64,000 bases of DNA, from the IMG/VR virus record IMGVR_UViG_3300028800_000079. The stretch is one strand, 5' to 3'. The notes under the pieces are model-generated. The model was given only the letters and a program-made list of their open reading frames with translations. It was not told the origin of the DNA and did no database searches. Position numbers and translations under genes: made by a program. The DNA is from an uncultured virus (IMG/VR IMGVR_UViG_3300028800_000079). Lineage: Duplodnaviria > Heunggongvirae > Uroviricota > Caudoviricetes. Of the stretch, positions 1 to 64,000 are shown piece by piece (position 1 is the stretch's first letter; each line of letters begins with the position of its first letter).

Positions 1-348
1 TTCGGGGCTATGTTGCGGAGACGGTCGAGAACGGCGGCTTGGAGGGGCTGTTCCCTTCGTGGGCGGACACGGTGGGGATGACGGTGAGCGTCGGCCAGGT
101 GGAGGCGTGAACTGCATCTGTCCGAACGGTGCCGAGGTCTACATCAACGCGGACTGCCCTGTTCACGGGGACGGGTTGACAGGCTGCACCTGCCAGTATC
201 GAGGGACAACGCCGAAGTGGTACGTCTCCGTCAAGACGTGCCCCGTTCACGCTGCCGAGTACGCGCCCAGTGAAGCGCCCGAGTGGGCCGAGACGATGTG
301 CGGGGAGGGCGGCGCGGAAGTGTGGCGCGACAGGCAGAGGCTCGCTCA

Positions 349-687
349 GTGAAGCGTTCTCCGCTCCGTTCGGTGTCTCGGAAGCAGTCCGCGCGTCGTC
401 GTGAGCGGACGGCCGGGACGGTGGCGCTACGCGCCGCGTGGATTGCGGGCAAGCCACAGGGCTGCGACGGCCACCATATCATTCCTCGCGCGTGGCTGCG
501 CAAGGAAGGCTTCGGGGAGGACGTGGTGTGGGACGTACGGAACCGAGTCTGGCTGGAGCGCCACAGGCACGAGCAAGTCACGTCGCACCACAAGCCGCTG
601 ACGCGGGCGGAGCTGCCTGCTGCGGTGTTCGAGTTCGCTGCGGAGTACGGGCTGACGTGGAAGCTGGAGCGGGAGTGTCCGGAGTGA
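349..687 (+). CDS. Small HNH-like endonuclease
   Basis: GTG start overlapping the upstream stop; KRSPLR N-terminus; CDGHHIIPR...NRVWL..HRHEQ HNH-like pattern. Confidence 0.55.
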   Translation: MKRSPLRSVSRKQSARRRERTAGTVALRAAWIAGKPQGCDGHHIIPRAWLRKEGFGEDVVWDVRNRVWLERHRHEQVTSHHKPLTRAELPAAVFEFAAEYGLTWKLERECPE

Positions 688-1011
688 GCGTCGTCTACGT
701 GTACGCGTGGGCGAACAACCCGCGCCGCGCTGCACTTCGAGGACGCCGCTGTGTGCTGGAAGCGGTCGGGGCGATGGGGACGGTCCTCATTCGGTTCTTG
801 GATACGGGCGAGCGCGTAACGACGAGCAGGCGCGCACTCCGAAGGGTGGCGGTGTGAAGCGTGTGGGCGACTACGGCGCGTTCCCCCGCGTTTGCTTCTT
901 CTGCAACGGCAAGCTGTCGTTGACGCGTTCTCCTGTGGCGTTGTGGCTGGAGACGCTGGAGCCGTCGGGCGAGAAGCGGTCGTGGCATTTCTCGTGCAGA
1001 CTGGTGGCGTG

Positions 1012-1650
1012 ATGGCGGCGCGGGTGTGGGAGGGCGCGGCTGGGTTGCGCCGGTCGCTTGTCCCGATCGAGACTCTGGAACCGTTCGTCGGCAACCCGAG
1101 AGTCGGTGATGTGGCTGTGCTCAGGGAGTCTTTGCGCCGGTTCGGGCAGGTTCGCCCCGTGCTTGTGGACGGCACACAGCTCGTCGCCGGGCATCACTTG
1201 GTCAGGGCTGCCTCGGAGGAAGGGTGGACACACGTCGCGGTGAGCCAGCACACCTTCCGGGACGAGGACGAACGCAGGGCTTACGTCCTGACAGACAACC
1301 GCAGCTCGGACCTCGGCTCATACGATGAACAGCTCCTGGTGGAACAGTTGCGAGCGCTCGCCGAGATGGACGACGGACTCGCCGGGACCGGCTACGACAG
1401 CGGCGACCTGGACGCACTCCTCGCGTCGTTGCGGGAACTGGACGTTGCGCCTCCGGTGATCGGCGCGGACGGCGGCCAGCGCGAACACCGCGACCCGTCC
1501 ATCCGCGAGGTGGTCCTGTTGTTCAACCCGGAGCAGTTTGCGCAGATCGAGGTGTGGCTCGGGATCGTGGCTCGCGAGTCCGGGACCGAGGGAACGTCGG
1601 AGACGGTGTTTCAGGGGATGCGGATCGCGGCGCAACAGTTGAATGGCTGA
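1012..1650 (+). CDS. ParB/Srx-like N-terminal domain protein
   Basis: NPR...LRESLRRFGQVRPVLVD...LVAGHH...AYVLTDNR is the ParBc pattern commonly found next to phage methyltransferases; no clear HTH. Confidence 0.8.
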   Translation: MAARVWEGAAGLRRSLVPIETLEPFVGNPRVGDVAVLRESLRRFGQVRPVLVDGTQLVAGHHLVRAASEEGWTHVAVSQHTFRDEDERRAYVLTDNRSSDLGSYDEQLLVEQLRALAEMDDGLAGTGYDSGDLDALLASLRELDVAPPVIGADGGQREHRDPSIREVVLLFNPEQFAQIEVWLGIVARESGTEGTSETVFQGMRIAAQQLNG

Positions 1651-3730
1651 CTGGTCCGCACGGCTCTACCACGCCGACTGTCTCGACGTGATGCGCAGCA
1701 TGGAAGACGCATCCGTCGATGCAGTCGTAACGGATCCGCCATACCTCATCGGCTTCATGGGCAGGGAGTTCGATGAGCAGGGTGGAGCGCACCGCGACCC
1801 GCGACGAGCGCAGGAGTGGCATGAGACGTGGGCGCGGGAGGCACTGCGGGTGTTGAAGCCTGGCGGGCACTTGCTCGCGTTCGGCGGGACACGGACGTAC
1901 CACCGGATGGCCGTTGCCATCGAGGACGCGGGGTTCGAGGTGCGCGACTCGCTCCACTACATCTACGGGAGCGGGTTCCCGAAGTCGCTGGACGTGAGCA
2001 AGGCGATAGACAAGGCGCTCGGGGCGGAACGGACAGAAGTGGTCGGCCACAAAGACTCGGGCCTCGACAAAGGCAGCGGGAACTCCGTGGACTTCGGTGA
2101 GGCGAACGGCCGCGACGAGACAGGGCTGATCCCGATTACGCTCCCTGCTACTGCTACTGCTACTGCTTGGGCTGGGTGGCACAGCGCGTTGAAGCCAGCC
2201 CACGAACCAGTTACGTACGCTACGAAACATTTGACAGCGGTTCCACTCGGGGCTACACTGAACGAGACATGCCTGCTGATGGAATCTCTCCTCTGGTGGC
2301 TCGCACCTGCGAAGTTTGTGGAGTCAGTTTCAACATCAAGCAGAGTCGAGCGCGGCGCGGACCAGTCAGGTTCTGTTCGATGGCTTGCCGCCGCGTTGTC
2401 TACGGCCAAGTCCGAACCGTGGTCAGAAATGATGGCTACGTTCAAATCACAGGAAACGGCCTTAACGTACTTGAGCATCGCCTTGTCATGGAACGCACTC
2501 TCGGACGCTCTCTTGAATCTTGGGAGCACGTCCACCACCGCAACGGGAACCGATCTGACAATCGCATTGAGAACCTTGAACTCCTCGCTATCGGCGATCA
2601 CACCCGAAGGCATCACAAGGGCCGCGTGGACTCAAAATGGATTGTGGTCGAATGCCAGGGATGCAGCCGAGAGTTTGAACGCCTCGCCTCTGTTGTGGCC
2701 CTCCATCCCAACGCCTACTGTTCCCGCGAGTGCCTGGATGCAGTATGGGCGCGTGGCTCTGAGCGGTCTTGTGACCATTGCGGAACTTCTTTCGCCGCTC
2801 CTCCAAGTCACGGACGTCGCTACTGCTCTGTCACTTGCTCAAACAGAGCCAACAATGCTAAGCGAAGAGTTGGGGAGCGTACATGCGAGTGCTGCGGCCA
2901 GTCCTTTGTTGCGGGACGACGAGCAGCCCGGTTTTGTTCCTTGCGTTGTGCTGGACTCAAACGCTAGAACCTCAGCGCATGAACCCGTGGTGCTCGCCCG
3001 GAAAACCTTTGGCGGCACGGTGGCTGAGAACGTGATGGAGCACGGCACCGGGGCGCTGAACATCGCGGCTACGCGGATAGGCACTGAGGGTGGTACCAAG
3101 AGCGGGCCGCTAAACGATAACTGGCGAGCAGCAGGGACGAATGAGCGGCCATCCGTGGTTGATATCGAGACGCTGGATGACGGGCGTTACCCGTCGAATG
3201 TGCTGCTCGCGCATCTGCCTGAGTGTGAGGGGAGCGGCCCGGCGCACACGGAGGTTCTGTGCGTCGCCGGTTGTCCAGTCAAGGAACTAAACGAGATGAG
3301 TGGTGAGTCGTCGTCGTCGTCGGGCCTTCTTACGAGCAAGCCTGGAGCGATCTACGGAGCCGGGAAGGGGATATACGGCTTCGATGATTCCGGTGGCGCA
3401 GCCCGGTTCTTTTACATCGCGAAGCCCAGGAAGCGAGAACGGATCGGAGGCCACACCCGGAACCTGCACCCGACCGTGAAGCCGATCGACCTTATGCGGT
3501 ATCTCGTCCGACTCGTCACCCCGCTGAACGGGCCGGACGGCCCTGGTGTCGTACTCGATCCTTTCGCTGGCAGCGGTTCGACGGGTTGCGCTGCGATGGT
3601 GGAGGGGTTCCGGTTTGTCGGGGTGGAGATGGAGGAGGAATCCTTCGAGACGATGGTGGCTCGCGTCTCGGACTACGCTTTCGTGAACGGGCGGGCGAAG
3701 CCGGAGCGATGCTCGGTCACGCCCGCGTGA
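1643..3730 (+). CDS. Site-specific DNA methyltransferase (N4-C/N6-A, beta class) carrying a ~259-codon in-frame insert
   Basis: DCLDVM, VTDPPY, GSGFPKS, LKPAHEP, HPTVKP and VLDPFAGSGSTG motifs; insert lies between two AHEPV copies at 2198 and 2975. Confidence 0.9.
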   Translation: MADWSARLYHADCLDVMRSMEDASVDAVVTDPPYLIGFMGREFDEQGGAHRDPRRAQEWHETWAREALRVLKPGGHLLAFGGTRTYHRMAVAIEDAGFEVRDSLHYIYGSGFPKSLDVSKAIDKALGAERTEVVGHKDSGLDKGSGNSVDFGEANGRDETGLIPITLPATATATAWAGWHSALKPAHEPVTYATKHLTAVPLGATLNETCLLMESLLWWLAPAKFVESVSTSSRVERGADQSGSVRWLAAALSTAKSEPWSEMMATFKSQETALTYLSIALSWNALSDALLNLGSTSTTATGTDLTIALRTLNSSLSAITPEGITRAAWTQNGLWSNARDAAESLNASPLLWPSIPTPTVPASAWMQYGRVALSGLVTIAELLSPLLQVTDVATALSLAQTEPTMLSEELGSVHASAAASPLLRDDEQPGFVPCVVLDSNARTSAHEPVVLARKTFGGTVAENVMEHGTGALNIAATRIGTEGGTKSGPLNDNWRAAGTNERPSVVDIETLDDGRYPSNVLLAHLPECEGSGPAHTEVLCVAGCPVKELNEMSGESSSSSGLLTSKPGAIYGAGKGIYGFDDSGGAARFFYIAKPRKRERIGGHTRNLHPTVKPIDLMRYLVRLVTPLNGPDGPGVVLDPFAGSGSTGCAAMVEGFRFVGVEMEEESFETMVARVSDYAFVNGRAKPERCSVTPA
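2231..2259 (+). promoter_or_regulatory. Sigma-A-type promoter inside the methyltransferase insert, upstream of the nested HNH
   Basis: TTGACA (2231-2236), 17-bp spacer, TACACT (2254-2259); ATG at 2269. Confidence 0.7.
2269..2967 (+). CDS. HNH homing endonuclease with Cys-rich zinc-binding repeats, nested in the -1 frame of the methyltransferase
   Basis: EHRLVME..LGR.L...EHVHHRNGNRSDNRIENLEL plus repeated CxxC...FCSxxC units. Confidence 0.85.
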   Translation: MPADGISPLVARTCEVCGVSFNIKQSRARRGPVRFCSMACRRVVYGQVRTVVRNDGYVQITGNGLNVLEHRLVMERTLGRSLESWEHVHHRNGNRSDNRIENLELLAIGDHTRRHHKGRVDSKWIVVECQGCSREFERLASVVALHPNAYCSRECLDAVWARGSERSCDHCGTSFAAPPSHGRRYCSVTCSNRANNAKRRVGERTCECCGQSFVAGRRAARFCSLRCAGLKR

Positions 3731-3791
3731 GTAACCCTCTAGTTGAGGTTTACCGTCCGATGCTGTCGTCTACACTTTCCACAGATGCGCT

Positions 3792-4139
3792 GTGGACACG
3801 AATCTGTATTCGACATCGCGTTGGCGCGACACCCGGCTGCGGGTCCTTGACCGCGACCGGCACCGCTGCCTGGTAGGCAGGCTTCTCGGCACGCCCTGCT
3901 CCGGTCTGCTCGACGCGCATCATGTGATCCCGGTTGGCGAGTGCGAGGATCCGTTCGACACTGAGAACCTCGTCTGTCTCTGTCACGGCCACCATCCGTA
4001 TATCGAGTCGTTGCGTCGCCGGGAGACGGTTCGGCGCGGCCTCGCGACGCCGGTCTGCCGTCATCAGCACAGGACGTTGGAGGCGCGGCTGCTTTGTTCG
4101 GCGCGGCAGGCGCGGCAGCGTGACCGGGTGGCTGCTTGA
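3792..4139 (+). CDS. HNH endonuclease (small, terminase-proximal type)
   Basis: RWRDTRLRVLDRDRHRC...DAHHVIP...NLVCLCHGHH. Confidence 0.8.
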   Translation: MDTNLYSTSRWRDTRLRVLDRDRHRCLVGRLLGTPCSGLLDAHHVIPVGECEDPFDTENLVCLCHGHHPYIESLRRRETVRRGLATPVCRHQHRTLEARLLCSARQARQRDRVAA

Positions 4140-4164
4140 CACCGTAGCTAGCCTGCTATACGAT
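4136..4164 (+). promoter_or_regulatory. Sigma-A-type promoter, leaderless
   Basis: TTGACA-17-TACGAT; ATG 7 nt downstream at 4172. Confidence 0.75.
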
Positions 4165-4171
4165 TCGGGCT

Positions 4172-4432
4172 ATGGTAGACACGCGAACATGGCGGATCCT
4201 CGAAACAGAGGACGACGTAACGCCCGAGATGGAGAAAGAGATCGAGGAGTGCCTCGACTACTTCCATGACCGGAGGACGCTTCCTACCGAGGAGTTCATC
4301 GACACGTTCTGCAAGGGATGGGGCGGCAGCGGCTACAGCCCGACTGACTGGGATCTCGACTCCTACATCAACCCTGCGGCGAAGAAGATCATGCGGATCG
4401 CTCGGCGGCTGAAGCGCGAGGAAGACGCGTGA
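4172..4432 (+). CDS. Hypothetical protein
   Basis: Follows a consensus promoter; stop overlaps the next start (GTGA). Confidence 0.6.
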   Translation: MVDTRTWRILETEDDVTPEMEKEIEECLDYFHDRRTLPTEEFIDTFCKGWGGSGYSPTDWDLDSYINPAAKKIMRIARRLKREEDA

Positions 4433-5619
4433 GTGTCGAAAGCGTCGAACGGGCTCGCCTCCTCTTGGAGCGCATGGATGGTACGGCTTCGCCTGAGGAG
4501 TTGAACAAGGTCGGGACGGAGCTTGGCGCGCTGATGCACGGCGACCCGGACGTGGTGCGTTTCATGGACGAGTCCTACGACGAGCTGTGCGCACGGTTCG
4601 ATGACGCCCGTATCCGGTTGGCGGGGGTGGTGGCGAAGGGCGCGGCGATTTCGCTGATCGCGAACGCGGCAGGTTTCGCGCGCATCGTCCCTCCCAAGCC
4701 GCACCCCGAGTTCGCGGCTGGCGGCCCGGCGTCCGAGGTGGCGCTGGCTGCCCTGCATTTCCTCCGTAACGCGAGCGACGTGGTGCCGCTCCGCCCCGAA
4801 CAGATCGAGGAAGCGTTGGAGGAGTCGGAGTCCGACCCGGACTTCGCGGACTACCAGCAGGTGTTCGCGGCCACGGTCGGGCATCTCTCAACAGCGTCCT
4901 ACTACCTCCTTGACGCGCACGACGTTCATGCCGCGTTGGAGTCGGAGCCGCCCGTCCAGGAGACGTTCCCGCCGCTCCCGTTCCCGCGCATCTGGATCGA
5001 GATGGCGCACCTGCAACCGTACCTCCGCTTCGAGTGGGATACGGGCGACGAGGAGGGAGGCAGGCTTCGTGTTCTGGATGTGCTCGGGGTCGGGATCGCG
5101 GAGATCGAGCAGGGGTCGGTGTGGGACGTGTTCGTGCCGTTCATGTTCGATGACCGCGCCGAGTTCTTCGTGATCGGGCAGCGGATCGCGCCCGGCCATG
5201 TGGTCGCGATGGACGGCGAGATGATGGAGGCGTCGTTCGTGCCGATCCGCAACCTCGCCGTCGGCGGGGTGCATCTGATCACGGCCCGCAATGTGCCGGT
5301 GGAGGATGTGGTGTTGCCGCGTCCGCAGCGGAAGCGGCTGTTGCGGGAGGGCGTGTTGCGGGCGCAGCCGCGCGTCTACTTCGTCAACCTCGCCGCGTCA
5401 GGCGAGCACGGAGCGTCCTATGGCGGCGGGCGCGAGTACCACTGCCGCTGGCTCGTCCGAGGCCACTGGCGGCACATCGACGGTGGACGGCGGTTCTGCA
5501 CCTGCTGTGATCCGCCGCAGATCGCGTCGTGGGTTGACCCGTACGTGAAGGGTCCTACGGGTGCGCCGTGGAAGGGCCGCCAGGTGCGCGTCCAGCACGT
5601 CCAGGAGGCGACGGCGTGA
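4429..5619 (+). CDS. Hypothetical phage protein with C-terminal WLVRGHWR motif
   Basis: Long ORF with genome-typical codon bias; RGHWR...WVDPYVKGP C-terminus recalls other phage hypothetical proteins. Confidence 0.7.
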   Translation: MSVESVERARLLLERMDGTASPEELNKVGTELGALMHGDPDVVRFMDESYDELCARFDDARIRLAGVVAKGAAISLIANAAGFARIVPPKPHPEFAAGGPASEVALAALHFLRNASDVVPLRPEQIEEALEESESDPDFADYQQVFAATVGHLSTASYYLLDAHDVHAALESEPPVQETFPPLPFPRIWIEMAHLQPYLRFEWDTGDEEGGRLRVLDVLGVGIAEIEQGSVWDVFVPFMFDDRAEFFVIGQRIAPGHVVAMDGEMMEASFVPIRNLAVGGVHLITARNVPVEDVVLPRPQRKRLLREGVLRAQPRVYFVNLAASGEHGASYGGGREYHCRWLVRGHWRHIDGGRRFCTCCDPPQIASWVDPYVKGPTGAPWKGRQVRVQHVQEATA

Positions 5620-5864
5620 CTGACTTCGAGGCTGAGATCGCGCGGATCGTGTTGTTCGCTCGCGTGTCGGAGCGGCTGTTCGCGGCGATGAGCGTGACGA
5701 AGTACGCGCTCGAATCGCTCAGGGACGTGGCAGCTCTGGACGGCGACCTGGGGCCGGAGGTTGGCGCGGCGGCGGATCATCTGTCGGGGGCGCATGACGC
5801 GTTGGGGCGCGCGTTCGTGTTCGCGCAGGCCCGCCTGGACACGAAGCCCATCACGCCGGAGTGA
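5616..5864 (+). CDS. Hypothetical protein
   Basis: GTGA-coupled start; stop codon lies within the 14-bp palindrome at 5851. Confidence 0.55.
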   Translation: MTDFEAEIARIVLFARVSERLFAAMSVTKYALESLRDVAALDGDLGPEVGAAADHLSGAHDALGRAFVFAQARLDTKPITPE

Positions 5865-5950
5865 ATCGCTACCCGATGTGTTGCAGATGCTCCGGTTTGC
5901 TCGGTGAGGGTTGCGCCCACACCCCAGGCAGGCTACTCTGCTAGACGAAC

Positions 5951-6355
5951 ATGGCTGCCGCTGAAAACAGCACCGAGAGCAGCACCCCGCGCGTTGTCGG
6001 CCGCCCCTTCGAGAAAGGCCGCTCCGGCAACCCCGGCGGACGCCCAAAAGGACTCGCCAAAGCCGTCCGGGATAGGCTAGACGAGGCCGCTCTCAAAGCC
6101 ACCGGGGAGCAGGGAGCGGGCGCGTCTGTCCTTGTCGGGTTCTGGGCCAGGGTGCTCGCGGACGAGAAGGAAGATACGGGGTTGCGGATGAAGGCGGCGC
6201 AGATGCTTGCGGAGCGCGGCTGGGGGAAGGCTCCGGCGTACGCGCCTGTCGAGGACGACGACCCGTTGGAGTTGTCGGAGCATGAGGCGACCGAGGTTGC
6301 TGCACAGTTTGACGCGAAGCTGGACGAGCTGGCCGAGCGGCGCAACGTGGCGTGA
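5951..6355 (+). CDS. Terminase small subunit-like (DUF5681-type)
   Basis: GRPFEKGRSGNPGGRPKG and ERGWGKA motifs; directly upstream of the large terminase. Confidence 0.75.
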   Translation: MAAAENSTESSTPRVVGRPFEKGRSGNPGGRPKGLAKAVRDRLDEAALKATGEQGAGASVLVGFWARVLADEKEDTGLRMKAAQMLAERGWGKAPAYAPVEDDDPLELSEHEATEVAAQFDAKLDELAERRNVA

Positions 6356-7848
6356 CGGTATATACGGAGTCTCCGCTTGAGCGGCTAGCCGCGCTTTCTC
6401 CAGGCGAGCGGCAGGCGCTGATCGAGGGCGAGGCTCGCAAGCACGGCCTCTCGTCGGATCAGTTGAAAGCGATGCTGATGCGGTCGTGGCGGTTCGTCGG
6501 TAGGCCGAAACAGCAGGCCCCGGAAGGTGCGTGGACGTTCTGGTTCGTACAGGCGGGCAGAGGATTCGGGAAGACGATCACTGCGGCGCAGTGGACGAAA
6601 GATCGCGCGTTGGAACGGAAGTGCCGTATCGCGCTTGTCGCGCCGACCCGTGACGATGTGCGGTTCACGATGTTCGAGGGCGAGACGGGGATCCTGTCGG
6701 TGATCCCGGCACACGCTTTCCTGGGCCAGTCACGCGAGTTCGCGTGGAACCGCTCCACGTTGGAACTGCGGCTTGCGAACGGGACGCTGCTGCGCGGGTT
6801 CTCGTCGGAGGAGCCGGGCCGGTTGCGCGGGCCGCAGCACCATTACGCGTGGGGTGAGGAGGTTTCGTCGTGGGATGACGCCCCGAAGGGGGACGTGCTC
6901 GACACGACGTTCAACAACATGAAACTCGGGCTGCGGCTCGGCGATTCTCCGCAGGCGGTTCTGACTTCGACGCCGCGCACGAACAAGCTGACGAAGGAGC
7001 TGATTGCTCTCTCGGGGGGGACGCTCGTCCGGGTGGTCGGGTCGTCGTACGAGAACCGGGCGAACCTGTCGGAGCAGTGGTGGCAGGACGTTGTCGCGCC
7101 GCTGGAAGGGACACGGGTCGGGCGGCAGGAGATCGAGGCGGAACTCCTGGAGGATGTGGAGGGAGCGTTGTGGTCGCGGACACTGATCGACTTGGGCCGG
7201 ATCGTGATGCCCGCCGGATGGCAGAGCGACGACGAGTTACGCGACGAGTGGACGCGGCGGATGCAACGGATCGTGGTTGCGGTTGATCCGAACGCGTCCG
7301 CGTCGGAGACTTCCGACAGCGCCGGGATCGTCGTCTGCGGGAAGGGCCACTCCGACCAGCACGGCTACACGCTCGATGACCGCACCGTCACTCGCGGCGG
7401 CCCGGCGGAGTGGTCGATCGCGGCCGTGAACGCCTACCACGATTGGAAGGCGGACCGGATCGTGGCCGAGAAGAACAACGGCGGCGACATGGTGCGCATG
7501 GTCATCAAGGCGGTAGATCCGTCCGTCCCGGTCAAGCTCGTGTCGGCGTCGCGAGGGAAACGGACGCGCGCGGAACCGATCGCGACCCTGTACGAGCGCA
7601 AGCAGGGCGACGTGCCCGCACCGGCCGTCCACCATGTAGGCGTGTTCCAGGACCTCGAAGACGAGATGACAACGTGGGCGGGCGAGGCGGACTCGCCGGA
7701 CCGCATGGACGCACTCGTCTGGGGGATGACCGACCTGGAGATTTGGAAGCCACGCGCGTCGGGCCGCCGGTCGAGTGTTCCGCGCGGCCAGATCCCGTCG
7801 ATCGATCCGCGCACCGGCATGACCGTGAGTCGGCCCCGCGTCTACTGA
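6352..7848 (+). CDS. terL: Terminase large subunit
   Basis: Walker A AGRGFGKT, LRGPQHH..W.EE, TSTPR, VAVDP, AEKNNGG and SPDRMDALVW nuclease motifs. Confidence 0.95.
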   Translation: MTVYTESPLERLAALSPGERQALIEGEARKHGLSSDQLKAMLMRSWRFVGRPKQQAPEGAWTFWFVQAGRGFGKTITAAQWTKDRALERKCRIALVAPTRDDVRFTMFEGETGILSVIPAHAFLGQSREFAWNRSTLELRLANGTLLRGFSSEEPGRLRGPQHHYAWGEEVSSWDDAPKGDVLDTTFNNMKLGLRLGDSPQAVLTSTPRTNKLTKELIALSGGTLVRVVGSSYENRANLSEQWWQDVVAPLEGTRVGRQEIEAELLEDVEGALWSRTLIDLGRIVMPAGWQSDDELRDEWTRRMQRIVVAVDPNASASETSDSAGIVVCGKGHSDQHGYTLDDRTVTRGGPAEWSIAAVNAYHDWKADRIVAEKNNGGDMVRMVIKAVDPSVPVKLVSASRGKRTRAEPIATLYERKQGDVPAPAVHHVGVFQDLEDEMTTWAGEADSPDRMDALVWGMTDLEIWKPRASGRRSSVPRGQIPSIDPRTGMTVSRPRVY

Positions 7849-7881
7849 GTCCTCGTCCATGTAGCGGAGTAAACTAGGGGT

Positions 7882-8502
7882 GTGACGAAACTCGAAGGCG
7901 GCTGCAAGCAACACGGCCTGCTCGGATGCAAGGTCTGCAACCCGCCGAAGCAGACCGTCCCGGTTGTCGCTTCGCCGCCGCGTCCAACGGTCGAGATCGT
8001 AGAAGACGCGCCGCTCACGCCTGCTGAGGTGGAGCAGCTTGGACGGCTAGAGGCGACGGTCGAGAAGGGCGCGACGGTGTTCCGCGAGGTGGCGGATGCG
8101 CTCATGGGGATCCGAGACGGCCGACTCTACCGGCAGGACTTCCCATCGTTCGAGGCGTACTGCAAGGCTCGATGGGCGATGTCGGGTTCGCGTGCCCGCC
8201 AGATGATCGCGGCGGCTGAGACGATCGCGGCCGTTGAAAGTGTTACCACGGTAACACTCCCGAACGAGCGTCAGGCCCGCGAGCTTGCCCCGATCCGGGA
8301 CAACCCCGAGGCCATCGCCGCCGTGATCGAGGCGACCGGCGGGAAAGTCACGACCGCGAAGGCGCTCCATGAAGCGGTGAGCGAGCACGTCGAGCGTGAG
8401 CCGTCCAAGTGGGTGCGCGTGCTCCGCTCGGACGTGGAGGCGCTGCTCGGCGGGACCGCGGACGCGGAGACGATGGCCCGCGTCAAGGACGCACTCGCGT
8501 GA
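7882..8502 (+). CDS. Hypothetical protein, possibly DNA-binding
   Basis: IRDGRLYR..F.SFEAYC..RW and NERQAREL pattern seen in phage proteins. Confidence 0.6.
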   Translation: MTKLEGGCKQHGLLGCKVCNPPKQTVPVVASPPRPTVEIVEDAPLTPAEVEQLGRLEATVEKGATVFREVADALMGIRDGRLYRQDFPSFEAYCKARWAMSGSRARQMIAAAETIAAVESVTTVTLPNERQARELAPIRDNPEAIAAVIEATGGKVTTAKALHEAVSEHVEREPSKWVRVLRSDVEALLGGTADAETMARVKDALA

Positions 8503-8813
8503 CCGCTTCGGCGTGGGGTCTGTTCTTCCGCTGGCCCGACGGCGGCGTCTGGTCCAACATGGTCGCGAGCATTCTGTGGACTGCGCCCGCCTGGATCATG
8601 GCGACGTTCGCGTGGCGGCGGCGGAAGTGCGCGGCGGCCTGGTTTTGTCACCGGCTCGGTCAGCACGAAGTCGCTGGTACCACTTCTAAGGTGTGTACGA
8701 CGCATCACACGCTCGCCCATCACGAGGCTGTCCACTCGAAACACGGTCCGGCGCACAGGGCGTCGGGGCGGCTCGGGTTCGGGGAGTCCCACAACCGCGT
8801 CACGCCGGAGTGA
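8499..8813 (+). CDS. Small membrane protein
   Basis: GTGA-coupled start; WPDGGVWSNMVASILW hydrophobic stretch; stop within the palindrome at 8800. Confidence 0.5.
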   Translation: MTASAWGLFFRWPDGGVWSNMVASILWTAPAWIMATFAWRRRKCAAAWFCHRLGQHEVAGTTSKVCTTHHTLAHHEAVHSKHGPAHRASGRLGFGESHNRVTPE

Positions 8814-9013
8814 ATCGGTACGCGATGGATCGCCGGTATCGGCGCAGGCTGTTCCACCGGGACGGGTGGCCTATCCGGAAACACGGCGGCCCGTTTCGGT
8901 GCTGGTGGCTCACCCGGTGCGGCTACGTGTGGAGGGCGGATCTTCCTGACGGGTCTGCGCACTGGTGCGGCTTCGATGGGCGGAATGGTGCGCGTCCGTG
9001 CGGGTGCTAACCC

Positions 9014-9042
9014 TTGACGCCCGTATAGCAGGCTGCTAGGGT
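9014..9042 (+). promoter_or_regulatory. Sigma-A-type promoter, leaderless
   Basis: TTGACG-17-TAGGGT; GTG at 9050; spacer contains CGTATAGCAGGCTGC. Confidence 0.7.
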
Positions 9043-9049
9043 GGGTGGC

Positions 9050-12000
9050 GTGAACGGAAGAGACGAAACCACGGGCGATCTTGCTGGTCTGCTCGCACTC
9101 GCAGAAGCCGCCGAGTCGGGTTCCTGGGACGTCGTGCCCGAGCAAGCCGAGGAGTTCTATGGCGAGTACCACTCGCTCAACGCCAACGGTGGCATGTTCC
9201 TGCCCGACGAGCAGGTTGCCTTCATCGCGGCCTTCTCGCCTGAGCTGGCGGTTGCCCTGATCCGCGCCGTCCAAGCCGCACAGACGGTCGCACCGTTCTT
9301 GCCGCCGATGCACCGCGAAGCCTTGAACCGCTACCTCGCCCCGTTTGCTGCTTCGGAAGGAGAGGCGTCGTGATCGCGGCTCTGTACCCGCGCGGAGACT
9401 GGGAGTGGTTCGGCGTGCCCGCGCATCTGATCGTCTCGCAGGATTGCCGCTTCCACCTCGCCACGCTCGTCGGCCCCTGGGTCGTTTCCACCGTCGGTGA
9501 ATGGCTGCCCGACTCGAACAGTTGGGACATCTTTGCGAAGACGCGCGGCGTGCAGCTCGAAGGTCGCGGCGACACGCGACGTGCTGACTTCTTGAACAGG
9601 GTCGGTTGGGTTGAGATCGGCGCGGATCGCACCTACGAGACGATGGTGTTACGGGCCACCGGGAAGCGGTGCGAGAACGCCGACTGCGGTTGCGGACTCC
9701 CGGAGTGGGGCGGGCCGGAACTCGACTTTGACGGCTACAACGACCGGGGGGCGGCGCAGCGCGGCCACTACGCGATGTGCGAACGATGGGCCGCTGCTGC
9801 TGCTTCGGAAGGAGACACGGCGTGAAACCCGGAGCGGTCACGGCGTTACTCCTGCTCGGAACCATCTTCGGAGCGTCCATTGTTGGCAACGCATGGGGAA
9901 TGACCTTGATCTACCAACGCTCCGGGATACTGCTCCTCGGGATTGTCGGAGTGTTTCAAGTGCTGGCGCTTATCGCGTTGCTCGTCGTCTTGTTTTGTGA
10001 GGCTTTGGAAGGAGACGCGGCGTGACCGGCGTTGAGGCACACATCGAAACGATCCGCCGCGTGAACGATCTTTTGCGGAGCCTCGGGAACAAGCGGGCTG
10101 CCGATCATGCGGACAAGGCGCTCGCTGCGGTGGCGGTTCGCTGCGCCCAACTCGAAGCCGTCTACGAAGCCGCGATCATTCTCAAGAACGAGGGCCGAGC
10201 CGAGCCGCTTCACAACGCTCTGCGCGCGGCCACAAGTGTGCCCCCTGTACGTACGAGCGACCTCGAACCAGCGGTGGCCTCTAAGCCCTGCCCTGGCGAG
10301 GCGTCCGGCGAAGGTAACGAGCCGGAGGCAGGGGGCACAGATTCGCTCGCGGCTGTTTCGTCCGAGACGGCTGTGGGTGTGTCCGCCGACCCGCCACCGC
10401 CCGAGGACGACTTGCTGCCGTGTTCTTGCCATGCAGCCGACCTCGATCCGTACTGCCCGCGTCACACGCCGCTGCCTGGCGTTGTCCCGCCCGTACCGCC
10501 AGAGGCCGAACCGAAGGAGACGAAATGGGCTTGAAGCGCACCACGTCAATCAAGGAGTTGCAGCGCGAGTTCGCCAGCATCAAGACCACCGTTGCCGGAG
10601 ACACGCGCTTTGGCGCTCAGGCGATCCTGTTCATCGCGGAACGGCTCACCAACATCGAGGCGCTTTTGGAGAAGGGCGCCGCGAAGAAGAAGCGTCAGCC
10701 GACCGAGTGGCAGCGGTTCTTCGCGGCCGGAATGAAGAAGGGTAAGACGGCGGCTGAGATCGGGTCCGAGTGGCGGTCGAAGAAGTCGTGACGCCCGCGC
10801 CCGTACCGCCAGAGGACGCAACATGAGCGCCGGGGATCGCGTCGTGCTGATCGCCCCGCATCCGTGGGCGTCGTACTCCGGGGTGATCGTCGGCTCCTGG
10901 CCTGGCCGCGAGTGCGACTGGCTCGTGGCGCTCGACAACGGAACGAACGTCGGCGCGAACTCGGGCCGAGCTTCACGCGCCTGCCTCGGTTCGGGGTGTC
11001 CCGCCAACCCGCGAAAGGAACAAACCGTGAGCGCCGCGATGGAGCAGAAGCTCGTTGTGACGTTCTACGCCGACCGGGAGACGGCACTGGCGTTCATGGA
11101 GTACCTACGGATCGCGGCTGAGGCGTTCGCCGCGCCGAGGTCGAGCGATGCCGCGTCGGCGCTGTTCACTCTTGGTGCCGAGGCCGTCGTCCGGGCGGCT
11201 GCGTCGTGACCGGCACAGACAACGTGAACGTGTGGGGCGAGACAAGGGAACAGGCACGCGACCGACGCCGCGCTCAGGCCGTCCTCGTCGCGTACTTGAA
11301 GTCAGACCTGTACGAGCGCATCCCCACTCCGGGCGACGACGACGGGATGACGTGGGAGTCGCCGCTGAAGTGGCGGGTCAGGATTTCCGCGCCGGGGCCG
11401 CGCGTCGAGATCATCGACCCGCGCGGAGAGCCGTTCGCTGACTACGTGGATGTAGACGGCTACGAGTTGGAGAAGGTGCTGCCGTGACCGGCACAGACAA
11501 CACACGCAAGCCGACGCACCGCTGCCCGAAGTGCGGCCACACCGCCTACTTTGAGATCACGTCCGGCAAGCAGTTCCTCGCGGGCGAACCGATCATCGGC
11601 TGTCCCGGCTGCGGCACGGTCATGGAGAAGGCACGGCGGTTGCGGGCGGTGTCTCGTGGCTGACCGGGCACAGGAGCGGCAGGAGATGCGCTACACGGTC
11701 GTCATCGCTTCGACTTCCGAGCAGGCTCATCTCATCGCTAGGCGTGAGCGTCTGCGTCGGTGGAAACCCGCGACCCGCGCCGAGCATCTGCGCGGGTATG
11801 GCCCGGAGTGCAGGTTTATCCAGGTTGAGCCGCCGCTGACGGATGATGCAGCGTTCTATGGGGCGCTGGACGAACTTCGCCGTCTCAAAGCTAAGGGCGC
11901 ACAAGTGGAGTTGGTCTACACATGAGCGCCGCTGACCGGGCACAGGAAGCACGCGAACGGGCGGAACGGCTAGCGGGTCGTCTGTCGATGCCGCCGCTCA

Positions 12001-12833
12001 CCCCTGACGAGTTCGCTGAGGGCGTCGATGTGATCTTCGACCTCTTGAAGTTCGCGGCTGCCGAGACGGAACGCGCCAACGTGCTGGACGCCGCGCGCAT
12101 CCTGGCCGAACAGCGGGAAGCCGAAACCGAGGAGCAGCGGGCCGTCCTCGAAGACGCGCTACGGCAGGAGCCGGACAAGTGGTCGTTCGCGGGCCTGCTC
12201 ACCATTGCGGAACTCATCCTCGCCGCCGACTACCCGCCCGACATCTTCACGGGCGCATCTGGAGATCCCGGCCCGCGCTTCCTCGTGGCTCTGCGGGAAG
12301 CCGTCGCCGAGTGCCGCGCGTTGGCTGCTGCTTCGTCCGGTACCGAGGCGGCAAACGAATGAGCGCGCGGGAGGTCGAGATCCGCTTCGGAGCGATGGGG
12401 GTCTGCGCCTTCATGTTCTGGCTTACGCACATCTGCGGCTGGTTCGAACGGCTCGGCGGCTGGACGTGGATGCTCGGGTCTGCGGTTATCGGCGAGCTCA
12501 TATCTTTCGTAGCTGCTCTCGTCCAGTCCTGTCGCGTGTCCGGCTCCGAGGAAACCACATGACCGCCGCTGCGCGTCTGTCTGCGGACACACCGCCGGAG
12601 AAGCCGTGACCAGGAAAGAGCGGCACCTGACCGCGCTCGACCTCGCGGAGAAGTTCCTCTCTGGCGATCCCGACGCCCGTTCCAAGACGGAGACGCTGGA
12701 AGCTGTGAGCCACGCGCTCGGTGGCCCGTGCCCCGCATGGTGGGCAGAGCACGTCTACGAAGAGCGCGCGATCCGACGCGAGAACCGCGAAGAGCGGCGG
12801 TCTGCGGACACACCGGAGCGCCCCGAGCCGTGA
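9050..12833 (+). other. Operon of about 12-14 small hypothetical genes (e.g. 9050-9373, 9370-9825, 9822-10025, 10022-10534, 10525-10791, 11206-11487, 11922-12362, 12359-12562, 12606-12833)
   Basis: Consecutive ORFs with GTGA/ATGA overlaps and GGAG RBS; no recognisable domains. Confidence 0.6.
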
Positions 12834-13468
12834 AGGTGAGCGTTGTCGTGGCGACGTGCGGGGGCCAGGAGTGGGCCGACCTCGCAGCGTCTTGGGCCGT
12901 CCCGAGCGTCGAAGGACAAGGCGCGGACGAAGTGGTCGTGCGGCACTACCCGGACTGTGGGGTGGCCGAGGCCCGGAACCGCGCCGTCGAGGAAGCGACC
13001 GGCGATTGGGTGATTCACCTCGACGCTGACGACCAGTTGTGTGACGGGTACGTGGACGCGATGCGGGCCGCTCACGCCAGCGTGACGGGCGACGCCCTGT
13101 TCGTGCCCGCGCTCGGACTGTGCGACCCTGACGGTGTGTGTCTGACGGCTCCGCGGATCCCGGACTGGGACCGCTGGCCCGACCTCAACTGCTGCGTGAT
13201 CGGGACGATGGTGCCGCGCGCCCTGCTCCTGGAGGTTGGCGGCTTCCCGCCGGATCCTGTCTTCGAGGACTACGCGGCCTTTCTCGCGATGGCGGCTCGC
13301 GGGGCGCGGCTTGTCCCAGTCCCGGACGCCGTCTACTGCGCCACCCGCAACCCGCAAGGACGCAACCTCGCCCCGCTCGAAGTCCGGCAGGCGACCTATG
13401 ACGCGATCCGGGCGCGGTTCGACATGGCCGCGATCCCCCGCAACCCGCCGCTTGTCACGCCCGCGTGA
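12830..13468 (+). CDS. Glycosyltransferase family 2
   Basis: KVSVVVAT, AEARNRAVEEATGDWVIHLDADD, VGGF and FED motifs. Confidence 0.85.
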   Translation: MKVSVVVATCGGQEWADLAASWAVPSVEGQGADEVVVRHYPDCGVAEARNRAVEEATGDWVIHLDADDQLCDGYVDAMRAAHASVTGDALFVPALGLCDPDGVCLTAPRIPDWDRWPDLNCCVIGTMVPRALLLEVGGFPPDPVFEDYAAFLAMAARGARLVPVPDAVYCATRNPQGRNLAPLEVRQATYDAIRARFDMAAIPRNPPLVTPA

Positions 13469-13492
13469 ATCGGGTTCCGATGTTGTTGCGGG

Positions 13493-13522
13493 TTGACCCC
13501 CCACCCCCGATTCGTATAGCCT
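13493..13522 (+). promoter_or_regulatory. Sigma-A-type promoter, leaderless
   Basis: TTGACC-18-TAGCCT; ATG at 13529; contains TCGTATAGC. Confidence 0.6.
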
Positions 13523-13528
13523 GACGGC

Positions 13529-13795
13529 ATGGCTTCGGAGGACTTCGTAATGGTGGGGTGTTCCTGGGACTCCGGGCCGTTCTCGACATTCTGGGAATCC
13601 GATCGGAAGACCCACAAGATCGAGGGGCCGGGTGGCTACGGAGAGAACGTCGTCCCGATACCGCGCGTCGTCTGGGATCGCTATTGCGCGGCCAGGGAGG
13701 AACTAGATGAAGCGGAGTCCGCTCTAGGGGACGCGGAGCAGGCGTATCTCGATGAAGCGCGTCCCGCTGATCCGCGATGGGCCAATCGTGGCTGA
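13529..13795 (+). CDS. Hypothetical protein
   Basis: ORF starting 6 nt after a promoter -10 box. Confidence 0.55.
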   Translation: MASEDFVMVGCSWDSGPFSTFWESDRKTHKIEGPGGYGENVVPIPRVVWDRYCAAREELDEAESALGDAEQAYLDEARPADPRWANRG

Positions 13796-14480
13796 CGCCT
13801 TCTCCTACCGCCTTGTGTGCTTGACGCACGGCGCAAGCGAAACCCTGGCGGCGTCGTTGCGTGCGTTTGCGAAGCTCGCTACCCCCGCACCCGCCGAAAC
13901 CGTGATCGTCGTAGACGGCCGCTCGGATTGGGAAGTCTTCGACAGGCTCATAGCCGACCACCCGCCATGCTTCGACATGGCAGTCGTAAAGGAATCCGCG
14001 CTCCAGGAAGGGTTCTGTAAGGCGACGGCGCGAGCGTGGACGGAGGCCGCCCGCGAAGGCGTCGAGTGGAGCTTCTACCTAGAGGGGGACTTCACGCTGA
14101 TGCGCCCCCTCGACGTGTCCGCGATGGCGGCTGTCCTCACGGAGGAGGAAGGTGTCGCGCAGATGGTGTTGAAGCGGCAGGCCGTGAACGCGCAGGAGAT
14201 CGCGGCGGGCGGCCTGATGGAGGCACGGCCGGGCGAGTTCGAGCAGCGCGAAACGTTCGGCCTCCCTTGGGCGATTCAGCGCAGCTTCCTAAGCACGAAT
14301 CCGTTCCTGTCGTCGCGCGACTGGTTCGAGCAGCACCCGTGGCCCGACTACCCCGAGAACTGCGAGGGCTTGTTCGGGGCCGACCTTCGAGCCGACGGGT
14401 GGGCGTTCGGGATGTGGGGCAAGATCGGGGACGCGCCGCTTGTGGAGCATGTTGGTGTCCGGACAGGCACGGGATACTGA
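13752..14480 (+). CDS. Glycosyltransferase-like protein (GT-A fold)
   Basis: FYLEGDF (DxD-like), STNP and VEHVG; apparent paralog of 18300-18971. Confidence 0.6.
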   Translation: MKRVPLIRDGPIVADAFSYRLVCLTHGASETLAASLRAFAKLATPAPAETVIVVDGRSDWEVFDRLIADHPPCFDMAVVKESALQEGFCKATARAWTEAAREGVEWSFYLEGDFTLMRPLDVSAMAAVLTEEEGVAQMVLKRQAVNAQEIAAGGLMEARPGEFEQRETFGLPWAIQRSFLSTNPFLSSRDWFEQHPWPDYPENCEGLFGADLRADGWAFGMWGKIGDAPLVEHVGVRTGTGY

Positions 14481-14734
14481 TGCCGTATGCGGACAAGGAA
14501 CGCCAACGCGCCTACAATCGTGAGTGGTGGAAGCGCGCAGGCCGCGTGTATTCGGACGGACCTCTCGCCCGCGAAATCGAAGCCACTGTTAGATCGCACG
14601 GACCAATCGGGCCAGCCGAGATCGTCAAGGTGATTGGACGTTCGACGCCGAACAGCGTTGGCGTCGCGCTTCACCATCTCCGCGCTAACGGTCGGGTAGA
14701 GCGCATCGGGTATGGCAAGTGGGTGTCGGTGTGA
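14480..14734 (+). CDS. Small protein, possibly winged-helix
   Basis: MPYADKERQRAY N-terminus; PAEIVKVIG...SVGVALHHL...GRVERIGYGKW resembles wHTH. Confidence 0.45.
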   Translation: MPYADKERQRAYNREWWKRAGRVYSDGPLAREIEATVRSHGPIGPAEIVKVIGRSTPNSVGVALHHLRANGRVERIGYGKWVSV

Positions 14735-15035
14735 TCGGGGAGCCGTCACGCGGGAGGGAATCGGGGTCCGATGTGACGCTCGGCCCGCAAGCCAGCGTGC
14801 TCCTCAAGTTGCTGCGCGCCCCAATGACCGCTACCGAACTCCAGGTGATCGTCCGGGACCGGCTCAGGTGCGGGCCGGAGGTGCCGGACACGGAGGAGGG
14901 GATGGCGTGGCTTGTCGCGCTCGACGCGTTGGACGAGTCCGGGGTCGAGGGGCTGCTGCTCAGGTTGGGCCGGTTGGCGGAGGTTGGCCTGGTCCGTTCG
15001 GTGGGCCTGGACGAGGCGGCGTTGTGGTGGCCCGC

Positions 15036-15064
15036 TTGACTCTCGTATAGCAGGCTGCTAGGGT
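15036..15064 (+). promoter_or_regulatory. Sigma-A-type promoter, leaderless
   Basis: TTGACT-17-TAGGGT; ATG at 15071; spacer almost identical to the promoter at 9014. Confidence 0.7.
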
Positions 15065-15070
15065 TGGGGT

Positions 15071-16841
15071 ATGAGCGAAATCCCGTACGACACAGCAGAA
15101 CTCCACCGAAACGCGAACGACGCCTGGTTCGGGCCGCCCGTGCCGGTGGCGGGCGAGCCGCGCTACCGCGTCTACCTCGTCTACCGTGACGGGGTACGCC
15201 GCTGGGCGTCGAACGGCTGGTGGCCCACCATCGAGGCCGCCCTCGCGGAACGCGACAAGGAGAGGGAGGCGCACCTGATCGACGGGTACGACTTCCGGCT
15301 TGTCCATATCGCGGTGTGCGACATGGACGACCCTGAACGCGGAGACATTGAGGAGGCCGACGCATGACCGACACGGCGTATCTGACGCAGGACGGGTTGA
15401 GCGAGTTCGACCTCGCCCACCTCACAGCGATCATCCGGGAGGACTTCGGGGACTGGTACCACGCGCGGCTGATGCGGGCGCTGCACAAGCTCGTGCCGCA
15501 CGCCGACTCCGAGAACATGGCACGCCTGGAAGGGGCGTACCCTGGGAGTGTCGCGGCGTATCGGATCTGGTACAACGACCCGACGGTCGAGGGGAGGGCG
15601 TCGTGACGTTCTGGGCGTCGTACGACTACTGGAACCGGAGCCAGCCAGCGAACAGGATCACGGCGAGCGGGTGGGTGCGGGAACGGCGCGAACTCCGGGA
15701 ATGGGCTAGGCCGTTCAAGTCGCTCCCGTCGTTTGAGGCTAGCGTCTGGACTGAGGCTGTCGCGCTCGCCCGCCGCCTGTACGAGGAGGAGACCGGCCTG
15801 CCGTGGTGGACGTACAGGTTCTTCGACGGGTACGAGGCTGCGCCCTCTCTGTCCGAGCGTCCTGTCCCGTTGCGGCTCCTGGAAGACCTCGGGATCAAGC
15901 CGTGAGCGACCTTGCAGCAACCATTGAGCGCGCTCGGTTGGTACGCGAGGACTGTCGAGAAGATGCGGCGGCTCTTGACACGACGCCGTTTACTGGCGCA
16001 GCTCTCGGTCCCGTGTTCGGCAACATGCTCGCGCAGATTGCCGCTATCGCGAAAGTGTTGTGAGGAACTCGCGGAAGCGATCCAGCAGGGCGGCAGGCCA
16101 TGATCGAACGGCAGAAGGCGGTGTTTTACTGCGAGCACTGCCGCAAGCATGGCCTTTCACGGTACGCGATGGAGCAGCATGAGAGGCTTTGCACTCTGAA
16201 CCCGCTACGGGCTTGTCGATGGGGAGGCCCACACTCGTTCGACTACGCGCGCCTCGCAGCCGAGTTCGCCGCGCACGCCCCATGCGGCACCGAAGACATC
16301 CTCACCGTCCACGACGAAGTAAACGGCTGCCCGGCGTGCATGCTCGCGGTGTTCCGTCAGTCAGGTGTCGAGTACCACTACGGCGAGAGGGGCGAGAACC
16401 TGTGGGACTACAAGGAGGAAGTCGAACGCTACCGCGCGCTGGAACGCGAAGAGAGGATGGCCGATCAATGGTGAGCTTTGCTGAGGCTCATCCTGTCTTG
16501 GCTGCCCTTCAGAAAGCCCACTACGAATGGGCGCGACGGTTTTGCCCGTGGACGCTGACGCCGTGGCTGGACGACGAGGAGAAAGACGCCGACGAGTGGC
16601 CCCGGTAGCGGACCGGCTGGTCGTGGTGGCGCTCAACCCGCAAGGCACCGTCAACCGCTGCCTCGTCCATCTCCCCGCCCCCACGATCCCGAACGGGCTC
16701 GGCTACGACACGCCGTTTATGCCCGGCCAGTTCGCGCCCTCACGGTGGCGCAGTGTGTGTGGCGTGGAGGGACTCGTCTACAACCATGCGGGAGCGTTCG
16801 AGGGTGTCCCCGTCTGCCCCGCGTGCCGGGAGCGGACGTGA
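15071..16841 (+). other. Operon of small hypothetical genes (15071-15367, 15364-15606, 16100-16474 and others)
   Basis: Coupled small ORFs after a promoter; no recognisable domains. Confidence 0.55.
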
Positions 16842-17500
16842 TCTCGGAGGTGTGGACGCCCGCGCTCGGCCGCAAGGTGCATCTCCGCGAAGGAACCTCG
16901 GATAGGCAGACGTGGGCTGACGTGTTCACCGGCCTCTACCACGTTCCTCCTTCCGACATGCCCGCGCCGACGAGCGTTCTGGATCTCGGCAGTAACGTCG
17001 GGCTCACGGCGGCGCACTACCAGACGATGTGGCCCGACGCCCGGATCGTCGCCGTCGAGATGGACGAGGGGAACGCCGCGATGATCGCCAGGAACGCCCC
17101 GTCAGTCACGGTGCTGAACGCGGCCGTATCGGCGGAGGGCGGCTGGGGCGCGTACAACCCGGACCTGCCGGAGGAGGCGTTCGCGTTCTCATGGCATGGC
17201 GACACGGGCCGCATGGTCGCGAGCTACCGGCTCCGCCAGATCATCCACCGCTACATCGGCGAGCAGGGCGTGGACTTCGTGAAGATGGACGTTGAAAGTG
17301 AAGAGTGGGCGATCTTCGATCACGACCTCACGAGCGCGCGCCCGTGGGCTCCGCTCGTCCGCCACCTCCTGGTCGAGTTGCACGGGCCGGGCGGCTCGGA
17401 GGCGCTGATCGAGCAGGCCGTCTCTGTCTTGGACGCGCTTGGCTTCGACGCGCGCCACCATCCGCCGCACCCGCAAGCCGTGTACGCGGAACGCCGATGA
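16838..17500 (+). CDS. FkbM-family methyltransferase
   Basis: VLDLGSNVG SAM motif, VAVE, NAAV and FVKMDVESEE. Confidence 0.85.
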   Translation: MISEVWTPALGRKVHLREGTSDRQTWADVFTGLYHVPPSDMPAPTSVLDLGSNVGLTAAHYQTMWPDARIVAVEMDEGNAAMIARNAPSVTVLNAAVSAEGGWGAYNPDLPEEAFAFSWHGDTGRMVASYRLRQIIHRYIGEQGVDFVKMDVESEEWAIFDHDLTSARPWAPLVRHLLVELHGPGGSEALIEQAVSVLDALGFDARHHPPHPQAVYAERR

Positions 17501-18288
17501 GCGTCGCCGCGGTCATGGTGGCACGGGACGAGGCGGATATCGTGGAGGCGACGGTACGGCACGCGCTCTGGTATGTGGACGAGCTGATCTGCGCCGACCA
17601 CCGCAGCATCGACGGGACACGCGACATTCTCGCGGGGCTGCCGGTGACGTTGTTCGACGTGACGGAGCGCGGCTTCGACGGGGACAGCATCTGGACGTGG
17701 CTCGCCCGCGAAGCACACGCGCGAGGGCACGACTGGCTGCTTGTGAACGACGCCGACGACATCTGGCACGTCAACTCAGAACTGGACATCCCGGTCCGCG
17801 AGTATCTCGCCACCCTGGACGAACAGGTGCTGGTCGTGTCCGGGGACTCCACCAACCAGATCCCCACCTCGGGAGACGACGACGAGGAGACGAACCCGGT
17901 GTTGCGGATCGTGTGGCGCGACCGTGATCCGGACGCGGCGAAGGTTGCGTGCCGGTTGCGGCCCGACTTTTCGTACGGCAGACACGGCGGCTGGTACGGC
18001 GGCGTGATGAAGCGGCCCGACATCTTTCGCGGCCTCGCCGTCCGTCACTTCACGATCCGCACCGCGGAGCAGCTCGTCCGGAAGGTGCGGGACGGGATGG
18101 ACGGGATGAGCGTCGAAGCCGGGATGCCCGAAGGGTTCGATGAGTCGTGGGGCCAGTGGAAAGGACTCACGGACGACGACATCCGCGCCCGCTTCTATGA
18201 GCGGTTTTGGTCGGACGATCCGGACCGGGGCGGGCTCGTGTACGACCCGGCACCGTGGCGGGACGGGCTCGCCGTCACGCCGGAGTGA
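17497..18288 (+). CDS. Glycosyltransferase family 2-like
   Basis: MVARDEADIV, DHRSIDGT, WLLVNDADD and RHF. Confidence 0.8.
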   Translation: MSVAAVMVARDEADIVEATVRHALWYVDELICADHRSIDGTRDILAGLPVTLFDVTERGFDGDSIWTWLAREAHARGHDWLLVNDADDIWHVNSELDIPVREYLATLDEQVLVVSGDSTNQIPTSGDDDEETNPVLRIVWRDRDPDAAKVACRLRPDFSYGRHGGWYGGVMKRPDIFRGLAVRHFTIRTAEQLVRKVRDGMDGMSVEAGMPEGFDESWGQWKGLTDDDIRARFYERFWSDDPDRGGLVYDPAPWRDGLAVTPE

Positions 18289-18299
18289 AACGGGAACCG

Positions 18300-18971
18300 A
18301 TGGACTACATCTTGACGCTACTCACGAACGGGCGCACGGAAGTGTTCGAGCGGACACTGGCCGCGTTCGCGGAGCTTGTGACGCCGAAGCCCGCAGCGGT
18401 GTACGTGTTCGATGACGGCCACCAGTCCGACGCCGAACTGATGGTGAACGAGACGCTAGGGGTGGAGTGCTTCTACGACTCGGCCCCCAACCCGCTCGGC
18501 ATGTGCCGGGCGCACGCGCAGTGCCATTACGCTGCCGCCCACTCCGGCTACGACTGGGCGTGGCATCAGGAGGACGATCAACTCCTGCTCCGCCCCGTCA
18601 ACCTGAACGATCTCGCCGCGCTCATGGACACACAGACACACTTGGCGCAGGTCGCGCTCGTTCGTGCCCCCTGGAACCGCGAGGTCCCGTTCGGCGGATA
18701 TATTCCTCAGTCGCCCGGCTGGTATATACGCTGCCGCGACGATCGTTTCGAGTGGATCGAGACGACCCGGAACTGGGCCACGTCACCGGCGCTGATGCGG
18801 ACGAGTCTGCTGCGCGAGTTTTCGTGGCCGGAGCAGGCGGGCTGCGAAACGGCTTACGGCCCGACGATCCTTGACGCCGACCCGGATGCGCGGTTCGCGC
18901 TCTACGGCGGCGGCGAAGCATGGTATGCGCACGTCGGCAAGGAGCGCAGCCAGGCCGCGTTCGGGTACTGA
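18300..18971 (+). CDS. Glycosyltransferase-like protein
   Basis: VYVFDD, WHQEDD and HVG; apparent paralog of 13752-14480. Confidence 0.65.
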   Translation: MDYILTLLTNGRTEVFERTLAAFAELVTPKPAAVYVFDDGHQSDAELMVNETLGVECFYDSAPNPLGMCRAHAQCHYAAAHSGYDWAWHQEDDQLLLRPVNLNDLAALMDTQTHLAQVALVRAPWNREVPFGGYIPQSPGWYIRCRDDRFEWIETTRNWATSPALMRTSLLREFSWPEQAGCETAYGPTILDADPDARFALYGGGEAWYAHVGKERSQAAFGY

Positions 18972-19582
18972 TGGCGAACCGTCTGATCGTTGTCTCCCCG
19001 CATCTCGATGATGCGGCGTTTTCGTGCGGCTCGTTCATCGCCGCCACGTCGCTCATTGTCCCTGTCGTCGTCGTGACGGTGTTCGCCGGGTTGCCTCCGG
19101 AACGGACGAAGGCTGGCCCGGTGGACAAAGCGGCCGGGTTCAAGACAGCAAGGGAGGCTGTGTCGCAGCGACGCCGCGAGGACGCGAAAGCGTGCCGGAT
19201 GCTCGGCGCTTCCCACCTGCACCTGGACATCGTGGAGGAGCAGTACGCCGCCACCCAACCCGACAGGCTGAAACGCCTAGACGCGGCCGTCCACTACGTG
19301 CTGGCGGTGGACGGCGTGGTGCTCGCACCGTGGGGGATCCGCCACCCCGACCACCTCCTTGTCGCTCGCGCGTTTCGGGCGTCTGCGAGCTACCTGTATG
19401 AGGAGTTGCCGTACCGTGTCCTGTGGAGCGAAAACCTCCCCCACGACCTCCCGGCCCCCGTCCTGGAGTTGCCTTCGACGGCGATGAAGCAGGCCGCGAT
19501 CCGCTGCTACCGCTCGCAGCTCGGGGACGGCCCTGCGGGGGAGGCCCTGTACGCGGCCGAGCGGTATCACGCCTGCCGATGA
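18971..19582 (+). CDS. PIG-L/LmbE-family deacetylase
   Basis: VSPHLDDAAFSCG, RRRED, HPDH, YEELPY and YRSQL. Confidence 0.85.
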   Translation: MANRLIVVSPHLDDAAFSCGSFIAATSLIVPVVVVTVFAGLPPERTKAGPVDKAAGFKTAREAVSQRRREDAKACRMLGASHLHLDIVEEQYAATQPDRLKRLDAAVHYVLAVDGVVLAPWGIRHPDHLLVARAFRASASYLYEELPYRVLWSENLPHDLPAPVLELPSTAMKQAAIRCYRSQLGDGPAGEALYAAERYHACR

Positions 19583-20544
19583 TCCGGGTAGGGGTAGCCG
19601 GTGCCGGGTACTGGAGTGGCCCGTGGACGCGCGTCCTCCAGGACTCCGACGAGTTCGAGTTAGCCGCCATCGTGGACACCGATGCTGCCCGGCAGGCGCG
19701 AGCACATAGACGCTTCCCGGACGCGACCGATTCCCTCGCGGGGATGGACGCGGTGGTGGTGTTGACGCCGGTGTCGGCGCACTACGAGGTTGCGAGGACG
19801 GCGCTGCTCATGGGGCAGCATGTGATGTGCGCGAAACCGCTCGCGTCGTCTCTCGGGGAGGCTGAGGATCTCGTCGCGCTCGCCGCCGCCCGAGAACTTG
19901 TCCTTGCCACGGATCACACGTTCGTCTATACCGGCGCGGTGAGGGAGGCAAAGCGGCTCTACGACGGCGGGACGCTCGGCAGCCTGCTCTACCTCGACTC
20001 GGTCAGGGTGAACCTGGGCTTGTTCCAGCCGGACGTGGACGTGCTCTGGGACCTCGCCGCACACGACATCTCGATCTTCAACCACCTCCTCGGGTGTGGC
20101 CCCGACATAGTGGCGGCGACCGGCTCCGACCCGCTCGGGCGCGGCAAAGTCTCCGGGGCGCACCTGAACCTGTGGTACGGGAACCTGCTCGCCCACGTCC
20201 ACGTCAACTGGCTCAGTCCCGTCAAAGTCCGGCGCACCCTGATCGCGGGGGACGCGCGGATGATCGTGTACGACGACATGGAACCCACCGAGAAGATCAA
20301 GCTGTACGACTCCGGAGCGATGCCAAGAGAGGGCGCTTTGATGGATTACAGGAGCGGTGACATGCTCGCGCCGAAGCTCGACTTCACGGAGGCGTTGGCT
20401 GTGGAGTGCCGCCATTTCGCGGCGTGCATCCGGGGCGAGACGGTGCCTGTGTCGGGCGGTGTGGAGGGTGTCGCGGTGGTGCGCGTCCTGGAAGCCGCGT
20501 CAGAGAGTTTGGCGGCTGCTGGGCAGCGTGTCACGCTGGCGTGA
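19579..20544 (+). CDS. Gfo/Idh/MocA oxidoreductase (WbpB/WlbA-like)
   Basis: IRVGVAGAGYW, HVMCAKP, VNLGLFQ.DV.VLWDLAAHD and WLSPVKVR. Confidence 0.85.
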   Translation: MIRVGVAGAGYWSGPWTRVLQDSDEFELAAIVDTDAARQARAHRRFPDATDSLAGMDAVVVLTPVSAHYEVARTALLMGQHVMCAKPLASSLGEAEDLVALAAARELVLATDHTFVYTGAVREAKRLYDGGTLGSLLYLDSVRVNLGLFQPDVDVLWDLAAHDISIFNHLLGCGPDIVAATGSDPLGRGKVSGAHLNLWYGNLLAHVHVNWLSPVKVRRTLIAGDARMIVYDDMEPTEKIKLYDSGAMPREGALMDYRSGDMLAPKLDFTEALAVECRHFAACIRGETVPVSGGVEGVAVVRVLEAASESLAAAGQRVTLA

Positions 20545-20547
20545 CGG

Positions 20548-20576
20548 TTGCACCCACCCCCGCTTTCGTATAGCCT
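20548..20576 (+). promoter_or_regulatory. Probable promoter
   Basis: TTGCAC-17-TAGCCT; ATG at 20585; contains TCGTATAGC. Confidence 0.5.
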
Positions 20577-20584
20577 ACTAGCGC

Positions 20585-21646
20585 ATGGCTGTCCCGTTCG
20601 TGAATCTCTCCCCGACGAACGACCCCGTCCGTGGCCTCGTCATCGCGGACATCCGGCGGCTCGCGATTGAGGGGGACTTCACGCTCGGCGGGAAGGTGGC
20701 CGAGTTCGAGGAGGCGTGGGCGGCGTACTGCGGCGCACGGTTCTGCGTGGCGGTTGGCTCAGGGACGGACGCGCTCGCGCTCGCGCTGCGCGCGCTCAGG
20801 TTGCCGTATGGGGCGCGCGTGGCGGTTCCGGCGATGACGTTCCAAGCGACGTGGGAAGCCGTCACGCTCGCTGGATTGGGCGTGCTACCTATAGACGTGG
20901 ATGAGGACGGCCTTCTCGATTCTTCGAATGTGCCTGACGACGTTCGGGTTGTGATCCCCGTCCATCTTTACGGTCGCATCGCCATGCTTGGAACAGAACC
21001 CCCGTCTATTCTCGAAGACGCCTGTCAGGCGCACGGTGCGCGGATAGGGGAATGGACGCCTGGGCGCGACTCGGGAGCCGCCTACAGCTTCTACCCGTCC
21101 AAGAACCTGGGGGCGTGGGGTGACGCGGGCGCGCTCGTCACAGACGACGAAGCGTTGACGGACGAGGTGCGCGCGCTCCGGCACCACGGGCAGCGGGCGA
21201 AGGGCGCGCACGCGAGCGTGGGGACGACGGGACGGATGGACACGCTCCAAGCCGCCGTCCTGCTCCGCAAACTTCCGTTCTTGGACGAGTGGAACGAGCA
21301 GCGTCGCGAGGCGGCAGCGTTCTACAACCGCGAACTCGCCGGGATCGACGGACTCACCCTGCCGCCGGACGCCCTCGGCCACGTCTGGCACCTCTACGTG
21401 ATCCGCACCGCCAACCGCGACGGCCTCCGCGACTGGCTTGGCGAACGCGGGATCGGGACCGGCGTTCACTACCCGTACCCGCCGCACCTGACTCTCGCCT
21501 ACGCCCATCTGGGCTACGGCGTGGGGGATTTCCCTGTCGCGGAACGGCTCGCGGCTGAGGGGCTGTCGCTCCCGATGTGGGCCGGGATCACGGAGGACGA
21601 GTTGGCGCAGGTAGTCGAGGCCGTGAGGGGATGGTTCGAGCGGTGA
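20585..21646 (+). CDS. DegT/DnrJ/EryC1/StrS sugar aminotransferase (WbpE-like)
   Basis: SGTDAL, PVHLYG, EDACQAHGA, SFYPSKNLGAWGDAG, HVWHLY and LSLPM. Confidence 0.92.
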   Translation: MAVPFVNLSPTNDPVRGLVIADIRRLAIEGDFTLGGKVAEFEEAWAAYCGARFCVAVGSGTDALALALRALRLPYGARVAVPAMTFQATWEAVTLAGLGVLPIDVDEDGLLDSSNVPDDVRVVIPVHLYGRIAMLGTEPPSILEDACQAHGARIGEWTPGRDSGAAYSFYPSKNLGAWGDAGALVTDDEALTDEVRALRHHGQRAKGAHASVGTTGRMDTLQAAVLLRKLPFLDEWNEQRREAAAFYNRELAGIDGLTLPPDALGHVWHLYVIRTANRDGLRDWLGERGIGTGVHYPYPPHLTLAYAHLGYGVGDFPVAERLAAEGLSLPMWAGITEDELAQVVEAVRGWFER

Positions 21647-22152
21647 AGTTTCCCGAGTACCTGAAACTCAGTGACGCCGTGTCACGCCAGCGTGAATCGG
21701 ACTACGAAGCGATGTTCGGTCCCGGCGTGTACGTTCACCAATCCGCGAACCTCTACGGTTGCGAGGTCGGAGAGGGGTCGCGGGTTGGCGCGTTCGTGGA
21801 GATCCAGGCCGGAGCTGTCGTCGGGAAGCGCTGCAAGATCAGCTCGCACTCGTTCCTCTGCACGGGCGTCACGGTAGAGGACGACGTGTTCCTGGGGCAT
21901 GGAGTGATGACGTGCAACGACCGGCACCCACGCGCCGTCAACCAGGATGGGGAACCCGCAGGCGCGGACGACTGGACGCTCGAACCCACCCTGATCCGGC
22001 GGGGCGCGTCCATCGGTTCCGGCGCGGTACTCCTGCCAGGCGTCACGGTCGGGGCGGGCGCGGTGGTGGGGGCGGGCGCGGTCGTGACACGCGACGTAGA
22101 GGCCGGGGCGACGGTGGCCGGAAATCCCGCGAGGCCGGTCACGCGGGCGTGA
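21643..22152 (+). CDS. Hexapeptide-repeat N-acetyltransferase (WbpD/WxcM-like)
   Basis: GAFVEIQ, CKISSHSFLC.GVTVED, GASIGSGA and VAGNPAR. Confidence 0.9.
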   Translation: MKFPEYLKLSDAVSRQRESDYEAMFGPGVYVHQSANLYGCEVGEGSRVGAFVEIQAGAVVGKRCKISSHSFLCTGVTVEDDVFLGHGVMTCNDRHPRAVNQDGEPAGADDWTLEPTLIRRGASIGSGAVLLPGVTVGAGAVVGAGAVVTRDVEAGATVAGNPARPVTRA

Positions 22153-22487
22153 TGGCGACCGACCCTTACCGCGAGTTCGCCCGCATCACCCGCGAAGCCA
22201 TCGGAGACGGGACAGAGCAGATCCGCTGGTACGCGATGTGCAACGCGCTCCGCGAAGGGCCGATCCGTCTTGTCCTCGTGGTTACGGAAGACGTAGACCT
22301 ACGCGATCGGGATGAAGCGCTGATCGTGGATTTCGCGCGTCTCGCTACCGAAGCGATCAAACGCGATCGCCGCATCGCTGCTTGCGCGGGTCACGAGTGG
22401 GAGTTTGGGTTCGACGCCGACTATCTCGACGGCGAACGTGATGCTATCTGTCGGTGTGGCGCTCGGCGTTCAGAGGTAGGAGTCTGA
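22152..22487 (+). CDS. Hypothetical protein
   Basis: TGATG-coupled at both ends. Confidence 0.55.
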   Translation: MATDPYREFARITREAIGDGTEQIRWYAMCNALREGPIRLVLVVTEDVDLRDRDEALIVDFARLATEAIKRDRRIAACAGHEWEFGFDADYLDGERDAICRCGARRSEVGV

Positions 22488-23521
22488 TGCGCGCACTCTG
22501 CACGGGTGGCTGCGGGCTCGTGGGGAGCCACATCGTGGACCTTCTGCTCGCGCGCGGCGATGACGTGGTGATCTTGGACAACCTCGAACCCGTGACGCAC
22601 CCGTCAGGGATGCCCGCATGGACGAAAGCACAACGGGGCGTGTCGGTGGTGATGGGCGACATTCGTGACTACGGGATGCTTCTCGGCGTGATGCACGGCG
22701 TGGACGTGGTGTTCCATCAGGCCGCGTTCGGCGGCTTCTCCCCTGACCCACGGAAGATGGTGGAGGTGAACACGCTCGGCACCGTGAACGTCCTGACGGC
22801 TGCCGCTCACGCGGGCGTGAGCAAGGCGGTGGTCGCGTCGTCGCAGGCGGTGTACGGCAAAGACAAGGAACGCACCGCCTGGGATTTCGAGCATCGCGCC
22901 TGGGAGGGCGAGCGCGAGTCGTACCCGTTCGCTGAGACGGACGAGTGCTACCCGGAGTCGCCGTACGCCATCTCGAAGTACGCGGCCGAACGGCTCACCC
23001 TGTTCGGGGGCTGGCCGTTCCCTGTCGTCGCGCTCCGGTACGCCCTCACGTTCGGGCCGAGACAGTCCGCGTCGAACCCGTACACGGGCGTCACATCGCT
23101 GTTCTCGAACCGGATCCTGCACGGCCTCCCGCCCGTGATCTTCGAGGACGGCTTGCAGACGCGCGACTTCACCTACGTGGAGGATGTGGCCAGCGCGAAC
23201 CTCCACGTCGCATACGAACCGCGCGCCGACGGGAACGTCTACAACGTCGGGACGGGGGTGGCGACGACGGTGCTCAACTTCGCCCGCACACTCTGCCGCG
23301 CGTACGGCACCGACATCGAGCCTGTCCTGTCGGGCGAGTACCGGCCGCAGGACGCCCGCCACGTCATCACCGACCCGTCCCGGCTGCGCGCGCTCGGCTG
23401 GGAGCCGCAGGTGTCTGTCAGTGAGGGTGTGCGCCGGTTCGCGGACTGGTTCGCGGCGCAGCCTGAACGGCCCGTGGTGGACGCGTCCGACGAGCTACGC
23501 AGCGTGGGCGTCATCCGGTGA
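22487..23521 (+). CDS. NAD-dependent epimerase/dehydratase
   Basis: TGGCGLVGSH, ASSQAVYG, YAISK, GPRQ..NPYTGV and RDFTYVED. Confidence 0.92.
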   Translation: MRALCTGGCGLVGSHIVDLLLARGDDVVILDNLEPVTHPSGMPAWTKAQRGVSVVMGDIRDYGMLLGVMHGVDVVFHQAAFGGFSPDPRKMVEVNTLGTVNVLTAAAHAGVSKAVVASSQAVYGKDKERTAWDFEHRAWEGERESYPFAETDECYPESPYAISKYAAERLTLFGGWPFPVVALRYALTFGPRQSASNPYTGVTSLFSNRILHGLPPVIFEDGLQTRDFTYVEDVASANLHVAYEPRADGNVYNVGTGVATTVLNFARTLCRAYGTDIEPVLSGEYRPQDARHVITDPSRLRALGWEPQVSVSEGVRRFADWFAAQPERPVVDASDELRSVGVIR

Positions 23522-24243
23522 ACCCCGTGATCCTGGTCGGCCGTCGCGCCGACAACGGCTGGCGCGACCACCTGTGGGCATGGTGCGAGCGGCGGTGGCT
23601 TGCGCTCCTTCCGGGTGTGCCGGTGATCGAGGGCGTCCATGACGGTTCCGCTCCGTTCAGCCTCTCGGTGGCGTCGAACCGTGCTGCCGGGTACGCGGGC
23701 AAGCACTACCCGGAGTGGGACGTAGCGGTCTACGTTGGGGCGGACTGGCTCGCCGCTGACGCCCGTCACGTCCGGGAGGCGTGTGACGCGGCGCTCCGTT
23801 CGGGCCGGTTGACGTTTGCGCACTCAACTACCTGGGTGTTGACGGAGGAGGCGACCCGCAACGTGCTCCACCTCGACCCCGGCTCGCCGCTCGGCCTGCT
23901 CACGGAGCGGGACGGGAGCGCGCACTCGAACACGTTCTCCGGCGTCGTCGCGATCCCACGCCGACTCTGGGATGCGGTCGGCGGGTTCGATGAGCGGTTC
24001 TCAGGATGGGGGGGGGAAGACCTCGCGCTCTGGGCCGCCTGCTGCGCGCTTTCCGGGTTCGACAGGATCGAAGGCGGCGTGATCGCGCACCTGTTCCATG
24101 AGACGGACAGGACGCTGCGGGAGGAGTCGCCAAGCTATCCCGCGAACGACGCTCTGATGCGCCGCTACCTCGCGTCCAAGTCCGACCCGGCGGGGATGCG
24201 GGCGCTGCTCGCGGAACCGGGCGGACCGCTCGACGCATCGTAA
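23518..24243 (+). CDS. Glycosyltransferase (GT2/GT7C-like)
   Basis: VGGFDERFSGWGGED...HLFH. Confidence 0.8.
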   Translation: MNPVILVGRRADNGWRDHLWAWCERRWLALLPGVPVIEGVHDGSAPFSLSVASNRAAGYAGKHYPEWDVAVYVGADWLAADARHVREACDAALRSGRLTFAHSTTWVLTEEATRNVLHLDPGSPLGLLTERDGSAHSNTFSGVVAIPRRLWDAVGGFDERFSGWGGEDLALWAACCALSGFDRIEGGVIAHLFHETDRTLREESPSYPANDALMRRYLASKSDPAGMRALLAEPGGPLDAS

Positions 24244-24271
24244 ACCGATTCACGCTGGCGTGATCCGCTGC

Positions 24272-24300
24272 TTGACCCCCGCCCGTGTCTGCTATACGAT
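24272..24300 (+). promoter_or_regulatory. Sigma-A-type promoter, leaderless
   Basis: TTGACC-17-TACGAT; GTG at 24308. Confidence 0.7.
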
Positions 24301-24307
24301 GCGGGGC

Positions 24308-24424
24308 GTGGACGAGCACCGTCGCGGGTTCGGGTTCTGGGCCGCTCTCACCCTCCAGGCGGTGTTCTGGGGTGCGGTCGCGTTCGCGATCCTGGTAGCG
24401 ATGCGTCGCGAGGGATGGGTCTAG
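24308..24424 (+). CDS. 38-aa single-TM protein (absent from the ORF track)
   Basis: MDEHRRGFGFWAALTLQAVFWGAVAFAILVAMRREGWV, starting 7 nt after the -10 box. Confidence 0.6.
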   Translation: MDEHRRGFGFWAALTLQAVFWGAVAFAILVAMRREGWV

Positions 24425-24684
24425 CTGGTGCCTGACCGTGAATGGACGCTTGTTCAGATTGGCTACGTGCGGGGCGTGGTTGCTTCGTCCGCGCAGCTCG
24501 TGCAGCGCGGCGAAGACTTCGCTGGCCCCCTGACGGACTACTGGCGCGAAACACTCCTGTCTCTCCTGGACGCGCTCGAAGCTTCCCGCGTTCCCGTTGT
24601 CCAGGCTAGCGACGCCGACTTCGTGGACGTGCTGGTGTTGGAGTCTCGCTCTGGCACCGACCCCGCACCGAGAGGAGATGCAGC

Positions 24685-25341
24685 GTGAGCGGCTACGAAC
24701 CCGAACTCGGCCAGATGGTGTTCGGCAACGCGACCAGCGAATACGACCTCGGCAAGTGCGAGACGCTAGTCGCGGATGAGCTGTATGCGCTCTCGGAGGA
24801 ACTTGGGAAGCGCGACCCGGACGCCCAAGTGCACGGCTTCCTCGGCGGCGAGTGGGGGTACGGACAGGACTTCCGCAACGACACGTTCGAGATGCACCCG
24901 TACTGGTGGGGCGACTGTGAGTGCGGCTTCGAGGACGAGGCGCTTGCATGGGAGGAAGCGAACCCGCACACGCCGGAGTGCTGGCAGGAGCGGTGGAGCA
25001 ATGAGCACAACCGGATCAATGCACTGAACCTCGGTTACGACGAGGGCGTCCGTCTGATGGACGAATGGGCTACCGCGAACGGCTGGGACGGCCGCCCCGG
25101 TGTCGCCGTCTTCTGCGACTGCGGCCAGGACGGCCTCTACCAGGCGTGGCGCGAAACCCATAGCCACGATCCGGAGTGCGGCGTTGTCCGCCCGAACTTC
25201 AAGTACGGGCTGGTCGAGGTTCGCTGGTATAAGTACATCGGCTGCGGGATGTCGTGCTCACACGAGCTTGACCGTGCGGCGTGGCGCGTCCTGTTCGCGG
25301 CTTGCCATGCGTCGCTTGTCAATCCCATCACGCCCGCGTGA
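24685..25341 (+). CDS. Hypothetical protein (Cys/His-rich)
   Basis: PYWWGDCECG, PNFKY and WYKYIG; stop within the palindrome at 25328. Confidence 0.65.
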   Translation: MSGYEPELGQMVFGNATSEYDLGKCETLVADELYALSEELGKRDPDAQVHGFLGGEWGYGQDFRNDTFEMHPYWWGDCECGFEDEALAWEEANPHTPECWQERWSNEHNRINALNLGYDEGVRLMDEWATANGWDGRPGVAVFCDCGQDGLYQAWRETHSHDPECGVVRPNFKYGLVEVRWYKYIGCGMSCSHELDRAAWRVLFAACHASLVNPITPA

Positions 25342-25495
25342 TGAAGCATCGTCTCCTCGCGTGGCACCGTGAACCCGGCTTGTGGTGGTTCCGGGTCTAC
25401 GGACGTGGTATCTCCGCGAAGAACATCCAGACGCATCCGCCGTCGTTCAGTGAACGGAACGGGTACGGGCGCGGCTGGCTCGTGCGGAGGCTGAA

Positions 25496-26338
25496 GTGAG
25501 CGTCTGCGCGGTCGCGATGGTCCGCGACGAACAAGATGTGATCCGCTACTGGGTGGAGCACACCGCAACCCAAGTGGACGCCCTCATCGTGGCCGACAAC
25601 CTCTCAACGGACGGGACACGCGAACTGCTGGACGAACTCGCGGACGACTACCCGCTCACCGTGGTGGACGATCCGGAGCCGGGCTACTTCCAGTCCGAGA
25701 AGATGTCCGTGCTGGCGGCGCAAGCACTCGCCGCCGGGCACACCTGGGCTGTCGCGATGGACGCCGACGAGCACTGGAGCTGCGGCGACTACACGCGCCC
25801 GATCCGCGACTTCTTGGACGGGCTCGCCCCCGACATCCGTGTCGTGACGGCGGACCTGTTCAACCACATCCCGACCGCGCTCGATCCTCCTTCGACAGCT
25901 CGCCATCCGTTGACGGACGAGGCGCTGCCGTCGGTGCCGAACCCGTTCGAGAGGATCGGCTGGCGGAAACGCGAGTGCGCGCCGCTGCCGAAGGTGTGCG
26001 CCCGTCTCTGCGACGGGCTGCTGATCAGGCAGGGGAACCATGCGTCGTGGATGCCCGGCCCGATGCCCGTCTGCGGCGGCCTCGTCGTCCGCCACTACTC
26101 GTGGAGGAGCCGCGAGCAGTACGCGCACAAGATCGAGGTAGGAGCGCGCGCGTACGCCGCTACCGATCTCCCGGAAGGAGTCGGGACGCACTGGCGGATG
26201 TTCGGGCTACCTCCTGACGATCCAGCGGAGCTTGCCGAGTGGCGCGAACGGGTGGGCGACCATTTCGAGACGTGGTTCTACTCGGCGCGTCCCGAGCAGG
26301 ACTCGTCCCTGATCTTCGACCCGGCCCCGATGCCGTGA
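25496..26338 (+). CDS. Glycosyltransferase family 2-like
   Basis: MVRDEQDVI, DNLSTDGT, MDADE, QGNH and RHY; apparent paralog of 17497-18288. Confidence 0.85.
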   Translation: MSVCAVAMVRDEQDVIRYWVEHTATQVDALIVADNLSTDGTRELLDELADDYPLTVVDDPEPGYFQSEKMSVLAAQALAAGHTWAVAMDADEHWSCGDYTRPIRDFLDGLAPDIRVVTADLFNHIPTALDPPSTARHPLTDEALPSVPNPFERIGWRKRECAPLPKVCARLCDGLLIRQGNHASWMPGPMPVCGGLVVRHYSWRSREQYAHKIEVGARAYAATDLPEGVGTHWRMFGLPPDDPAELAEWRERVGDHFETWFYSARPEQDSSLIFDPAPMP

Positions 26339-26999
26339 GCAACCAGGCGCAGCACCTCTACGAGCGGGTGTGCGAAGCCGTGGACGCTGGCCTTCGCCTG
26401 GCGCGTCTCACGGCGGGGTGGCGTTCTGCCGCGGTTGCGATGGTCGGAGGGATGGTCGCATCCGTGCTGCTGGGAACGATGAGCGGAGCGGCGTTGTTCG
26501 GTGTCTTGGTTGCTGGTGCGGCTATCGGCTTGTTCGCGTATTGGCGCGAGAAAGGCAAGCAGCCGTGAAGACGTGTCCGATCCCTGGCGGTGGAGGTGTC
26601 CGGGTGCCGCACGACTGGCGGCTCATGGACGAGACGCCCGGCATCCGGTACGACTACGCGGACGATGAAGCGGGAGGATCCGTGTTGGTAGGAAGATTCG
26701 TGGTGCGCCGCTGGTACTGCACGAGGTGCCGCGAGTTCGAGACGACCGAGCATCCACCCCGTCACGCTGGCGTGAGCGCATGAGGTGCAACTTGTGAGCC
26801 AGAGAGAGACAGAGATTCGGGAGCGCCGTAGCCAGACAGCGGCTGCGCTCTTGGAGTACCGGAGATTCGTGCGCGACCACCCGGACGACGAACTGGCCTC
26901 CATGTTGCAGCACTCGATAGACGCGATGCGGGGGCGTCTTCGGGAGCGGCGCAACGTACTGCGACAGATTGGCTGGGCGCATCTAGAGAAGGCACACCC

Positions 27000-27398
27000 T
27001 TGAAGGTGATCGTGTTCGGGTCGCGCTCTTGGACGGACGCGGAAGCGATCCGGGACCGGCTCGCCCTCCTCCCGGCGGGTTCGCTGGTGGTGCATGGCGC
27101 ATCGTCGGGTGGCGGCGCAGACCTGATCGCGGATCGGGAGGCGCGCAAACTCGGCCACCATCCGCTGCCTATGCCGGTGAACAAGGACGACCGCGACAAA
27201 GCCTGGAGCATGGGCAGGCCCAGGATGGCCCCGATCCTGCGGAACGTCCGGATGGTGGCGGCGCACCGTAACGCCGACCTCGCTATCGGATTCTGGGACG
27301 GGCGCAGCTCCGGCTCCCGGTATATGCGGGAAGAGTGCGGACGGTGCGGGATCCCGGTCGAGATCGTTTCGCCCCGTCACGCTGGCGTGATAGCGTAG
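27000..27398 (+). CDS. SLOG-fold (DUF2493/YspA-like) protein
   Basis: KVIVFGSRSW.D, VVHGA..GAD, RN.RM and FWDG.S.G. Confidence 0.75.
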   Translation: MKVIVFGSRSWTDAEAIRDRLALLPAGSLVVHGASSGGGADLIADREARKLGHHPLPMPVNKDDRDKAWSMGRPRMAPILRNVRMVAAHRNADLAIGFWDGRSSGSRYMREECGRCGIPVEIVSPRHAGVIA

Positions 27399-27405
27399 CT
27401 ATACG

Positions 27406-27732
27406 ATGAGCGAACGTGCTCCCCACTGGTCGATGCTTCCAGGTGCTGACAAACTCACGCTCCGCATCATCGACCCCAGCGCAGACACGCGCTACGTAGA
27501 AGGGGAATGGCCGATACACGGCTGGGAGGTCCATTCAGGTAACTCACGTCTTTGTACGAACATCCGCGTTTACAGCAATGGGGCTGAACCTGCCGACTGG
27601 GACAGTGGCGACCAAGCGCGGATCGACTACTGTGACGAGAACAGCGACGGAATCCACATCTGCGACCTAGACGCTTTCATTGAGATGTTGCTGGCGATTC
27701 GGGACGCACGGGATAGTGAGCGGTCGGCGTGA
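27406..27732 (+). CDS. Hypothetical protein
   Basis: ORF coupled to the next gene. Confidence 0.5.
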   Translation: MSERAPHWSMLPGADKLTLRIIDPSADTRYVEGEWPIHGWEVHSGNSRLCTNIRVYSNGAEPADWDSGDQARIDYCDENSDGIHICDLDAFIEMLLAIRDARDSERSA

Positions 27733-28094
27733 TTCCGTCTCCGTGGGTTGCGGTGATCCTCACCCTCGGCACCGCCCGTCTGATCCGCGAAGCGTCCTAT
27801 TCAGACTTTCCTCCGGTGCTCCGGTTCCGGCGTTGGCTTGTCGGCTGGCATGTCGCCGTGTCCGGTAGCCCAAACAGCCTCTCCGGGCTGACGAGCGAGA
27901 CGCCCACCGCCGTCGAATCGTTCAGGCGTCCGACGCTCGCGAAGTTCGTGAGCTGCATCTGGTGTATCGGGTTTTGGGCTTCGCTCGCGGTGTATGTGGC
28001 GTGGGTGTTCGAGCCGCGCTGGACGCTCTACGTGGTCGCCCCGCTCGCCCTCTCCACCGTCGCAGCCCTAGCCCTGAGATGGCTTGATCCTTGA
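27729..28094 (+). CDS. DUF1360-like membrane protein
   Basis: ARL.R...D, CIWCIGFW and flanking TM segments. Confidence 0.65.
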   Translation: MIPSPWVAVILTLGTARLIREASYSDFPPVLRFRRWLVGWHVAVSGSPNSLSGLTSETPTAVESFRRPTLAKFVSCIWCIGFWASLAVYVAWVFEPRWTLYVVAPLALSTVAALALRWLDP

Positions 28095-28106
28095 GAACGC
28101 AAGCGT

Positions 28107-28379
28107 GTTCCCGGATGGTTAGACGTGGCGTTTCAACTGGCGCGCTTGCTCATGGCGTCGCCGGGGCCTTTCCGCCGGTCGTAAGGGAAACCCGAGTCCG
28201 TCACGCAGAGAGACGGCTTCGCGCCCTCGGGCGCGGCTCGGCCCTGCCATCCGGGAACCCGACACACGGGGGAGCGTTGAACGAAAGGGGAACCACGGGC
28301 GGGCATCCCATGACCCGGAGCGCCCGTCTCGGACTCTCATCGACCTCGAAGAGTTCGTCCCCTTTCGTTGAGCGCTTCC
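28107..28379. ncRNA. Candidate structured RNA with two long stem domains
   Basis: Perfect 12-bp pairings 28107-28118/28247-28258 and 28280-28291/28358-28369 with internal hairpins; no credible CDS. Confidence 0.4.
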
Positions 28380-28433
28380 GCCCGCCTCTAGGTATAGCCT
28401 GTACGTCATGACGAAACCCGAGAAGGAGCTTCC

Positions 28434-29012
28434 ATGAAGTTCGTGCAGGCTGCCAACTACACGCCCGTCGCGTCACGGTCGATCAACCTGCTCGTGATCC
28501 ACGACATGGAAGCGCCGGAGAAGGGAAAGACCGCCGAGGCCGTCGCCGTCTTCTTCGAGAAGCAGCCGAAGAACAACGATGGCTCGTCAGCGCACTACTG
28601 CATCGACAACAACTCGGTCGTGCAGTGCGTCCACGACCACGATGTCGCGTGGGCCGCTCCTGGCGCGAACCATGACGGACTCCACTTCGAGCACGCCGGG
28701 TACGCCCGCCAGTCGAAGCACGAGTGGGCGGACGCGTACTCGACCGCGATGTTGAAGCGGTCGGCGCAGCTCGTGGCGCGCAAAGCGAAGCAGTACCACG
28801 TCCCGGCCGTGTTCCTCGACCCGGCAGAGGTGAAGGCGGGACACGCGGGGATCACGGGCCACTTGCAGATCACCGAGTCCGGGATCGGCGGTGCGGCAGG
28901 CACCCACCGCGACCCCGGCACGGAGTTCCCGTGGGGCCGCTACCTCCGCTACGTGAAGGCGTACGCGGCAGGTCACGTACCGGCAGACTTCATCGCTGGC
29001 GAAGCCAAATAA
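28434..29012 (+). CDS. Endolysin, N-acetylmuramoyl-L-alanine amidase
   Basis: VIHDME, SAHY, AWAA..AN...E.AG, ITGH and H.DPG..FPW; AAGGAG RBS. Confidence 0.9.
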   Translation: MKFVQAANYTPVASRSINLLVIHDMEAPEKGKTAEAVAVFFEKQPKNNDGSSAHYCIDNNSVVQCVHDHDVAWAAPGANHDGLHFEHAGYARQSKHEWADAYSTAMLKRSAQLVARKAKQYHVPAVFLDPAEVKAGHAGITGHLQITESGIGGAAGTHRDPGTEFPWGRYLRYVKAYAAGHVPADFIAGEAK

Positions 29013-29050
29013 GGCAACGTTCTCCGAAGGGAAGTGAGTCGCACATGCAC

Positions 29051-29203
29051 ATGACACCAAACCGCAAGCTCTTCCTCCTGGTCGCCGCGATCGTCTGCTT
29101 CGTAATCGCGCTCCTCCTCGCCCTCAACGTGTTCTCGGGCGGCAACGAGCAGGCGTGGCTCGACGGCGGGTTCGTCGCGTTCGCTGCCAGCTTCCTGCCA
29201 TGA
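29051..29203 (+). CDS. Small two-TM membrane protein (holin candidate)
   Basis: Two hydrophobic segments; immediately follows the endolysin. Confidence 0.5.
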   Translation: MTPNRKLFLLVAAIVCFVIALLLALNVFSGGNEQAWLDGGFVAFAASFLP

Positions 29204-29433
29204 GCAACAACACCCTCTCACAGACAGTCGCGGGAACCGTGCTCCTGATCGCCGTGATCGTCGGCATCGTCGTGCTCGCGTTGCACGGCACCCTGTCGGG
29301 CGCGGAAGCGTTCGGGCTGCTGACGACGATCATCACGCTCGGCGGTGGCGCGATGGCGGTCCACTCCGGCGCGAAGGTTGGTGCTCGCGCGGCCGGTGTG
29401 ACAGCCGAGACACCGGACAAGCCCGCGAAGTAG
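29200..29433 (+). CDS. Two-TM membrane protein (holin candidate)
   Basis: Two TM helices and a charged C-terminus; within the lysis cluster. Confidence 0.55.
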   Translation: MSNNTLSQTVAGTVLLIAVIVGIVVLALHGTLSGAEAFGLLTTIITLGGGAMAVHSGAKVGARAAGVTAETPDKPAK

Positions 29434-29644
29434 ACTGCGGGGCGTGAACGAGCAGTGGTCTGGCGCGTCCGGCGTGTCGTACTCAACGTGGATCGCGTCT
29501 AGTGTCTTCCGCGACCTTGGCGAAGGCGAGGCGGGCTCGGCGGGCGTCCGGGAGCCTCGACGCCCTCTCCGCCCGTTCAACAGTGCCGGGGCTGCGCTTG
29601 ATCTACCACGTACCGATCGTGTCCTCACGAGCCGGGAGCCGTAG

Positions 29645-29791
29645 GTGAGCGACCGTTCGCAAACGCTGCTCGGTGCCTTGCTCGGTGTGGCGTTCGCGGC
29701 CGGGGTGCTGGCGTTCTACCTGTTCGTGCTCGGAGGTGCTGGGCAGGTGAGCGGGACGGGAAGCATCGTGCTTCGTTTCACGCTGGCGTGA
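29645..29791 (+). CDS. Small membrane protein (absent from the ORF track)
   Basis: MSDRSQTLLGALLGVAFAAGVLAFYLFVLGG...FTLA; stop within the palindrome at 29778. Confidence 0.45.
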   Translation: MSDRSQTLLGALLGVAFAAGVLAFYLFVLGGAGQVSGTGSIVLRFTLA

Positions 29792-29878
29792 TAGCGTCCG
29801 CGTCGGCCCCGCCGGTATCACGGTATCGGCCGGGGCTGTTTCTCGCGCCCTTGCCCGCTTGTACCCTCTAATACCAGG

Positions 29879-30349
29879 ATGACCGAGGGCACCGACGGGT
29901 GGACAGTCCAGACGCTGAAAGACCACTTTGACGCGCTCCGCGCCGCCGACCAGCGCGCGCTCGCGATCAAGGAGGCAGCCGACCGCGACGCGCTCACGCT
30001 TGCCCGCGAGATCCAGGCGTACCGGGACGAGCAGGCGAACAATCTGCGCGCCCAGATCGAACGTGAGCGGGTGCAGCAGGCCACCAAAGAGGATGTCGTG
30101 GGACTTCAGGAGCGGTTCGAGTCCTCCCTGAAGGCTCTCACCGACCGTTACGAGGTGGCGCACAAGCCGATCGCCGACTACGTGGCTGGGCAGCTCGGGC
30201 GGCGCGAAGGTGTCAGCGCGGTGCAGGCGCTGCTTCTGTCGGTGGCGATGCTCGCGGTCGCGATCGTCACTGCCGTGATCCTGTACGACTCTAGCCATCA
30301 CGCGACCCCGGCTCCTGTGGTGGTGACGGTGACGACACCGGCCCCCTAG
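29879..30349 (+). CDS. Coiled-coil protein with a C-terminal TM segment
   Basis: Helical charged core followed by a hydrophobic segment. Confidence 0.6.
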   Translation: MTEGTDGWTVQTLKDHFDALRAADQRALAIKEAADRDALTLAREIQAYRDEQANNLRAQIERERVQQATKEDVVGLQERFESSLKALTDRYEVAHKPIADYVAGQLGRREGVSAVQALLLSVAMLAVAIVTAVILYDSSHHATPAPVVVTVTTPAP

Positions 30350-30375
30350 CCGTCGTATAGCGGAAGCGCTAGAGT

Positions 30376-30750
30376 GGGGGGCGTGTTCTTGCTAACTGCC
30401 GGGCGATGGAGCGAAGTGGATGGAGGCGGTCCTCCCCCGCTAGCAGCGGAGAAGGATTCTGCCGTTCGCATGTCGCTTCGCGGTGTTCGGCTACGCAAGT
30501 CAAGCGCCGCCCAGGTGTCCGTTACCGGCGTCCTTGCGTCCTCCCGGCCTTGCGGCCGACGACGGGTTGCTCTAGGTCTGGGGATGGGAACCTTCGCGGC
30601 TCTAACCCGCTATCTCGGCTTCCCGAAGGTACTAGCTATACCGCTCCGTCCTGCGGTGCTGTACACTTCCCACCAAGGTCCTGGACAGTCCTTAGTCTAC
30701 ATCAGGCCCGCCGTCTGTGCCCCGTCCGGCACGGCGGCGGGCCGTAGACT
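30376..30750. ncRNA. Candidate structured non-coding RNA
   Basis: Several stems (e.g. 30694-30713 with 30735-30750; 30590-30596 with 30624-30630); overlapping ORFs have atypical codon usage; TAGAGT -10-like box at 30370. Confidence 0.35.
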
Positions 30751-30771
30751 TTCCGGGGTGGTCACGCCAGC

Positions 30772-31452
30772 GTGACGAGATACACCATCGCTGTGCTCTG
30801 TCCTGTCCTGGCTCGCCCGCATCGGGTGGTGCTGTTGGTGGAGTCGGTGAGGGCCGCGTCGCGGGTGACGGGGTGCCGGACGGTGTTCGTCGCGACGGAG
30901 GGCGACACGGACGAGATCGCGGCGATCCGCCAGGTGGAGGCGGGCGACGTGACGTTGATCGTCGTCCCGTCCGAGGACGAGGGGTACAGCCGCAAGATCA
31001 ACACCGGGTTCGCTGAGACGACGGAGCCGTTCGTGTTCATGGCCGCCGACGACCTCGACTTCCGGCCTGGCTGCTTCGAGCGGATGCTCGCCACCCACTT
31101 GGAGACGGGCGCGTGCGTAGTCGGAACAAACGACGGCGGCCACGCCGGGACCGCGAGCGGCGACCACTCCACCCATTCGCTCGTCTGCCGCGAGTACGGC
31201 GACTGCGGCCTGATCGACGCGCCAGACTCTAGGCTACTCCTGAACCCGACGTATCGGCACTGGTTTTGCGACAACGAGCTAGTCGGTACAGCGAAGCACC
31301 GTCAGACGTACGCGCACGCGAAAGACGCCCTCGTCGTCCACTTGCACCCGAACTGGAAGAAGGCGGACATGGACGCGACCTACGCGAAGGGGCAGTCCAC
31401 TATCGCTGAGGACCGCGCCACGTTCGAGAGCCGGAAGAGGCTGTGGTCGTGA
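30772..31452 (+). CDS. Glycosyltransferase family 2-like
   Basis: IAVLCPV, INTG, FMAADD, HWFCDNE and HLHP. Confidence 0.75.
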   Translation: MTRYTIAVLCPVLARPHRVVLLVESVRAASRVTGCRTVFVATEGDTDEIAAIRQVEAGDVTLIVVPSEDEGYSRKINTGFAETTEPFVFMAADDLDFRPGCFERMLATHLETGACVVGTNDGGHAGTASGDHSTHSLVCREYGDCGLIDAPDSRLLLNPTYRHWFCDNELVGTAKHRQTYAHAKDALVVHLHPNWKKADMDATYAKGQSTIAEDRATFESRKRLWS

Positions 31453-31474
31453 GTCGCTGCGTGCTGGCGTGAGT

Positions 31475-31500
31475 CTCGCGCCCTCTGTGTGCGGTTGAAT
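31475..31500 (+). promoter_or_regulatory. Putative late promoter CTCGCGCCC-N9-GGTTGAAT
   Basis: Same motif and spacing at 35213, 44299 and 54464, each upstream of structural genes. Confidence 0.65.
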
Positions 31501-31529
31501 AAGGGTTCCCGAGCAGAGGAGCCAACACG

Positions 31530-31700
31530 ATGCCTTGCGGTTGCCAGGGTTCGACTGTCCGTACCGCCGCCACCCAGAACGTCACGACGAGCCCGAAGCA
31601 GAACGTGCAGCCTGCGGAGCGGCGCGCGTTCGGCACCGACCCCTCTGACTTCTGGGCCGGACCGGATAGGGCTAACCAGCCTGCTCTGCCGAAGCAGTAG
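31530..31700 (+). CDS. Small protein MPCGCQG... (absent from the ORF track)
   Basis: AGGAG RBS; 56 aa; just upstream of the portal gene. Confidence 0.6.
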   Translation: MPCGCQGSTVRTAATQNVTTSPKQNVQPAERRAFGTDPSDFWAGPDRANQPALPKQ

Positions 31701-31705
31701 CGCCT

Positions 31706-33685
31706 GTGGCTCGCTGGGGCTTCGGGCGGCAACCTAGACGCGACACGCGTCCCGTCGTAAGCAACCCCGCGAAGAAGGGGTCGCTGGTCGCGGCGGGGCA
31801 GCGCGTCCACCAGCGCGAAGCGCAAATCTACCGGCGGCTGATCCAGCCGTGGCAGCAGCGCGCCCTCTCCTACTACGACTCGATCGGCGAGATCAAGTAC
31901 GCCGCGAACTATGTCGGGCACGCCATGTCGCTGTTGAACCTGTTTGTCGGCCAGATCGCCGACGACGGCCAGATCGAGCAGACAGACAATCAGGCGGCGG
32001 TTGAGGCGCTCGCCCGCATCCAGGACCCCGGCGGCGGGCGTGGTGTCCGGTACGGGTTGCAGGAGCAGTACGGGAAGCTGATGTTCTTGACGGGGGAGGC
32101 GTACCTGCTCGTCTCGAACGACTCGTTCACGAACCTGGAGCAGTGGGAGATGCTGTCCACGAACGAGCTGCGCGTGATGGACGGGATCATCATGCGCTAC
32201 CGGGCACCGTCCCTGATGATCCAGGACTACCGGGAGGCCCCGGACGAGGACTTCTTCCCGCTCGGCGCCGACGCGGTCGTCTACCGGCTGTGGAAACGCT
32301 CCCCCGTCTTCTCCGCGCTCGCCGACTCGTCCATGACGGGGGTGCTCCTTTTGGCGGAGGAGCTGCTGAAACTCACAGCCGTCGTCCGCGCCCGCGCCAC
32401 CTCCAGGCTCGCCGGGCCGGGCATCGTGTTCATTGACGAGGCGCTCTCCCAGACCCCGTTGGAGCCGACCGGGGACGAGGACCCGTTGAACGACATCCTG
32501 ATGCAGGACTTCATCGAGGCGGCCACCTCCGCGATCGAGAACGAAGGGTCGGCGGCGGCGGTGTCCCCGATGTTCGTCCGCATCCCCGTCCCGGATGGCA
32601 AGAAGATCCAGGACGTGATCTACCACTTGCAGATCACCGACCCGATCCAGCTCTACCCGGAGACGGGCCTGCGGGAGGAGTGCATCCGCCGGATCGCGAC
32701 CGGGCTCGATATTCCGGCGGAGATCCTGACCGGGATGGGCGAGCTGACGCACTGGAACGCGTGGCAGGTGGACGAGTCCACCTGGAAGGCGCACTTGCAG
32801 CCGATGGCGCAACAGCTCGTCAGCGACCTGACGATGGCGTACCTGCGCCCGTACCTGCGCGACCAGAACGTCCCGGATTGGGACACGTTCGTGATCGACT
32901 ACGACGCGTCCGCGATCATCAACCACCCCGACCGTGGTGCAGCAGCCGACGCCGCCTACGACAAGGGCACGTTGAGCGACGAGTCGTACCGGAAGGCGAA
33001 GGGGTTCGATGAGGACGACGCGCCCTCCGAGGAAGAGAAAGACATGTGGCTGGGCGTGAAGGTGCGCGACGCGTCGCTGGCGAAGTACGGGATCCCGTCG
33101 CTGAAGCCGGGCGGGCTGAAACCGGAGGCGGGCGTCGTGGAGATGGGCGACGCGTCCTCGGGAGGCGGCGAAGTCGTCGCACCGAAAACCGTCGCCACTC
33201 CTACTCCTGCGGAGACGGTGAAAGACCAGCCGCCGCAACCCGTGTCGGGGGACGTGCTCGGCTCCGGGTTTGCCGTCGCAGGCGAACTCGCCGTCCTGCG
33301 GGCACGCGAACTCGCGGGGGCAAAGATCCGTAACCAGGCGAAACGCGACCCCGAATCGCTCGCCCTCCTGGAAGGCGTCCGGCACGGCCTCGTCGCGTAT
33401 ACGCTCGGCCGCGACAAGGTGCGGGAACTGTGCCGCGGCATGTCGGACGCGCAGCTCGTGTCCACCAGCGGGGCCGGGTCCGGGGTCGAGTACTTGGTGG
33501 AGGAGGCGCTCCGCCGGTTCGGGGTCACCGACCAGGCGGTGATCAGGTTGATCGTGTCGAACGTGGAGAAGCACGCCGCCCAGACCCTGTACGACGAACG
33601 GCCTCGCCCGCTGCCGGAGCCGCTCCTGAACCGGGTCGCGCAGGAGGCGTCCCGGAACGGCCACAAGACGCAGGCTGAAGCGTGA
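31706..33685 (+). CDS. Portal protein
   Basis: YYDSIGEIKY, GEAYL, IRRIATGLDIPAEILTG and HWNAWQ resemble actinophage portals; first large gene of the head module. Confidence 0.8.
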   Translation: MARWGFGRQPRRDTRPVVSNPAKKGSLVAAGQRVHQREAQIYRRLIQPWQQRALSYYDSIGEIKYAANYVGHAMSLLNLFVGQIADDGQIEQTDNQAAVEALARIQDPGGGRGVRYGLQEQYGKLMFLTGEAYLLVSNDSFTNLEQWEMLSTNELRVMDGIIMRYRAPSLMIQDYREAPDEDFFPLGADAVVYRLWKRSPVFSALADSSMTGVLLLAEELLKLTAVVRARATSRLAGPGIVFIDEALSQTPLEPTGDEDPLNDILMQDFIEAATSAIENEGSAAAVSPMFVRIPVPDGKKIQDVIYHLQITDPIQLYPETGLREECIRRIATGLDIPAEILTGMGELTHWNAWQVDESTWKAHLQPMAQQLVSDLTMAYLRPYLRDQNVPDWDTFVIDYDASAIINHPDRGAAADAAYDKGTLSDESYRKAKGFDEDDAPSEEEKDMWLGVKVRDASLAKYGIPSLKPGGLKPEAGVVEMGDASSGGGEVVAPKTVATPTPAETVKDQPPQPVSGDVLGSGFAVAGELAVLRARELAGAKIRNQAKRDPESLALLEGVRHGLVAYTLGRDKVRELCRGMSDAQLVSTSGAGSGVEYLVEEALRRFGVTDQAVIRLIVSNVEKHAAQTLYDERPRPLPEPLLNRVAQEASRNGHKTQAEA

Positions 33686-34067
33686 CGGACATGACGCCGC
33701 AGCAGCGGATCCGCAACGCGGAACAGGTCGTGCGGGAGCAGCGCGCCGCGCCCGCCAGCCCGCAAGTGTTCACGGTGGACGGCGACATGGATGCGGTCAG
33801 CATGGACGACTACCTTGACGCGGAGTACGAGCTTGTCCGGTTGCAGCAGGCCGTGATGGGTGAAGCATCGGACACCGATTCACTCCCGCGTGACTCTCTA
33901 GGCGAGGTTTAGGGTTGCTCGCGCATCCGGTTCGGCGTAGAGTCCGGGTGGGGACTGCCTCCCCAACGGAGCGGTATCCGACGGCGGTGCCGCTCCACCT
34001 TCCTTTCGCGTCTACCTCTATCCCCCCGGAGGGGTAGACGTTGGCTGAGTACCGTTCGAGCCGGGCG

Positions 34068-35123
34068 ATGACAGCGGAGGCGGTGGCCGCGTCGAAGCCG
34101 AAACCTCCGAAGCCTGTTCCGGTCGCGCCGAGCGCGGAGCACCACAACCGGATCCTCCGGGCGGGCTACAAGCGGGCGGACGACCTGGAGGCCAGGATGG
34201 TTAGGGTGCTCGCACCGATCCTGCGGCGGGCGGGCCGGGACGCGGCGGCGAACTTCACCGCACGCGCAACAAGCCACCTCGCGGCAGCCGGAAAGAAGCC
34301 GCCCCCGTCCGTGACGCCGGAGGAGTTGAAAGCCAGGACGCAGGCCGTCGAGGACGCGAAGGCGAAGCTCCGAACCGCGTTGCATGACGGCTCCGGCGAG
34401 CAGCACGTCGAGGCGGTGAAGCAGGAGTTGCGCGACGCGCAGGCGAACCTGTATCGCGCGTCCGCCCGCAACCCCGTCTGGACCGCCCCCGCCCCTGCCG
34501 AGGTGTTGGACGTGGACGCGCTCGTCCTGTCGTTGCGGACGAAGACGGAGCCCGTCCGGCAGGCGATGGTGCAGGCCGTCGCACGGCAGAGCATCGAACA
34601 GGCCGGGGTCGCGTTCGACGTGTCGAACCCGTACGTGCGTCGTGAAGTCGAGAACACCGCGAGCCAGATCACGCACATCGCGCAGACGACACAGGCGAAC
34701 GTCGCGAAGATCGTGCAGGCCAGCTACGAGCAGGGACTCTCGATCCCGGACACCGCGAAGGCGATCCGTGTCGGGATGGCGGAGCAGTCCATGACGCGGG
34801 CGACGCTGATTGCGCGGACGACGCTTGCGGGCGCAACGAACGGCGGATCGCTCGCCGCGACACAGGCGATTGTTGCGGCTACAGGCGGGACGGCTAGCTA
34901 CGCGAAGACATGGATGACAGCGCCAGGCGCGACGTACCCCCGCCACGAACTCGTAGACGGCCTAGACGGGCAGCAGCAGCCGCTCGACCAGCCGTTCGAT
35001 GTGGACGGGGAGCCGATGATGTATCCGGGTGACCCGAGCGCGTCACCGGAGAACTGCTGCAATTGCCGGTGTACGCTCAGCTATGCGGACGGCACGGAAG
35101 TCTCCGCCGACGATGCAGGCTAG
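34068..35123 (+). CDS. MuF-like minor head protein
   Basis: RATLIART, KTW, RH..DG, PFDVDGEPMMYPGDP and NCRC. Confidence 0.85.
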   Translation: MTAEAVAASKPKPPKPVPVAPSAEHHNRILRAGYKRADDLEARMVRVLAPILRRAGRDAAANFTARATSHLAAAGKKPPPSVTPEELKARTQAVEDAKAKLRTALHDGSGEQHVEAVKQELRDAQANLYRASARNPVWTAPAPAEVLDVDALVLSLRTKTEPVRQAMVQAVARQSIEQAGVAFDVSNPYVRREVENTASQITHIAQTTQANVAKIVQASYEQGLSIPDTAKAIRVGMAEQSMTRATLIARTTLAGATNGGSLAATQAIVAATGGTASYAKTWMTAPGATYPRHELVDGLDGQQQPLDQPFDVDGEPMMYPGDPSASPENCCNCRCTLSYADGTEVSADDAG

Positions 35124-35212
35124 GCCCGCTTCTCCTGCCGCCAGGCGTTCCAGAGCCGGTACGCCGCCCACTCCGTCTCAACCTCGCTGAACCGTCCGCG
35201 CTTGCCACGCGG

Positions 35213-35238
35213 CTCGCGCCCTCCCCGTGGGGTTGAAT
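35213..35238 (+). promoter_or_regulatory. Putative late promoter
   Basis: CTCGCGCCC-N9-GGTTGAAT. Confidence 0.65.
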
Positions 35239-35286
35239 GGGAAACCACATCCACTCGCACCCCCCTGGACAAGGGAGAGGAGAACG

Positions 35287-37965
35287 ATGAACGCGCAGGA
35301 GCGGCGCAGGGCACGGAGGGCGCAGGCACGGGCAACGGAGCGCGCCCGCAAGGTTTCCCAGGAGCAGGCCACCGAACTCGCGGCGCTCGCGCTCGTCGCA
35401 GCCGCGTCGGGGCTGGCGCTCGGGGAGAGGGACGAGAAGTGGGATAGCGGCGCGGCAGTCAAGAGCTACGAGCTGCCCGCAGACGCCGACTGCTTCATGT
35501 GGAAGGACCCGGACGGCGATCCGGCCGTGAAGGGGTCGTACAAGCTGCCGTTCGTGTCGAAGGACGGCGGCAAGCACGCCGTCTGGGGCGCGATCACCGC
35601 TATCGCGGGGGTGTTGCAGGGCGCGCAGGGTGGCGTGGACATCCCGGACGCGGACAAGGCGAAGGTGCGCTCGAAGGTGGAGGGCTACTACCGGGACGCC
35701 GCGAAGAAGTACGGCGACGACAAGATCAAGGCTCCCTGGCTCGCTGACGAAGCCGCCGCAGAGGTGGAGCAGTTCGTCGGGAACAACAACGACACGCCCG
35801 GAGACACCGACGTGTGCGCCGCCTGCGACCATCCCGGCGGGATGCACGCCGGGGAAGCGAACATGGGTGCGTGCTCGGTCGCGGATTGCGACTGTGCCGG
35901 GTACACGTTCGAGTCTGCCGCACAGACGGACGAGTTCGCGGCCGGTGACGAGCCGGTGCTCCCGGACGCGCACAAGCCGCAGTCCAGGATTCCGCGCCGC
36001 CACCCGTCGCCTCGGCTGCCGGACGTGACGAGGGTCCCGACAAGGGACGGGCAGGCCGGGAAGGCGCAGTGGACGGCGACGCTCGCCCCGGAAGGGCGAC
36101 TCACCGACGACGGGCGCGCGTTCGCTCCCGACTCGATCTCGTGGCGTGATCTGCCGTTGACGCTGATGGGGTTGACGGGCACGTCGGCGGAAGGCGGCCA
36201 CGACGGCGCAGAGGTCGCAGGCCGGATCGACCAGATTTGGCGTGAAGGCGGACTGATCAAGGCGTCCGGGATCTTCGACACGTCCGAGTTCGGGCAGGAG
36301 ATCGCGCGCATGGTCGGCGACGGCACCCTGCGCGGCGTCTCGGTGGACCTCGCGATCCACAAGTACGACTTCGGCCCCAAGACCGACTGGTTCAACGCCG
36401 ACGGCGAATGGGCACCCGTCGAGCAGTCCGACGACGACGCCCCCTCCATGATCGACCTGCTGTTCGGCGACCAGGACGAGGACATGATCTTCGTGGTGAC
36501 GGACGCGACGATCGGGATGGCGACCGCGTGCCCGTTCCAGGCGTTCGCGGACGCCACGATCGAACCCGCCTCGTCGCTCGTGGCTGCCCCGCACGACGCG
36601 ATGTGGACGGTGACGCAGCAGGCAGCCTGGACGGTCGTGCTCAAGTTCGACCCGGCGATGCTGCAAGAAATGTCGGCAAGCGGTGATATGCTTGAAGCAT
36701 GTTCCGGCCAGGACCAACTCACTGCACTGCCTGTGGGCGTAAACTCACTAAGAGCAGCCGCTCAGGTCATTGCCGAACTTGCTATGACGCTGCCTGTGCA
36801 AACGGAACTCTCCCTGATCCAGAGTGCAGCGAGTGTGGAAGAACTTTCCCTCGCAAGCGCGGACAACACTACGGAATGCAAGTCTGCCCTGAATGCAAGC
36901 CTGAACGCGATAGAAGACTTGCTCGCGAGCGCTATGCCAATCTCGACCCCGAGAGGAAGAGGGCCTATCTCAGAACAACCGCGGAAGCCCAAAAACGATG
37001 GGCGAAAACGGATCACGGGAGAAAGATCATTCGCGCAAGAGCATTCCGTCGCTACTCCGGGATCGACGTTCGATGGGATGAACTCGAACGACTCATGGAG
37101 CAGCAAGGACATCGCTGTCCCATCTGTCTTGAACCCATCGACTACGAATCTGGGAGAGGCACAGTCAAGAATCCACACATTGACCACCAGCCAGGGACAA
37201 CGACTCTTCGCGGATGGCTCTGTAGTCCGTGCAATCGAGGTCTTGGCTGCTTCGGCGACGATCCTGAACGACTCGAACGAGCAGCAGCTTACGTTCGACG
37301 CTCCGGTATCCCCACCGAAGGAGTGGTTTACCCGCGAGGGCGAAAGCCCGGTCGCCCCGCTAACAGTTAGCGATGAAGGCCGTGTGTCAGGGTACGCGGC
37401 TACGTGGAATCAATGTCACGTCGCTTTCCCTGACCAGTGCGTAACTGCTCCACACTCGAAAACCGACTACGCCTATTACCTCATGGGCGAAGTCGTCTGC
37501 GACGACGGATCGCGCGTCGCTACTGGTACCGTCACTCTCGGTACAGGTCATGCTGGCCCTGGGCTCGGGATGACTGCCGCGACAGCTCACTATGATCACA
37601 CCGGAACGGGTGTTGCAGATGTTGTTGTGGGCGAGGACGAGCACGGGATTTGGGTGGCGGGAGCACTGCGTCCTAGTCTTTCGACAGCAACCGTTCGGGA
37701 ACTCCGCGCCGCGAAATTGTCAGGGGATTGGCGGAATGTGGATGGCAACCTCGAACTGTGCGCCCTCCTGGCGGTGAACGTGCCGGGGTTCCCGATCCCG
37801 CGCCCGCGCGCCTCGATCGAGGCTAGCGGCGGAACAGAGGTGATCGTGTCCCTGACGGCGGCCGGGGTGATGGTCGAGCCGGACGAGTTGCGGGAGCAGA
37901 TGCAGGCGCTCCGGTTGAAGGCTGACGGCGAGTTCGACACGCTCGCCGCGGCTGTGGAGGAGTAG
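35287..37965 (+). CDS. Capsid maturation protease (multidomain) with a ~216-codon in-frame insert
   Basis: APEG..T.DGR, GHDGA...GRID, RGVSVD and C..AFADA; C-terminal domain SGDWR...LAVNVPGFP. Confidence 0.8.
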   Translation: MNAQERRRARRAQARATERARKVSQEQATELAALALVAAASGLALGERDEKWDSGAAVKSYELPADADCFMWKDPDGDPAVKGSYKLPFVSKDGGKHAVWGAITAIAGVLQGAQGGVDIPDADKAKVRSKVEGYYRDAAKKYGDDKIKAPWLADEAAAEVEQFVGNNNDTPGDTDVCAACDHPGGMHAGEANMGACSVADCDCAGYTFESAAQTDEFAAGDEPVLPDAHKPQSRIPRRHPSPRLPDVTRVPTRDGQAGKAQWTATLAPEGRLTDDGRAFAPDSISWRDLPLTLMGLTGTSAEGGHDGAEVAGRIDQIWREGGLIKASGIFDTSEFGQEIARMVGDGTLRGVSVDLAIHKYDFGPKTDWFNADGEWAPVEQSDDDAPSMIDLLFGDQDEDMIFVVTDATIGMATACPFQAFADATIEPASSLVAAPHDAMWTVTQQAAWTVVLKFDPAMLQEMSASGDMLEACSGQDQLTALPVGVNSLRAAAQVIAELAMTLPVQTELSLIQSAASVEELSLASADNTTECKSALNASLNAIEDLLASAMPISTPRGRGPISEQPRKPKNDGRKRITGERSFAQEHSVATPGSTFDGMNSNDSWSSKDIAVPSVLNPSTTNLGEAQSRIHTLTTSQGQRLFADGSVVRAIEVLAASATILNDSNEQQLTFDAPVSPPKEWFTREGESPVAPLTVSDEGRVSGYAATWNQCHVAFPDQCVTAPHSKTDYAYYLMGEVVCDDGSRVATGTVTLGTGHAGPGLGMTAATAHYDHTGTGVADVVVGEDEHGIWVAGALRPSLSTATVRELRAAKLSGDWRNVDGNLELCALLAVNVPGFPIPRPRASIEASGGTEVIVSLTAAGVMVEPDELREQMQALRLKADGEFDTLAAAVEE
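36699..37370 (+). CDS. Endonuclease VII-like HNH endonuclease nested in the -1 frame of the protease
   Basis: QGHRCPIC...HIDH...LRGWLCSPCNRGLGCFGDDPERLERAAAY; N-terminal CxxC repeats; extended -10 TGaTATGCT at 36684-36692. Confidence 0.85.
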   Translation: MFRPGPTHCTACGRKLTKSSRSGHCRTCYDAACANGTLPDPECSECGRTFPRKRGQHYGMQVCPECKPERDRRLARERYANLDPERKRAYLRTTAEAQKRWAKTDHGRKIIRARAFRRYSGIDVRWDELERLMEQQGHRCPICLEPIDYESGRGTVKNPHIDHQPGTTTLRGWLCSPCNRGLGCFGDDPERLERAAAYVRRSGIPTEGVVYPRGRKPGRPANS

Positions 37966-37967
37966 CG

Positions 37968-38981
37968 TTGGGTCACGCCAGCGTTACTCTCGGCAAGAGC
38001 CGCCGCAACGTGCTTGTCGCAGACGCGGAGCCGATCCCTGACTCTGAACTAGAGGTTGAGGGTCACTCCAGCGTGACGGCGGACGCGTCCACCACGGAGA
38101 CGGTGGTGGTGGACGACATCGCCGCGGACGCCCGCCAGGAGCTGCAAATCTGGTGGACGGAGCATCCGGCGGAACGGCAGGAAGAGATCGAGGACTCCGG
38201 CTACGACCCCGTAGACGAGCCGCTCGACTACTGGCCCGTTGAACTGGCCGAGCCTGTCCACGCCGAGATCGCCGCCCGCGTCAACGACTCCGGTGTCCTG
38301 GATCTCGCGGACGTGCTGGAGTGGGAGACGCAGGAGCAGGCCGAGAACGACGCGGACGAGGCGGCACAGTCGCGCGAGTTCGCGGCGCTGCTCCATGACG
38401 CGTCTCTCCCGCTCCCTGATGAGGTTGAGCCGCCCGCCCCTGCTGAAGAAACCGTGTTGGCGGCTTCCGCGTCCGACTCGTCGGCGACGCACGCGACAGC
38501 ACTTGAAGCCCTGGCCTCTATGCACAGGGCTAGCACCGAGGCTGTGACCTCGCTGGTCGCGTCGGCCCCGACGAGTCGGGACGCGGGGACTGAGAACGAG
38601 CTGGCGATGCTCGCGATCGACACGCTCCGCGAGTTCGCGGTCCGGCCCGCACCCGCGCCGCCGCAGATGGGCGACATTCACGTTCACACGCCGCAGCAGG
38701 ACATGACGTTCCGGGTCGAGTCGCCGACGGTGGAACCCCACATTGACGTGCATCTGCCTGAGCAGGCCGCCCCGAACGTGACGGTGAACGTGCCGGAGCA
38801 GGCGGCACCCGACCCGTCGCCTATCGTGGTGAACGTGCAGCCGACGCCCGTCAAGGTCACATCGCCGCCCGTCAAGGTGGACGTGCATATGCCGGAGCAG
38901 CGGCAGGCCGCGAAACGGATCCACGTTGACGTAGACGCGATGGGACACAAGACCTACCGCGTCGAGGAGGAGGACGAGTGA
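37968..38981 (+). CDS. Hypothetical acidic protein with Pro/Val-rich C-terminus
   Basis: PNVTVNVPEQ-type repeats; start uncertain. Confidence 0.6.
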   Translation: MGHASVTLGKSRRNVLVADAEPIPDSELEVEGHSSVTADASTTETVVVDDIAADARQELQIWWTEHPAERQEEIEDSGYDPVDEPLDYWPVELAEPVHAEIAARVNDSGVLDLADVLEWETQEQAENDADEAAQSREFAALLHDASLPLPDEVEPPAPAEETVLAASASDSSATHATALEALASMHRASTEAVTSLVASAPTSRDAGTENELAMLAIDTLREFAVRPAPAPPQMGDIHVHTPQQDMTFRVESPTVEPHIDVHLPEQAAPNVTVNVPEQAAPDPSPIVVNVQPTPVKVTSPPVKVDVHMPEQRQAAKRIHVDVDAMGHKTYRVEEEDE

Positions 38982-39271
38982 CCGACACATGGAACGGTCC
39001 GGTCGCCTACCTGGACGGCTGGCACTGGTCGGTCGTCACCGACGCTGCCGGTGTTGAGTCGCTCGCCGACAAGTTGTACCTCGAAGACGATGGCACCTTC
39101 CGGCTCGCGGTGGACGGTGACGCGTCCTGGCAGGACCGCAAGTTCGTCCGCTACGCGATGATCGTCCCCGAGGACGGGCAGCCGGGCATCTCGGTGTCCG
39201 CCGACGAGCTGGCGTTCGTGACCGAACAGCTCGCGCAGCGCCGCGCTGAACAGAGCGGAGGTGCGTCATGA
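38978..39271 (+). CDS. Hypothetical protein
   Basis: Coupled ORF with GGAGG RBS. Confidence 0.6.
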   Translation: MTDTWNGPVAYLDGWHWSVVTDAAGVESLADKLYLEDDGTFRLAVDGDASWQDRKFVRYAMIVPEDGQPGISVSADELAFVTEQLAQRRAEQSGGAS

Positions 39272-39813
39272 CCGCTATCTGCATGGACGACATCGTCTGG
39301 ACCGACCGGTACGGCCGCCGCGTCCGGCTCGGCTACCGGGAAGGAAGTCTGACCGCGACACTGTGGCGGCGCAGCTGGCGCGACTGGGTGGTGTGGGCGA
39401 CCGGCAAATCGCAGTACCTGATCTCGAAGCTGCTCAACCAGCTTTTCAACGCGACCGCCTATAGCTTCCCAGCCACCGTCTACATGGCGCTCTGGACTTC
39501 CGCTCTCGCGGCAGCCTCGACCGGGGCGACAGCCGGTGAAGCAGCCTACACCGGCTACACGCGGGTGGCGATGACCGCAAACAACACCAACTTCTCCACG
39601 TCGAGCGCGGGGACGGCGACCACGAACAGTGTCGCGGTCACGTTCCCCGCTGCCGGGTCAGGTCCGACCACCGTCACCTATTTCGCGATCCTCGACACGG
39701 CGACGCTCGGGGCCGGGAACATCCTCTACTGGGGGTCAATCACTTCGACGGTGATCGCGAACGGCGACACGCCCCAGGTGAACGCCAGCGCCCTGTCGGT
39801 CACCGAGACGTAA
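39268..39813 (+). CDS. Putative virion structural protein
   Basis: VYMALWT...GYTRV...N...VTFP....TVTYFAI.D..GNILY resembles a common phage fibre/structural family. Confidence 0.6.
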   Translation: MTAICMDDIVWTDRYGRRVRLGYREGSLTATLWRRSWRDWVVWATGKSQYLISKLLNQLFNATAYSFPATVYMALWTSALAAASTGATAGEAAYTGYTRVAMTANNTNFSTSSAGTATTNSVAVTFPAAGSGPTTVTYFAILDTATLGAGNILYWGSITSTVIANGDTPQVNASALSVTET

Positions 39814-39828
39814 ACGGGCGGGGGCTCA

Positions 39829-41565
39829 GTGGCCCGTCTGATCCAGAACGGGGCGGAACTCGGTTCGGCCACGGCAGGGGTCGAGTGTGATGCTGTGTCG
39901 GGGACCGTGACGGCGCAAACTGTGGTTGTGCGCAGCGGCACCTACGCGTACAAGTTCGCTCCCTCAGCGAGCCTTGCGTGGGGCGAAAACTATTTCGCGG
40001 CCGCGGACGGGACAGGCCCGTTCTATGCGCGCGGCTACTTCTGCTTCACGACGTTCCCTGCCGCGAATGAGCCTCTCCTCTTTTTCCTGGACAGCACGGA
40101 CACGAACCGTCCACGCATCACCTTCGAGTCGTCTACCAACCAGTTTTTCCTGCAACAGTCGGGAGGCACGAAACTCGGCTCGAACAGTGCGACGCTGACA
40201 CTCAACCACTGGTACCGGCTCGAACTCAAACTGGATGCAACGACGAACCCGGCAACTATCGAAGCCCGCTACGTCGATTGCGGCACGAGCGGGACGGACC
40301 CTGGCGGGGCAGGCACCGTGATCGCGTCCGGGAACGACAACGCTGGCGTCCACACCGCGTCGCGGCTGCGTTTCGGCCTCACGACCAACAACAACTCCGG
40401 GGTCCTCTACGCAGACGATCTGGCCGTCAACAGCTCGTCCGGGTCGGCGCAAAACTCGTGGTGCGGGTCGGGCCGGATCATCCATCTACATCCGGCCGCG
40501 CAGGGCGACGCGAACGGGTTCCTCGTCAACATTGGCGGGACAGCAGGGGCCGCGAACAACTACACCAGGGTGAACGAGATACCGCCTGACGACGCGACCT
40601 CCTACAACGCGTCCGCTGTCTTGAACGCGGAGGACTTGTTCCGCTGCGGCGCGTCCGGGATCGGGACCGGCGACACCGTCAACGTCGTCTGTGTGGGGGT
40701 GCGGTTCGCGAACCTTGTAGGAGCGGACGCGACAGCTGCGTTCAAGACCGAGATCGAGAAGGCCGCTTCAGGGACGAAGACGCAGTCCGCCGCGATCATC
40801 CCGAACTCGACCTCGTGGCGGTCGAACAGTGCGACGGGGGCGAGCCTCTACAACCTCGTCACCTATCTCGACCCGGACGGGTCGGCGTGGACGCAAGCCA
40901 CTCTGAATACCGCGCAGATCGGGTATATCGAGACGGTCGCGAACGTGCGCGCGATCGCGGTCACAAACTCGTGGCTCTCGATCGATTACACGCCGACCGA
41001 CGTGTTCGTGGTCGCGCTCGCCGGGGCTGGATCGTTGACGGCGACCGTGACGCCCTATCAGCGGATCACCGCCTCCTTGACTGGGGTGGGGTCGCTGTCT
41101 GCGACCCTAACTCCATACCAGCGGCTCACTGTCGCGCTCGCCGGTACGGGGAGCCTGTCCGCGACCCTGAGCCCCTACCAGCGATTTACGGCAGCCCTCA
41201 CGGGGGCCGGGTCGCTGACCGCCACACTGACCCCGTACCAGCAGATGCAGGTGCAGTTGCAGGGCGCGGGAGCGCTCGCCGCCACGTTGACCCCGTACCA
41301 GCAGATCGTCGCGTCACTCGGCGGCGTCGGCGCACTCACCGCAACTCTCACCCCCTACCAGCAACTGCTCGCGCAACTTGCCGGAGCCGGGATGCTCGCC
41401 GCGTTCGTGCAAACGATCTCGCCTCCGCAACCTGTGACGTTCACGGGAGTTGGTGGGAGTGGCTTCCCTCCGGAAATGCTGCAACGCTTCCTCGACAACC
41501 CGCAGACGCAGCCCGACTGGGATCTCGCAGACATCGAAGCGTTGATCGCGCTCGGCCTTCTCTAA
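39829..41565 (+). CDS. Putative virion fibre or spike protein with 20-aa tandem repeats
   Basis: Lectin-like N-terminus (LNHWYRLELK); repeats LxGxGSLxATLTPYQ. Confidence 0.6.
   Translation: MARLIQNGAELGSATAGVECDAVSGTVTAQTVVVRSGTYAYKFAPSASLAWGENYFAAADGTGPFYARGYFCFTTFPAANEPLLFFLDSTDTNRPRITFESSTNQFFLQQSGGTKLGSNSATLTLNHWYRLELKLDATTNPATIEARYVDCGTSGTDPGGAGTVIASGNDNAGVHTASRLRFGLTTNNNSGVLYADDLAVNSSSGSAQNSWCGSGRIIHLHPAAQGDANGFLVNIGGTAGAANNYTRVNEIPPDDATSYNASAVLNAEDLFRCGASGIGTGDTVNVVCVGVRFANLVGADATAAFKTEIEKAASGTKTQSAAIIPNSTSWRSNSATGASLYNLVTYLDPDGSAWTQATLNTAQIGYIETVANVRAIAVTNSWLSIDYTPTDVFVVALAGAGSLTATVTPYQRITASLTGVGSLSATLTPYQRLTVALAGTGSLSATLSPYQRFTAALTGAGSLTATLTPYQQMQVQLQGAGALAATLTPYQQIVASLGGVGALTATLTPYQQLLAQLAGAGMLAAFVQTISPPQPVTFTGVGGSGFPPEMLQRFLDNPQTQPDWDLADIEALIALGLL
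41008..41410 (+). repeat. About 6.5 copies of a 60-bp coding tandem repeat
   Basis: Unit LAGAGSLTATVTPYQRITAS with synonymous divergence between copies. Confidence 0.85.
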
Positions 41566-41583
41566 CCAGACAGGAGTATCGAA

Positions 41584-42579
41584 ATGAACGTCGACATCGT
41601 CACCGACTACGCCGCCGTCCCGGACGGATCGACCGACAACACGGATGCGCTCAACCAGGCGCTCGTGGACGTGTACGCGGCTGGTGGCGGCGTGATTCGT
41701 GTGCCGCTCCCCGAGCACGACACGGGGCCGCTGTGGACGTTCCGCTGCGACGGCCAGTTGATCGTCCCGGACGACGGCGACCCGTCGCATCCGCGCACGC
41801 GGCCGATCTCGATCAAGTGCGACGTGCCGCAGTTGACCGCTTGGCCCGCGATGGTGACTCCGGAGCCCGATCCGTCGGGGGGCGCGATCCTGGACCTCCG
41901 CTACCAGGGCGCCGCCAAGATCGTGTCGCACGGGATCGGGTGCCTCACCCTCGAAAACCTCGTTCTCGCCCAGTACGGCGATGCGGCCGACACGACGCCG
42001 TTCTTCCTCGGGACGGGGACGACCTCCCGCATCAAGGACACCCGCTTCATCGGGCATCCTGCCAACGTCGGGATGACGTGCGTCCAAGACGCCGTCCAGT
42101 TCGGCGGCACCGAAGACATCGAAGACGACACCGACCTCTCGAAGTTCCAGGGGTACGGCACGATCCTGGAGGGGTGCCAGTTCACGCGGATACGTCGCGC
42201 CGTGTGGTGCAAGGTGGCCGCCAACGGCGTCGTGATCCGCGCCAACCGGATCGCCGCCGACTGCGGCGGCATCACGGCAATCCACGTCTCGGGCAGCGTC
42301 ACGAAACTCGCCTACGCCGTCAAGACGGCCGACAACATCATCGAGATGCGCGGCTACCAGTACGGGATCACCTGGACGAACGCCGCCGAGTGCGCCAGCG
42401 ACAGCGACAAGTTCTTCGACGCCGTCAAGAACAACCCGACACTCGCCTACTACCGCAACAGCGGCCAGGTCGGCGGGATCGCGTCCAACGCCTATTTCAG
42501 CGACGACACCATCCCTGCCCTCTTCCTCCTAAACGGGTCGCGGATGAAGGTCGGCGCGAACGGCGCACTCCCGTCGTGA
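41584..42579 (+). CDS. Pectate-lyase-like beta-helix protein (possible depolymerase)
   Basis: DYAAVPDGSTDNTDALNQAL...GGGVIRVP N-terminus typical of Pectate_lyase_3/GH28-related proteins. Confidence 0.6.
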   Translation: MNVDIVTDYAAVPDGSTDNTDALNQALVDVYAAGGGVIRVPLPEHDTGPLWTFRCDGQLIVPDDGDPSHPRTRPISIKCDVPQLTAWPAMVTPEPDPSGGAILDLRYQGAAKIVSHGIGCLTLENLVLAQYGDAADTTPFFLGTGTTSRIKDTRFIGHPANVGMTCVQDAVQFGGTEDIEDDTDLSKFQGYGTILEGCQFTRIRRAVWCKVAANGVVIRANRIAADCGGITAIHVSGSVTKLAYAVKTADNIIEMRGYQYGITWTNAAECASDSDKFFDAVKNNPTLAYYRNSGQVGGIASNAYFSDDTIPALFLLNGSRMKVGANGALPS

Positions 42580-43274
42580 CGCCGAGCGTGAACGTCTCCG
42601 TCATGGTGCAGGCCCATCCGCGCCGCTCGGAGATGGCGCACGCGCTCGCGGCGGAGGTGGATGGGACGGTGGTGTTCGACCCTGAACCGGACGGGGCACG
42701 CGCGAGCCCGTGGCGCTGCTACCGGCACTGTCTCGCTTCGACGCCGGGGTTCGAGTCGGGGTTCGCCGCAGCCGGAAGCGCCTCCCACGTCTTGGTCTTG
42801 CAGGACGACGCGGCCGTCTGCCACGGCTTCATCGACGTGTTCCATGCCGCCGTCCGAGCGCGCTCGGACCGGGTGCTCGTGTTCTTCGTGTCCGGGATGC
42901 CCGTCGAGCACTCCCGCGCCGTCCTCGAAGCCTGCGCCCGTGACGAGCCGTGGGCCGTCATCGACACCGCCCGCTGGTGCAGCGCGGTCGCGACGTGCTG
43001 GCCCGTCCGCCACGTCCACCCGATGCTCCGGTTCGTGGACGCGCAACGCTGGCCCGAAACGTTCACCGCCGACGACGAGATCATCGGCCGCTACCTCCGC
43101 CACGCGGGCGAACGGCCGCTCGCGTCCGTGCCGTCGCTCGTCCAGCATCCCGACATGGTTCCGAGCTTGGTGGGGCGGAAGGACAGGCAAGGCCAGGATC
43201 CGGGGAGGGTCGCGGCGTGCTTCGCAGACCCCGGCTGCGACCTTAGCCTGATCGACTGGACGCGCGGACCCTGA
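42576..43274 (+). CDS. Glycosyltransferase-like protein
   Basis: MVQAHPRR, HVLVLQDDA, ADD and PSLVQH..PSLVG. Confidence 0.65.
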   Translation: MTPSVNVSVMVQAHPRRSEMAHALAAEVDGTVVFDPEPDGARASPWRCYRHCLASTPGFESGFAAAGSASHVLVLQDDAAVCHGFIDVFHAAVRARSDRVLVFFVSGMPVEHSRAVLEACARDEPWAVIDTARWCSAVATCWPVRHVHPMLRFVDAQRWPETFTADDEIIGRYLRHAGERPLASVPSLVQHPDMVPSLVGRKDRQGQDPGRVAACFADPGCDLSLIDWTRGP

Positions 43275-43281
43275 AACGACG

Positions 43282-43303
43282 GACGGCCCCGGAAGGGGCC
43301 GTC
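43282..43303. terminator. GC hairpin between convergent genes
   Basis: GACGGCCCC-GGAA-GGGGCCGTC. Confidence 0.65.
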
Positions 43304-43335
43304 AGCCGGTCGCCTGCAAGGTGACGGCGCGCAGG

Positions 43336-43794
43336 CTACTTGGTGGAGCAGGCGGGCGCGAGTAGCGCCACATCAGCGGGCGTCAGGATCTTCACGCCAT
43401 TCCCGTCCTTCGCTGGGAGCGTGACATGCCATTTGCCGTTGATCTTTGTGACGACGAACGGAACACGGCATGATCCCGCGTACAGGTCTACCGAGGTTGA
43501 GTAGAAGATCGGGGAGTGGCCTCCGACGTACACGTCGCTGCTTCTGAGCGTGAAGCCTTCCCGCGTCACGTCCCGGTAGATCGCGGCGTGCTTGTGCGCG
43601 AACGTGGCGTTGACGCCATGCCAGCCGCTAGCGACGCCGAAGCCGCCGTCGCTAGCGACGCCGAAGCCGCCGAGGATGCCCGTGACGACTGCGACGCCGA
43701 TCAGGGCTACAGCCTCATTCGCTAGCGCCGCGATGAAAACGATGATGGCGGCGATGCAGAGAACGATTCCGCCCGCAAGATAGAAGGCGGTCAT
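43336..43794 (-). CDS. Membrane protein
   Basis: Two N-terminal TM segments; TGATG-coupled to the upstream gene. Confidence 0.6.
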   Translation of the reverse strand: MTAFYLAGGIVLCIAAIIVFIAALANEAVALIGVAVVTGILGGFGVASDGGFGVASGWHGVNATFAHKHAAIYRDVTREGFTLRSSDVYVGGHSPIFYSTSVDLYAGSCRVPFVVTKINGKWHVTLPAKDGNGVKILTPADVALLAPACSTK

Positions 43795-44192
43795 CAGTCC
43801 ACCAGCTCGATCATCGGGCACACCTTGTCTTTGCTCGCCTTGACCGCCGCAACTACGAGCGACGGATGCTTCTCCTTCGCCACCTTCGTCTTCCGCTTGT
43901 GATGCGGTAGCGAGATCCTCGACACGTCCACCGCTGCGGCTGCGAACACTCCGATCCGCCAGAGAAGGTAGAACGGTGCCGCAACAACCGCAGCGACCGC
44001 AAGGACGATCCCGACTGTGGCCGCTCCGACGAGGCCGAGGAAGATCGTCCAGAAGTACGGGCACAGGCTGCGGGGCGTCGGGTAGTCGGTTCGATGAACC
44101 CGCGAGAATGGGTTGAGATACCTTGGCCCTTCGGGGATGTTGCGGATGAAGCGGTAGAGCCGGTAGTGCCAGGATCGTTTGCTGATCCTCAT
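43794..44192 (-). CDS. Membrane protein
   Basis: AAGGAG RBS; SWHYRLY, SLCPYFW, TM segment and KVCPMIE. Confidence 0.65.
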   Translation of the reverse strand: MRISKRSWHYRLYRFIRNIPEGPRYLNPFSRVHRTDYPTPRSLCPYFWTIFLGLVGAATVGIVLAVAAVVAAPFYLLWRIGVFAAAAVDVSRISLPHHKRKTKVAKEKHPSLVVAAVKASKDKVCPMIELVD

Positions 44193-44298
44193 GCGTGCTC
44201 CTTTGGTTGCAGGCGACTACGTCCTACACTCTACCTGTTCGCATAGCCGGATGCTAGGTCTATCACGCCAGCGTGAATCGGTGTCCGATGTTTCGCGG

Positions 44299-44324
44299 CT
44301 CGCGCCCTCCCTCTACGGTTAGAT
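44299..44324 (+). promoter_or_regulatory. Putative late promoter
   Basis: CTCGCGCCC-N9-GGTTAGAT upstream of the major capsid gene. Confidence 0.6.
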
Positions 44325-44421
44325 ACGGGGTACGCGGTTCCCGTCGTAGCCGGGGCCGCACAGCTCGGAGTCGAAGCCTCCAGCGCAAATGTGATTTTTC
44401 AACCTTGCGTTTGGAGGCATC

Positions 44422-46257
44422 ATGGACGAACCCCTGTACCCCGAGATCCCAGAGGATCTCAGTGCTCTCTCGGAGGACGAACTCGCGTCGCTCCGTGATG
44501 AGCTTGCAGCGTCGATCAAGGAAGTGACGGAGGCCCCGTCCGAGTTCGTCACCACGACGGCGGAGGATCTGGTCGCTGCGACGCGTGCCGCGGTCGAGTC
44601 GTTGGCCGCTGTGCGGGCCGAGCTTGCCGCCCGCGAGACTCCCGAGGAGGAGGAAGAGGGCGACGCTGGCGAGGCGGGCGACGGCGACGACGGCGAGGCT
44701 GCCGCTGAGGCGGAGGCCGTGTCGGAGGAGGCCGCTGCGGAACTCGCGGAGCTGGGCGAGCTTGCGGCGCAGCCCGAGGACGACGAGGAGACGGAAGGCG
44801 AGACGGACGGTGTCCCTGGCGGCAAGGTGATGCCGAACGTGAAGGGCAAGGTTGCCGCGAAGAAGGCGAAGAGTGAGATCGTGGCGGCAGGGTTCCGGAA
44901 CGCGCTTCCCGCGCTGCCGAAGCCGCAGGGTGACCGTGCCCCGCGCGAGTCGCGTCCGGCGGTCCCGACGGTGTCGCTCGTGGCGGGTGCCGGTGCGACC
45001 GACATGCCGCTCGGCTACGAGTTCGGCAGCATGACCGAGGTCGCGAACGCGATGATCAAGCGCCGCTACGGCGGCAACGTCCGGGACGGCGTGGTCGAGA
45101 AGGAAGTGATCGCGCGCGCGGACTGGCGTGACGCCTACCCCGCCGATCGGCGTCTCACGATGGAGACCCTCACCGACGGCGCGCTCGTGGCCGCGGCGAC
45201 CGACCCGAAGGACGTGCGGGCACGGTTCAACCAGCGCAAGCAGGCCCAGATCGAGAACCCGCGCGACATGAGCCTGGTCGCGTCCGGTGGGCTGTGCAAC
45301 CCGGTCACGCCGTACTACCAGCTCCAGATTATCTCCACCCCGATGCGGCCCGTCCAGGCTGCGCTTCCGGCGTTCAACGCCGACCGGGGCGGCATCCGGT
45401 ACATGCCTCCGGCGGGCCTGTCGGCGGTCACGACCGCTGTCGGGATCATCACCGAGGCGGAGGACGCTGCGGGCGGATCGTCCGCAACGAAGACGTGCCA
45501 GACGGTGACGTGCAACGACCTGACCGAAGTGGACGTGGACATCATCTACCACTGCCTCACGTTCGGGAACCTTCAGGCGCGCGCGTTCCCGGAGCAGGTG
45601 ACGCAGTTCAGCGAGACGACGCTCGCGGCCTGGTCGCGGACGGCGGAAGCGAACCTGCTCACCGGGATCGGCACCTCGTCCACCGCGATCACGGCCGGTT
45701 CGCTCGGTTTGGGCGCGTCCGCGTCGCTGTTCAGCCAGATCCTGGCGGCAGCGAACGGGCTTCGCTCCCGCAATCGCATGGATCCGTCCGCGATCCTGCG
45801 GCTGATGATGCCGTTCTGGGCGATCGACCTGATCATCAGCGACGTGATCCGGACGCAGTTCCAGCGCTTCGACACCGACGAGGCGAAGATCGTCGCGATG
45901 TTCCGCGAGTGGGACATCGAGCCGAGCTTCTACCTCGACGGCGCAACCGCGGCCGGGCAGGTGTTCGGCACCCAGTCCGCTGGGGCGCTGCTCCCGTTCC
46001 CGCCCACCGTCGTGTCGTACCTGTTCCCGGAGGGCTCGTTCCTCTACCTCGACGGCGGCGTCCTCGAACTCGGCATCGTGCGCGACTCGGTTCTCAATAC
46101 CACGAACGTATTTCAGTTGTTTGGTGAAGGTTTCGAGGCACCCGCCTTTGTAGGCATCGAATCCCTCGCCCTTACTTCTAGCGTGTGCGATAACGGTAAG
46201 GTTTCGGCTCCCTATGCAACCGATGCCTGCCCCTACTCGTACACAGCGTCAAGTTGA
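44422..46257 (+). CDS. Major capsid protein with an N-terminal scaffold-like region
   Basis: Acidic helical N-terminus; LVASGGLC.P, RGGIRY and LELGIVRDSVLNTTN.FQLF.E resemble actinophage capsid proteins. Confidence 0.85.
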   Translation: MDEPLYPEIPEDLSALSEDELASLRDELAASIKEVTEAPSEFVTTTAEDLVAATRAAVESLAAVRAELAARETPEEEEEGDAGEAGDGDDGEAAAEAEAVSEEAAAELAELGELAAQPEDDEETEGETDGVPGGKVMPNVKGKVAAKKAKSEIVAAGFRNALPALPKPQGDRAPRESRPAVPTVSLVAGAGATDMPLGYEFGSMTEVANAMIKRRYGGNVRDGVVEKEVIARADWRDAYPADRRLTMETLTDGALVAAATDPKDVRARFNQRKQAQIENPRDMSLVASGGLCNPVTPYYQLQIISTPMRPVQAALPAFNADRGGIRYMPPAGLSAVTTAVGIITEAEDAAGGSSATKTCQTVTCNDLTEVDVDIIYHCLTFGNLQARAFPEQVTQFSETTLAAWSRTAEANLLTGIGTSSTAITAGSLGLGASASLFSQILAAANGLRSRNRMDPSAILRLMMPFWAIDLIISDVIRTQFQRFDTDEAKIVAMFREWDIEPSFYLDGATAAGQVFGTQSAGALLPFPPTVVSYLFPEGSFLYLDGGVLELGIVRDSVLNTTNVFQLFGEGFEAPAFVGIESLALTSSVCDNGKVSAPYATDACPYSYTASS

Positions 46258-46258
46258 G

Positions 46259-46855
46259 CTAGCTATACCGACTGTTAGGACTACGGATCAAGGCAACGTG
46301 AGACTTGGAGACACCAAAACGGCGGGCGATCTGGCGGGTACTGCCGGTCGCTCGCCGTATCTCCTCTCTCGTTTCCATGCTGATCTTCATGTGGATACGC
46401 CGATGCACGAGTTGCGTTACTGCCTCCAGATGGTCGGGGTTGCAGCACGCCTTCTGCTCGCAAAGGTGATGCACATGGAGGCCGTCCGGTACCGAGCCGT
46501 TCGCACGCTCGAAGAAGAGAACGTGAGTGTAAGCCTGCTGTCTCTCGCCTTCGATACTGATGCGGCCGTAGCCCGCATGGTCAACGACTCCCACCCAGAT
46601 CCAGCAAGGAGTCTCGTAGCCCGTGTCGTGAACTTCGTAGCGGGGCGTGTGCTTTCGCGCGTGATGCTGTTTGATGAATCGTGTGGGCTGGCCCGCGTAA
46701 AGGCCATTAGCCTTCTGGGTCTTCTGCGCGATAGGAGCGTCACCTTCGCATCCGCATTGGCACTTACCGCTTGGATTGGGCGCTTCCGGGTCGATCCATT
46801 CGGGCCAGTCGCCAGGGCGCTGATGGAAACGCTGGATTCTTGTAGAGTCACCCAT
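46259..46855 (-). CDS. HNH homing endonuclease with C-terminal HTH
   Basis: CQCGC, CWIW, HVHHLCEQKACCNPDHLE and IARRFGVS; AGGAGG RBS before the ATG at 46855. Confidence 0.85.
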   Translation of the reverse strand: MGDSTRIQRFHQRPGDWPEWIDPEAPNPSGKCQCGCEGDAPIAQKTQKANGLYAGQPTRFIKQHHARKHTPRYEVHDTGYETPCWIWVGVVDHAGYGRISIEGERQQAYTHVLFFERANGSVPDGLHVHHLCEQKACCNPDHLEAVTQLVHRRIHMKISMETREEIRRATGSTRQIARRFGVSKSHVALIRSPNSRYS

Positions 46856-46992
46856 GGGGCTACCTCCTGTCGTGGGTCGGTGGCCCCTCGGGGCCGTAGC
46901 GTTCACGCGCTATGGCCCCATTCTTGCTATTCATGCTGGGCGGTAGCCTGGTTCGGGACTGCCGCCCACCCCTCCACTAGCGGGGTGATCGC

Positions 46993-47940
46993 GTGAGCGT
47001 CGGGACGGTTGGGCCTCTCTGGCGGATCGACGGGCCACAGCCTGTCGCCCAGCAGTACGGGCTGTTGCAGGCTGCCGCGTCCGCCGTTCCCGGTGTGACG
47101 CTCGTCTCGCCGGACGTTGACCAGGACGGGATCGACCGCTGGATCAATGGCGTGTCGCTTTACCCGTTCCCGCCCGACCTGGGCGACGTGTTCGACCTGT
47201 GCGCGCCAGGCAGCGTCGCCGCAAGCAAGGGGTTCGGCGACGATCTCGGCAACCCGGAGTTCGGCGCGATGACGGTGTGGCTCGCGGAAACCTGCACGTC
47301 GGCCCGTGTCGCATGGTCTGGTGAGGGCGGCCAGGAAGCGTACAAAGCTAGGGCGGTCACGTCGTTCGCGGCTATCGAGGGGGCCGCGGTCGCGTACGAG
47401 TTCATGACCGGGGCACGGATGCCCGCCAACCCGCACCTCTCCGACGGGACCGGCGACTTCCCGCTCGGTGCAACCGCAACGAGCGTCACGAACGGGTTCG
47501 CGGTCCTGGAGAACTACATCGGCACGAAGTCGGGGAAGCTCGGGATCATCCACTGCACCCCTGGTGCGGCGTTGACGATGGGCCAGTTCCGGATCGACAA
47601 CAAGGCTGGATACATTCGCACCCTGAACGGCAACATCGTCATCCCCGACGCGGGGTACGCGCTCGCGAACTCGCAGGCCAGCTACCCGCACACCTATCCG
47701 GCTCCTGGCGCGAACGAGGAATGGATTTACGCGACGGGGCCGATCAACATTCGCCGCTCCGAAATCTTCGTGGAGCCGCCCACCGTCGCGGAGGCGCTAG
47801 ATCGTGGCTTGGGCGCAACCAACAACAAGCCGAACTCGATCAGCTACCGCGCCGAGCGGTACTACGTCGTCTCGGCCGACTTCGTCGTTCACGCGGCCGT
47901 GCTGGTGGACCGCTGCATGGTGACGTGTGACGGGTCGTGA
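46993..47940 (+). CDS. Putative head protein following the capsid gene
   Basis: Position and codon bias; GIIH, G.GY, W.YATG and AER motifs. Confidence 0.6.
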   Translation: MSVGTVGPLWRIDGPQPVAQQYGLLQAAASAVPGVTLVSPDVDQDGIDRWINGVSLYPFPPDLGDVFDLCAPGSVAASKGFGDDLGNPEFGAMTVWLAETCTSARVAWSGEGGQEAYKARAVTSFAAIEGAAVAYEFMTGARMPANPHLSDGTGDFPLGATATSVTNGFAVLENYIGTKSGKLGIIHCTPGAALTMGQFRIDNKAGYIRTLNGNIVIPDAGYALANSQASYPHTYPAPGANEEWIYATGPINIRRSEIFVEPPTVAEALDRGLGATNNKPNSISYRAERYYVVSADFVVHAAVLVDRCMVTCDGS

Positions 47941-47941
47941 G

Positions 47942-49021
47942 CTAGTGAACGTCTTTCCAGATCCGGCCCGTGCGGACCGCGTAGATGGTGTCTGGACTGA
48001 CGCCGAACCTCTCAGCGAGGATGGCGTTCCGTTCGCTGCTCGCGCGGATAGACCGCACCTTGCTCTCGTCCAGCTTCGTCGCTGCGCTCTGCCGGTTGTT
48101 CTCCGTGTGCGTCACGGGTTCGAGGTGATCCGGGTTGATGCAGTTCCGGATGTGGCAGCGGTGGTGCAGATGAAGGCCACTCGGGATCGGCCCTTTAGAG
48201 CGCATGTACATGAGCCGGTGAGCGCCAATACGAGTGCCGTGCCATCTCGCTTCCTCGTCGTACTCATGCCACGGCACGACGACGTAGCCGTTCTGCTCGG
48301 GCTTCTTCGCCGCAATCCAGCACGGCGTCTCATGGCCGCGATCCTCGACCACATACTCGACAGAAGTGCCGCGAGTGGGGGGAGTCGGTTGGGCGGCAAA
48401 CTTCGCCCAGAGGGTCAGGGGCTTCACGGGGATCGGTTCAACACCATCCTCGAACCAGTGAACGCCTTGTCGGATGAACGTGATCTCTGCGGAGCTGACG
48501 CCGTAGCGTCGAGCGAGCGAAGCGCCACTCTCTCCTTCTCTGAGCGCTGCACGGATCTCGCGCGCCTTCTCCAGCGACAACTTCTTCGCGTGGCGACGCC
48601 TGTGCTCCTGAAAGGTCGGCACGAGTTCGAGATGGTCAGGGTTCACGCACGAGGTCTGCTCGCACAGATGATGGATCTGGCCTCCCTCAGGGATCGAGCA
48701 TCCGTGGCGCTTCTCCCATTGGGTGCGATGCTCCTTCACGGATCCACCGTCCTTCTTACGCTTGCCTTCCGCGTAGCCTCGGCTGTCCTTAGCGCCGTTC
48801 CAGATCCAGCACGGAGACGTGAAGCCGCGATCCTCAACCGTCCAGCCGTGCGGATGCCGTCGAGAGTGATGGCCGCGACGGAACCTGCTAGGCAGCCCGG
48901 TCTTCGCAGAGATGTTCGTGTGTTCACCGCAGCGGCACTCGCAAAAGCCGTAAGGGACAGGCTCGTCCATCTCCACCATTGTTACATAAATCCCGGCCAG
49001 TTGGGGATCCATCCGTACCAA
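47942..49021 (-). CDS. HNH homing endonuclease with two tandem HNH+HTH modules
   Basis: Two copies of DRG..PCWI...HH.C....C.NPDHLE and A.R(Y/F)GVS. Confidence 0.85.
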   Translation of the reverse strand: MVRMDPQLAGIYVTMVEMDEPVPYGFCECRCGEHTNISAKTGLPSRFRRGHHSRRHPHGWTVEDRGFTSPCWIWNGAKDSRGYAEGKRKKDGGSVKEHRTQWEKRHGCSIPEGGQIHHLCEQTSCVNPDHLELVPTFQEHRRRHAKKLSLEKAREIRAALREGESGASLARRYGVSSAEITFIRQGVHWFEDGVEPIPVKPLTLWAKFAAQPTPPTRGTSVEYVVEDRGHETPCWIAAKKPEQNGYVVVPWHEYDEEARWHGTRIGAHRLMYMRSKGPIPSGLHLHHRCHIRNCINPDHLEPVTHTENNRQSAATKLDESKVRSIRASSERNAILAERFGVSPDTIYAVRTGRIWKDVH

Positions 49022-49048
49022 ACAGCCCTGGAAAGGGGGTAAATCGTC

Positions 49049-49702
49049 ATGACGGCGATCTGCGATGCTTTAATCAGAGTCTGCGCTGTCCGCGTGACCA
49101 GGTTGGACGCGAACGGGAACTTCTCTCCGGGGCCGAACAACTACTACGTCACCGGGAACACGATGATGTTGACGGCGAAGCCGGTGATCGAGGCCGGGGT
49201 CGATAAGCCGCTCGTTGGCGGCTGCGACTGCATCATCGCGTTCTACCACGGCTACGACAAGCTGAAGTACTTCAACCTGGAGTTCGATGACGGCCTGGTG
49301 GAGCCGGGCCTGATCGAGATGTTGACTGGCGCTCCGGCGATCGTGGACGGCTCCGGGAACCCGATCGGGTGGAACTGGCCGAACCAGTTGGACTGTTCGC
49401 AGCCGGTGCAGCCGAACGTGGCGATCGAGGTGTGGCAGGACATGTGGGAGGACGACCACCAGAACACGACCTACCCGTATTTCCGGTACATCTGGCCTAG
49501 CTCGTACTGGCAGATGAGCGATTTCACGGCGCAGATGGACTTCAACCAGCCGAAGATCACGGCGTGGACGCGGACGAACCCGAACTGGGGTCTCGGCCCG
49601 TACGGTGATCAGCCGCAGGCGATCGCGTCCACGGGTGGCGGCTTCTACGACACCACCATCCCGACCCCGAAGTGCGGTTACGGAACCCACTCTCTGACGT
49701 AG
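49049..49702 (+). CDS. Major tail protein (putative)
   Basis: RVTRLD, VAIEVW and NPNWG.GPY; position in the tail module. Confidence 0.7.
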   Translation: MTAICDALIRVCAVRVTRLDANGNFSPGPNNYYVTGNTMMLTAKPVIEAGVDKPLVGGCDCIIAFYHGYDKLKYFNLEFDDGLVEPGLIEMLTGAPAIVDGSGNPIGWNWPNQLDCSQPVQPNVAIEVWQDMWEDDHQNTTYPYFRYIWPSSYWQMSDFTAQMDFNQPKITAWTRTNPNWGLGPYGDQPQAIASTGGGFYDTTIPTPKCGYGTHSLT

Positions 49703-49748
49703 GGAATGACGTAACAGAGCCAAAAAACGTGATACCATTGCGGGTATC

Positions 49749-50165
49749 TTGCCGACTCCTCGCAACGGTGTCTTGCGTCACGGTACGCGGAATGCGTACG
49801 AGCGACACAAGTGCCGTTGCGAGGAGTGCGAGGCTCAGAACCGGGAGCGGCATGCGAAATGGGTGGAGAAGAATCGTGAACGCAGCCGCGAGCTATCCCG
49901 CGAGTCCTACGCTCGCCATCGCGACGAGCATCGGGCTAGGAAGAAGGAGGCGTACTCCTATCTCAAAGCTATGGCCCGGAACGCTGCGCTGGCAGCGGTC
50001 CAACGCGGCGATCTTGTCCGTGGGCCGTGCGAGCAGGAAGGCTCGGACTGCGTGGGCGAGATCCAGGCGCACCATGACGACTACTCTCGCCCGCTCGATG
50101 TGCGCTGGCTTTGCAAGAGCCACCATCGCCGTCACCATCTCGCGGAGCAGCGGAAGCCTGACTAG
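49749..50165 (+). CDS. HNH-like endonuclease
   Basis: HGT..Y....CRC..C and AHHDDYSRPLDVRWLCKSHH. Confidence 0.7.
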   Translation: MPTPRNGVLRHGTRNAYERHKCRCEECEAQNRERHAKWVEKNRERSRELSRESYARHRDEHRARKKEAYSYLKAMARNAALAAVQRGDLVRGPCEQEGSDCVGEIQAHHDDYSRPLDVRWLCKSHHRRHHLAEQRKPD

Positions 50166-50177
50166 CGGAGCGGTAGC

Positions 50178-50399
50178 GTGAGCACACCGCTACCCCCGTA
50201 TCCGCCGTACGAGTCCTGTCTGGATCAGCAGGAGGCGTACTTCGCCGGGCTCCCGTCGGGGACGGTGGGCTGGATCGTGTGCGCCTACTTCGAGGGCGGC
50301 TCAACGACGGGGTGGAGCACCGACCAGTTGGGGACGCTCCCGCCCGGCTCCACACAGACGGACGTGCTGGCGGCCGTGGACGCGGCGTACGGCGGCTAG
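50178..50399 (+). CDS. Hypothetical protein
   Basis: GGAG RBS and typical codon usage. Confidence 0.5.
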   Translation: MSTPLPPYPPYESCLDQQEAYFAGLPSGTVGWIVCAYFEGGSTTGWSTDQLGTLPPGSTQTDVLAAVDAAYGG

Positions 50400-50429
50400 G
50401 CCACCCTCTACCTCGACGGTGGCGCGGCG

Positions 50430-51431
50430 TTGGAGAACGTCACGATCGTTGACGGGAACCCCGTCTACGAGTACCGGCTCGTCGGGTACGTGCAAACCCA
50501 GTACGGCCCGGTTTCGACTGCGCCGCCGATGCCGATCCTCGGCCCGACCGTCAACTGGATCACCGGCACGGACGTGGCCGCCTGCTGCGGGATCGACTAC
50601 GGCTCCAACCCGGACGTGCTCGACACCGTCGCCGTCGAAGCAGGCATGGCGCTCTACCAGCTCTCCGGGAGACAGTTCGCGGGGTTGACGTTGGCGCACG
50701 TCCGGCCGATGAACCAGGCGTGCGGCTGCTCCTGGACGAGCGGGCTCGGCCCCTGGATGTGGATGCCCGGCCCGTACAGCGGCGGCTACGCGTGGGGTGG
50801 AGGGTACGGGGCCGGATGGGGCTGGTGGAACGAGAACGGCCAGCAGATCGGCTGCAACGGCGTCTCCCGCGTGAAGCTGTCCGGCTACCCGGTCCGCCAG
50901 ATCCGGCAAGTCAAAATCAACGGCGACGTGCTCGACCCGGCCTGCTACCGGCTGGACGAGTGGCGGTACCTCACCCGCATGGACCTGCCCGGCCCCCCGC
51001 CCGTGCAGGGATGGTGGCCGTCCTGTCAGGCGATGGGACTGAACGATGACCAGCCGGGCACGTTCAGTATCGACTACGTGTGGGGGGTCCCGCCGCCACC
51101 GCTCGGCGTGCAGGCCGCCGCACAGTTGGCGTGCCAGTTGTACCTAGTCTGCATCGGTGACGCGGAGAACTGCATTCTGCCTGCGGGCGTCACGAAAGTG
51201 GACCGCCAAGGCGTGACCGTGGAGAGACAGCTTCTAGCTGACCTCTATTCCAACACGGGGACTGGCCTTGTGGCTGTGGACGCATTTCTCGCGAGCTACA
51301 ACGCCAACCGGAGTAAGATGCGCGCGAGTGTATACAGTCCGGATGTCCAGCAATACGCACGGCCGATTGCCAATACCGCTGGAGACGCTAGCTGCATCTC
51401 GGATCTCGGGATGAACAACTTCGGTGTCTAG
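50430..51431 (+). CDS. Head-to-tail adaptor
   Basis: LYQLSGRQF, WPSCQ, LACQL, LPAGVTKVDRQGVT and TGLVAVD.F resemble actinophage adaptors. Confidence 0.75.
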   Translation: MENVTIVDGNPVYEYRLVGYVQTQYGPVSTAPPMPILGPTVNWITGTDVAACCGIDYGSNPDVLDTVAVEAGMALYQLSGRQFAGLTLAHVRPMNQACGCSWTSGLGPWMWMPGPYSGGYAWGGGYGAGWGWWNENGQQIGCNGVSRVKLSGYPVRQIRQVKINGDVLDPACYRLDEWRYLTRMDLPGPPPVQGWWPSCQAMGLNDDQPGTFSIDYVWGVPPPPLGVQAAAQLACQLYLVCIGDAENCILPAGVTKVDRQGVTVERQLLADLYSNTGTGLVAVDAFLASYNANRSKMRASVYSPDVQQYARPIANTAGDASCISDLGMNNFGV

Positions 51432-52129
51432 TTCACCCACGTTCTCCGGGTTACGAGAAGCCAGATCGTGCGCATGTTGACTCCGTTCTCGTCTGCCAAT
51501 TCCAGATAGGTGATTCCACCTTTCGCGTAACGAGCGCGAATCGCATTGGCTCTTTCAAGATTTAACTTCGCGCCCTTCCCGCGTCGCAGGTTCTCTCTAT
51601 GTGTCACAGCTTCCAGATGGTATGGATTGACGCAGGAGGGATTGCGGCATAGATGGTCTACATCTAGTCCAGCGGCGATCTCACCGTAGGCGGTGATGTA
51701 GGAAAACCGATGCGACGGCACTTTCCGGAACGTTGCATAGCCGAGGCGATCAGTGCCGCCGTTCCACACCCAGCATGGCGTGGCAAATCCGCAGTCCTTC
51801 TCGTCCCAGAGATGCTGACCCCATGGAATGTGCTTCCCTCGTCCCGAATGACCACGAATGAATCGTGTTGGTTCTCCCCTCACCCATCCGAGGCTGCGTA
51901 AAGTCCGGTCCGCTATGGGGGCTGGTTTGCCGCACCCACAGAGACATAGTCCGTTCGGGTTAGGCTTTGGCGGAAGCGGGCCACGAGGCTTGTATGGCTG
52001 TTGCACCCTGACGTGATGGTGCTGTATGAACCTCTTCGACTCGCCCCTGAGGTAGCCTCTCTCTTTGGTACGAGCTACGGGAGCAGGTTGTCCGCATCCG
52101 CATTGGCAGAGTCCGCTAGGGTTCAACAT
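51428..52129 (-). CDS. HNH homing endonuclease with HTH
   Basis: Two NP.GLC.CGC repeats, CWVW and DHLCRNPSCVNPYHLEAVT..EN. Confidence 0.88.
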   Translation of the reverse strand: MLNPSGLCQCGCGQPAPVARTKERGYLRGESKRFIQHHHVRVQQPYKPRGPLPPKPNPNGLCLCGCGKPAPIADRTLRSLGWVRGEPTRFIRGHSGRGKHIPWGQHLWDEKDCGFATPCWVWNGGTDRLGYATFRKVPSHRFSYITAYGEIAAGLDVDHLCRNPSCVNPYHLEAVTHRENLRRGKGAKLNLERANAIRARYAKGGITYLELADENGVNMRTIWLLVTRRTWVN

Positions 52130-52211
52130 CCGGGGCTACTCCTTTCGTCACTGTTTGCGGTGGCCCCGTACCGGGGTCGGCGGGCGTCCACCCGCTGACC
52201 CCCAATTCTAG

Positions 52212-52304
52212 CCGGACGTTCAGGCTTACGCTCGCCCGTTCGGAAACACGGCCGGGGACGCGTCCTGTACGTCCACGCTCGGTATGGGCGACTGGGGCGT
52301 CTAG
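52212..52304 (+). pseudogene. Orphan duplicate of the adaptor gene's 3' end
   Basis: Translates PDVQAYARPFGNTAGDASCTSTLGMGDWGV*, compared with PDVQQYARPIANTAGDASCISDLGMNNFGV* at 51339-51431. Confidence 0.85.
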
Positions 52305-53217
52305 AAGTCGCCAGGCGCGACCTGAAACACGGGCAGCCCGAGCGAGCGCCACATCTCGACCACCTGGTCGCGATCGTCCAGCACGAACCGCACGTCGTAG
52401 CCGTCACGGATGTGCGCGTCGAACAGTTCCCGCTTCACGACCGCATCCTTCCGCATGTCCCCCTCGGCGCGCATGTGCAGGCTGTACTCGACCATCTCCA
52501 GAACGGGTAGATGGGTTTCGAGCCAGCGTGCGGTCACTTCCCTACATGCTTCGGTGCGGCCGGAGCAGAAGATCGGGTGGAAGCCATCCGCGATCAACGC
52601 TTGGACGCAGCGGAGGACAGGCCTGTTCGGGGCGTCCTCATGGACGCGTGTCTCATCGAACGGCGACCGGGTGCCCATGAGCGCGCAGGTGCCGTCGATG
52701 TCGATCATCACCGCGATCGGCGTCCCAGCCTTGGCGACATAAACGTCGAGACTCGCCTCGTCGGCGACCTCGTCGGGGAGCGGGAGCGGGTAGTGGGCGT
52801 TCCCGAGGAACCGTTGCGCCATCCCCAGGATCACGTCGTCACCGACAGGCTTCTCGCGGGCACGGTCACGCGCCAGACACGTTTCCACTGTCACGTCGGT
52901 CATGTCCCACACACCGTCACGTCCGCCCCTGCGAGACGGCCGATGCGGGCGATGTCGCGGGCGACTCGTTGCGGCAGATTCGTGTCGTCGCACACCACCG
53001 ACACGCCACGCTTCAACAGTGCCGCGATAGCGGCGTCCCGGACCGACTGGATCTGCCGCTCGGTGTCGTGGCCGAGCCACACCCCGTCATGGCACATGCC
53101 GCGCAACTCGTCCCGGTTCACCCGAGCGCGCGACACCGGATCCTCGGCAACCCACGCCTTCGCGCGCGTCGTCTTCCCGCACGCAGGTAAGCCACGACAG
53201 ATGACCAGTTCCGTCAC
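52301..53217 (-). pseudogene. Polynucleotide kinase/phosphatase (T4 PseT-like), split by a frameshift near 52905
   Basis: GLPACGKTT, NRDELR and DDTNL in 52900-53217; DIDGT, SGR and DDR.QVVEMW in 52301-52903. Confidence 0.8.
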
Positions 53218-54389
53218 GCGACATCCTCTGAGCGAGCGAAGGGGGCGGTAGGTGCAGGGCACGCGGCACGCCACGCCCGCAGCCGTAACTCGGCCAGCGC
53301 ACGCTCCCGCTCGCCATCCGTGACGGCGGCGGCGAGACGCATCACTTCTCGTTGGAACGCGCCCGCGTGCTCGGACACATACTCGAACCGTTCCCGTCCT
53401 GAATGGTCAGCCGCGAGAACGGCGAGCCCAGTCATCTCCGAGAACGACTCGTTCACCTGTCCGCGCGCGGTGTCGGTCACGTCGCGCACCCAGCCGTGGA
53501 ACTCGTCCGGGACGTTCTCCAGCCAGTCGCCACCGAGTGCCAACACCTCGTCGGCGCGGGCCGGGTCGATGCCGAGATAGGAACCCCAATGCTTCGGCTC
53601 CGCGATCAGGATCGCGCACGCCTGCACCGCCGCGACCTCCCACACGTTCCGGGCGTTCGTCCCCGTCAAGATCCGGTGCAACGCCACATAGTCGTCCTGC
53701 TTGATCTTCACACGCTCCCATGTCCCCTGGTAGACGACCACGACGCCTTCCGCGTTCGGGCGTGGCGGCAACCGGAGAGCGTCCGCGAGCGTGGCCGCGT
53801 CGATCTCCTCAATCCACGGCATCGCGCAATCACTCCAGGCGTAGTCGAGAGCCGGGAACCCTGTCTCGGTGACGAGAATGTCGAGCAGGATCAGGTCGTC
53901 GGTGTCGCCGTAGTCCACCACGATCCGGTTGGCTGCGTACACGATCTCGAACAAGTACGTCAACGCCGGATCCGGCATGAAGTTGCCGTAGCGGGCACGG
54001 AGAACCTGTGTGGCGTGCAACGCCTGCTCGGACATGAACGATCCGCGCGTCGCGACCGCCCAGCCATCACCAGCCGGGTAGAGGATCCCGAGCGAGCCGT
54101 CCGCCTTGTTGAACACGCGGACGGGAGCCTCCATATCCAAGCTGCCCTCGTCGTGCTCGCCGTAGTTGTGGAACTTCGGAAACGGCCGCGCCACCACCTC
54201 GCCGGACTCCACGCTGTAGATCAGGCCGCGGCACGTCCGGGTCACGTCGTCCCAGGCGCGGTCGGACTGGCACGCGGCGGTGTAGTTGAGAATCGCGAGC
54301 GGAAGCGACGGATGTCGTTGCTCGCGCACGTAGCCAGCCTCGATCCGTGCGGCGAGCAGTTCCGGGTCAACGATGTCGGCGAGAAGCAC
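53214..54389 (-). CDS. RNA ligase (Rnl1-like)
   Basis: CRGLI, RPFPKFHN, KADGSLG, ATRGSF, FEIVY..NRIVV, EGVVV and KIK. Confidence 0.88.
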   Translation of the reverse strand: MLLADIVDPELLAARIEAGYVREQRHPSLPLAILNYTAACQSDRAWDDVTRTCRGLIYSVESGEVVARPFPKFHNYGEHDEGSLDMEAPVRVFNKADGSLGILYPAGDGWAVATRGSFMSEQALHATQVLRARYGNFMPDPALTYLFEIVYAANRIVVDYGDTDDLILLDILVTETGFPALDYAWSDCAMPWIEEIDAATLADALRLPPRPNAEGVVVVYQGTWERVKIKQDDYVALHRILTGTNARNVWEVAAVQACAILIAEPKHWGSYLGIDPARADEVLALGGDWLENVPDEFHGWVRDVTDTARGQVNESFSEMTGLAVLAADHSGRERFEYVSEHAGAFQREVMRLAAAVTDGERERALAELRLRAWRAACPAPTAPFARSEDVA

Positions 54390-54395
54390 AAACGC

Positions 54396-54424
54396 ACCCT
54401 ACCACGTCTCGTATAGCTAGTCCA
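54396..54424 (-). promoter_or_regulatory. Leaderless promoter for the RNA ligase/PNK genes
   Basis: On the minus strand TGGACT-17-TAGGGT, GTG 6 nt later; spacer contains GCTATACGA. Confidence 0.55.
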
Positions 54425-54463
54425 TCACGCGGGAGTGAAACGGACTCCGATGCTTCGCGGCGT

Positions 54464-54489
54464 CTCGCGCCCCCTGCTGGTGGTTGAAT
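54464..54489 (+). promoter_or_regulatory. Putative late promoter
   Basis: CTCGCGCCC-N9-GGTTGAAT. Confidence 0.65.
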
Positions 54490-54788
54490 ACCGAGTGATG
54501 CAGGAACCCGTCACCGGCCCCGCCGCCACCGTCTACCTCGGCGCGTGGTTCTGCGCCGCACAGCGCGGGCACGGCCTGAACGCGGCCCGTGTGGCGAGGG
54601 ACGCGCACCGCTGCCGCAACACCGCCGTCCGGGGCAGGCTGGGGTTCGCGTCGAGGGTGAATCGGCCGGTGATGACGCTGCCGTCGCTGGCTCCGCACGC
54701 GGTGCGGCAGACGCGGCAGCCGAAGCCGGTACGTCGCGGACGCGTCCTTCAGGAGCGCGGCAGACCCCGACTAGCGGGGGCGGTTTAG

Positions 54789-55346
54789 GTGTCGGTGCTT
54801 GTCGGCACCAGCCCGACCGACCTGTACGTCGCCGCGCAGGACCTCCTGACGGCCGCGTCGGATGCGTGCGACACCGTCCCGGACGCGGGCACCACGAAGG
54901 GCGGACACATCGTCCGCCAGTACGTCTCGCCGGGACTACCGCCCTGGGACGGCTGCCCACAACTCACCGTCCACGTCGGGAGCGCGGTGCTCGGAGACAC
55001 GGCCCCGTTGCAGCCGCCGCTCCAGCCCGGCGTCCGCGAAGGCGCAAACCGGGCGGTGCGGCTGGTCGCGTTCACGGTCACCGTGCTCCGCTGCGTCCCC
55101 GTGATCGGCAACGTCGGCCCGAAAACCCCGTCACCGCAAACCATCTCGGATGCAGCGCAGGTGATCGACTCCGACCTGTGGGCGATCTGGAACCATCTCG
55201 CAGCCCTGAAACGGGCCGGGCTGCTGTTCCCGCCCGACAAGACGCGCGTCATGTTCTTCGACCCTGCCGTCGCGGTGAACACGTCCGGTGGCACTGGCGG
55301 CTGGCAACTTCAATTTCGAGTCGAGATGCCGTCGTACCCCTCATGA
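54789..55346 (+). CDS. Tail terminator or neck protein (putative)
   Basis: PWDGCPQL, VLRCVP and SGG.GGW; position. Confidence 0.6.
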   Translation: MSVLVGTSPTDLYVAAQDLLTAASDACDTVPDAGTTKGGHIVRQYVSPGLPPWDGCPQLTVHVGSAVLGDTAPLQPPLQPGVREGANRAVRLVAFTVTVLRCVPVIGNVGPKTPSPQTISDAAQVIDSDLWAIWNHLAALKRAGLLFPPDKTRVMFFDPAVAVNTSGGTGGWQLQFRVEMPSYPS

Positions 55347-56107
55347 CAGAGACGACCATCAGAACCTGTGAATGTGGTAAGCCGGTTGTGGCTAGAGGAT
55401 TGTGTCACTCTCATTATCGGAAGGTGATGCGTTCCGAGCCTGATGGCGGCAGGTTGCGTAAGGCGGCGACGAATCGTTTCCTGGATTCGATCTCGCATGA
55501 AGGTGAATGCTGGATTTGGGCAGCCGCCCTAGACAATGGAGGCCGCCCGAAGATTTGGTGTGAGCGTACCTTTATCCCGGCTAAGAGATTTGCCTACGAG
55601 ACATTCATTGGTCCTCTACCGACCAAATGGGTGAAGTCAGCGTGCGGGAACGTGCTCTGCGTCAATCCCGAGCACTTGAAGGTGAGCACGCATCTCGTGG
55701 GAGACGAGGAGACGAAGCCGTGCTCCAAGTGCAGGAAGGTCAAGCCGCGTTCTGAGTTCACCGTTGATGGTGGGTATCTGCGTGGGCCATGTAAGGAGTG
55801 CGAATCGAAACGAGATCATGGCGTGGCGCAGAGGAAGGCGAAAGCTAAGAAGTATGGGCTTTCTCTGGACGATTACGAGCAAATGCTGGCAGCACAAGGA
55901 GGGGTTTGCGCCATCTGTCAGAGGCCGGAGACATTCGTTACGAGGGGGACAGTTTCGTCTCTTGGTATCGACCACGATCACGAGACGGGGGTTGTCCGTG
56001 GGCTACTCTGCCGCCTCTGCAACGCTGGAATCGGTGGTCTACAAGATTCCCCTGAACTCCTAGAGCGGGCAGCGGAATACCTTCGCGGCTACGAGGTGTC
56101 GCCGTGA
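55343..56107 (+). CDS. HNH plus endonuclease VII-like homing endonuclease
   Basis: CWIW...CVNPEHL, then YGLSLDDYEQM..Q.GVCAIC...IDHDH.TG.VRGLLC..CN. Confidence 0.85.
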   Translation: MTETTIRTCECGKPVVARGLCHSHYRKVMRSEPDGGRLRKAATNRFLDSISHEGECWIWAAALDNGGRPKIWCERTFIPAKRFAYETFIGPLPTKWVKSACGNVLCVNPEHLKVSTHLVGDEETKPCSKCRKVKPRSEFTVDGGYLRGPCKECESKRDHGVAQRKAKAKKYGLSLDDYEQMLAAQGGVCAICQRPETFVTRGTVSSLGIDHDHETGVVRGLLCRLCNAGIGGLQDSPELLERAAEYLRGYEVSP

Positions 56108-56445
56108 AGTTCGAGTGGAACAGCGCCGCGTTCACGGAGTTGCTGAACGGGCCGGTGATGCAGGATCTGACGATGCGCGCGATCCGGGTGGAGGCCGCGG
56201 CGAAACAGAACGCGACCGAACGGCCAGGCCCGAGAGTGCGGACAGGACGGTTGCGCGGCTCGATTACGTGGCATCAAAACCCGGCGAGTGCAGGACAAAT
56301 GCCCTCCGTCGATATAGGAACAGCGGTGGTATATGCGCCGTTCGTGGAGTTGGGGCACAACGTCGTCAGAGGCGGGCGTGTCGTGGGCTACGCGCCTCCG
56401 AGGCCCTTCCTACGGCCCAGTCTAGAGAGTGCTCGTACGACCTAA
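56104..56445 (+). CDS. HK97 gp10-like neck protein
   Basis: VRTGRLRGSI, YAPFVELG and PRPFLRP. Confidence 0.75.
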   Translation: MKFEWNSAAFTELLNGPVMQDLTMRAIRVEAAAKQNATERPGPRVRTGRLRGSITWHQNPASAGQMPSVDIGTAVVYAPFVELGHNVVRGGRVVGYAPPRPFLRPSLESARTT

Positions 56446-56474
56446 ATGCCGAACCGAAGTAAGGAGCAGACACG

Positions 56475-56954
56475 ATGGCAGCAGTACCCGGATTGGCGAT
56501 GGACTTCGATGTGGCGCGCAAGCAGCGCGCTACCCGCGACGCCAGGGATAGGGCGAAGCGGACGTTCCGGATCGGCGGCGAGACGTTCGTGTGGTCGCCG
56601 GTCGCGCGCCCGGAAGCGCTCACGGTATTGACGACGATCCGGCCGGGGAAACGCAACCCGGACGGCAGCTACGTCCTCGACGCGGACGGCGAGCCTGTCG
56701 ATCGCGGCACACCGCTGCACGAGAGCGTGGAGATCATCGACGGGATCATCGAGGACCTGATCGAGGACGGCGACGACGCGCACACGCGCTGGCGTGAGCT
56801 TCGCACCCGCAAAGTCGATCCGATCACGCTGGAAGACATGCAGGAGCTGGTGCAGTGGCTGATCGTGCAGGTGGCGAACCGAACCCCTACTCAGCCGTCC
56901 TCGCCCTCCACCAATGGGCGTGGACGAACCGCAACAGCCTCGAAGGACGCCTGA
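56475..56954 (+). CDS. Tail assembly chaperone
   Basis: AAGGAG RBS; position before the tape measure; ends RTPTQPSS. Confidence 0.65.
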   Translation: MAAVPGLAMDFDVARKQRATRDARDRAKRTFRIGGETFVWSPVARPEALTVLTTIRPGKRNPDGSYVLDADGEPVDRGTPLHESVEIIDGIIEDLIEDGDDAHTRWRELRTRKVDPITLEDMQELVQWLIVQVANRTPTQPSSPSTNGRGRTATASKDA

Positions 56955-57211
56955 TCCTTGCCGGGCGGGAAGGGATAGACGACTTGACGCTCCGCCAGTT
57001 CGTGAACGTCGCCTACGTCGCGTTGACCGAGAACGCCCACCACACAAAGGAGGGCCAGGACGCGAAGCGGAAGCTCGACATGACGTTGTCGATGCAGCCT
57101 GCGACGGGGATGCTCGGCCAGCCGAACCGGAGGCACGCCGCGAAGAGTGTCGGCACCGACTCGCTGATGGCGCTGATGGGCGCACCCCCCGGAGCACCCG
57201 TTGCACCGTAG
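56855..57211 (+). CDS. Tail assembly chaperone, -1-frame extension
   Basis: Overlapping ORF in the -1 frame, no obvious RBS, directly before the tape measure gene. Confidence 0.5.
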   Translation: MADRAGGEPNPYSAVLALHQWAWTNRNSLEGRLILAGREGIDDLTLRQFVNVAYVALTENAHHTKEGQDAKRKLDMTLSMQPATGMLGQPNRRHAAKSVGTDSLMALMGAPPGAPVAP

Positions 57212-57259
57212 TCCGATTCACTCCCGCGTGAGACTCACTCTTAGGTTGAGGGTTAGCTG

Positions 57260-60200
57260 ATGGCGGGCGAATCGGGGCAGATAGCGGCGGCGTTCGTCCG
57301 CATCTATCCGGACCTGAGCGACTTCCAGGCGACCGTCGAAGCAGGGGCGACACAGGCCGGGGACCAGATCGCTACCGGCGTGCAGGCGGGCTTGCGGGAG
57401 GGCGCGGCGGGGTTCGCGCCGACCGAGGGGCAGTTGTCGATGTTCGGGGCGGAAGCGGGCGCGAAGATCGGGGACGGGCTCGCGGCCGGAGTCGCGTCCG
57501 GGGTGGAGAAATCCGTGTCGGAACTGGAGGCGATCCCGGCGGCGGCGGCTGCCGCGGCTGAGGAGTCGGCGGCGGCGGGGAAAGCGGCGTCCGACAAGAT
57601 GGGGAGCGGCTTCATGTCGGGCGGCATGGGGAAAATCTTCGGTGGCGGCCTGATCGCCGCGATCGGCGGCACCGTGCTCGGCCATCTCGCGTCCAGCGCG
57701 GCGGACACGGCGGAGCAGATGATGAAGCTCCAGACGGTGATGGGCCTGTCGGCGCAGCAGGCGCAACGGTTCGCGATCGAAGCGTCCGGGGCCGGATTGT
57801 CCACACAGAAACTGACGGTGATGGCGGGCCGTCTCGACAAGCAGTTGGCGTCGGCGTCGTCCGGGTCGGCGTCACAGGCGAAAGCCCTCGACCAGCTCGG
57901 GATCAGCGCCGACACGTTCGCGAACTCGAAAGCTCCCGAGCAGGCTGCGCTACTGGCGAAACACATTGCCGAGTCGAACCTGCCCGCGAAAGAACTGTCC
58001 GGCCTGGTCAAGAAATTCAACATCGACCCGGCCGCGCTCACAGGGGCGCACTCGTACGGCGACCTGCTGAAAGTGATCGAGAAGGGACTCCAGACGAGCG
58101 CGCAGACCGGGAACGCGTTCGCGCGGACACTCGCCCAGAACGGGATCAGCATCACCGCGTTCAAGGCGCAGAACTTCCCCGACCAGTTGGCGACGATCGC
58201 TGCCGCCTACGAGAAGGCGAAGACTCCGGCGCAGGGGTTGGCGCTCGTGATGACCGCGTTCGGTCGGCAGGGCGTCCAGATGCTGCCGATGATCCAGAAC
58301 ATGGCGATGCTGAAGAAGACCGCCGACGAACTGCATCTACCGAAGATCGATGAGCGCGGCGCGGAAGTGGCGGGGATGCAGTTCAAGGAGTTGGACACCT
58401 ACGTCAAGTTTCTCGCGCAGGATCTCGCGGTCAAGTTGGTGCCGCCGATCACGGCGGTCGCGAAGAAACTGATCGACATCGCGACCCCGATCGTGGAGTT
58501 CGTGAAGCACAGCGCGGCGGCGCAGGCCGCTATCGCAGCGCTCGCGGGCGGATTCCTCGCGTTCAAAGCGGTCGGCGTGGTCGAGTCAATCTTCACGCCG
58601 ATCATCACCGTGATCCGGAACCTGGTCACGCTGATCCCTGGCGTGACCGCGGAGATGGTCGGGTTGGACACGGCGATGGACGCGAACCCGATCGGGGCGG
58701 TCGCGGTCGCAATCGGCGCGCTGATCGCGGGCCTCGTGGTGCTGTACGAGAAGGTGCCTGCGGTACGGAACGTGATCAACGACGCGTTCTCCGGGATCAA
58801 AGCCGTCGTCGGGGACACCGTCACGTTCCTGGAGGGCTTGTGGGCGCGCTGGGGCGCGACGATCACCGCTGACACCGACAAGGTGTGGGGCGTCGTGAAA
58901 CAGGTGGTGTCCGACGCGATCAAGGTGGTGTCCGCCGTTATCCAGACCACCGTGCAGGTGATCGAGGCGATCTGGCAGCGGTGGGGCTCAACAATCGAGT
59001 CGGTCGCGAGAACCTACTTCGACGCGGTGAAAACCGAGATTGAGACGGTCGTGAAAGTGATCGCCGACATCATCCGGATCGCGCTCGACCTGATCCACGG
59101 CCACTGGTCGAAGGCGTGGAAAGACCTGGAAAACCTCGTCTCCACCGTGTTCTCGGGGATTGAGACGATCATTCTGGATTCCACGAAGATCATGCTCACG
59201 CTCGCGGAAGCAGTCGGGAAAGCAATCCTGGACGGTGTGCTCGCAGGGTTGAAGGGGATCGCTGACCTTGTAATGAAGGGGTTGGGCAAGATCGGGGATG
59301 GGATCTCCACGATCGCTGCGGATGCGTTGAAGTGGGGAGAACAACTCGGCGAAACACTGGTGAAAGGCATCTTGTCCGGACTGGGTGGCCTCGCTAAGGA
59401 TGTTGGCGGCGGTATCGTCAGTGGCCTGAAGGGGGCCGTCTCGTGGGCGGGCGGCATACTGCACGGCTCCGGCAACTTCCAGTTCACGAACGAAGCGGTC
59501 GGGGTTCCGATGGGGCAAGGCATCCTGGACGGGATCGACAAGGCGCTCGCCGGGAACGCGGTCGGGAAGAAGATGGCGTCGAAGATCAAGGACGCGACCG
59601 CCTCCGCGCTGGAATCTCTCCAGACTTCGTTCAAGAGCCTGGAGGCGAAGGCGAAGGAACTCGGCCCGTCACTAGGCGCTGCTGGGGAAGCGGCCCTCCA
59701 AAAGCTCCACGACGCGGTGGCGCACGCGGTCACCACTACCGACGTAACGAACGCTCGCGCGGCGATCTCGAAGGCGTCCGCGCAACTCTCTAGCGATCTA
59801 GCGACGTTGAAGCAGCACATCGCGGACGCGAAGGTATTCGACGGGTTGAAGACGCAGGCGGCAAAGCTCGGCCAGGACGTGACCCCGGCGATCACCGCGG
59901 CGATGAAAAAGATCCAGGACGAGATGGCGACTGTGGTGACCGTGTCTGGGCAGGCGAAAATCGCGTCGCAGGTGACGAAACTGAAGAACCAGATCGCGGC
60001 GCTGCTCCAGCAGATCAAGACGAAGATTTCGTCGGAGCAGTCCGCGTTCTCGTCCGCGTTCTCGCAGCTTGTCGCGCCGCTCGACAGCGCGTTCCAGAAG
60101 GCAACCCAGAAGGCGCTCGCGTCGATGCAGGTGATGGTGAAGACTGCGCAAGGGTCGTTCCTGTTCGGCGGCGCGGCCGGGTCCCTCACTCCCGCCGAAG

Positions 60201-61108
60201 TGCAGTTGCAGAACTTGCAGGCGGCCCATGACGCGGCGGCGTTGCAGGCGCAGCTCGCGGCGGATCAGGCGCAACTGACGGCTGACCAGGCGGGGAACGC
60301 TTCGGCTATCGCCGCCGCGCAGGACACCTACAACAAGGCTGCGGCGGCGGTGGACGCCGCGAAGAACGCTCTGCTCCCTGACCCGGCGTCGATCAAGGAG
60401 GCACAGGACGCGCTCGCGAACGCTGCCGCCGGGTTGAAGGACGTGACCGACCCCGGCAAGAACAGCAGCCAGACGCTCGCCGACACGCAGGCGATCGCGG
60501 AGGACAACTACAACATCCAGATCGCCGCGTTGCAGAAGACCGCCGACGCGGAGAACCAGGCCGCCCAGGACCAGTTACAGGCGGCGCAGTCGGCGTTCCA
60601 GGATCAGCGCGACCTGTTGCAGACGCAGATGGATCAGCGGCTCGCGATCCTGGAGAAGGGGATGGAGGACGGCACCCTGTCCGCGCAGCAAGGGATGGAC
60701 GCGTTGAACGCGATCCTGACCGACCCGAACTACGCGTTGAACGCGAACGGTGCGGCGTTCGCGATCGGCGGCAACATCTACACCGGGTTGCAGGCGGGCT
60801 TGGCCCCGGTGTTCCAGCTTCTCACCCAGTTGCAGACCGACCTGTCGAAGGTGGGAGTGAAGATCGGTGGCGGCACGATCCCGTACACGAGTCCGGTCGT
60901 GACGACCACCACTCCGGCCGGTGCGACCAGCCAGGGGTCGGGGCCGTACATCGGGACGCTCACCGCGAACGATGTGAAGCAGCAGATCACCGACCCGATC
61001 GTGGACGCGCTCGCCACCCAGACGAAGGTGATCCAGGGGCAGCAGACAACCGTGAATGTGACTTCCAGTAACCCGATCTTGCAGCTCGGCGTGTCGGTGC
61101 CTAGATGA
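57260..61108 (+). CDS. Tape measure protein
   Basis: 1282 aa, Ala/Gly-rich and helical; AFVRI.PD start, ANPIG and Trp-spaced repeats. Confidence 0.92.
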   Translation: MAGESGQIAAAFVRIYPDLSDFQATVEAGATQAGDQIATGVQAGLREGAAGFAPTEGQLSMFGAEAGAKIGDGLAAGVASGVEKSVSELEAIPAAAAAAAEESAAAGKAASDKMGSGFMSGGMGKIFGGGLIAAIGGTVLGHLASSAADTAEQMMKLQTVMGLSAQQAQRFAIEASGAGLSTQKLTVMAGRLDKQLASASSGSASQAKALDQLGISADTFANSKAPEQAALLAKHIAESNLPAKELSGLVKKFNIDPAALTGAHSYGDLLKVIEKGLQTSAQTGNAFARTLAQNGISITAFKAQNFPDQLATIAAAYEKAKTPAQGLALVMTAFGRQGVQMLPMIQNMAMLKKTADELHLPKIDERGAEVAGMQFKELDTYVKFLAQDLAVKLVPPITAVAKKLIDIATPIVEFVKHSAAAQAAIAALAGGFLAFKAVGVVESIFTPIITVIRNLVTLIPGVTAEMVGLDTAMDANPIGAVAVAIGALIAGLVVLYEKVPAVRNVINDAFSGIKAVVGDTVTFLEGLWARWGATITADTDKVWGVVKQVVSDAIKVVSAVIQTTVQVIEAIWQRWGSTIESVARTYFDAVKTEIETVVKVIADIIRIALDLIHGHWSKAWKDLENLVSTVFSGIETIILDSTKIMLTLAEAVGKAILDGVLAGLKGIADLVMKGLGKIGDGISTIAADALKWGEQLGETLVKGILSGLGGLAKDVGGGIVSGLKGAVSWAGGILHGSGNFQFTNEAVGVPMGQGILDGIDKALAGNAVGKKMASKIKDATASALESLQTSFKSLEAKAKELGPSLGAAGEAALQKLHDAVAHAVTTTDVTNARAAISKASAQLSSDLATLKQHIADAKVFDGLKTQAAKLGQDVTPAITAAMKKIQDEMATVVTVSGQAKIASQVTKLKNQIAALLQQIKTKISSEQSAFSSAFSQLVAPLDSAFQKATQKALASMQVMVKTAQGSFLFGGAAGSLTPAEVQLQNLQAAHDAAALQAQLAADQAQLTADQAGNASAIAAAQDTYNKAAAAVDAAKNALLPDPASIKEAQDALANAAAGLKDVTDPGKNSSQTLADTQAIAEDNYNIQIAALQKTADAENQAAQDQLQAAQSAFQDQRDLLQTQMDQRLAILEKGMEDGTLSAQQGMDALNAILTDPNYALNANGAAFAIGGNIYTGLQAGLAPVFQLLTQLQTDLSKVGVKIGGGTIPYTSPVVTTTTPAGATSQGSGPYIGTLTANDVKQQITDPIVDALATQTKVIQGQQTTVNVTSSNPILQLGVSVPR

Positions 61109-62271
61109 CCGTTCTCGGTCAGCAGGGGCCGCTGCCGTATCTCAGTCTGGCCGGGGTCGAGATCGCGAACGAGGCGCGCACGGTCGCGTACCTGTTGAAC
61201 GGGCTCGCGGACGGGTCGCAAGGCCACTTCGTGATGGGCGACGGGTCCCCCTGCTCCGTGCTGTACCGGCTCAACTCCACGAACTGCACCCCCACCGTGT
61301 TCGTCAGTCCGGCCCACGATCCGGCACCCTGGTACGACGCGACCGAACCCGGATCCGCCAAGTTCCTCGGCCTCGTCCTTTTGGACATTGAGGGGTACGA
61401 CTCCACGATCTTCCGGAACGTCGTCAACCGCTACACCGGTTTGGGCGGCGGAACGTTCGGGTCGCAGCAGCGGAACCCCAGGGTGTGGAAGTTCCACGGC
61501 GTCATGATCTCCGCCGACGACACCGGCACCGAGTACGGGCTACGGTGGCTCACGCAGCAGTTGCAGGCGTCCGAGTGCGACACCTGCGACACAACGAACC
61601 TGACCGTCCGTCTGGTTTGTCCGCCAGGTGACTGTTCCGACGATTCGCTGGGGAAGTGGACATCGTACGAGGTGGCGCTCACCTCGGGGCCAACCGAGGG
61701 AAGCCTGATCACAGGCCAGACGGACGGGTATATGGGCGGCCAGCGTGACGCGATCCTGGTGGAATTCACGCTTACGGCCGGTAACCCGTTCCTCTACCGC
61801 GACCCCGAACCGTGCCTTACCGCAACGATCGGGGCCGGGGTATGCGACGACATCTGTGAGTTCCTGTTCGGAGGCGGAAGCCTCACCGACTGCTGCGACG
61901 TGTCCGCTCCGGCGCAGGGCGTCACAGGCGCGATCGCGGAGTTCACAAACAACAGTTCGACCGACTCGGGCAGCGTGTTCATCTCCTACTACCCCGGCTG
62001 TAACAGCGCGTCTGCTGGAGCGACGATTGTGGTTGACACTGTTCCGGCGTCTTCGACCGTTACGGTGGACTCGGCGCGGCACACCGTCACGATCACGCAG
62101 GCGGGTGTCACCTCGGACGCGTTCGACCTGCTTGTCCTGGCGGATGGAGAACCCGTCGAGTGGGTCGAGATCCGCGACTGTGACCAGGACGGCTGCTTCT
62201 GCGTCGGCCCCTACTCCTGCTTCGCCGGGTCAGTGACCGCTGTAGTCACCTCACAGAACAGGCAGGGCTAA
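61105..62271 (+). CDS. Minor tail (distal tail-like) protein
   Basis: Follows the tape measure; PAPWYD and EFTLTAGNPF. Confidence 0.7.
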   Translation: MTVLGQQGPLPYLSLAGVEIANEARTVAYLLNGLADGSQGHFVMGDGSPCSVLYRLNSTNCTPTVFVSPAHDPAPWYDATEPGSAKFLGLVLLDIEGYDSTIFRNVVNRYTGLGGGTFGSQQRNPRVWKFHGVMISADDTGTEYGLRWLTQQLQASECDTCDTTNLTVRLVCPPGDCSDDSLGKWTSYEVALTSGPTEGSLITGQTDGYMGGQRDAILVEFTLTAGNPFLYRDPEPCLTATIGAGVCDDICEFLFGGGSLTDCCDVSAPAQGVTGAIAEFTNNSSTDSGSVFISYYPGCNSASAGATIVVDTVPASSTVTVDSARHTVTITQAGVTSDAFDLLVLADGEPVEWVEIRDCDQDGCFCVGPYSCFAGSVTAVVTSQNRQG

Positions 62272-62272
62272 C

Positions 62273-63325
62273 GTGGAGACGCTCGGCTGCGGCGTCTACG
62301 AGGCGTACATTCAGCCGCGAGGAGGTACAAGAGAGAAGACGCCGTTCCCGTGGTCGCAGATCGGGTGGGCACGCGTCCTCGATGACACCTCGCAAGCATC
62401 CGTGGAAGCGGACGGCACCTGCGGCATCCCGGACGGGGATATACGTTCCTGGCGCGACGAAATCTCGCTGATCCGTGACGGCGAACAGGTCTGGGTTGGG
62501 CCGGTCTACCAGCCGGTCGGGAACCCGAACCAGTTGCCGAATCAGTTACGAGCGGCGGCGCGCGATCTGACGGCCTGGTGGGATCACCGTCTGATCCACC
62601 AAGACCACGACTACACGGGAAACCCCACCGATCTCGCGACCATCCTTCAGACGCTGTCTGACGATGCGATGGCTCCCGACAACACCCCCGGATTGTTTGT
62701 GACCGCAACCTTGTGCGGCGTGCTCGGACAGCCTCAGATCCTTGCGGCGCAGTACCAGATGGCGGGACAACAGATCCGGACGCTCACCAACAGCGGAGTG
62801 GACTGGACGTGTGTAAACCGTGACGTGCTCTGCGGCGGCAGCGTCGTCCCCACGGGGGCGATCACTCCGACGTTCACAGACGAACATTTCGTCACCGTCC
62901 CTACCGTCACCGTGGACGGATCGGTGCAGGCGAACCGCGTTATCGTTACCGGGGCAGGGACAGGAGTGGCGGGTTCCACTGTTGTCGGGGCGGCAGGTCC
63001 TGATACGGCGCTCGCGATGGAGGACGGCCTTCTGGAGCAGGTGGTGCAGGACACGTCGATCCAGGACAACACCACCGCCGCGTCCGCAGCTTCGTCACGG
63101 CTGATGCTGACGAAAGCCGCTGTCACCGTCACAAACGCGCAACTCGATCCGTCAGCGCCGTTCCCGATCTCGGTGCTGGTGCCAGGAGCTACCTGCTACC
63201 TCGACCTCGCCAAGACCGTGATCCCGGTGTCAGGACAGTTCAGGCTCGGCGGCTTGCAGGTGACAATGCAAGTGGGCGGCATCGAACAGGTAGTGGCGAA
63301 CTTTCAGCCTGTAGGCCAGACGTGA
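62273..63325 (+). CDS. Minor tail protein
   Basis: W.RVLDDTSQA, IRDGEQVWVGPV and LVPG. Confidence 0.7.
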   Translation: METLGCGVYEAYIQPRGGTREKTPFPWSQIGWARVLDDTSQASVEADGTCGIPDGDIRSWRDEISLIRDGEQVWVGPVYQPVGNPNQLPNQLRAAARDLTAWWDHRLIHQDHDYTGNPTDLATILQTLSDDAMAPDNTPGLFVTATLCGVLGQPQILAAQYQMAGQQIRTLTNSGVDWTCVNRDVLCGGSVVPTGAITPTFTDEHFVTVPTVTVDGSVQANRVIVTGAGTGVAGSTVVGAAGPDTALAMEDGLLEQVVQDTSIQDNTTAASAASSRLMLTKAAVTVTNAQLDPSAPFPISVLVPGATCYLDLAKTVIPVSGQFRLGGLQVTMQVGGIEQVVANFQPVGQT

Positions 63326-63540
63326 ACCGGCAGATCCCGACCGCCGACAAGGCGACCGAGAAGCTGCTGCGCGACATCCTCGACCAGCTGGACAAGCTGA
63401 ATCGGGGCGCAAGTTTCGCTGGACGCGTCAGTTTCGGGGACGTTATCCAGATCGGAAACATCACGATCACAACCTCAGGCGACACCGTCAAGTTCCAGAA
63501 CGTCCAAGACGGTAAATCCACCACCCTCACCCTCACCTGA
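63322..63540 (+). CDS. Small tail-associated protein
   Basis: GTGA-coupled; short coiled coil. Confidence 0.55.
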   Translation: MNRQIPTADKATEKLLRDILDQLDKLNRGASFAGRVSFGDVIQIGNITITTSGDTVKFQNVQDGKSTTLTLT

Positions 63541-63601
63541 TGCGGGATTCACGCTGGCGTGACGCGCCCGCGCTGGCGCGTACTCTAGAAGGAGACAACG
63601 T

Positions 63602-64000
63602 ATGGGATGCACAACCAACTCGAACAGCATCGACCTCTCCGTCGCGTCCGGAGTACTGGAGGCCGACCTCGTTGTTGACCCGGCCGCAGGTAAATCCCCG
63701 AACCAGCTTGTCGTAGACTCGACCGGGGTGTACGTCCCTTCTGACGGGTGGGTGCCTTTGGGGGCGACGCTCGCCTACTCGTCCGCCGACGCGCCAACGT
63801 TCGTGGCGACCACCAGCCTCGACCTCACAAGCTTCATCGGTCCTGGCGACCGGCTCAGGCTCGTCCAGTCGGCCACCAACCTCTACTTCCTGATCACCGC
63901 TATCACCGCGGGGACGGTCACCCTGTACGGCGGCACCGACTACACGCTCGCGAACTCGCCGATCACGGTTCCGTACTTCTCGAAAGCGAAAAGCCCGATC
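63602..64000 (+). CDS. Probable tail fibre or minor tail protein, truncated by the window end
   Basis: AAGGAG RBS; open frame MGCTTNSNSIDLSV...LYGGTDYTLANSPI to the end of the window. Confidence 0.6.
   Translation, partial: MGCTTNSNSIDLSVASGVLEADLVVDPAAGKSPNQLVVDSTGVYVPSDGWVPLGATLAYSSADAPTFVATTSLDLTSFIGPGDRLRLVQSATNLYFLITAITAGTVTLYGGTDYTLANSPITVPYFSKAKSPI

Follow-up and report, generated by a model that had tools for sequence, protein, structure and literature searches.

An HNH endonuclease gene is located out of frame within an unbroken N6/N4 DNA methyltransferase ORF in the window (the whole 64,000-nucleotide stretch analyzed, derived from an uncultivated tailed phage of a rhizosphere metagenome), and the arrangement is probably a homing element of a published type that needs no splicing, the methylase being translated straight through it. 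It had been assumed that homing endonucleases spare the host gene only by occupying an intron, an intein, or an intergenic site; elements of this class would represent a fourth way, with the endonuclease overprinted on a stop-free frame and the host protein carrying the other frame as a loop. The layout is already published as the ShiLan domain, a hidden out-of-frame HNH described in actinobacteriophage DNA methylases (Gosselin et al. 2023, PMC9957025; Arsenault, Gosselin and Gogarten 2025, PMC11855218, the latter a computational study). To this class the window contributes a longer and divergent example, carried by an uncultivated soil phage, and the survey reported here indicates that the layout is held by measurable codon selection. 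The original prediction had proposed a strategy different from those established for homing endonucleases; the dual-coding arrangement with an open host frame stands, whereas the claim that it resembles nothing established does not, the ShiLan domain being its precedent. A dual-coding element with the host frame kept open, as opposed to an intron, intein, gene split, or intergenic insertion, is supported, the support coming from stop avoidance in diverged carriers, the codon-position substitution patterns, and two structure models.

Organization of the Methylase ORF and Its Insert

The methylase ORF (1643..3730, + strand) encodes 695 amino acids, matches PF01555 (N6_N4_Mtase, E 8.3e-28) in two stretches, and is open across the insert, with a single stop codon that is terminal. 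The catalytic motifs DPPY (1733-1744) and DPFAGSG (3557-3577) are present. The start of the methylase is overlapped by the 3' end of an ORF with a ParB-like domain (892..1650, + strand; PHROG ParB-like partition protein, E 5.8e-30), and closely downstream there is a separate free-standing HNH_2 ORF (3792..4139, + strand; PHROG HNH endonuclease, E 2.1e-11, with a PF13391 match of E 3.4e-4 that is just under the cut-off), which is context and lies outside the inserted element. The window is GC-rich and contains many long spurious ORFs.

The insert comprises 777 nt or 259 codons (2198..2974, + strand, in the register of the original prediction) and is defined by alignment with insert-free methylases and by its GC content of 53-60% compared with about 62-70% in the flanks. 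The ORF list, with the single terminal stop, places the stop-free passage of the methylase frame through these 777 nt exactly where it had been claimed, and the flanking decapeptides AHEPVTYATK and AHEPVVLARK begin at 2198 and 2975, respectively, a period of 259 codons. An alignment of nine carriers with four insert-free phage methylases, the means that had been proposed for fixing the boundaries, places the insertion site, but the exact edge is ambiguous inside the flanking repeat.

The HNH Gene and Its Expression

The HNH gene (2269..2967, + strand) encodes 232 amino acids in the +2 frame of the methylase ((2269-1643) mod 3 = 2), matches PF13392 (HNH_3, E 5.6e-11), and has 1025 homologues; it is the complete protein that had been predicted in this frame, there numbered -1. 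The frame runs from stop to stop over 2101..2967 with an ATG at 2269 and a TAG at 2965-2967, the stop being 7 nt upstream of the second flanking motif copy. The domain order is an N-terminal zinc ribbon, the HNH_3 core, and C-terminal CxxC...CSxxC repeats, and the homologue alignment shows C14, C17, C36, C40, H70, H89, H90, N98, N102, and H111 to be invariant.

The promoter-like site TTGACA-17-TACACT, also part of the original prediction, is present ahead of the gene at 2231..2259 (+ strand) with 10 of 12 matches, a match to consensus only. It is unique within 1500-4000, and shuffled sequence yields 0.5 +/- 0.7 such sites. Because it ends 9 nt before the ATG, the HNH mRNA could be nearly leaderless. 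No clear Shine-Dalgarno site is found upstream of the window HNH ATG, and the gene is probably expressed in the window from a nearly leaderless mRNA initiated at the internal promoter, judging by the sequence. The HNH start in most relatives consists of a Shine-Dalgarno site and an ATG or GTG, which corrects the HNH start codon given in the published work. Expression of the HNH as a frameshift fusion to the N-terminal half of the methylase was rejected, since many carriers have a +2-frame stop shortly before the HNH start, 50-90 nt past the LKP codons. The HNH genes of such elements are overlooked in annotation, the longer, overlying methylase ORF being called in their place.

Stop Avoidance and Codon-level Selection

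In each of the nine phage carriers an annotated methylase coding sequence continues through the HNH, and the HNH match lies in the +2 frame of that sequence. Both methylase halves flank the HNH in 22 metagenomic or genomic loci, 21 of which have the halves in one frame with no host-frame stop between them, the +1 frame having 4-53 stops. Across the HNH stretch the number of host-frame stops is zero in 29/29 carriers analyzed; three of 32 two-flank carriers (L054, L133, and L135) were left out of the synonymous-shuffle analysis because the tblastn stretch extended beyond the HNH stop codon. Related inserts with common host-frame stops, which had been named as evidence that would count against the original prediction, are not seen among these carriers; a truncated contig of 1130 nt (L177) does have three host-frame stops upstream of the HNH motif, and in it the C-terminal half of the methylase follows the HNH in frame despite these stops. 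In L058 there is a stop, and the N- and C-terminal halves are in different frames, downstream of the insert.

Below a GC fraction of 0.5 the host frame is open in 11/11 carriers compared with 0/53 free-standing homologues of at least 100 codons (Fisher 1.3e-12, for loci that are not phylogenetically independent), and the equivalent frame of these 53 homologues contains 1-14 stops with a median of 6. In carriers at 32-45% GC the host frame is still open. For the window HNH alone, within-gene synonymous shuffles (n = 1000) average 2.23 host-frame stops, and 4.2% of them are free of stops, which is weak evidence against chance, whereas the summed log10 probability of open frames over 18 non-redundant carriers is -20.6.

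The pattern of substitutions differs between the insert and its flanks. Inside the insert the differences peak at HNH codon position 3, equal to host position 2 (21/9/46 in L001/L014, with an insert identity of 0.82 for the HNH compared with 0.65 for the host frame), and in the flanks they peak at host codon position 3 (e.g. 91/93/170). The inserts of the window and L001 have an identity of 0.52 in the HNH and 0.33 in the host frame, and HNH identity among carriers goes down to about 36%. The HNH frame is conserved within the insert and the methylase frame is conserved in the flanks, and the open host frame is maintained by selection and not by chance.

An open frame arising by chance in GC-rich DNA, within a methylase that is decaying or split, would be in keeping with the abundance of long spurious ORFs in the window and with the 4.2% of shuffles that stay open. 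It is at odds with the open frame of the carriers at 33-45% GC, in which the third frame is interrupted 12-26 times, with methylase flanks that change mostly at the third position, and with the intact catalytic motifs (DPPY, FxGxG, and invariant columns). As far as computation goes this explanation is refuted, and the probability left to it is close to nil. The flank third-position bias and the catalytic motifs also argue against a decaying methylase, the other outcome that had been put forward as damaging to the original prediction.

Flanking Motif Copies

The insert is flanked on each side by a diverged copy of the methylase KPxxEPxxxxxK motif, so that the predicted duplication around KPAHEP is present and extends to units of 16 amino acids. 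Copy 1 (2186..2233, + strand) is the unit ALKPAHEPVTYATKHL, which the repeat alignment assigns to the end of β6 and a diverged image of β7 and which has low model confidence; the decapeptide noted originally occupies 2198-2227. Copy 2 (2963..3010, + strand) is the unit ARTSAHEPVVLARKTF, which is predicted to supply the core β-strand VVLAR (strand 449-453, block pLDDT about 85), and here the decapeptide occupies 2975-3004. The two window copies are identical in 6/9 core residues. Identity between copy 1 and copy 2 is 4.11/9 within a locus compared with 2.57/9 between loci, a difference reached by 0/20000 permutations, and where the two copies have identical residues these are encoded by different codons in 60/84 pairs.

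The motif is invariant among 101 insert-free homologues. Over 19 loci, copy 1 keeps K, P, and E in 19/19, P7 in 7/19, and R12 in 4/19, and copy 2 keeps P7 in 14, A11 in 16, R12 in 14, K13 in 18, and E in 13. These counts suggest that the two copies decay in complementary halves; copy 1 apparently contributes its first half (ALKPxxE) and copy 2 its second half (P-hydrophobic-ARKPL) to a rebuilt working motif. In copy 1 K13 is invariant and P14 mostly kept, a retention left unexplained by the idea of a redundant half.

A tentative reading of the flanking repeat is that it may be a footprint of integration as opposed to a leftover, in which each entry into a new methylase subtype would duplicate about 14 codons of the local target and the copies would then decay in complementary halves, rebuilding the β6-β7 hairpin. 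Possible routes to the duplication would be fill-in after two nicks about 40 bp apart, or template switching in the course of repair. If this reading were true, it would amount to a "bring or make your own patch" rule by which an endonuclease gene could insert midway into an invariant motif with no splicing. The rule may extend to other insertion sites, L144 and L160 having similar flanking images by eye.

Structure Models of the Host-frame Product

AlphaFold models were calculated for the window methylase and for the methylase of L149 from shallow alignments of 14 and 13 sequences, respectively (mean pLDDT 50.8 and 54.8), and with alignments of this depth the models cannot prove the loop harmless. 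In the window model the core has a pLDDT of 70-92, residues 184-446 fall below 50, and the strand supplied by copy 2 is placed at 449-453. The L149 model has a confident core and a low-confidence loop as in the window, and low-confidence helices are predicted throughout the loop in both. The host-frame product of the insert is thus modeled as a low-confidence loop on a confident methylase core, with motif copy 2 predicted to form the core strand. The loop of the window has one Cys close to either end but no Cys pairs, and a zinc clasp at the loop ends is thus not seen. A PDB sequence search returned DpnA, CcrM, M.RsrI, and others, which match the N- and C-terminal methylase parts only, and because the hairpin motif is outside the matched parts the structural motif copy is not identifiable from them.

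The predicted helices, the age and wide spread of the layout implied by HNH identities as low as those given above, and the invariant K13 and the P14 of copy 1 would be consistent with a loop co-opted as part of the methylase, either as a regulatory or DNA-contacting arm or as a dimer contact, the frame being kept for the function of the loop. However, host-frame identity drops faster than HNH identity in the window/L001 comparison, and changes accumulate at host codon position 2. The close methylase homologues are also mostly insert-free, 118/119 of the closest N-terminal homologues having a single motif copy. In L140 and L141 the insert is far more alike than the host genes (23 nt differences in 171 insert codons compared with 277 nt in 327 flank codons), which indicates transfer and not co-evolution. 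Co-option is considered unlikely, and an unconstrained loop in a methylase that is translated throughout is preferred.

Searches for Splicing and Bypass

Removal of the insert after translation, by an unrecognized form of protein splicing or cleavage with the motif copies guiding the rejoining, would share with inteins the requirement for an open host frame. The motif copies keep their amino acids despite the codon differences (60/84 pairs), and Asn is the last host-frame residue of the insert before copy 2 in many carriers (...SPN|xEP), a residue also remarked on in PMC11855218. The terminal Asn follows from the position of the HNH stop codon within xxT-AAC. The window insert reads AHEPV...NARTS followed by Ala, with no C/S/T nucleophile and no His-Asn, and the host-frame product has no Pfam match to a Hint or intein family, so that the original observation of missing intein termini holds. 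The host-frame sequence moreover evolves as an unconstrained passenger and no confident fold is modeled for it, and protein splicing is judged quite improbable, with odds slightly poorer than those of co-option.

An unrecognized self-splicing intron acting at the RNA level, or ribosome bypass between the motif copies, is very unlikely. Homing HNH genes frequently reside in group I introns, and the insert begins with sequence similar to that which follows the insertion site. This similarity was considered in PMC11855218 as a possible group I internal-guide signature, and the RNAweasel/MFannot runs published there were negative. Over 1500-4000 there is no Rfam match at E <= 10, in line with the group I intron core having been reported as not visible, a negative that is not absolute since covariance models can miss ORF-bearing introns. 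The insert has only 71 + 7 nt outside the HNH ORF, which leaves no room for a ribozyme core. An open host frame would be dispensable under either mechanism but is kept by 29/29 carriers, those at 33-45% GC among them. In the bypass of T4 gene 60 a gap of 50 nt is passed over, the take-off codon is followed by a stop, and the take-off and landing codons match, whereas the gap in the window is 777 nt and has no host-frame stop. Among the options of the original prediction, tolerance of the insert as a linker is therefore favored over splicing or bypass, the frame being open even in the carriers of lowest GC.

Distribution and Mobility

A patchy distribution of the element is described in the ShiLan papers (PMC9957025, PMC11855218), and the L140/L141 pair, with inserts far more alike than their flanks, likewise points to mobility within the family. 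In the present survey the layout reaches far past mycobacteriophages and occurs also in bacterial and archaeal assemblies of low GC. Inserts at other sites occur in L144 and L160 and as second inserts in L157 and L055, all in the PF01555 family, and the latter two loci show that one methylase can be invaded twice. The spread, the doubly invaded methylases, the complementary motif decay, and the Shine-Dalgarno start are additions to the main text of the published work; carriers outside the actinophages may already be recorded in the supplementary and GitHub data of PMC11855218.

Contigs of four rhizosphere DNA metagenome runs compared with 1400-4000 contain no insert-free joint of the window's methylase. 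Runs X2 and X3 have pieces identical to the window insert, and run X4 has flanks only and therefore gives no evidence of an empty allele. A methylase match was not found in the nearest virus record (G001, a 13.3-kb fragment). The host-frame insert used as a protein query has three hits (itself, P0122, and P0123), which is not a measure of rarity, the hits probably being few because low-complexity words filled the candidate list.

Proposed Mechanism

In the favored explanation, the HNH homing endonuclease gene would have entered the DNA for the β6-β7 hairpin (ALKPxxEPxxxARKP) of a β-class N6/N4 methylase, with the element flanked by two copies, about 14 codons each, of the target motif. The HNH would be read from its own start in the +2 frame, and ribosomes translating the methylase would continue through the insert, turning the other frame of the HNH gene into an unconstrained loop of 259 residues that exits and re-enters the methylase fold at the hairpin. 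Phage-level selection for a working methylase would purge host-frame stops and in this way shape the HNH codons and dicodons. We infer that the read-through methylase is active and that homing proceeds by cleavage of empty alleles.

Comparison with Known Systems

The window and the ShiLan domain have in common the host family PF01555, the insertion site between ALKPx and xEPxxxARKP, and an HNH in the third frame that has flanking zinc fingers and ends at the 3' edge of the insert. In both, the host frame is stop-free, signals of an intron or intein are absent, a loop is predicted for the insert, and the first ~11 residues of the insert resemble the first ~11 after it. The window HNH is homologous to those of ShiLan, Bipolar, Filuzino, Pollywog, MISSy, OwlsT2W, and Starcevich, with 42-44% identity in tblastn (E 1e-24 to 2e-25). 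The window insert has 259 codons compared with 202, the greater length being due to the extra C-terminal CxxC...CSxxC repeats of its 232-amino acid HNH; the gene starts at an ATG behind a promoter-like site and not at a GTG, and the host is an uncultivated rhizosphere phage and not a mycobacteriophage. A second hidden HNH is described for Pacc40 gp60 (PMC11855218), where an out-of-frame HNH-like ORF is likewise located inside a methylase with an open frame. The host there is a helicase-methylase of a different family and the site is different, indicating that the hidden-HNH trick is not bound to one site.

Inteins are found in the same methylase family in ShiLan, Starcevich, and P0123, each after ...WxYG|C. 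An intein with a homing endonuclease resembles the window element in being a selfish insert in a conserved motif that is in frame with the host and requires an open frame. It differs in that the window insert has no Hint splicing domain, terminal nucleophiles, or His-Asn, and its endonuclease is read in the other frame and not as a domain of the insert.

Endonuclease genes placed in coding genes by other means offer further comparisons. In work said to be that of Friedrich et al. in 2007, nrdA of the Aeromonas phage Aeh1 is reportedly split by the free-standing mobE. Here too an endonuclease gene lies in a coding gene with no intron or intein and the function of the host gene is retained, but the host becomes two ORFs with products that assemble, whereas the window has one continuous ORF. 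LAGLIDADG genes in rps3 and other fungal mitochondrial genes are reported, reputedly by Sethuraman et al. in 2009, to be accompanied by a duplicated piece of the host gene. In these the endonuclease gene likewise enters a coding gene with no accompanying intron, and the duplicate at the junction restores the host protein. There, however, the endonuclease is fused in the host frame and the duplicate rebuilds a displaced terminus, whereas in the window the endonuclease occupies the other frame and the duplicate flanks an internal loop.

Anatomy of the methylase locus

The methylase ORF extends over 1643..3730 on the + strand as a single 695-aa frame, as the original prediction held, with PF01555 (N6_N4_Mtase) matched in two stretches (E 8.3e-28), a DPPY motif at 1733-1744, a DPFAGSG motif at 3557-3577 and a ParB-like ORF directly upstream. 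The DNA encoding residues 186-444 has a GC content of 53-60% compared with about 62-70% in its surroundings. The HNH gene expected in the -1 frame of the 777-nt insert is present on the same strand as a +2-frame ORF, open from 2101 to 2967 with an ATG at 2269, whose product matches PF13392 (HNH_3, E 5.6e-11). It fills 699 nt of the insert, leaving 71 nt on the 5' side and 7 nt on the 3' side. The promoter proposed for it corresponds to a consensus-matching, promoter-like site, TTGACA-17-TACACT (2231-2259, + strand), which ends 9 nt ahead of the ATG and is the sole such site within 1500-4000. The duplicated decapeptide flanks the insert as AHEPVTYATK (copy 1, from 2198) and AHEPVVLARK (copy 2, from 2975), 259 codons apart. 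With all these features found, every element of the original observation is confirmed and the layout is real.

The window derives from rhizosphere metagenomes and belongs to a tailed phage, with genes for terminase, portal, major head and tape-measure proteins. A small separate HNH ORF at 3792-4139, after the methylase and before the terminase region (Pfam HNH_2 just below cut-off; PHROG HNH endonuclease, E 2.1e-11), is probably of the packaging-associated kind and unrelated to the insert. A further nuclease gene lies among the structural genes, a 520-aa ORF at 54545-56107 with C-terminal matches to PHROGs of endonuclease VII (E 7.6e-37) and HNH (E 2.9e-18).

Splicing and translational alternatives

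An intron is made unlikely by the empty Rfam result for 1500-4000 (nothing at E <= 10, in agreement with the predicted lack of a group I core), and RNA splicing needs no open frame. An intein is likewise unlikely, as the insert termini lack intein residues, which had been noted from the sequence, and the host-frame product contains no Hint family. Ribosome bypass was set aside as it too does not need an open frame. Nor is the HNH a frameshift fusion product, given the +2-frame stop directly before its start in many carriers (loci with a hidden HNH inside the methylase).

Recurrence at one methylase site

In a tblastn search of 50,697 phage records with the window HNH, the closest relatives lie within genes annotated as DNA methylases, in Cylindrospermopsis phage Cr-LKS3 and the mycobacteriophages Mantra, Totinger, Starcevich, Bipolar, Filuzino, Pollywog, MISSy, Murica, OwlsT2W and ShiLan. 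In all nine phage carriers fetched the HNH match is offset +2 from an annotated CDS whose only stop is terminal. Alignment of these nine with the insert-free methylases of Xeno, DLane, Daenerys and prophiGD44-1 places the insert at a single site, with ALKPx before it and xEPxxxARKP after it. When viral, genome and metagenome contigs were scanned with the HNH, a further 199 loci emerged, and both methylase halves flank the HNH in 22 of these. The halves share one frame without intervening host-frame stops in 21 of the 22 (4 to 53 stops in the +1 frame). The exception, a 32% GC locus from a Woesearchaeota assembly (L058), is open through the insert and copy 2, with one stop further downstream and its N and C halves in different frames. 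Betaproteobacteria, Pseudolabrys, Deltaproteobacteria, Chloroflexota and Aquaspirillum are among the labels of carrier assemblies.

Stop avoidance in the host frame

The HNH-homologous stretch contains no host-frame stops in 29/29 carriers analyzed, compared with 2-26 in the third frame; the set leaves out three two-flank carriers (of 32) whose match extended beyond the HNH stop. For HNH loci lacking methylase flanks (n = 163), the equivalent frame has a median of 4.4 stops per 100 codons. At GC < 0.5, 11/11 carriers are stop-free compared with 0/53 free-standing homologues of >= 100 codons, which contain 1-14 stops each (Fisher 1.3e-12). A within-gene synonymous-codon shuffle, which errs on the conservative side since codon use has itself adapted, yields a log10 probability of -20.6 when summed over 18 non-redundant carriers; the carrier loci are phylogenetically non-independent, so these statistics are indicative only. 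Taken as such, they argue that the open host frame in carriers is selected.

The sole carrier-like locus with host-frame stops, a 1130-nt contig cut within the HNH (L177), has three in its first ~30 codons (region 1-330), ahead of an in-frame methylase C-half. The N-terminal part of its HNH is unlike the rest of the family, and this copy may have decayed or recombined. Two HNH homologues without recognizable flanks of this methylase are also stop-free in the equivalent shifted frame, L062:2501-3220 (240 codons, 64% GC) and L147 (149 codons, 51% GC, 14 stops in the third frame), and may each sit inside some other host gene.

Conservation and mobility of the insert

Insert differences between carrier pairs are greatest at the third position of HNH codons, equivalent to the second of host codons (21/9/46 by HNH codon position for L001/L014 and 62/55/84 for the window/L001), whereas those in the methylase flanks peak at host position 3 (91/93/170; 68/56/153). 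The HNH is thus conserved in the insert and the methylase in the flanks. Identity in the HNH frame exceeds that in the host frame for both pairs (0.82 versus 0.65 for L001/L014; 0.52 versus 0.33 for the window/L001). This pattern points to the absence of stops as the main constraint on the host-frame loop. Together with the stop-free host frames, it gives good support to the original reading of a dual-coding element that keeps the host frame open. The carriers L140 and L141 differ by 23 nt across 171 insert codons compared with 277 nt across 327 flank codons, a contrast of the kind left by recent transfer from one diverged allele to another.

The HNH start

In 8/8 aligned ShiLan-type sequences, Mantra included, GGAGGA is followed after 3 nt by a GTG (alignment A4; L003-L009, about 2423-2515), 78 nt beyond the start proposed in 2025. 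The available text of that paper (PMC11855218) puts the start 18 bp inside the insert, at a GTG, and states the ribosome-binding site to be undetectable. An in-frame TGA comes after that GTG in 6/7 ShiLan-type phages aligned; ShiLan alone has CGA there. Contrary to that proposal, the alignment favors the GGAGGA-preceded GTG, with its clear ribosome-binding site, as the better start. Of the 19 carriers parsable by script, 14 have a Shine-Dalgarno-like word ahead of the start closest to the first zinc finger; the window HNH has no clear one and has the promoter-like site in its place.

Flanking motif copies and predicted structure

The motif A-L-K-P-a-[HFYW]-E-P-[IV]-V-[VL]-A-R-K-P-L is near-invariant in 101 insert-free close homologues. 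Across 19 non-redundant carriers, copies 1 and 2, respectively, retain K2 in 19 and 3, P3 in 19 and 13, E6 in 19 and 13, P7 in 7 and 14, A11 in 12 and 16, R12 in 4 and 14 and K13 in 19 and 18, and the first three positions are mostly lost from copy 2. Given this complementary retention, the working motif seems to be built from complementary halves of the two copies, a reading that leaves the invariant K13 of copy 1 without account. The copies resemble each other more within a locus than between loci (4.11/9 versus 2.57/9; observed sum reached by 0/20000 permutations), to which shared base composition may contribute. Codons differ in 60/84 identical-residue pairs, and the likeness does not stem from recent gene conversion.

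The AlphaFold2 model of the 695-aa protein (14-sequence alignment, mean pLDDT 50.8) has a confident methylase core, with blocks at pLDDT 70-92, and residues 184-446 below 50; strand 449-453 (VVLAR of copy 2) lies within the fold at about 85. Similarly, the model for carrier L149, whose copy 2 lacks the Glu, is low at residues 161-354 and about 86 at strand 357-361. Both models rest on shallow alignments, and function is beyond their reach.

Other insertions in the methylase

The same HNH type occurs in the +2 frame at another methylase site, after GFPKxL and before xLKP, in L144:2498-3004 and L160:555-1100, with the host frame likewise open; by eye, the local sequence here too has a short flanking image. 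Second +2-frame HNH_3 ORFs lie at another conserved site of the same methylase ORF in L157:3296-3757 (with L158; E 1.5e-13) and L055:1933-2358 (E 4.5e-15), and these twice-invaded host ORFs are unbroken (807 and 859 aa). By eye, the second L157 insert, with Cys at both ends, sits in a Cys-rich loop after GRxPSN (…PEC…LCVAGCP…) that is common to the window methylase (about 3200-3290, residues ~520-548) and L143, and that may bind metal or serve as a landing site. A true intein follows ...WxYG|C in the Starcevich and ShiLan methylases and in P0123, a metagenomic protein that combines it with a hidden HNH insert, and the Mantra methylase has an in-frame LAGLIDADG-like block. The available text of Gosselin et al. 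2023 (PMC9957025) describes the ShiLan/Starcevich intein and the Mantra block.

Comparison with the ShiLan domain

Exactly this layout is described as the ShiLan domain in the available text of Arsenault, Gosselin and Gogarten 2025 (PMC11855218) and Gosselin et al. 2023 (PMC9957025): a 202-aa insert at the same site of the same methylase family, without host-frame stops, with a hidden HNH with zinc fingers in the third frame, and with its first 11 residues resembling the 11 after the site. That account, which in this text is without experiments, reports no intron or intein, predicts the insert as a loop, notes a patchy, transfer-like distribution and gives a second hidden-HNH case at another site, Pacc40. 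Beyond these papers, the literature that came up, as far as its available text goes, comprised only a 2025 actinophage-intein preprint and a genome announcement. The underlying principle is already published, and the window, divergent and longer, is a new example of it. Its insert has 259 codons compared with the 202 aa of ShiLan, and its HNH begins at an ATG behind a promoter-like site, whereas the ShiLan type probably begins at a GTG behind GGAGGA.

Follow-up and report, generated by a model that had tools for sequence, protein, structure and literature searches.

The capsid maturation protease gene in the 64,000-nucleotide stretch of DNA analyzed here, from an uncultured virus of rhizosphere metagenomes (IMGVR_UViG_3300028800_000079; the whole stretch is called the window), carries an in-frame insertion that encodes an endonuclease VII-type (EndoVII) nuclease in a different reading frame. 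We put the probability at roughly three in four that this insertion is an intron-less and intein-less homing cassette of the hidden out-of-frame kind known from the ShiLan domain. The insert is a foreign segment of lower GC content and a length divisible by 3, situated in a naturally length-variable linker, and from its sequence we infer homing, nuclease activity, and read-through by ribosomes translating the protease.

The host gene (35227-37965, + strand) is an open reading frame (ORF) of 912 amino acids from a GTG at 35227 that reads through the insertion, and the same read-through ORF is present in the protein collection as P0003, where it is given as 892 amino acids. Family membership has 2 marks, both present: a match to the PHROG head maturation protease family phrog_18402 (1.6e-48) and a His/Ser pair, His325 and Ser372, that is invariant in 103 of 103 aligned proteins. 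A tblastn search with the protease matched 877 phage records, and among the matches listed most are annotated as "capsid maturation protease," while blastn of the gene against phages returned only short patches of 70-78% identity. The nearest record, G001 (13.3 kb), gave no match to the protease. Since the Pfam search assigned no family and the best Foldseek rows for the protease model, herpesvirus and T4 gp21 proteases, had weak E-values of 0.05-0.5, an HK97/herpesvirus-type protease fold can be assigned only tentatively; at E<=0.001 Foldseek found no match for either the protease or the nuclease model. The linker joining the 2 conserved domains is 232 amino acids long here versus 22-101 (median 44) in 102 homologs.

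This extra length is due to an in-frame insertion (36640-37293, + strand) of approximately 648 nt, or 216 codons, that is missing in the close homologs P0004-P0007, P0009, and P0010. When the insert-free relative L034 is compared, DNA homology ends at 36635 and picks up again at 37447, with 811 nt in place of 199 nt, a net lengthening by 612 nt (3 x 204). The first-pass annotation, made from the sequence by a model, had described a host frame open over some 216 featureless codons between LKFDPA and LTFDAP, and this description holds: the 648 nt contain no stop codon in the host frame, and the encoded peptide matches no known Pfam family at E<=10. An AF2 model of the protease has pLDDT above 90 in both flanking domains and 29-78 over the insert, the latter range being based on an alignment with just one sequence over the insert, and renders the insert as helices and disorder. 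The annotation had also suggested that the linker might be removed by capsid-maturation proteolysis, a speculation that nothing in this analysis requires.

Composition and homology both change at the insert. GC content is 0.58-0.62 in 37371-37750 versus 0.66-0.75 upstream, and identity to P0004, P0005, and P0007 drops from 0.84-0.87 upstream of the insert to 0.54-0.72 downstream of it, these 3 proteins being 0.82-0.97 alike among themselves in all regions. Because GC and homolog identity both break there, the insert sits at a mosaic junction, and the low-GC, divergent 3' flank in the protease C-terminal domain (37371-37750, + strand) is a candidate co-conversion or recombination tract that would have come in together with the nuclease. 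An imperfect direct repeat can be read off the sequence, with a 5' copy coding LKFDPAM (36640-36660, + strand) and a 3' copy coding LTFDAPV (37288-37308, + strand) that match at 14 of 21 nt and lie 648 nt (216 codons) apart. We regard this repeat as weak since a repeat search of the sequence did not list the pair.

The nested ORF (36699-37370, + strand; 223 amino acids) lies in the third (-1) frame of the host gene, as (36699-35227) mod 3 = 2. It matches Pfam Endonuclease_7 (PF02945) with E=7.2e-16 and 58.3 bits (cut-off 23.6) and endonuclease VII in PHROG (7.9e-22), and its family profile matches Hpy99I (3.8e-14) and T4 endonuclease VII (1.5e-8), so that ORF, frame arithmetic, and Pfam all agree with the nested EndoVII gene first proposed. 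N-terminal Cys-rich, zinc-ribbon-like modules are followed by a C-terminal beta-beta-alpha-Me nuclease. The Endonuclease_7 domain proper comprises residues 126-200 (37074-37298, + strand) and ends in GDDPERLE..AAY.R; the AF2 model (mean pLDDT 76.7), whose Foldseek matches have weak E-values, places a strand-strand-helix at 160-163, 170-174, and 176-185. C140, C143, H163, C178, N179, and G186-E193 are invariant in 11 of 11 relatives, and C175 is kept in at least 90% of them. A four-Cys zinc site (C140, C143, C175, C178) and the catalytic D162-H163 ... N179 are all present, with roles that we take over from T4 endonuclease VII. The second His of the DHDH motif is Pro in the window nuclease and His in 10 of 11 relatives in a MAFFT alignment, and this replacement could impair activity; a two-residue shift of the alignment would place HIDH on DHDH, and strand 1 of the AF2 model ends at H163. 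The conserved end of the nuclease (AAAYVRR) falls near 37301, and approximately 22 more codons run into host sequence that is conserved among homologs, which bears out the proposed overlap of the nuclease 3' end with the host coding region.

The start of the nuclease is fixed at the ATG at 36699 by an in-frame TGA (36684-36686) 12 nt upstream. This stop codon forms the first three bases of TGaTATGCT (36684-36692, + strand), an extended -10-like element (TGN + TANNNT) that ends six nt before the ATG. The element is thus where the first-pass annotation placed it, but its reading as a promoter found less backing, as it is a match in sequence and a sigma-70 consensus scan of 35000-38200 returned no promoter. 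Of the 6 EndoVII relatives with a defined ATG, 5 (window, L010, L020, L017, and L002) have a TANNNT hexamer 6-7 nt upstream of it, a position that fits the mycobacterial start sites given in the accessible text of PMC3898074. No Shine-Dalgarno sequence is evident for the nested nuclease, and the spacing of TANNNT to ATG suggests a leaderless nuclease transcript. We also considered whether a -1 frameshift might fuse the N-domain of the protease to the nuclease and rejected this, given the stop 12 nt before the ATG and no slippery heptamer in between.

Two related EndoVII genes are likewise nested, at two sites of a different, MuF-protease gene family. The first, in L010, occupies site A of a MuF-protease fusion gene, with an insert that is common to L010 and the proteins P0129 and P0130 and missing in 5 other homologs; the second, in L020, occupies site B. 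L010 and L020 are 65% identical at the amino acid level in the nuclease frame versus 44% in the host frame, and their differences at nuclease codon positions 1, 2, and 3 number 50/42/88, a pattern that points to purifying selection on the nuclease frame. Other EndoVII relatives (L002, L003, L004, and L017) are free-standing and lie between terminase, portal, capsid, or fibre genes. A search of the protein collection with the window nuclease gave 5 matches, the best being 47-50% identical over 32-39% of the query, and across viral contigs, metagenome contigs, the protein collection, and phage records nothing turned up beyond distant relatives and the same phage (L001/L013/L037). Similarly, tblastn with the L010 nuclease as query brought up no close relative in any cultured phage.

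The narrow distribution of the window insert would suit a decaying relic, in which a single past invasion left a nuclease that is now inactive or immobile, the region stays open for the protease only, and the ORF is still intact as the event was recent. The insertion is confined to one lineage, being found at 1 of 80 viral loci related to the window protease, the window's own phage, and in 1 of 103 proteins. The insert junctions are spanned by contigs of at least 99% identity not only in the probable source run but also in runs from three other studies, and no joint across the insert, as expected of an empty-site allele, was seen in the contigs of these four runs, although contigs drop rare variants. 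The Pro in the DHDH motif and the lack of a known close nuclease relative also favor a relic. Against this, the ORF is full-length, with the 4 Cys, D162-H163, and N179 in place and each N-terminal Cys cluster retained; conservation extends to the promoter-like hexamer; and the nuclease frame of the sister family appears to be under purifying selection. In addition, the one variant noted in the insert, 36803 C>T in a single low-depth contig, is silent for the nuclease and gives Met in place of Thr in the host frame. On this evidence we consider a relic unlikely.

Over the nuclease ORF there are 0 stop codons in the host frame, 13 in the other sense frame, and 1, 12, and 7 in the antisense frames. 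How improbable this is depends on the null. In 11 free-standing EndoVII relatives, the equivalent frame has 48 stops in 1958 codons, from which 5.5 would be expected in the host frame here (P(0)=0.004); P(0) is 0.056 when synonymous codons are redrawn according to the codon usage of this phage, and shuffles of the nuclease's own codons give P(0)=0.33-0.74. Own-codon shuffles leave an open frame common because the signal sits in the codon composition, and for the window gene alone, under the strictest null, a stop-free host frame is only marginally improbable. The composition itself differs strongly: NTA/NTG codons, which are those able to seed host-frame stops, account for 12 of the 90 T2 codons of the 3 nested EndoVII genes versus 155 of 347 in the 11 free-standing ones (Fisher p=1.2e-8), while purine-ending use in non-T2 codons is similar (0.43-0.46 in nested versus 0.42-0.55 in free-standing genes). 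Leu codons in the nested nuclease are CTC or CTT in 12 of 12 cases, versus approximately 48% in the phage's genes, and in free-standing EndoVII genes, except L017, the +1 frame has stops at a density of 1.3-3.5 per 100 codons. These codon statistics support the view, already taken in the first-pass annotation, that selection keeps the host frame open.

The same data bear on a genes-in-pieces arrangement, in which the cassette splits the protease into an N-domain with a junk tail and a C-domain translated by re-initiation after the nuclease stop, the open frame being incidental. Such re-initiation has sequence in its favor, since a GAAGG (37375-37379) and an in-frame GTG (37384) can be read a few bases past the nuclease TAG (37368-37370), and the open frame is not rare under the own-codon shuffles. 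The depletion of NTA/NTG codons argues instead that the frame is selected, as does the openness of the host frame in both L010 and L020 despite nucleotide divergence of approximately 33%. Because the host frame lacks a stop, no ribosome that initiates at the protease start can avoid entering the C-terminal domain. Split homologs, which would have made the read-through incidental, were never seen: homologs encode the protease as one gene, with both halves spanned by 102 of 102 aligned homologs and the protease match lying in 2 pieces under one annotated feature in 40 of 40 listed tblastn rows. We therefore judge this arrangement to be quite improbable.

No sign of splicing was found in the libraries searched, which are curated collections and define the reach of these negatives. 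With Rfam, 35000-39000 had no match at E<=1 and the whole window none at the gathering threshold; for L010 and L020 Rfam returned no intron family, a CRISPR repeat being the sole match at E<=1. Only the first 59 nt of the insert lie outside the nuclease ORF, which continues beyond the 3' end of the insert, and a ribozyme core would not fit into what remains. At E<=10, Pfam found no Hint or intein domain in the host-frame inserts, the junctions read off the alignment (K|FDPA ... QQLT|FDAP) are not of the form Cys/Ser/Thr ... His-Asn + nucleophile, and the insert model shows helices and disorder where a Hint fold would be rich in beta structure. Removal of the insert by a self-splicing intron or intein of an unrecognized type, before the protein functions, is accordingly very improbable, even though the protease relative P0008 has a LAGLIDADG intein at another site in the gene, actinophage inteins with frame-3 EndoVII-like nucleases are described in the available text of 10.1101/2025.01.02.630785, and flanking repeat-like similarity was, as far as the accessible account goes, once considered an intron hint for ShiLan.

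For the hidden out-of-frame cassette, our preferred reading, we propose the following. Ribosomes translating the protease would read straight through the cassette and produce a full-length protease with approximately 216 extra, largely disordered residues between its domains, and this essential protease would still work without splicing. The nuclease would be made separately, from a TGN-TANNNT promoter inside the host gene that yields a leaderless mRNA beginning at or near the ATG at 36699. It would then cut insert-free protease alleles of co-infecting relatives, and repair from the invaded copy would copy in the cassette together with flanking sequence; such co-conversion of the flank would explain the divergent low-GC tract downstream. 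In an essential gene, the only survivors would be cassettes free of host-frame stops that landed in tolerant linkers, after which selection would keep the frame open.

The window contains a second nested nuclease. An N6/N4 DNA methyltransferase gene (MTase; 1643-3730, + strand; PF01555, 8.3e-28 in two stretches) reads through an HNH_3 ORF in its third frame (2167-2967, + strand; PF13392, 5.6e-11; probable start ATG 2269), over which the MTase frame again has 0 stops. This nuclease shares 38-44% identity with stretches that the phages ShiLan, Mantra, Starcevich, Bipolar, and others have within "DNA methyltransferase" features and, judged by sequence, is a relative of the published ShiLan-domain nucleases. 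A promoter-like TTGACA-17-TACACT (2231-2259, + strand) lies nine nt before its ATG and is the sole such site found in 1500-3900, where shuffles average 0.4. The 2 nested nucleases of the window are thus of different families, Endonuclease_7 and HNH_3, and share a relative frame, as the first-pass annotation had noted; the frame is the same in all 4 nested cases for which DNA is available, namely L010, L020, and the protease and MTase genes of the window. The overprinted homing elements that it had proposed on this basis as a general class do exist as such, though they are already published in what is accessible of PMC11855218 and 10.1101/2025.01.02.630785.

Two antisense HNH genes in the window were also considered as nested in host genes and rejected, since they lie between the genes for the major head protein, phrog_779, and the major tail protein. 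Some free-standing cassettes are spanned by a junk "bridge" ORF that runs from the stop of the upstream gene to the start of the downstream gene. In L017 this is a +1 ORF (2558-3310) over the EndoVII gene (2566-3261), and in the window such ORFs (46214-46996 and 47927-49042, + strand) cover the two antisense HNH genes between capsid and tail genes. It is possible, though we think it doubtful, that homing cassettes in actinophage late operons are generally selected to be "translationally transparent" in the direction of the operon, beyond sparing the host protein. If so, continuous translation would prevent polarity and preserve coupling, and the third-frame rule would follow, since, of the alternative frames, the nuclease +1 frame would cost least to keep open.

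The window protease is a well-supported further example of a known lifestyle, now in an essential gene, and not a new principle. Head proteases are normally indispensable to tailed phages, and this one apparently tolerates approximately 216 junk residues between its domains. The depletion of NTA/NTG codons and the excess of position-3 substitutions together provide a quantitative signature of the lifestyle that could be used in six-frame scans. No copy of the nested nuclease was returned from the protein collection, though the read-through host ORF P0003 is present there; as nested nucleases are invisible to gene callers, the diversity of phage homing endonucleases is probably under-counted. 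Phage engineers may find permissive linkers and a small self-promoted cassette of interest.

The closest known systems are the hidden out-of-frame HNH nucleases in mycobacteriophage DNA methylases (ShiLan domain and Pacc40 gp60) of Arsenault, Gosselin, and Gogarten (Genes 2025, PMC11855218). In the accessible text of that paper, as here, there is an insertion relative to homologs, a host frame without stops, and a third-frame nuclease whose ORF opens a few codons after the insert begins and closes at the 3' edge of the insert; intron and intein signatures are absent, the sequence that follows the insert is similar to its beginning, the nuclease is proposed to be expressed from a leaderless transcript, and the in-frame peptide is predicted to form a poorly ordered loop. 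The differences are that the nuclease there is HNH_3 versus Endonuclease_7 in the window protease, and that the methylase is stressed as dispensable, whereas a normally indispensable virion-morphogenesis protease is invaded here. The lifestyle was described in 2025 only for dispensable methylases, and the word "protease" has 0 occurrences in PMC11855218; the window adds a normally indispensable gene and a second nuclease family. Three things are new relative to the ShiLan paper: the signature of codon avoidance, TANNNT-N6/7-ATG as a conserved element, and a mosaic break that coincides with the insert.

A second comparison is with the EndoVII-like homing endonuclease in frame 3 of actinophage inteins reported by Gosselin, Arsenault, and Gogarten (bioRxiv 10.1101/2025.01.02.630785), the main text of which, supplements aside, has 0 occurrences of "protease." As far as that text goes, nuclease family, relative frame, actinophage hosts, and structural targets ("minor capsid") are alike. 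A functional intein splices out there, in contrast to the window insert, for which no Hint domain or splice-junction residues were found and which therefore most likely stays in the protein.

Free-standing EndoVII homing genes that lie between phage structural genes, and T4 endonuclease VII and Hpy99I, whose structures are solved, have a sequence family and fold in common with the window nuclease. The free-standing homing genes differ in occupying their own intergenic space and in having +1-frame stops (L017 excepted). T4 endonuclease VII is a junction resolvase and not a homing enzyme. Finally, Aeromonas phage Aeh1, in work attributed to Gibb and Edgell in 2007, is said to carry mobE, an intron-less homing endonuclease gene lodged in the essential nrdA, which is reportedly split by it into two separately translated polypeptides ("genes in pieces"). 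Like mobE, the window cassette would be a homing endonuclease gene that has no intron and occupies an essential gene of a phage. It differs in its effect on the host, for the host gene is broken in Aeh1, whereas the host frame of the window protease is continuous.

The capsid maturation (prohead) protease gene of the window (35227-37965, + strand; 912 aa) contains an inner ORF of 223 aa (36699-37370, + strand) whose product hits Pfam Endonuclease_7 (E=7.2e-16; 58.3 bits, cut-off 23.6) as well as PHROG endonuclease VII families. Each of its codons begins at the third position of a host codon. Along this stretch no stop interrupts the host frame, against 13 in the other sense frame and 1, 12, and 7 in the antisense frames. 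The nested feature is real. The first-pass annotation had described an endonuclease VII-type ORF in a protease gene that stays open across it, a TGaTATGCT element six nt 5' of the nuclease ATG, and a nuclease tail overlapping conserved host sequence; all of this was borne out wherever it could be checked.

The gene belongs to a high-GC (~0.66), actinophage-like genome segment that also encodes a terminase (6352-7848), a portal-like protein (31706-33685), a MuF-like protein (34041-35123), a major head protein (44422-46257), and a major tail protein (49049-49702). Between the terminase and portal-like genes lies a sugar-modification block (12728-26338 and 30772-31452) with several family-2 glycosyltransferases, a DegT aminotransferase, an NAD epimerase/dehydratase, a hexapeptide transferase, a PIG-L deacetylase, a GFO/IDH oxidoreductase, and an FkbM methyltransferase; the ORF at 40815-43274 also has a glucosyltransferase-like end. 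An RNA-repair-like set on the - strand (52301-54389) comprises a PNKP phosphatase domain, an AAA_33 kinase-like ORF, and a T4-type RNA ligase.

Homologs place the nuclease in an in-frame insert of the protease. The protease product matched 877 of 50,697 phage records by tblastn, and all 40 matches listed consist of two pieces (query ~280-480 and 700-908) under one annotated feature, mostly 'capsid maturation protease'. In the closest relatives (P0004-P0007; 708-759 aa, best segment 82-87% identical), a short variable linker joins '...WTVTLK' to '...PVxPPxEWF', and the window protein is ~216 residues longer there. Across 103 aligned proteins this linker measures 232 aa in the window and 22-101 aa (median 44) in the other 102. 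DNA homology to an insert-free relative, L034, ends at 36635 and restarts at 37447, with 811 nt of the window standing for 199 nt of L034 (net +612 nt, 204 codons). His325 and Ser372, 5' of the insert, are invariant in 103/103 proteins, and many columns 3' of it are invariant too. Both halves of the protease are thus important, and production of the second would require the putative read-through translation; the whole read-through ORF is recorded in the protein collection (P0003, 892 aa). An AF2 model of residues 280-912 (103-row alignment) gives pLDDT mostly >90 for the conserved domains and 29-78 for the insert, which is helical in places and lacks structure over a long stretch. This would fit a tolerated floppy linker, weakly so since a single sequence informs that part of the alignment. 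In a close homolog, P0008, a LAGLIDADG_3 intein interrupts another conserved site, just ahead of TACPFQAF, so the protease family is a target of at least 2 kinds of mobile element.

The insert is also of foreign origin and lies at a mosaic junction. GC drops at ~36640 from 0.66-0.75 to 0.54-0.58 and recovers only near 37750, well past the nuclease. Identity to P0004, P0005, and P0007 is 0.84-0.87 upstream of the insert versus 0.54-0.72 downstream, while these three are 0.82-0.97 identical to one another in all regions, so the cassette and a recombination break coincide exactly. Such a break is expected from homing in which a divergent donor co-converted one side, and equally from ordinary mosaic recombination that took the cassette with it. 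In a rhizosphere metagenome run that is possibly the source, contigs span both insert junctions, contigs from three other studies cross one junction each at >=99% identity, and an IMG/VR contig is 99.97% identical over 6267 nt. The lone variant within the insert, 36803 C>T, leaves the nuclease protein unchanged and gives Thr->Met in the host frame; it rests on a single low-depth contig and may be an error. Four clustered differences from the window (36570-36576), ~65 nt 5' of the insert, occur in the run X1 contig that crosses the insert.

Whether the open host frame exceeds chance depends on the null model. When the nuclease's own codons are shuffled, P(0 stops) is 0.33-0.74, so the signal resides in the choice of codons. 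Synonymous resampling with phage codon usage gives P(0)=0.056 for the protease case and 0.011 for the HNH_3 ORF (2167-2967) nested in the window's DNA methyltransferase gene. Free-standing EndoVII relatives (n=11) have 48 stops in 1958 codons of the equivalent frame, a rate that predicts 5.5 stops in the nested ORF (P(0)=0.004), and the window's other four nuclease genes have 4, 6, 10, and 5. Only NTA or NTG nuclease codons can precede a host-frame stop, and the host frame is free of stops because these are scarce in nested genes: they make up 12/90 codons with T at position 2 in three nested EndoVII genes versus 155/347 in free-standing ones (Fisher p=1.2e-8). Outside that class, purine-ending codons are used alike in both groups. 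All 12 leucine codons of the window nuclease are CTC or CTT.

Similar arrangements occur elsewhere. The metagenome locus L010 has an EndoVII gene (3081-3632) whose product is 32% identical to that of the window (E=1e-15). Its host is an ORF labelled 'capsid maturation protease and MuF-like fusion', which is open across the nuclease and contains it in its third frame. The same ~200-aa insert occurs at the same place, after VSVDLDDVDL, in P0129 and P0130 and is absent from five other homologs. The viral locus L020 has an EndoVII 65% identical to that of L010; here too the host ORF is open and the nuclease occupies its third frame, and the site is a different linker ~280 residues further along; the other 13 viral loci of its MuF-protease family have no nested EndoVII. 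The 180 nucleotide differences between L010 and L020 fall 50/42/88 at nuclease codon positions 1/2/3, and identity is 65% in the nuclease frame versus 44% in the host frame. In the nuclease frame it is the protein that is conserved, in the host frame solely the absence of stops. The relative frame is identical in 4/4 nested cases with DNA. L020 and L021 carry closely related MuF-protease genes. Their identity is 88% before and 98.8% after the L020 nuclease site, where the two have unrelated segments (751 and 487 nt), a further mosaic break at a cassette.

At the nested nuclease (35000-38200), an E. coli-type promoter scan found no promoter. A TANNNT hexamer lies 6-7 nt 5' of the ATG in 5/6 EndoVII relatives with a defined ATG: TATGCT preceded by TGa in the window, TAGACT in L010, TAACCT preceded by TGg in L020, and TAGAAT in the free-standing genes of L017 and L002. 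In M. tuberculosis, 73% of primary start sites have TANNNT centred 7-12 bp upstream, a -35 consensus is lacking, and TGN increases promoter activity (PMC3898074). The arrangement fits a putative leaderless mRNA beginning at the ATG, with the hexamer as a candidate promoter element. The methyltransferase-nested HNH has a full TTGACA-17-TACACT site 9 nt 5' of its probable start, ATG 2269.

Other gene structures were rejected. The first-pass annotation had named homologs with separately encoded halves, and hence incidental read-through, as evidence against its reading; the phage records listed and the aligned proteins hold one-piece homologs, never split ones. An intein was dismissed on the junction residues, which are not intein-like, and on the host-frame insert peptide, which matches no Pfam family, Hint domains included, even at E<=10. 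An intron was dismissed because Rfam has no match at E<=1 in 35000-39000 (and none at gathering score across the window) and because the nuclease ORF begins 59 nt into the insert and runs past its end, which leaves no space for a ribozyme core. A protease-nuclease frameshift fusion is impossible upstream of the TGA at 36684-36686, which shuts the nuclease frame 12 nt 5' of its ATG.

The nuclease has 11 relatives with, in common, four Cys, a strand-1 D-H, Asn179, and a C-terminal GDDPERLE..AAY.R motif, and their profile matches the solved structures of Hpy99I (3.8e-14) and T4 endonuclease VII (1.5e-8). The AF2 model (mean pLDDT 76.7) has a strand-strand-helix core at 160-185, and its best Foldseek rows are the same two enzymes, at only E=0.007-0.08. 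As a caution, in a MAFFT alignment the second His of the family's DHDH motif is Pro in the window nuclease; a two-residue register shift would restore it.

The window and other loci carry further nuclease genes of note. Two HNH_3 homing-endonuclease genes on the - strand (46259-46906 and 47942-49021), situated between the major head protein, phrog_779, and major tail protein genes, contain no TTA, CTA, or TCA codon. They are fully spanned by family-less + strand ORFs (46214-46996 and 47927-49042) that abut or overlap the flanking + genes. These ORFs may act as translational 'bridges' or be shadow ORFs that arose by chance in a genome of high GC. Another HNH_3 gene (51428-52129, - strand), located in a low-GC island, has 10 stops in the +1 frame and no long opposite-strand ORF over it. 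In L017, the free-standing EndoVII gene (2566-3261), flanked by a Gp80-like gene and a gene for 698 aa, is stop-free in the +1 frame; the +1 ORF (2558-3310) begins 10 nt past the upstream stop and ends at the downstream ATG (ATGA overlap), and NTA/NTG use is 5/32, low as in nested genes. The free-standing EndoVII genes of L002 and L003 have no bridging ORF. The 520-aa ORF at 54545-56107 (+ strand) may be a composite or fused nuclease gene. Its N-terminal part is high in GC, residues 270-436 match PHROG HNH families, residues 433-514 match Endonuclease_7 within a low-GC tail, and its stop overlaps the start of the following gene.

A full-text literature search, with subscription journals mostly outside its coverage, found no such element in a capsid protease. 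The closest known systems are the ShiLan domain and the Pacc40 insertion. Both are HNH genes placed out of frame within methylases of mycobacteriophages, and the window's methyltransferase insert is related to these nucleases. The paper on them describes a host frame without stops and neither intron nor intein; its authors suggest that expression is leaderless and that the in-frame peptide resembles a loop, and they point out that the methylase is dispensable (PMC11855218). The insert of the window's methyltransferase gene (1643-3730) lies between duplicated motif copies, KPAHEPV 5' and TSAHEPV 3', which parallels the likeness of insert flanks described for ShiLan (PMC11855218). Preprints report EndoVII-like nucleases in intein frame 3 (10.1101/2025.01.02.630785) and a dnaX intein with an out-of-frame nuclease (10.64898/2026.09.14.751524). 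The ShiLan HNH ('third frame') and the intein-borne EndoVII ('frame 3') have the same relative frame as the nested cases here. The protease feature is best explained as a hidden homing cassette of the ShiLan type, with an EndoVII nuclease and in an essential protease gene, for which read-through translation, nuclease activity, promoter use, and homing are inferred. The hidden out-of-frame lifestyle has already been described in the known systems; what the protease/EndoVII example adds to it is quantitative evidence.
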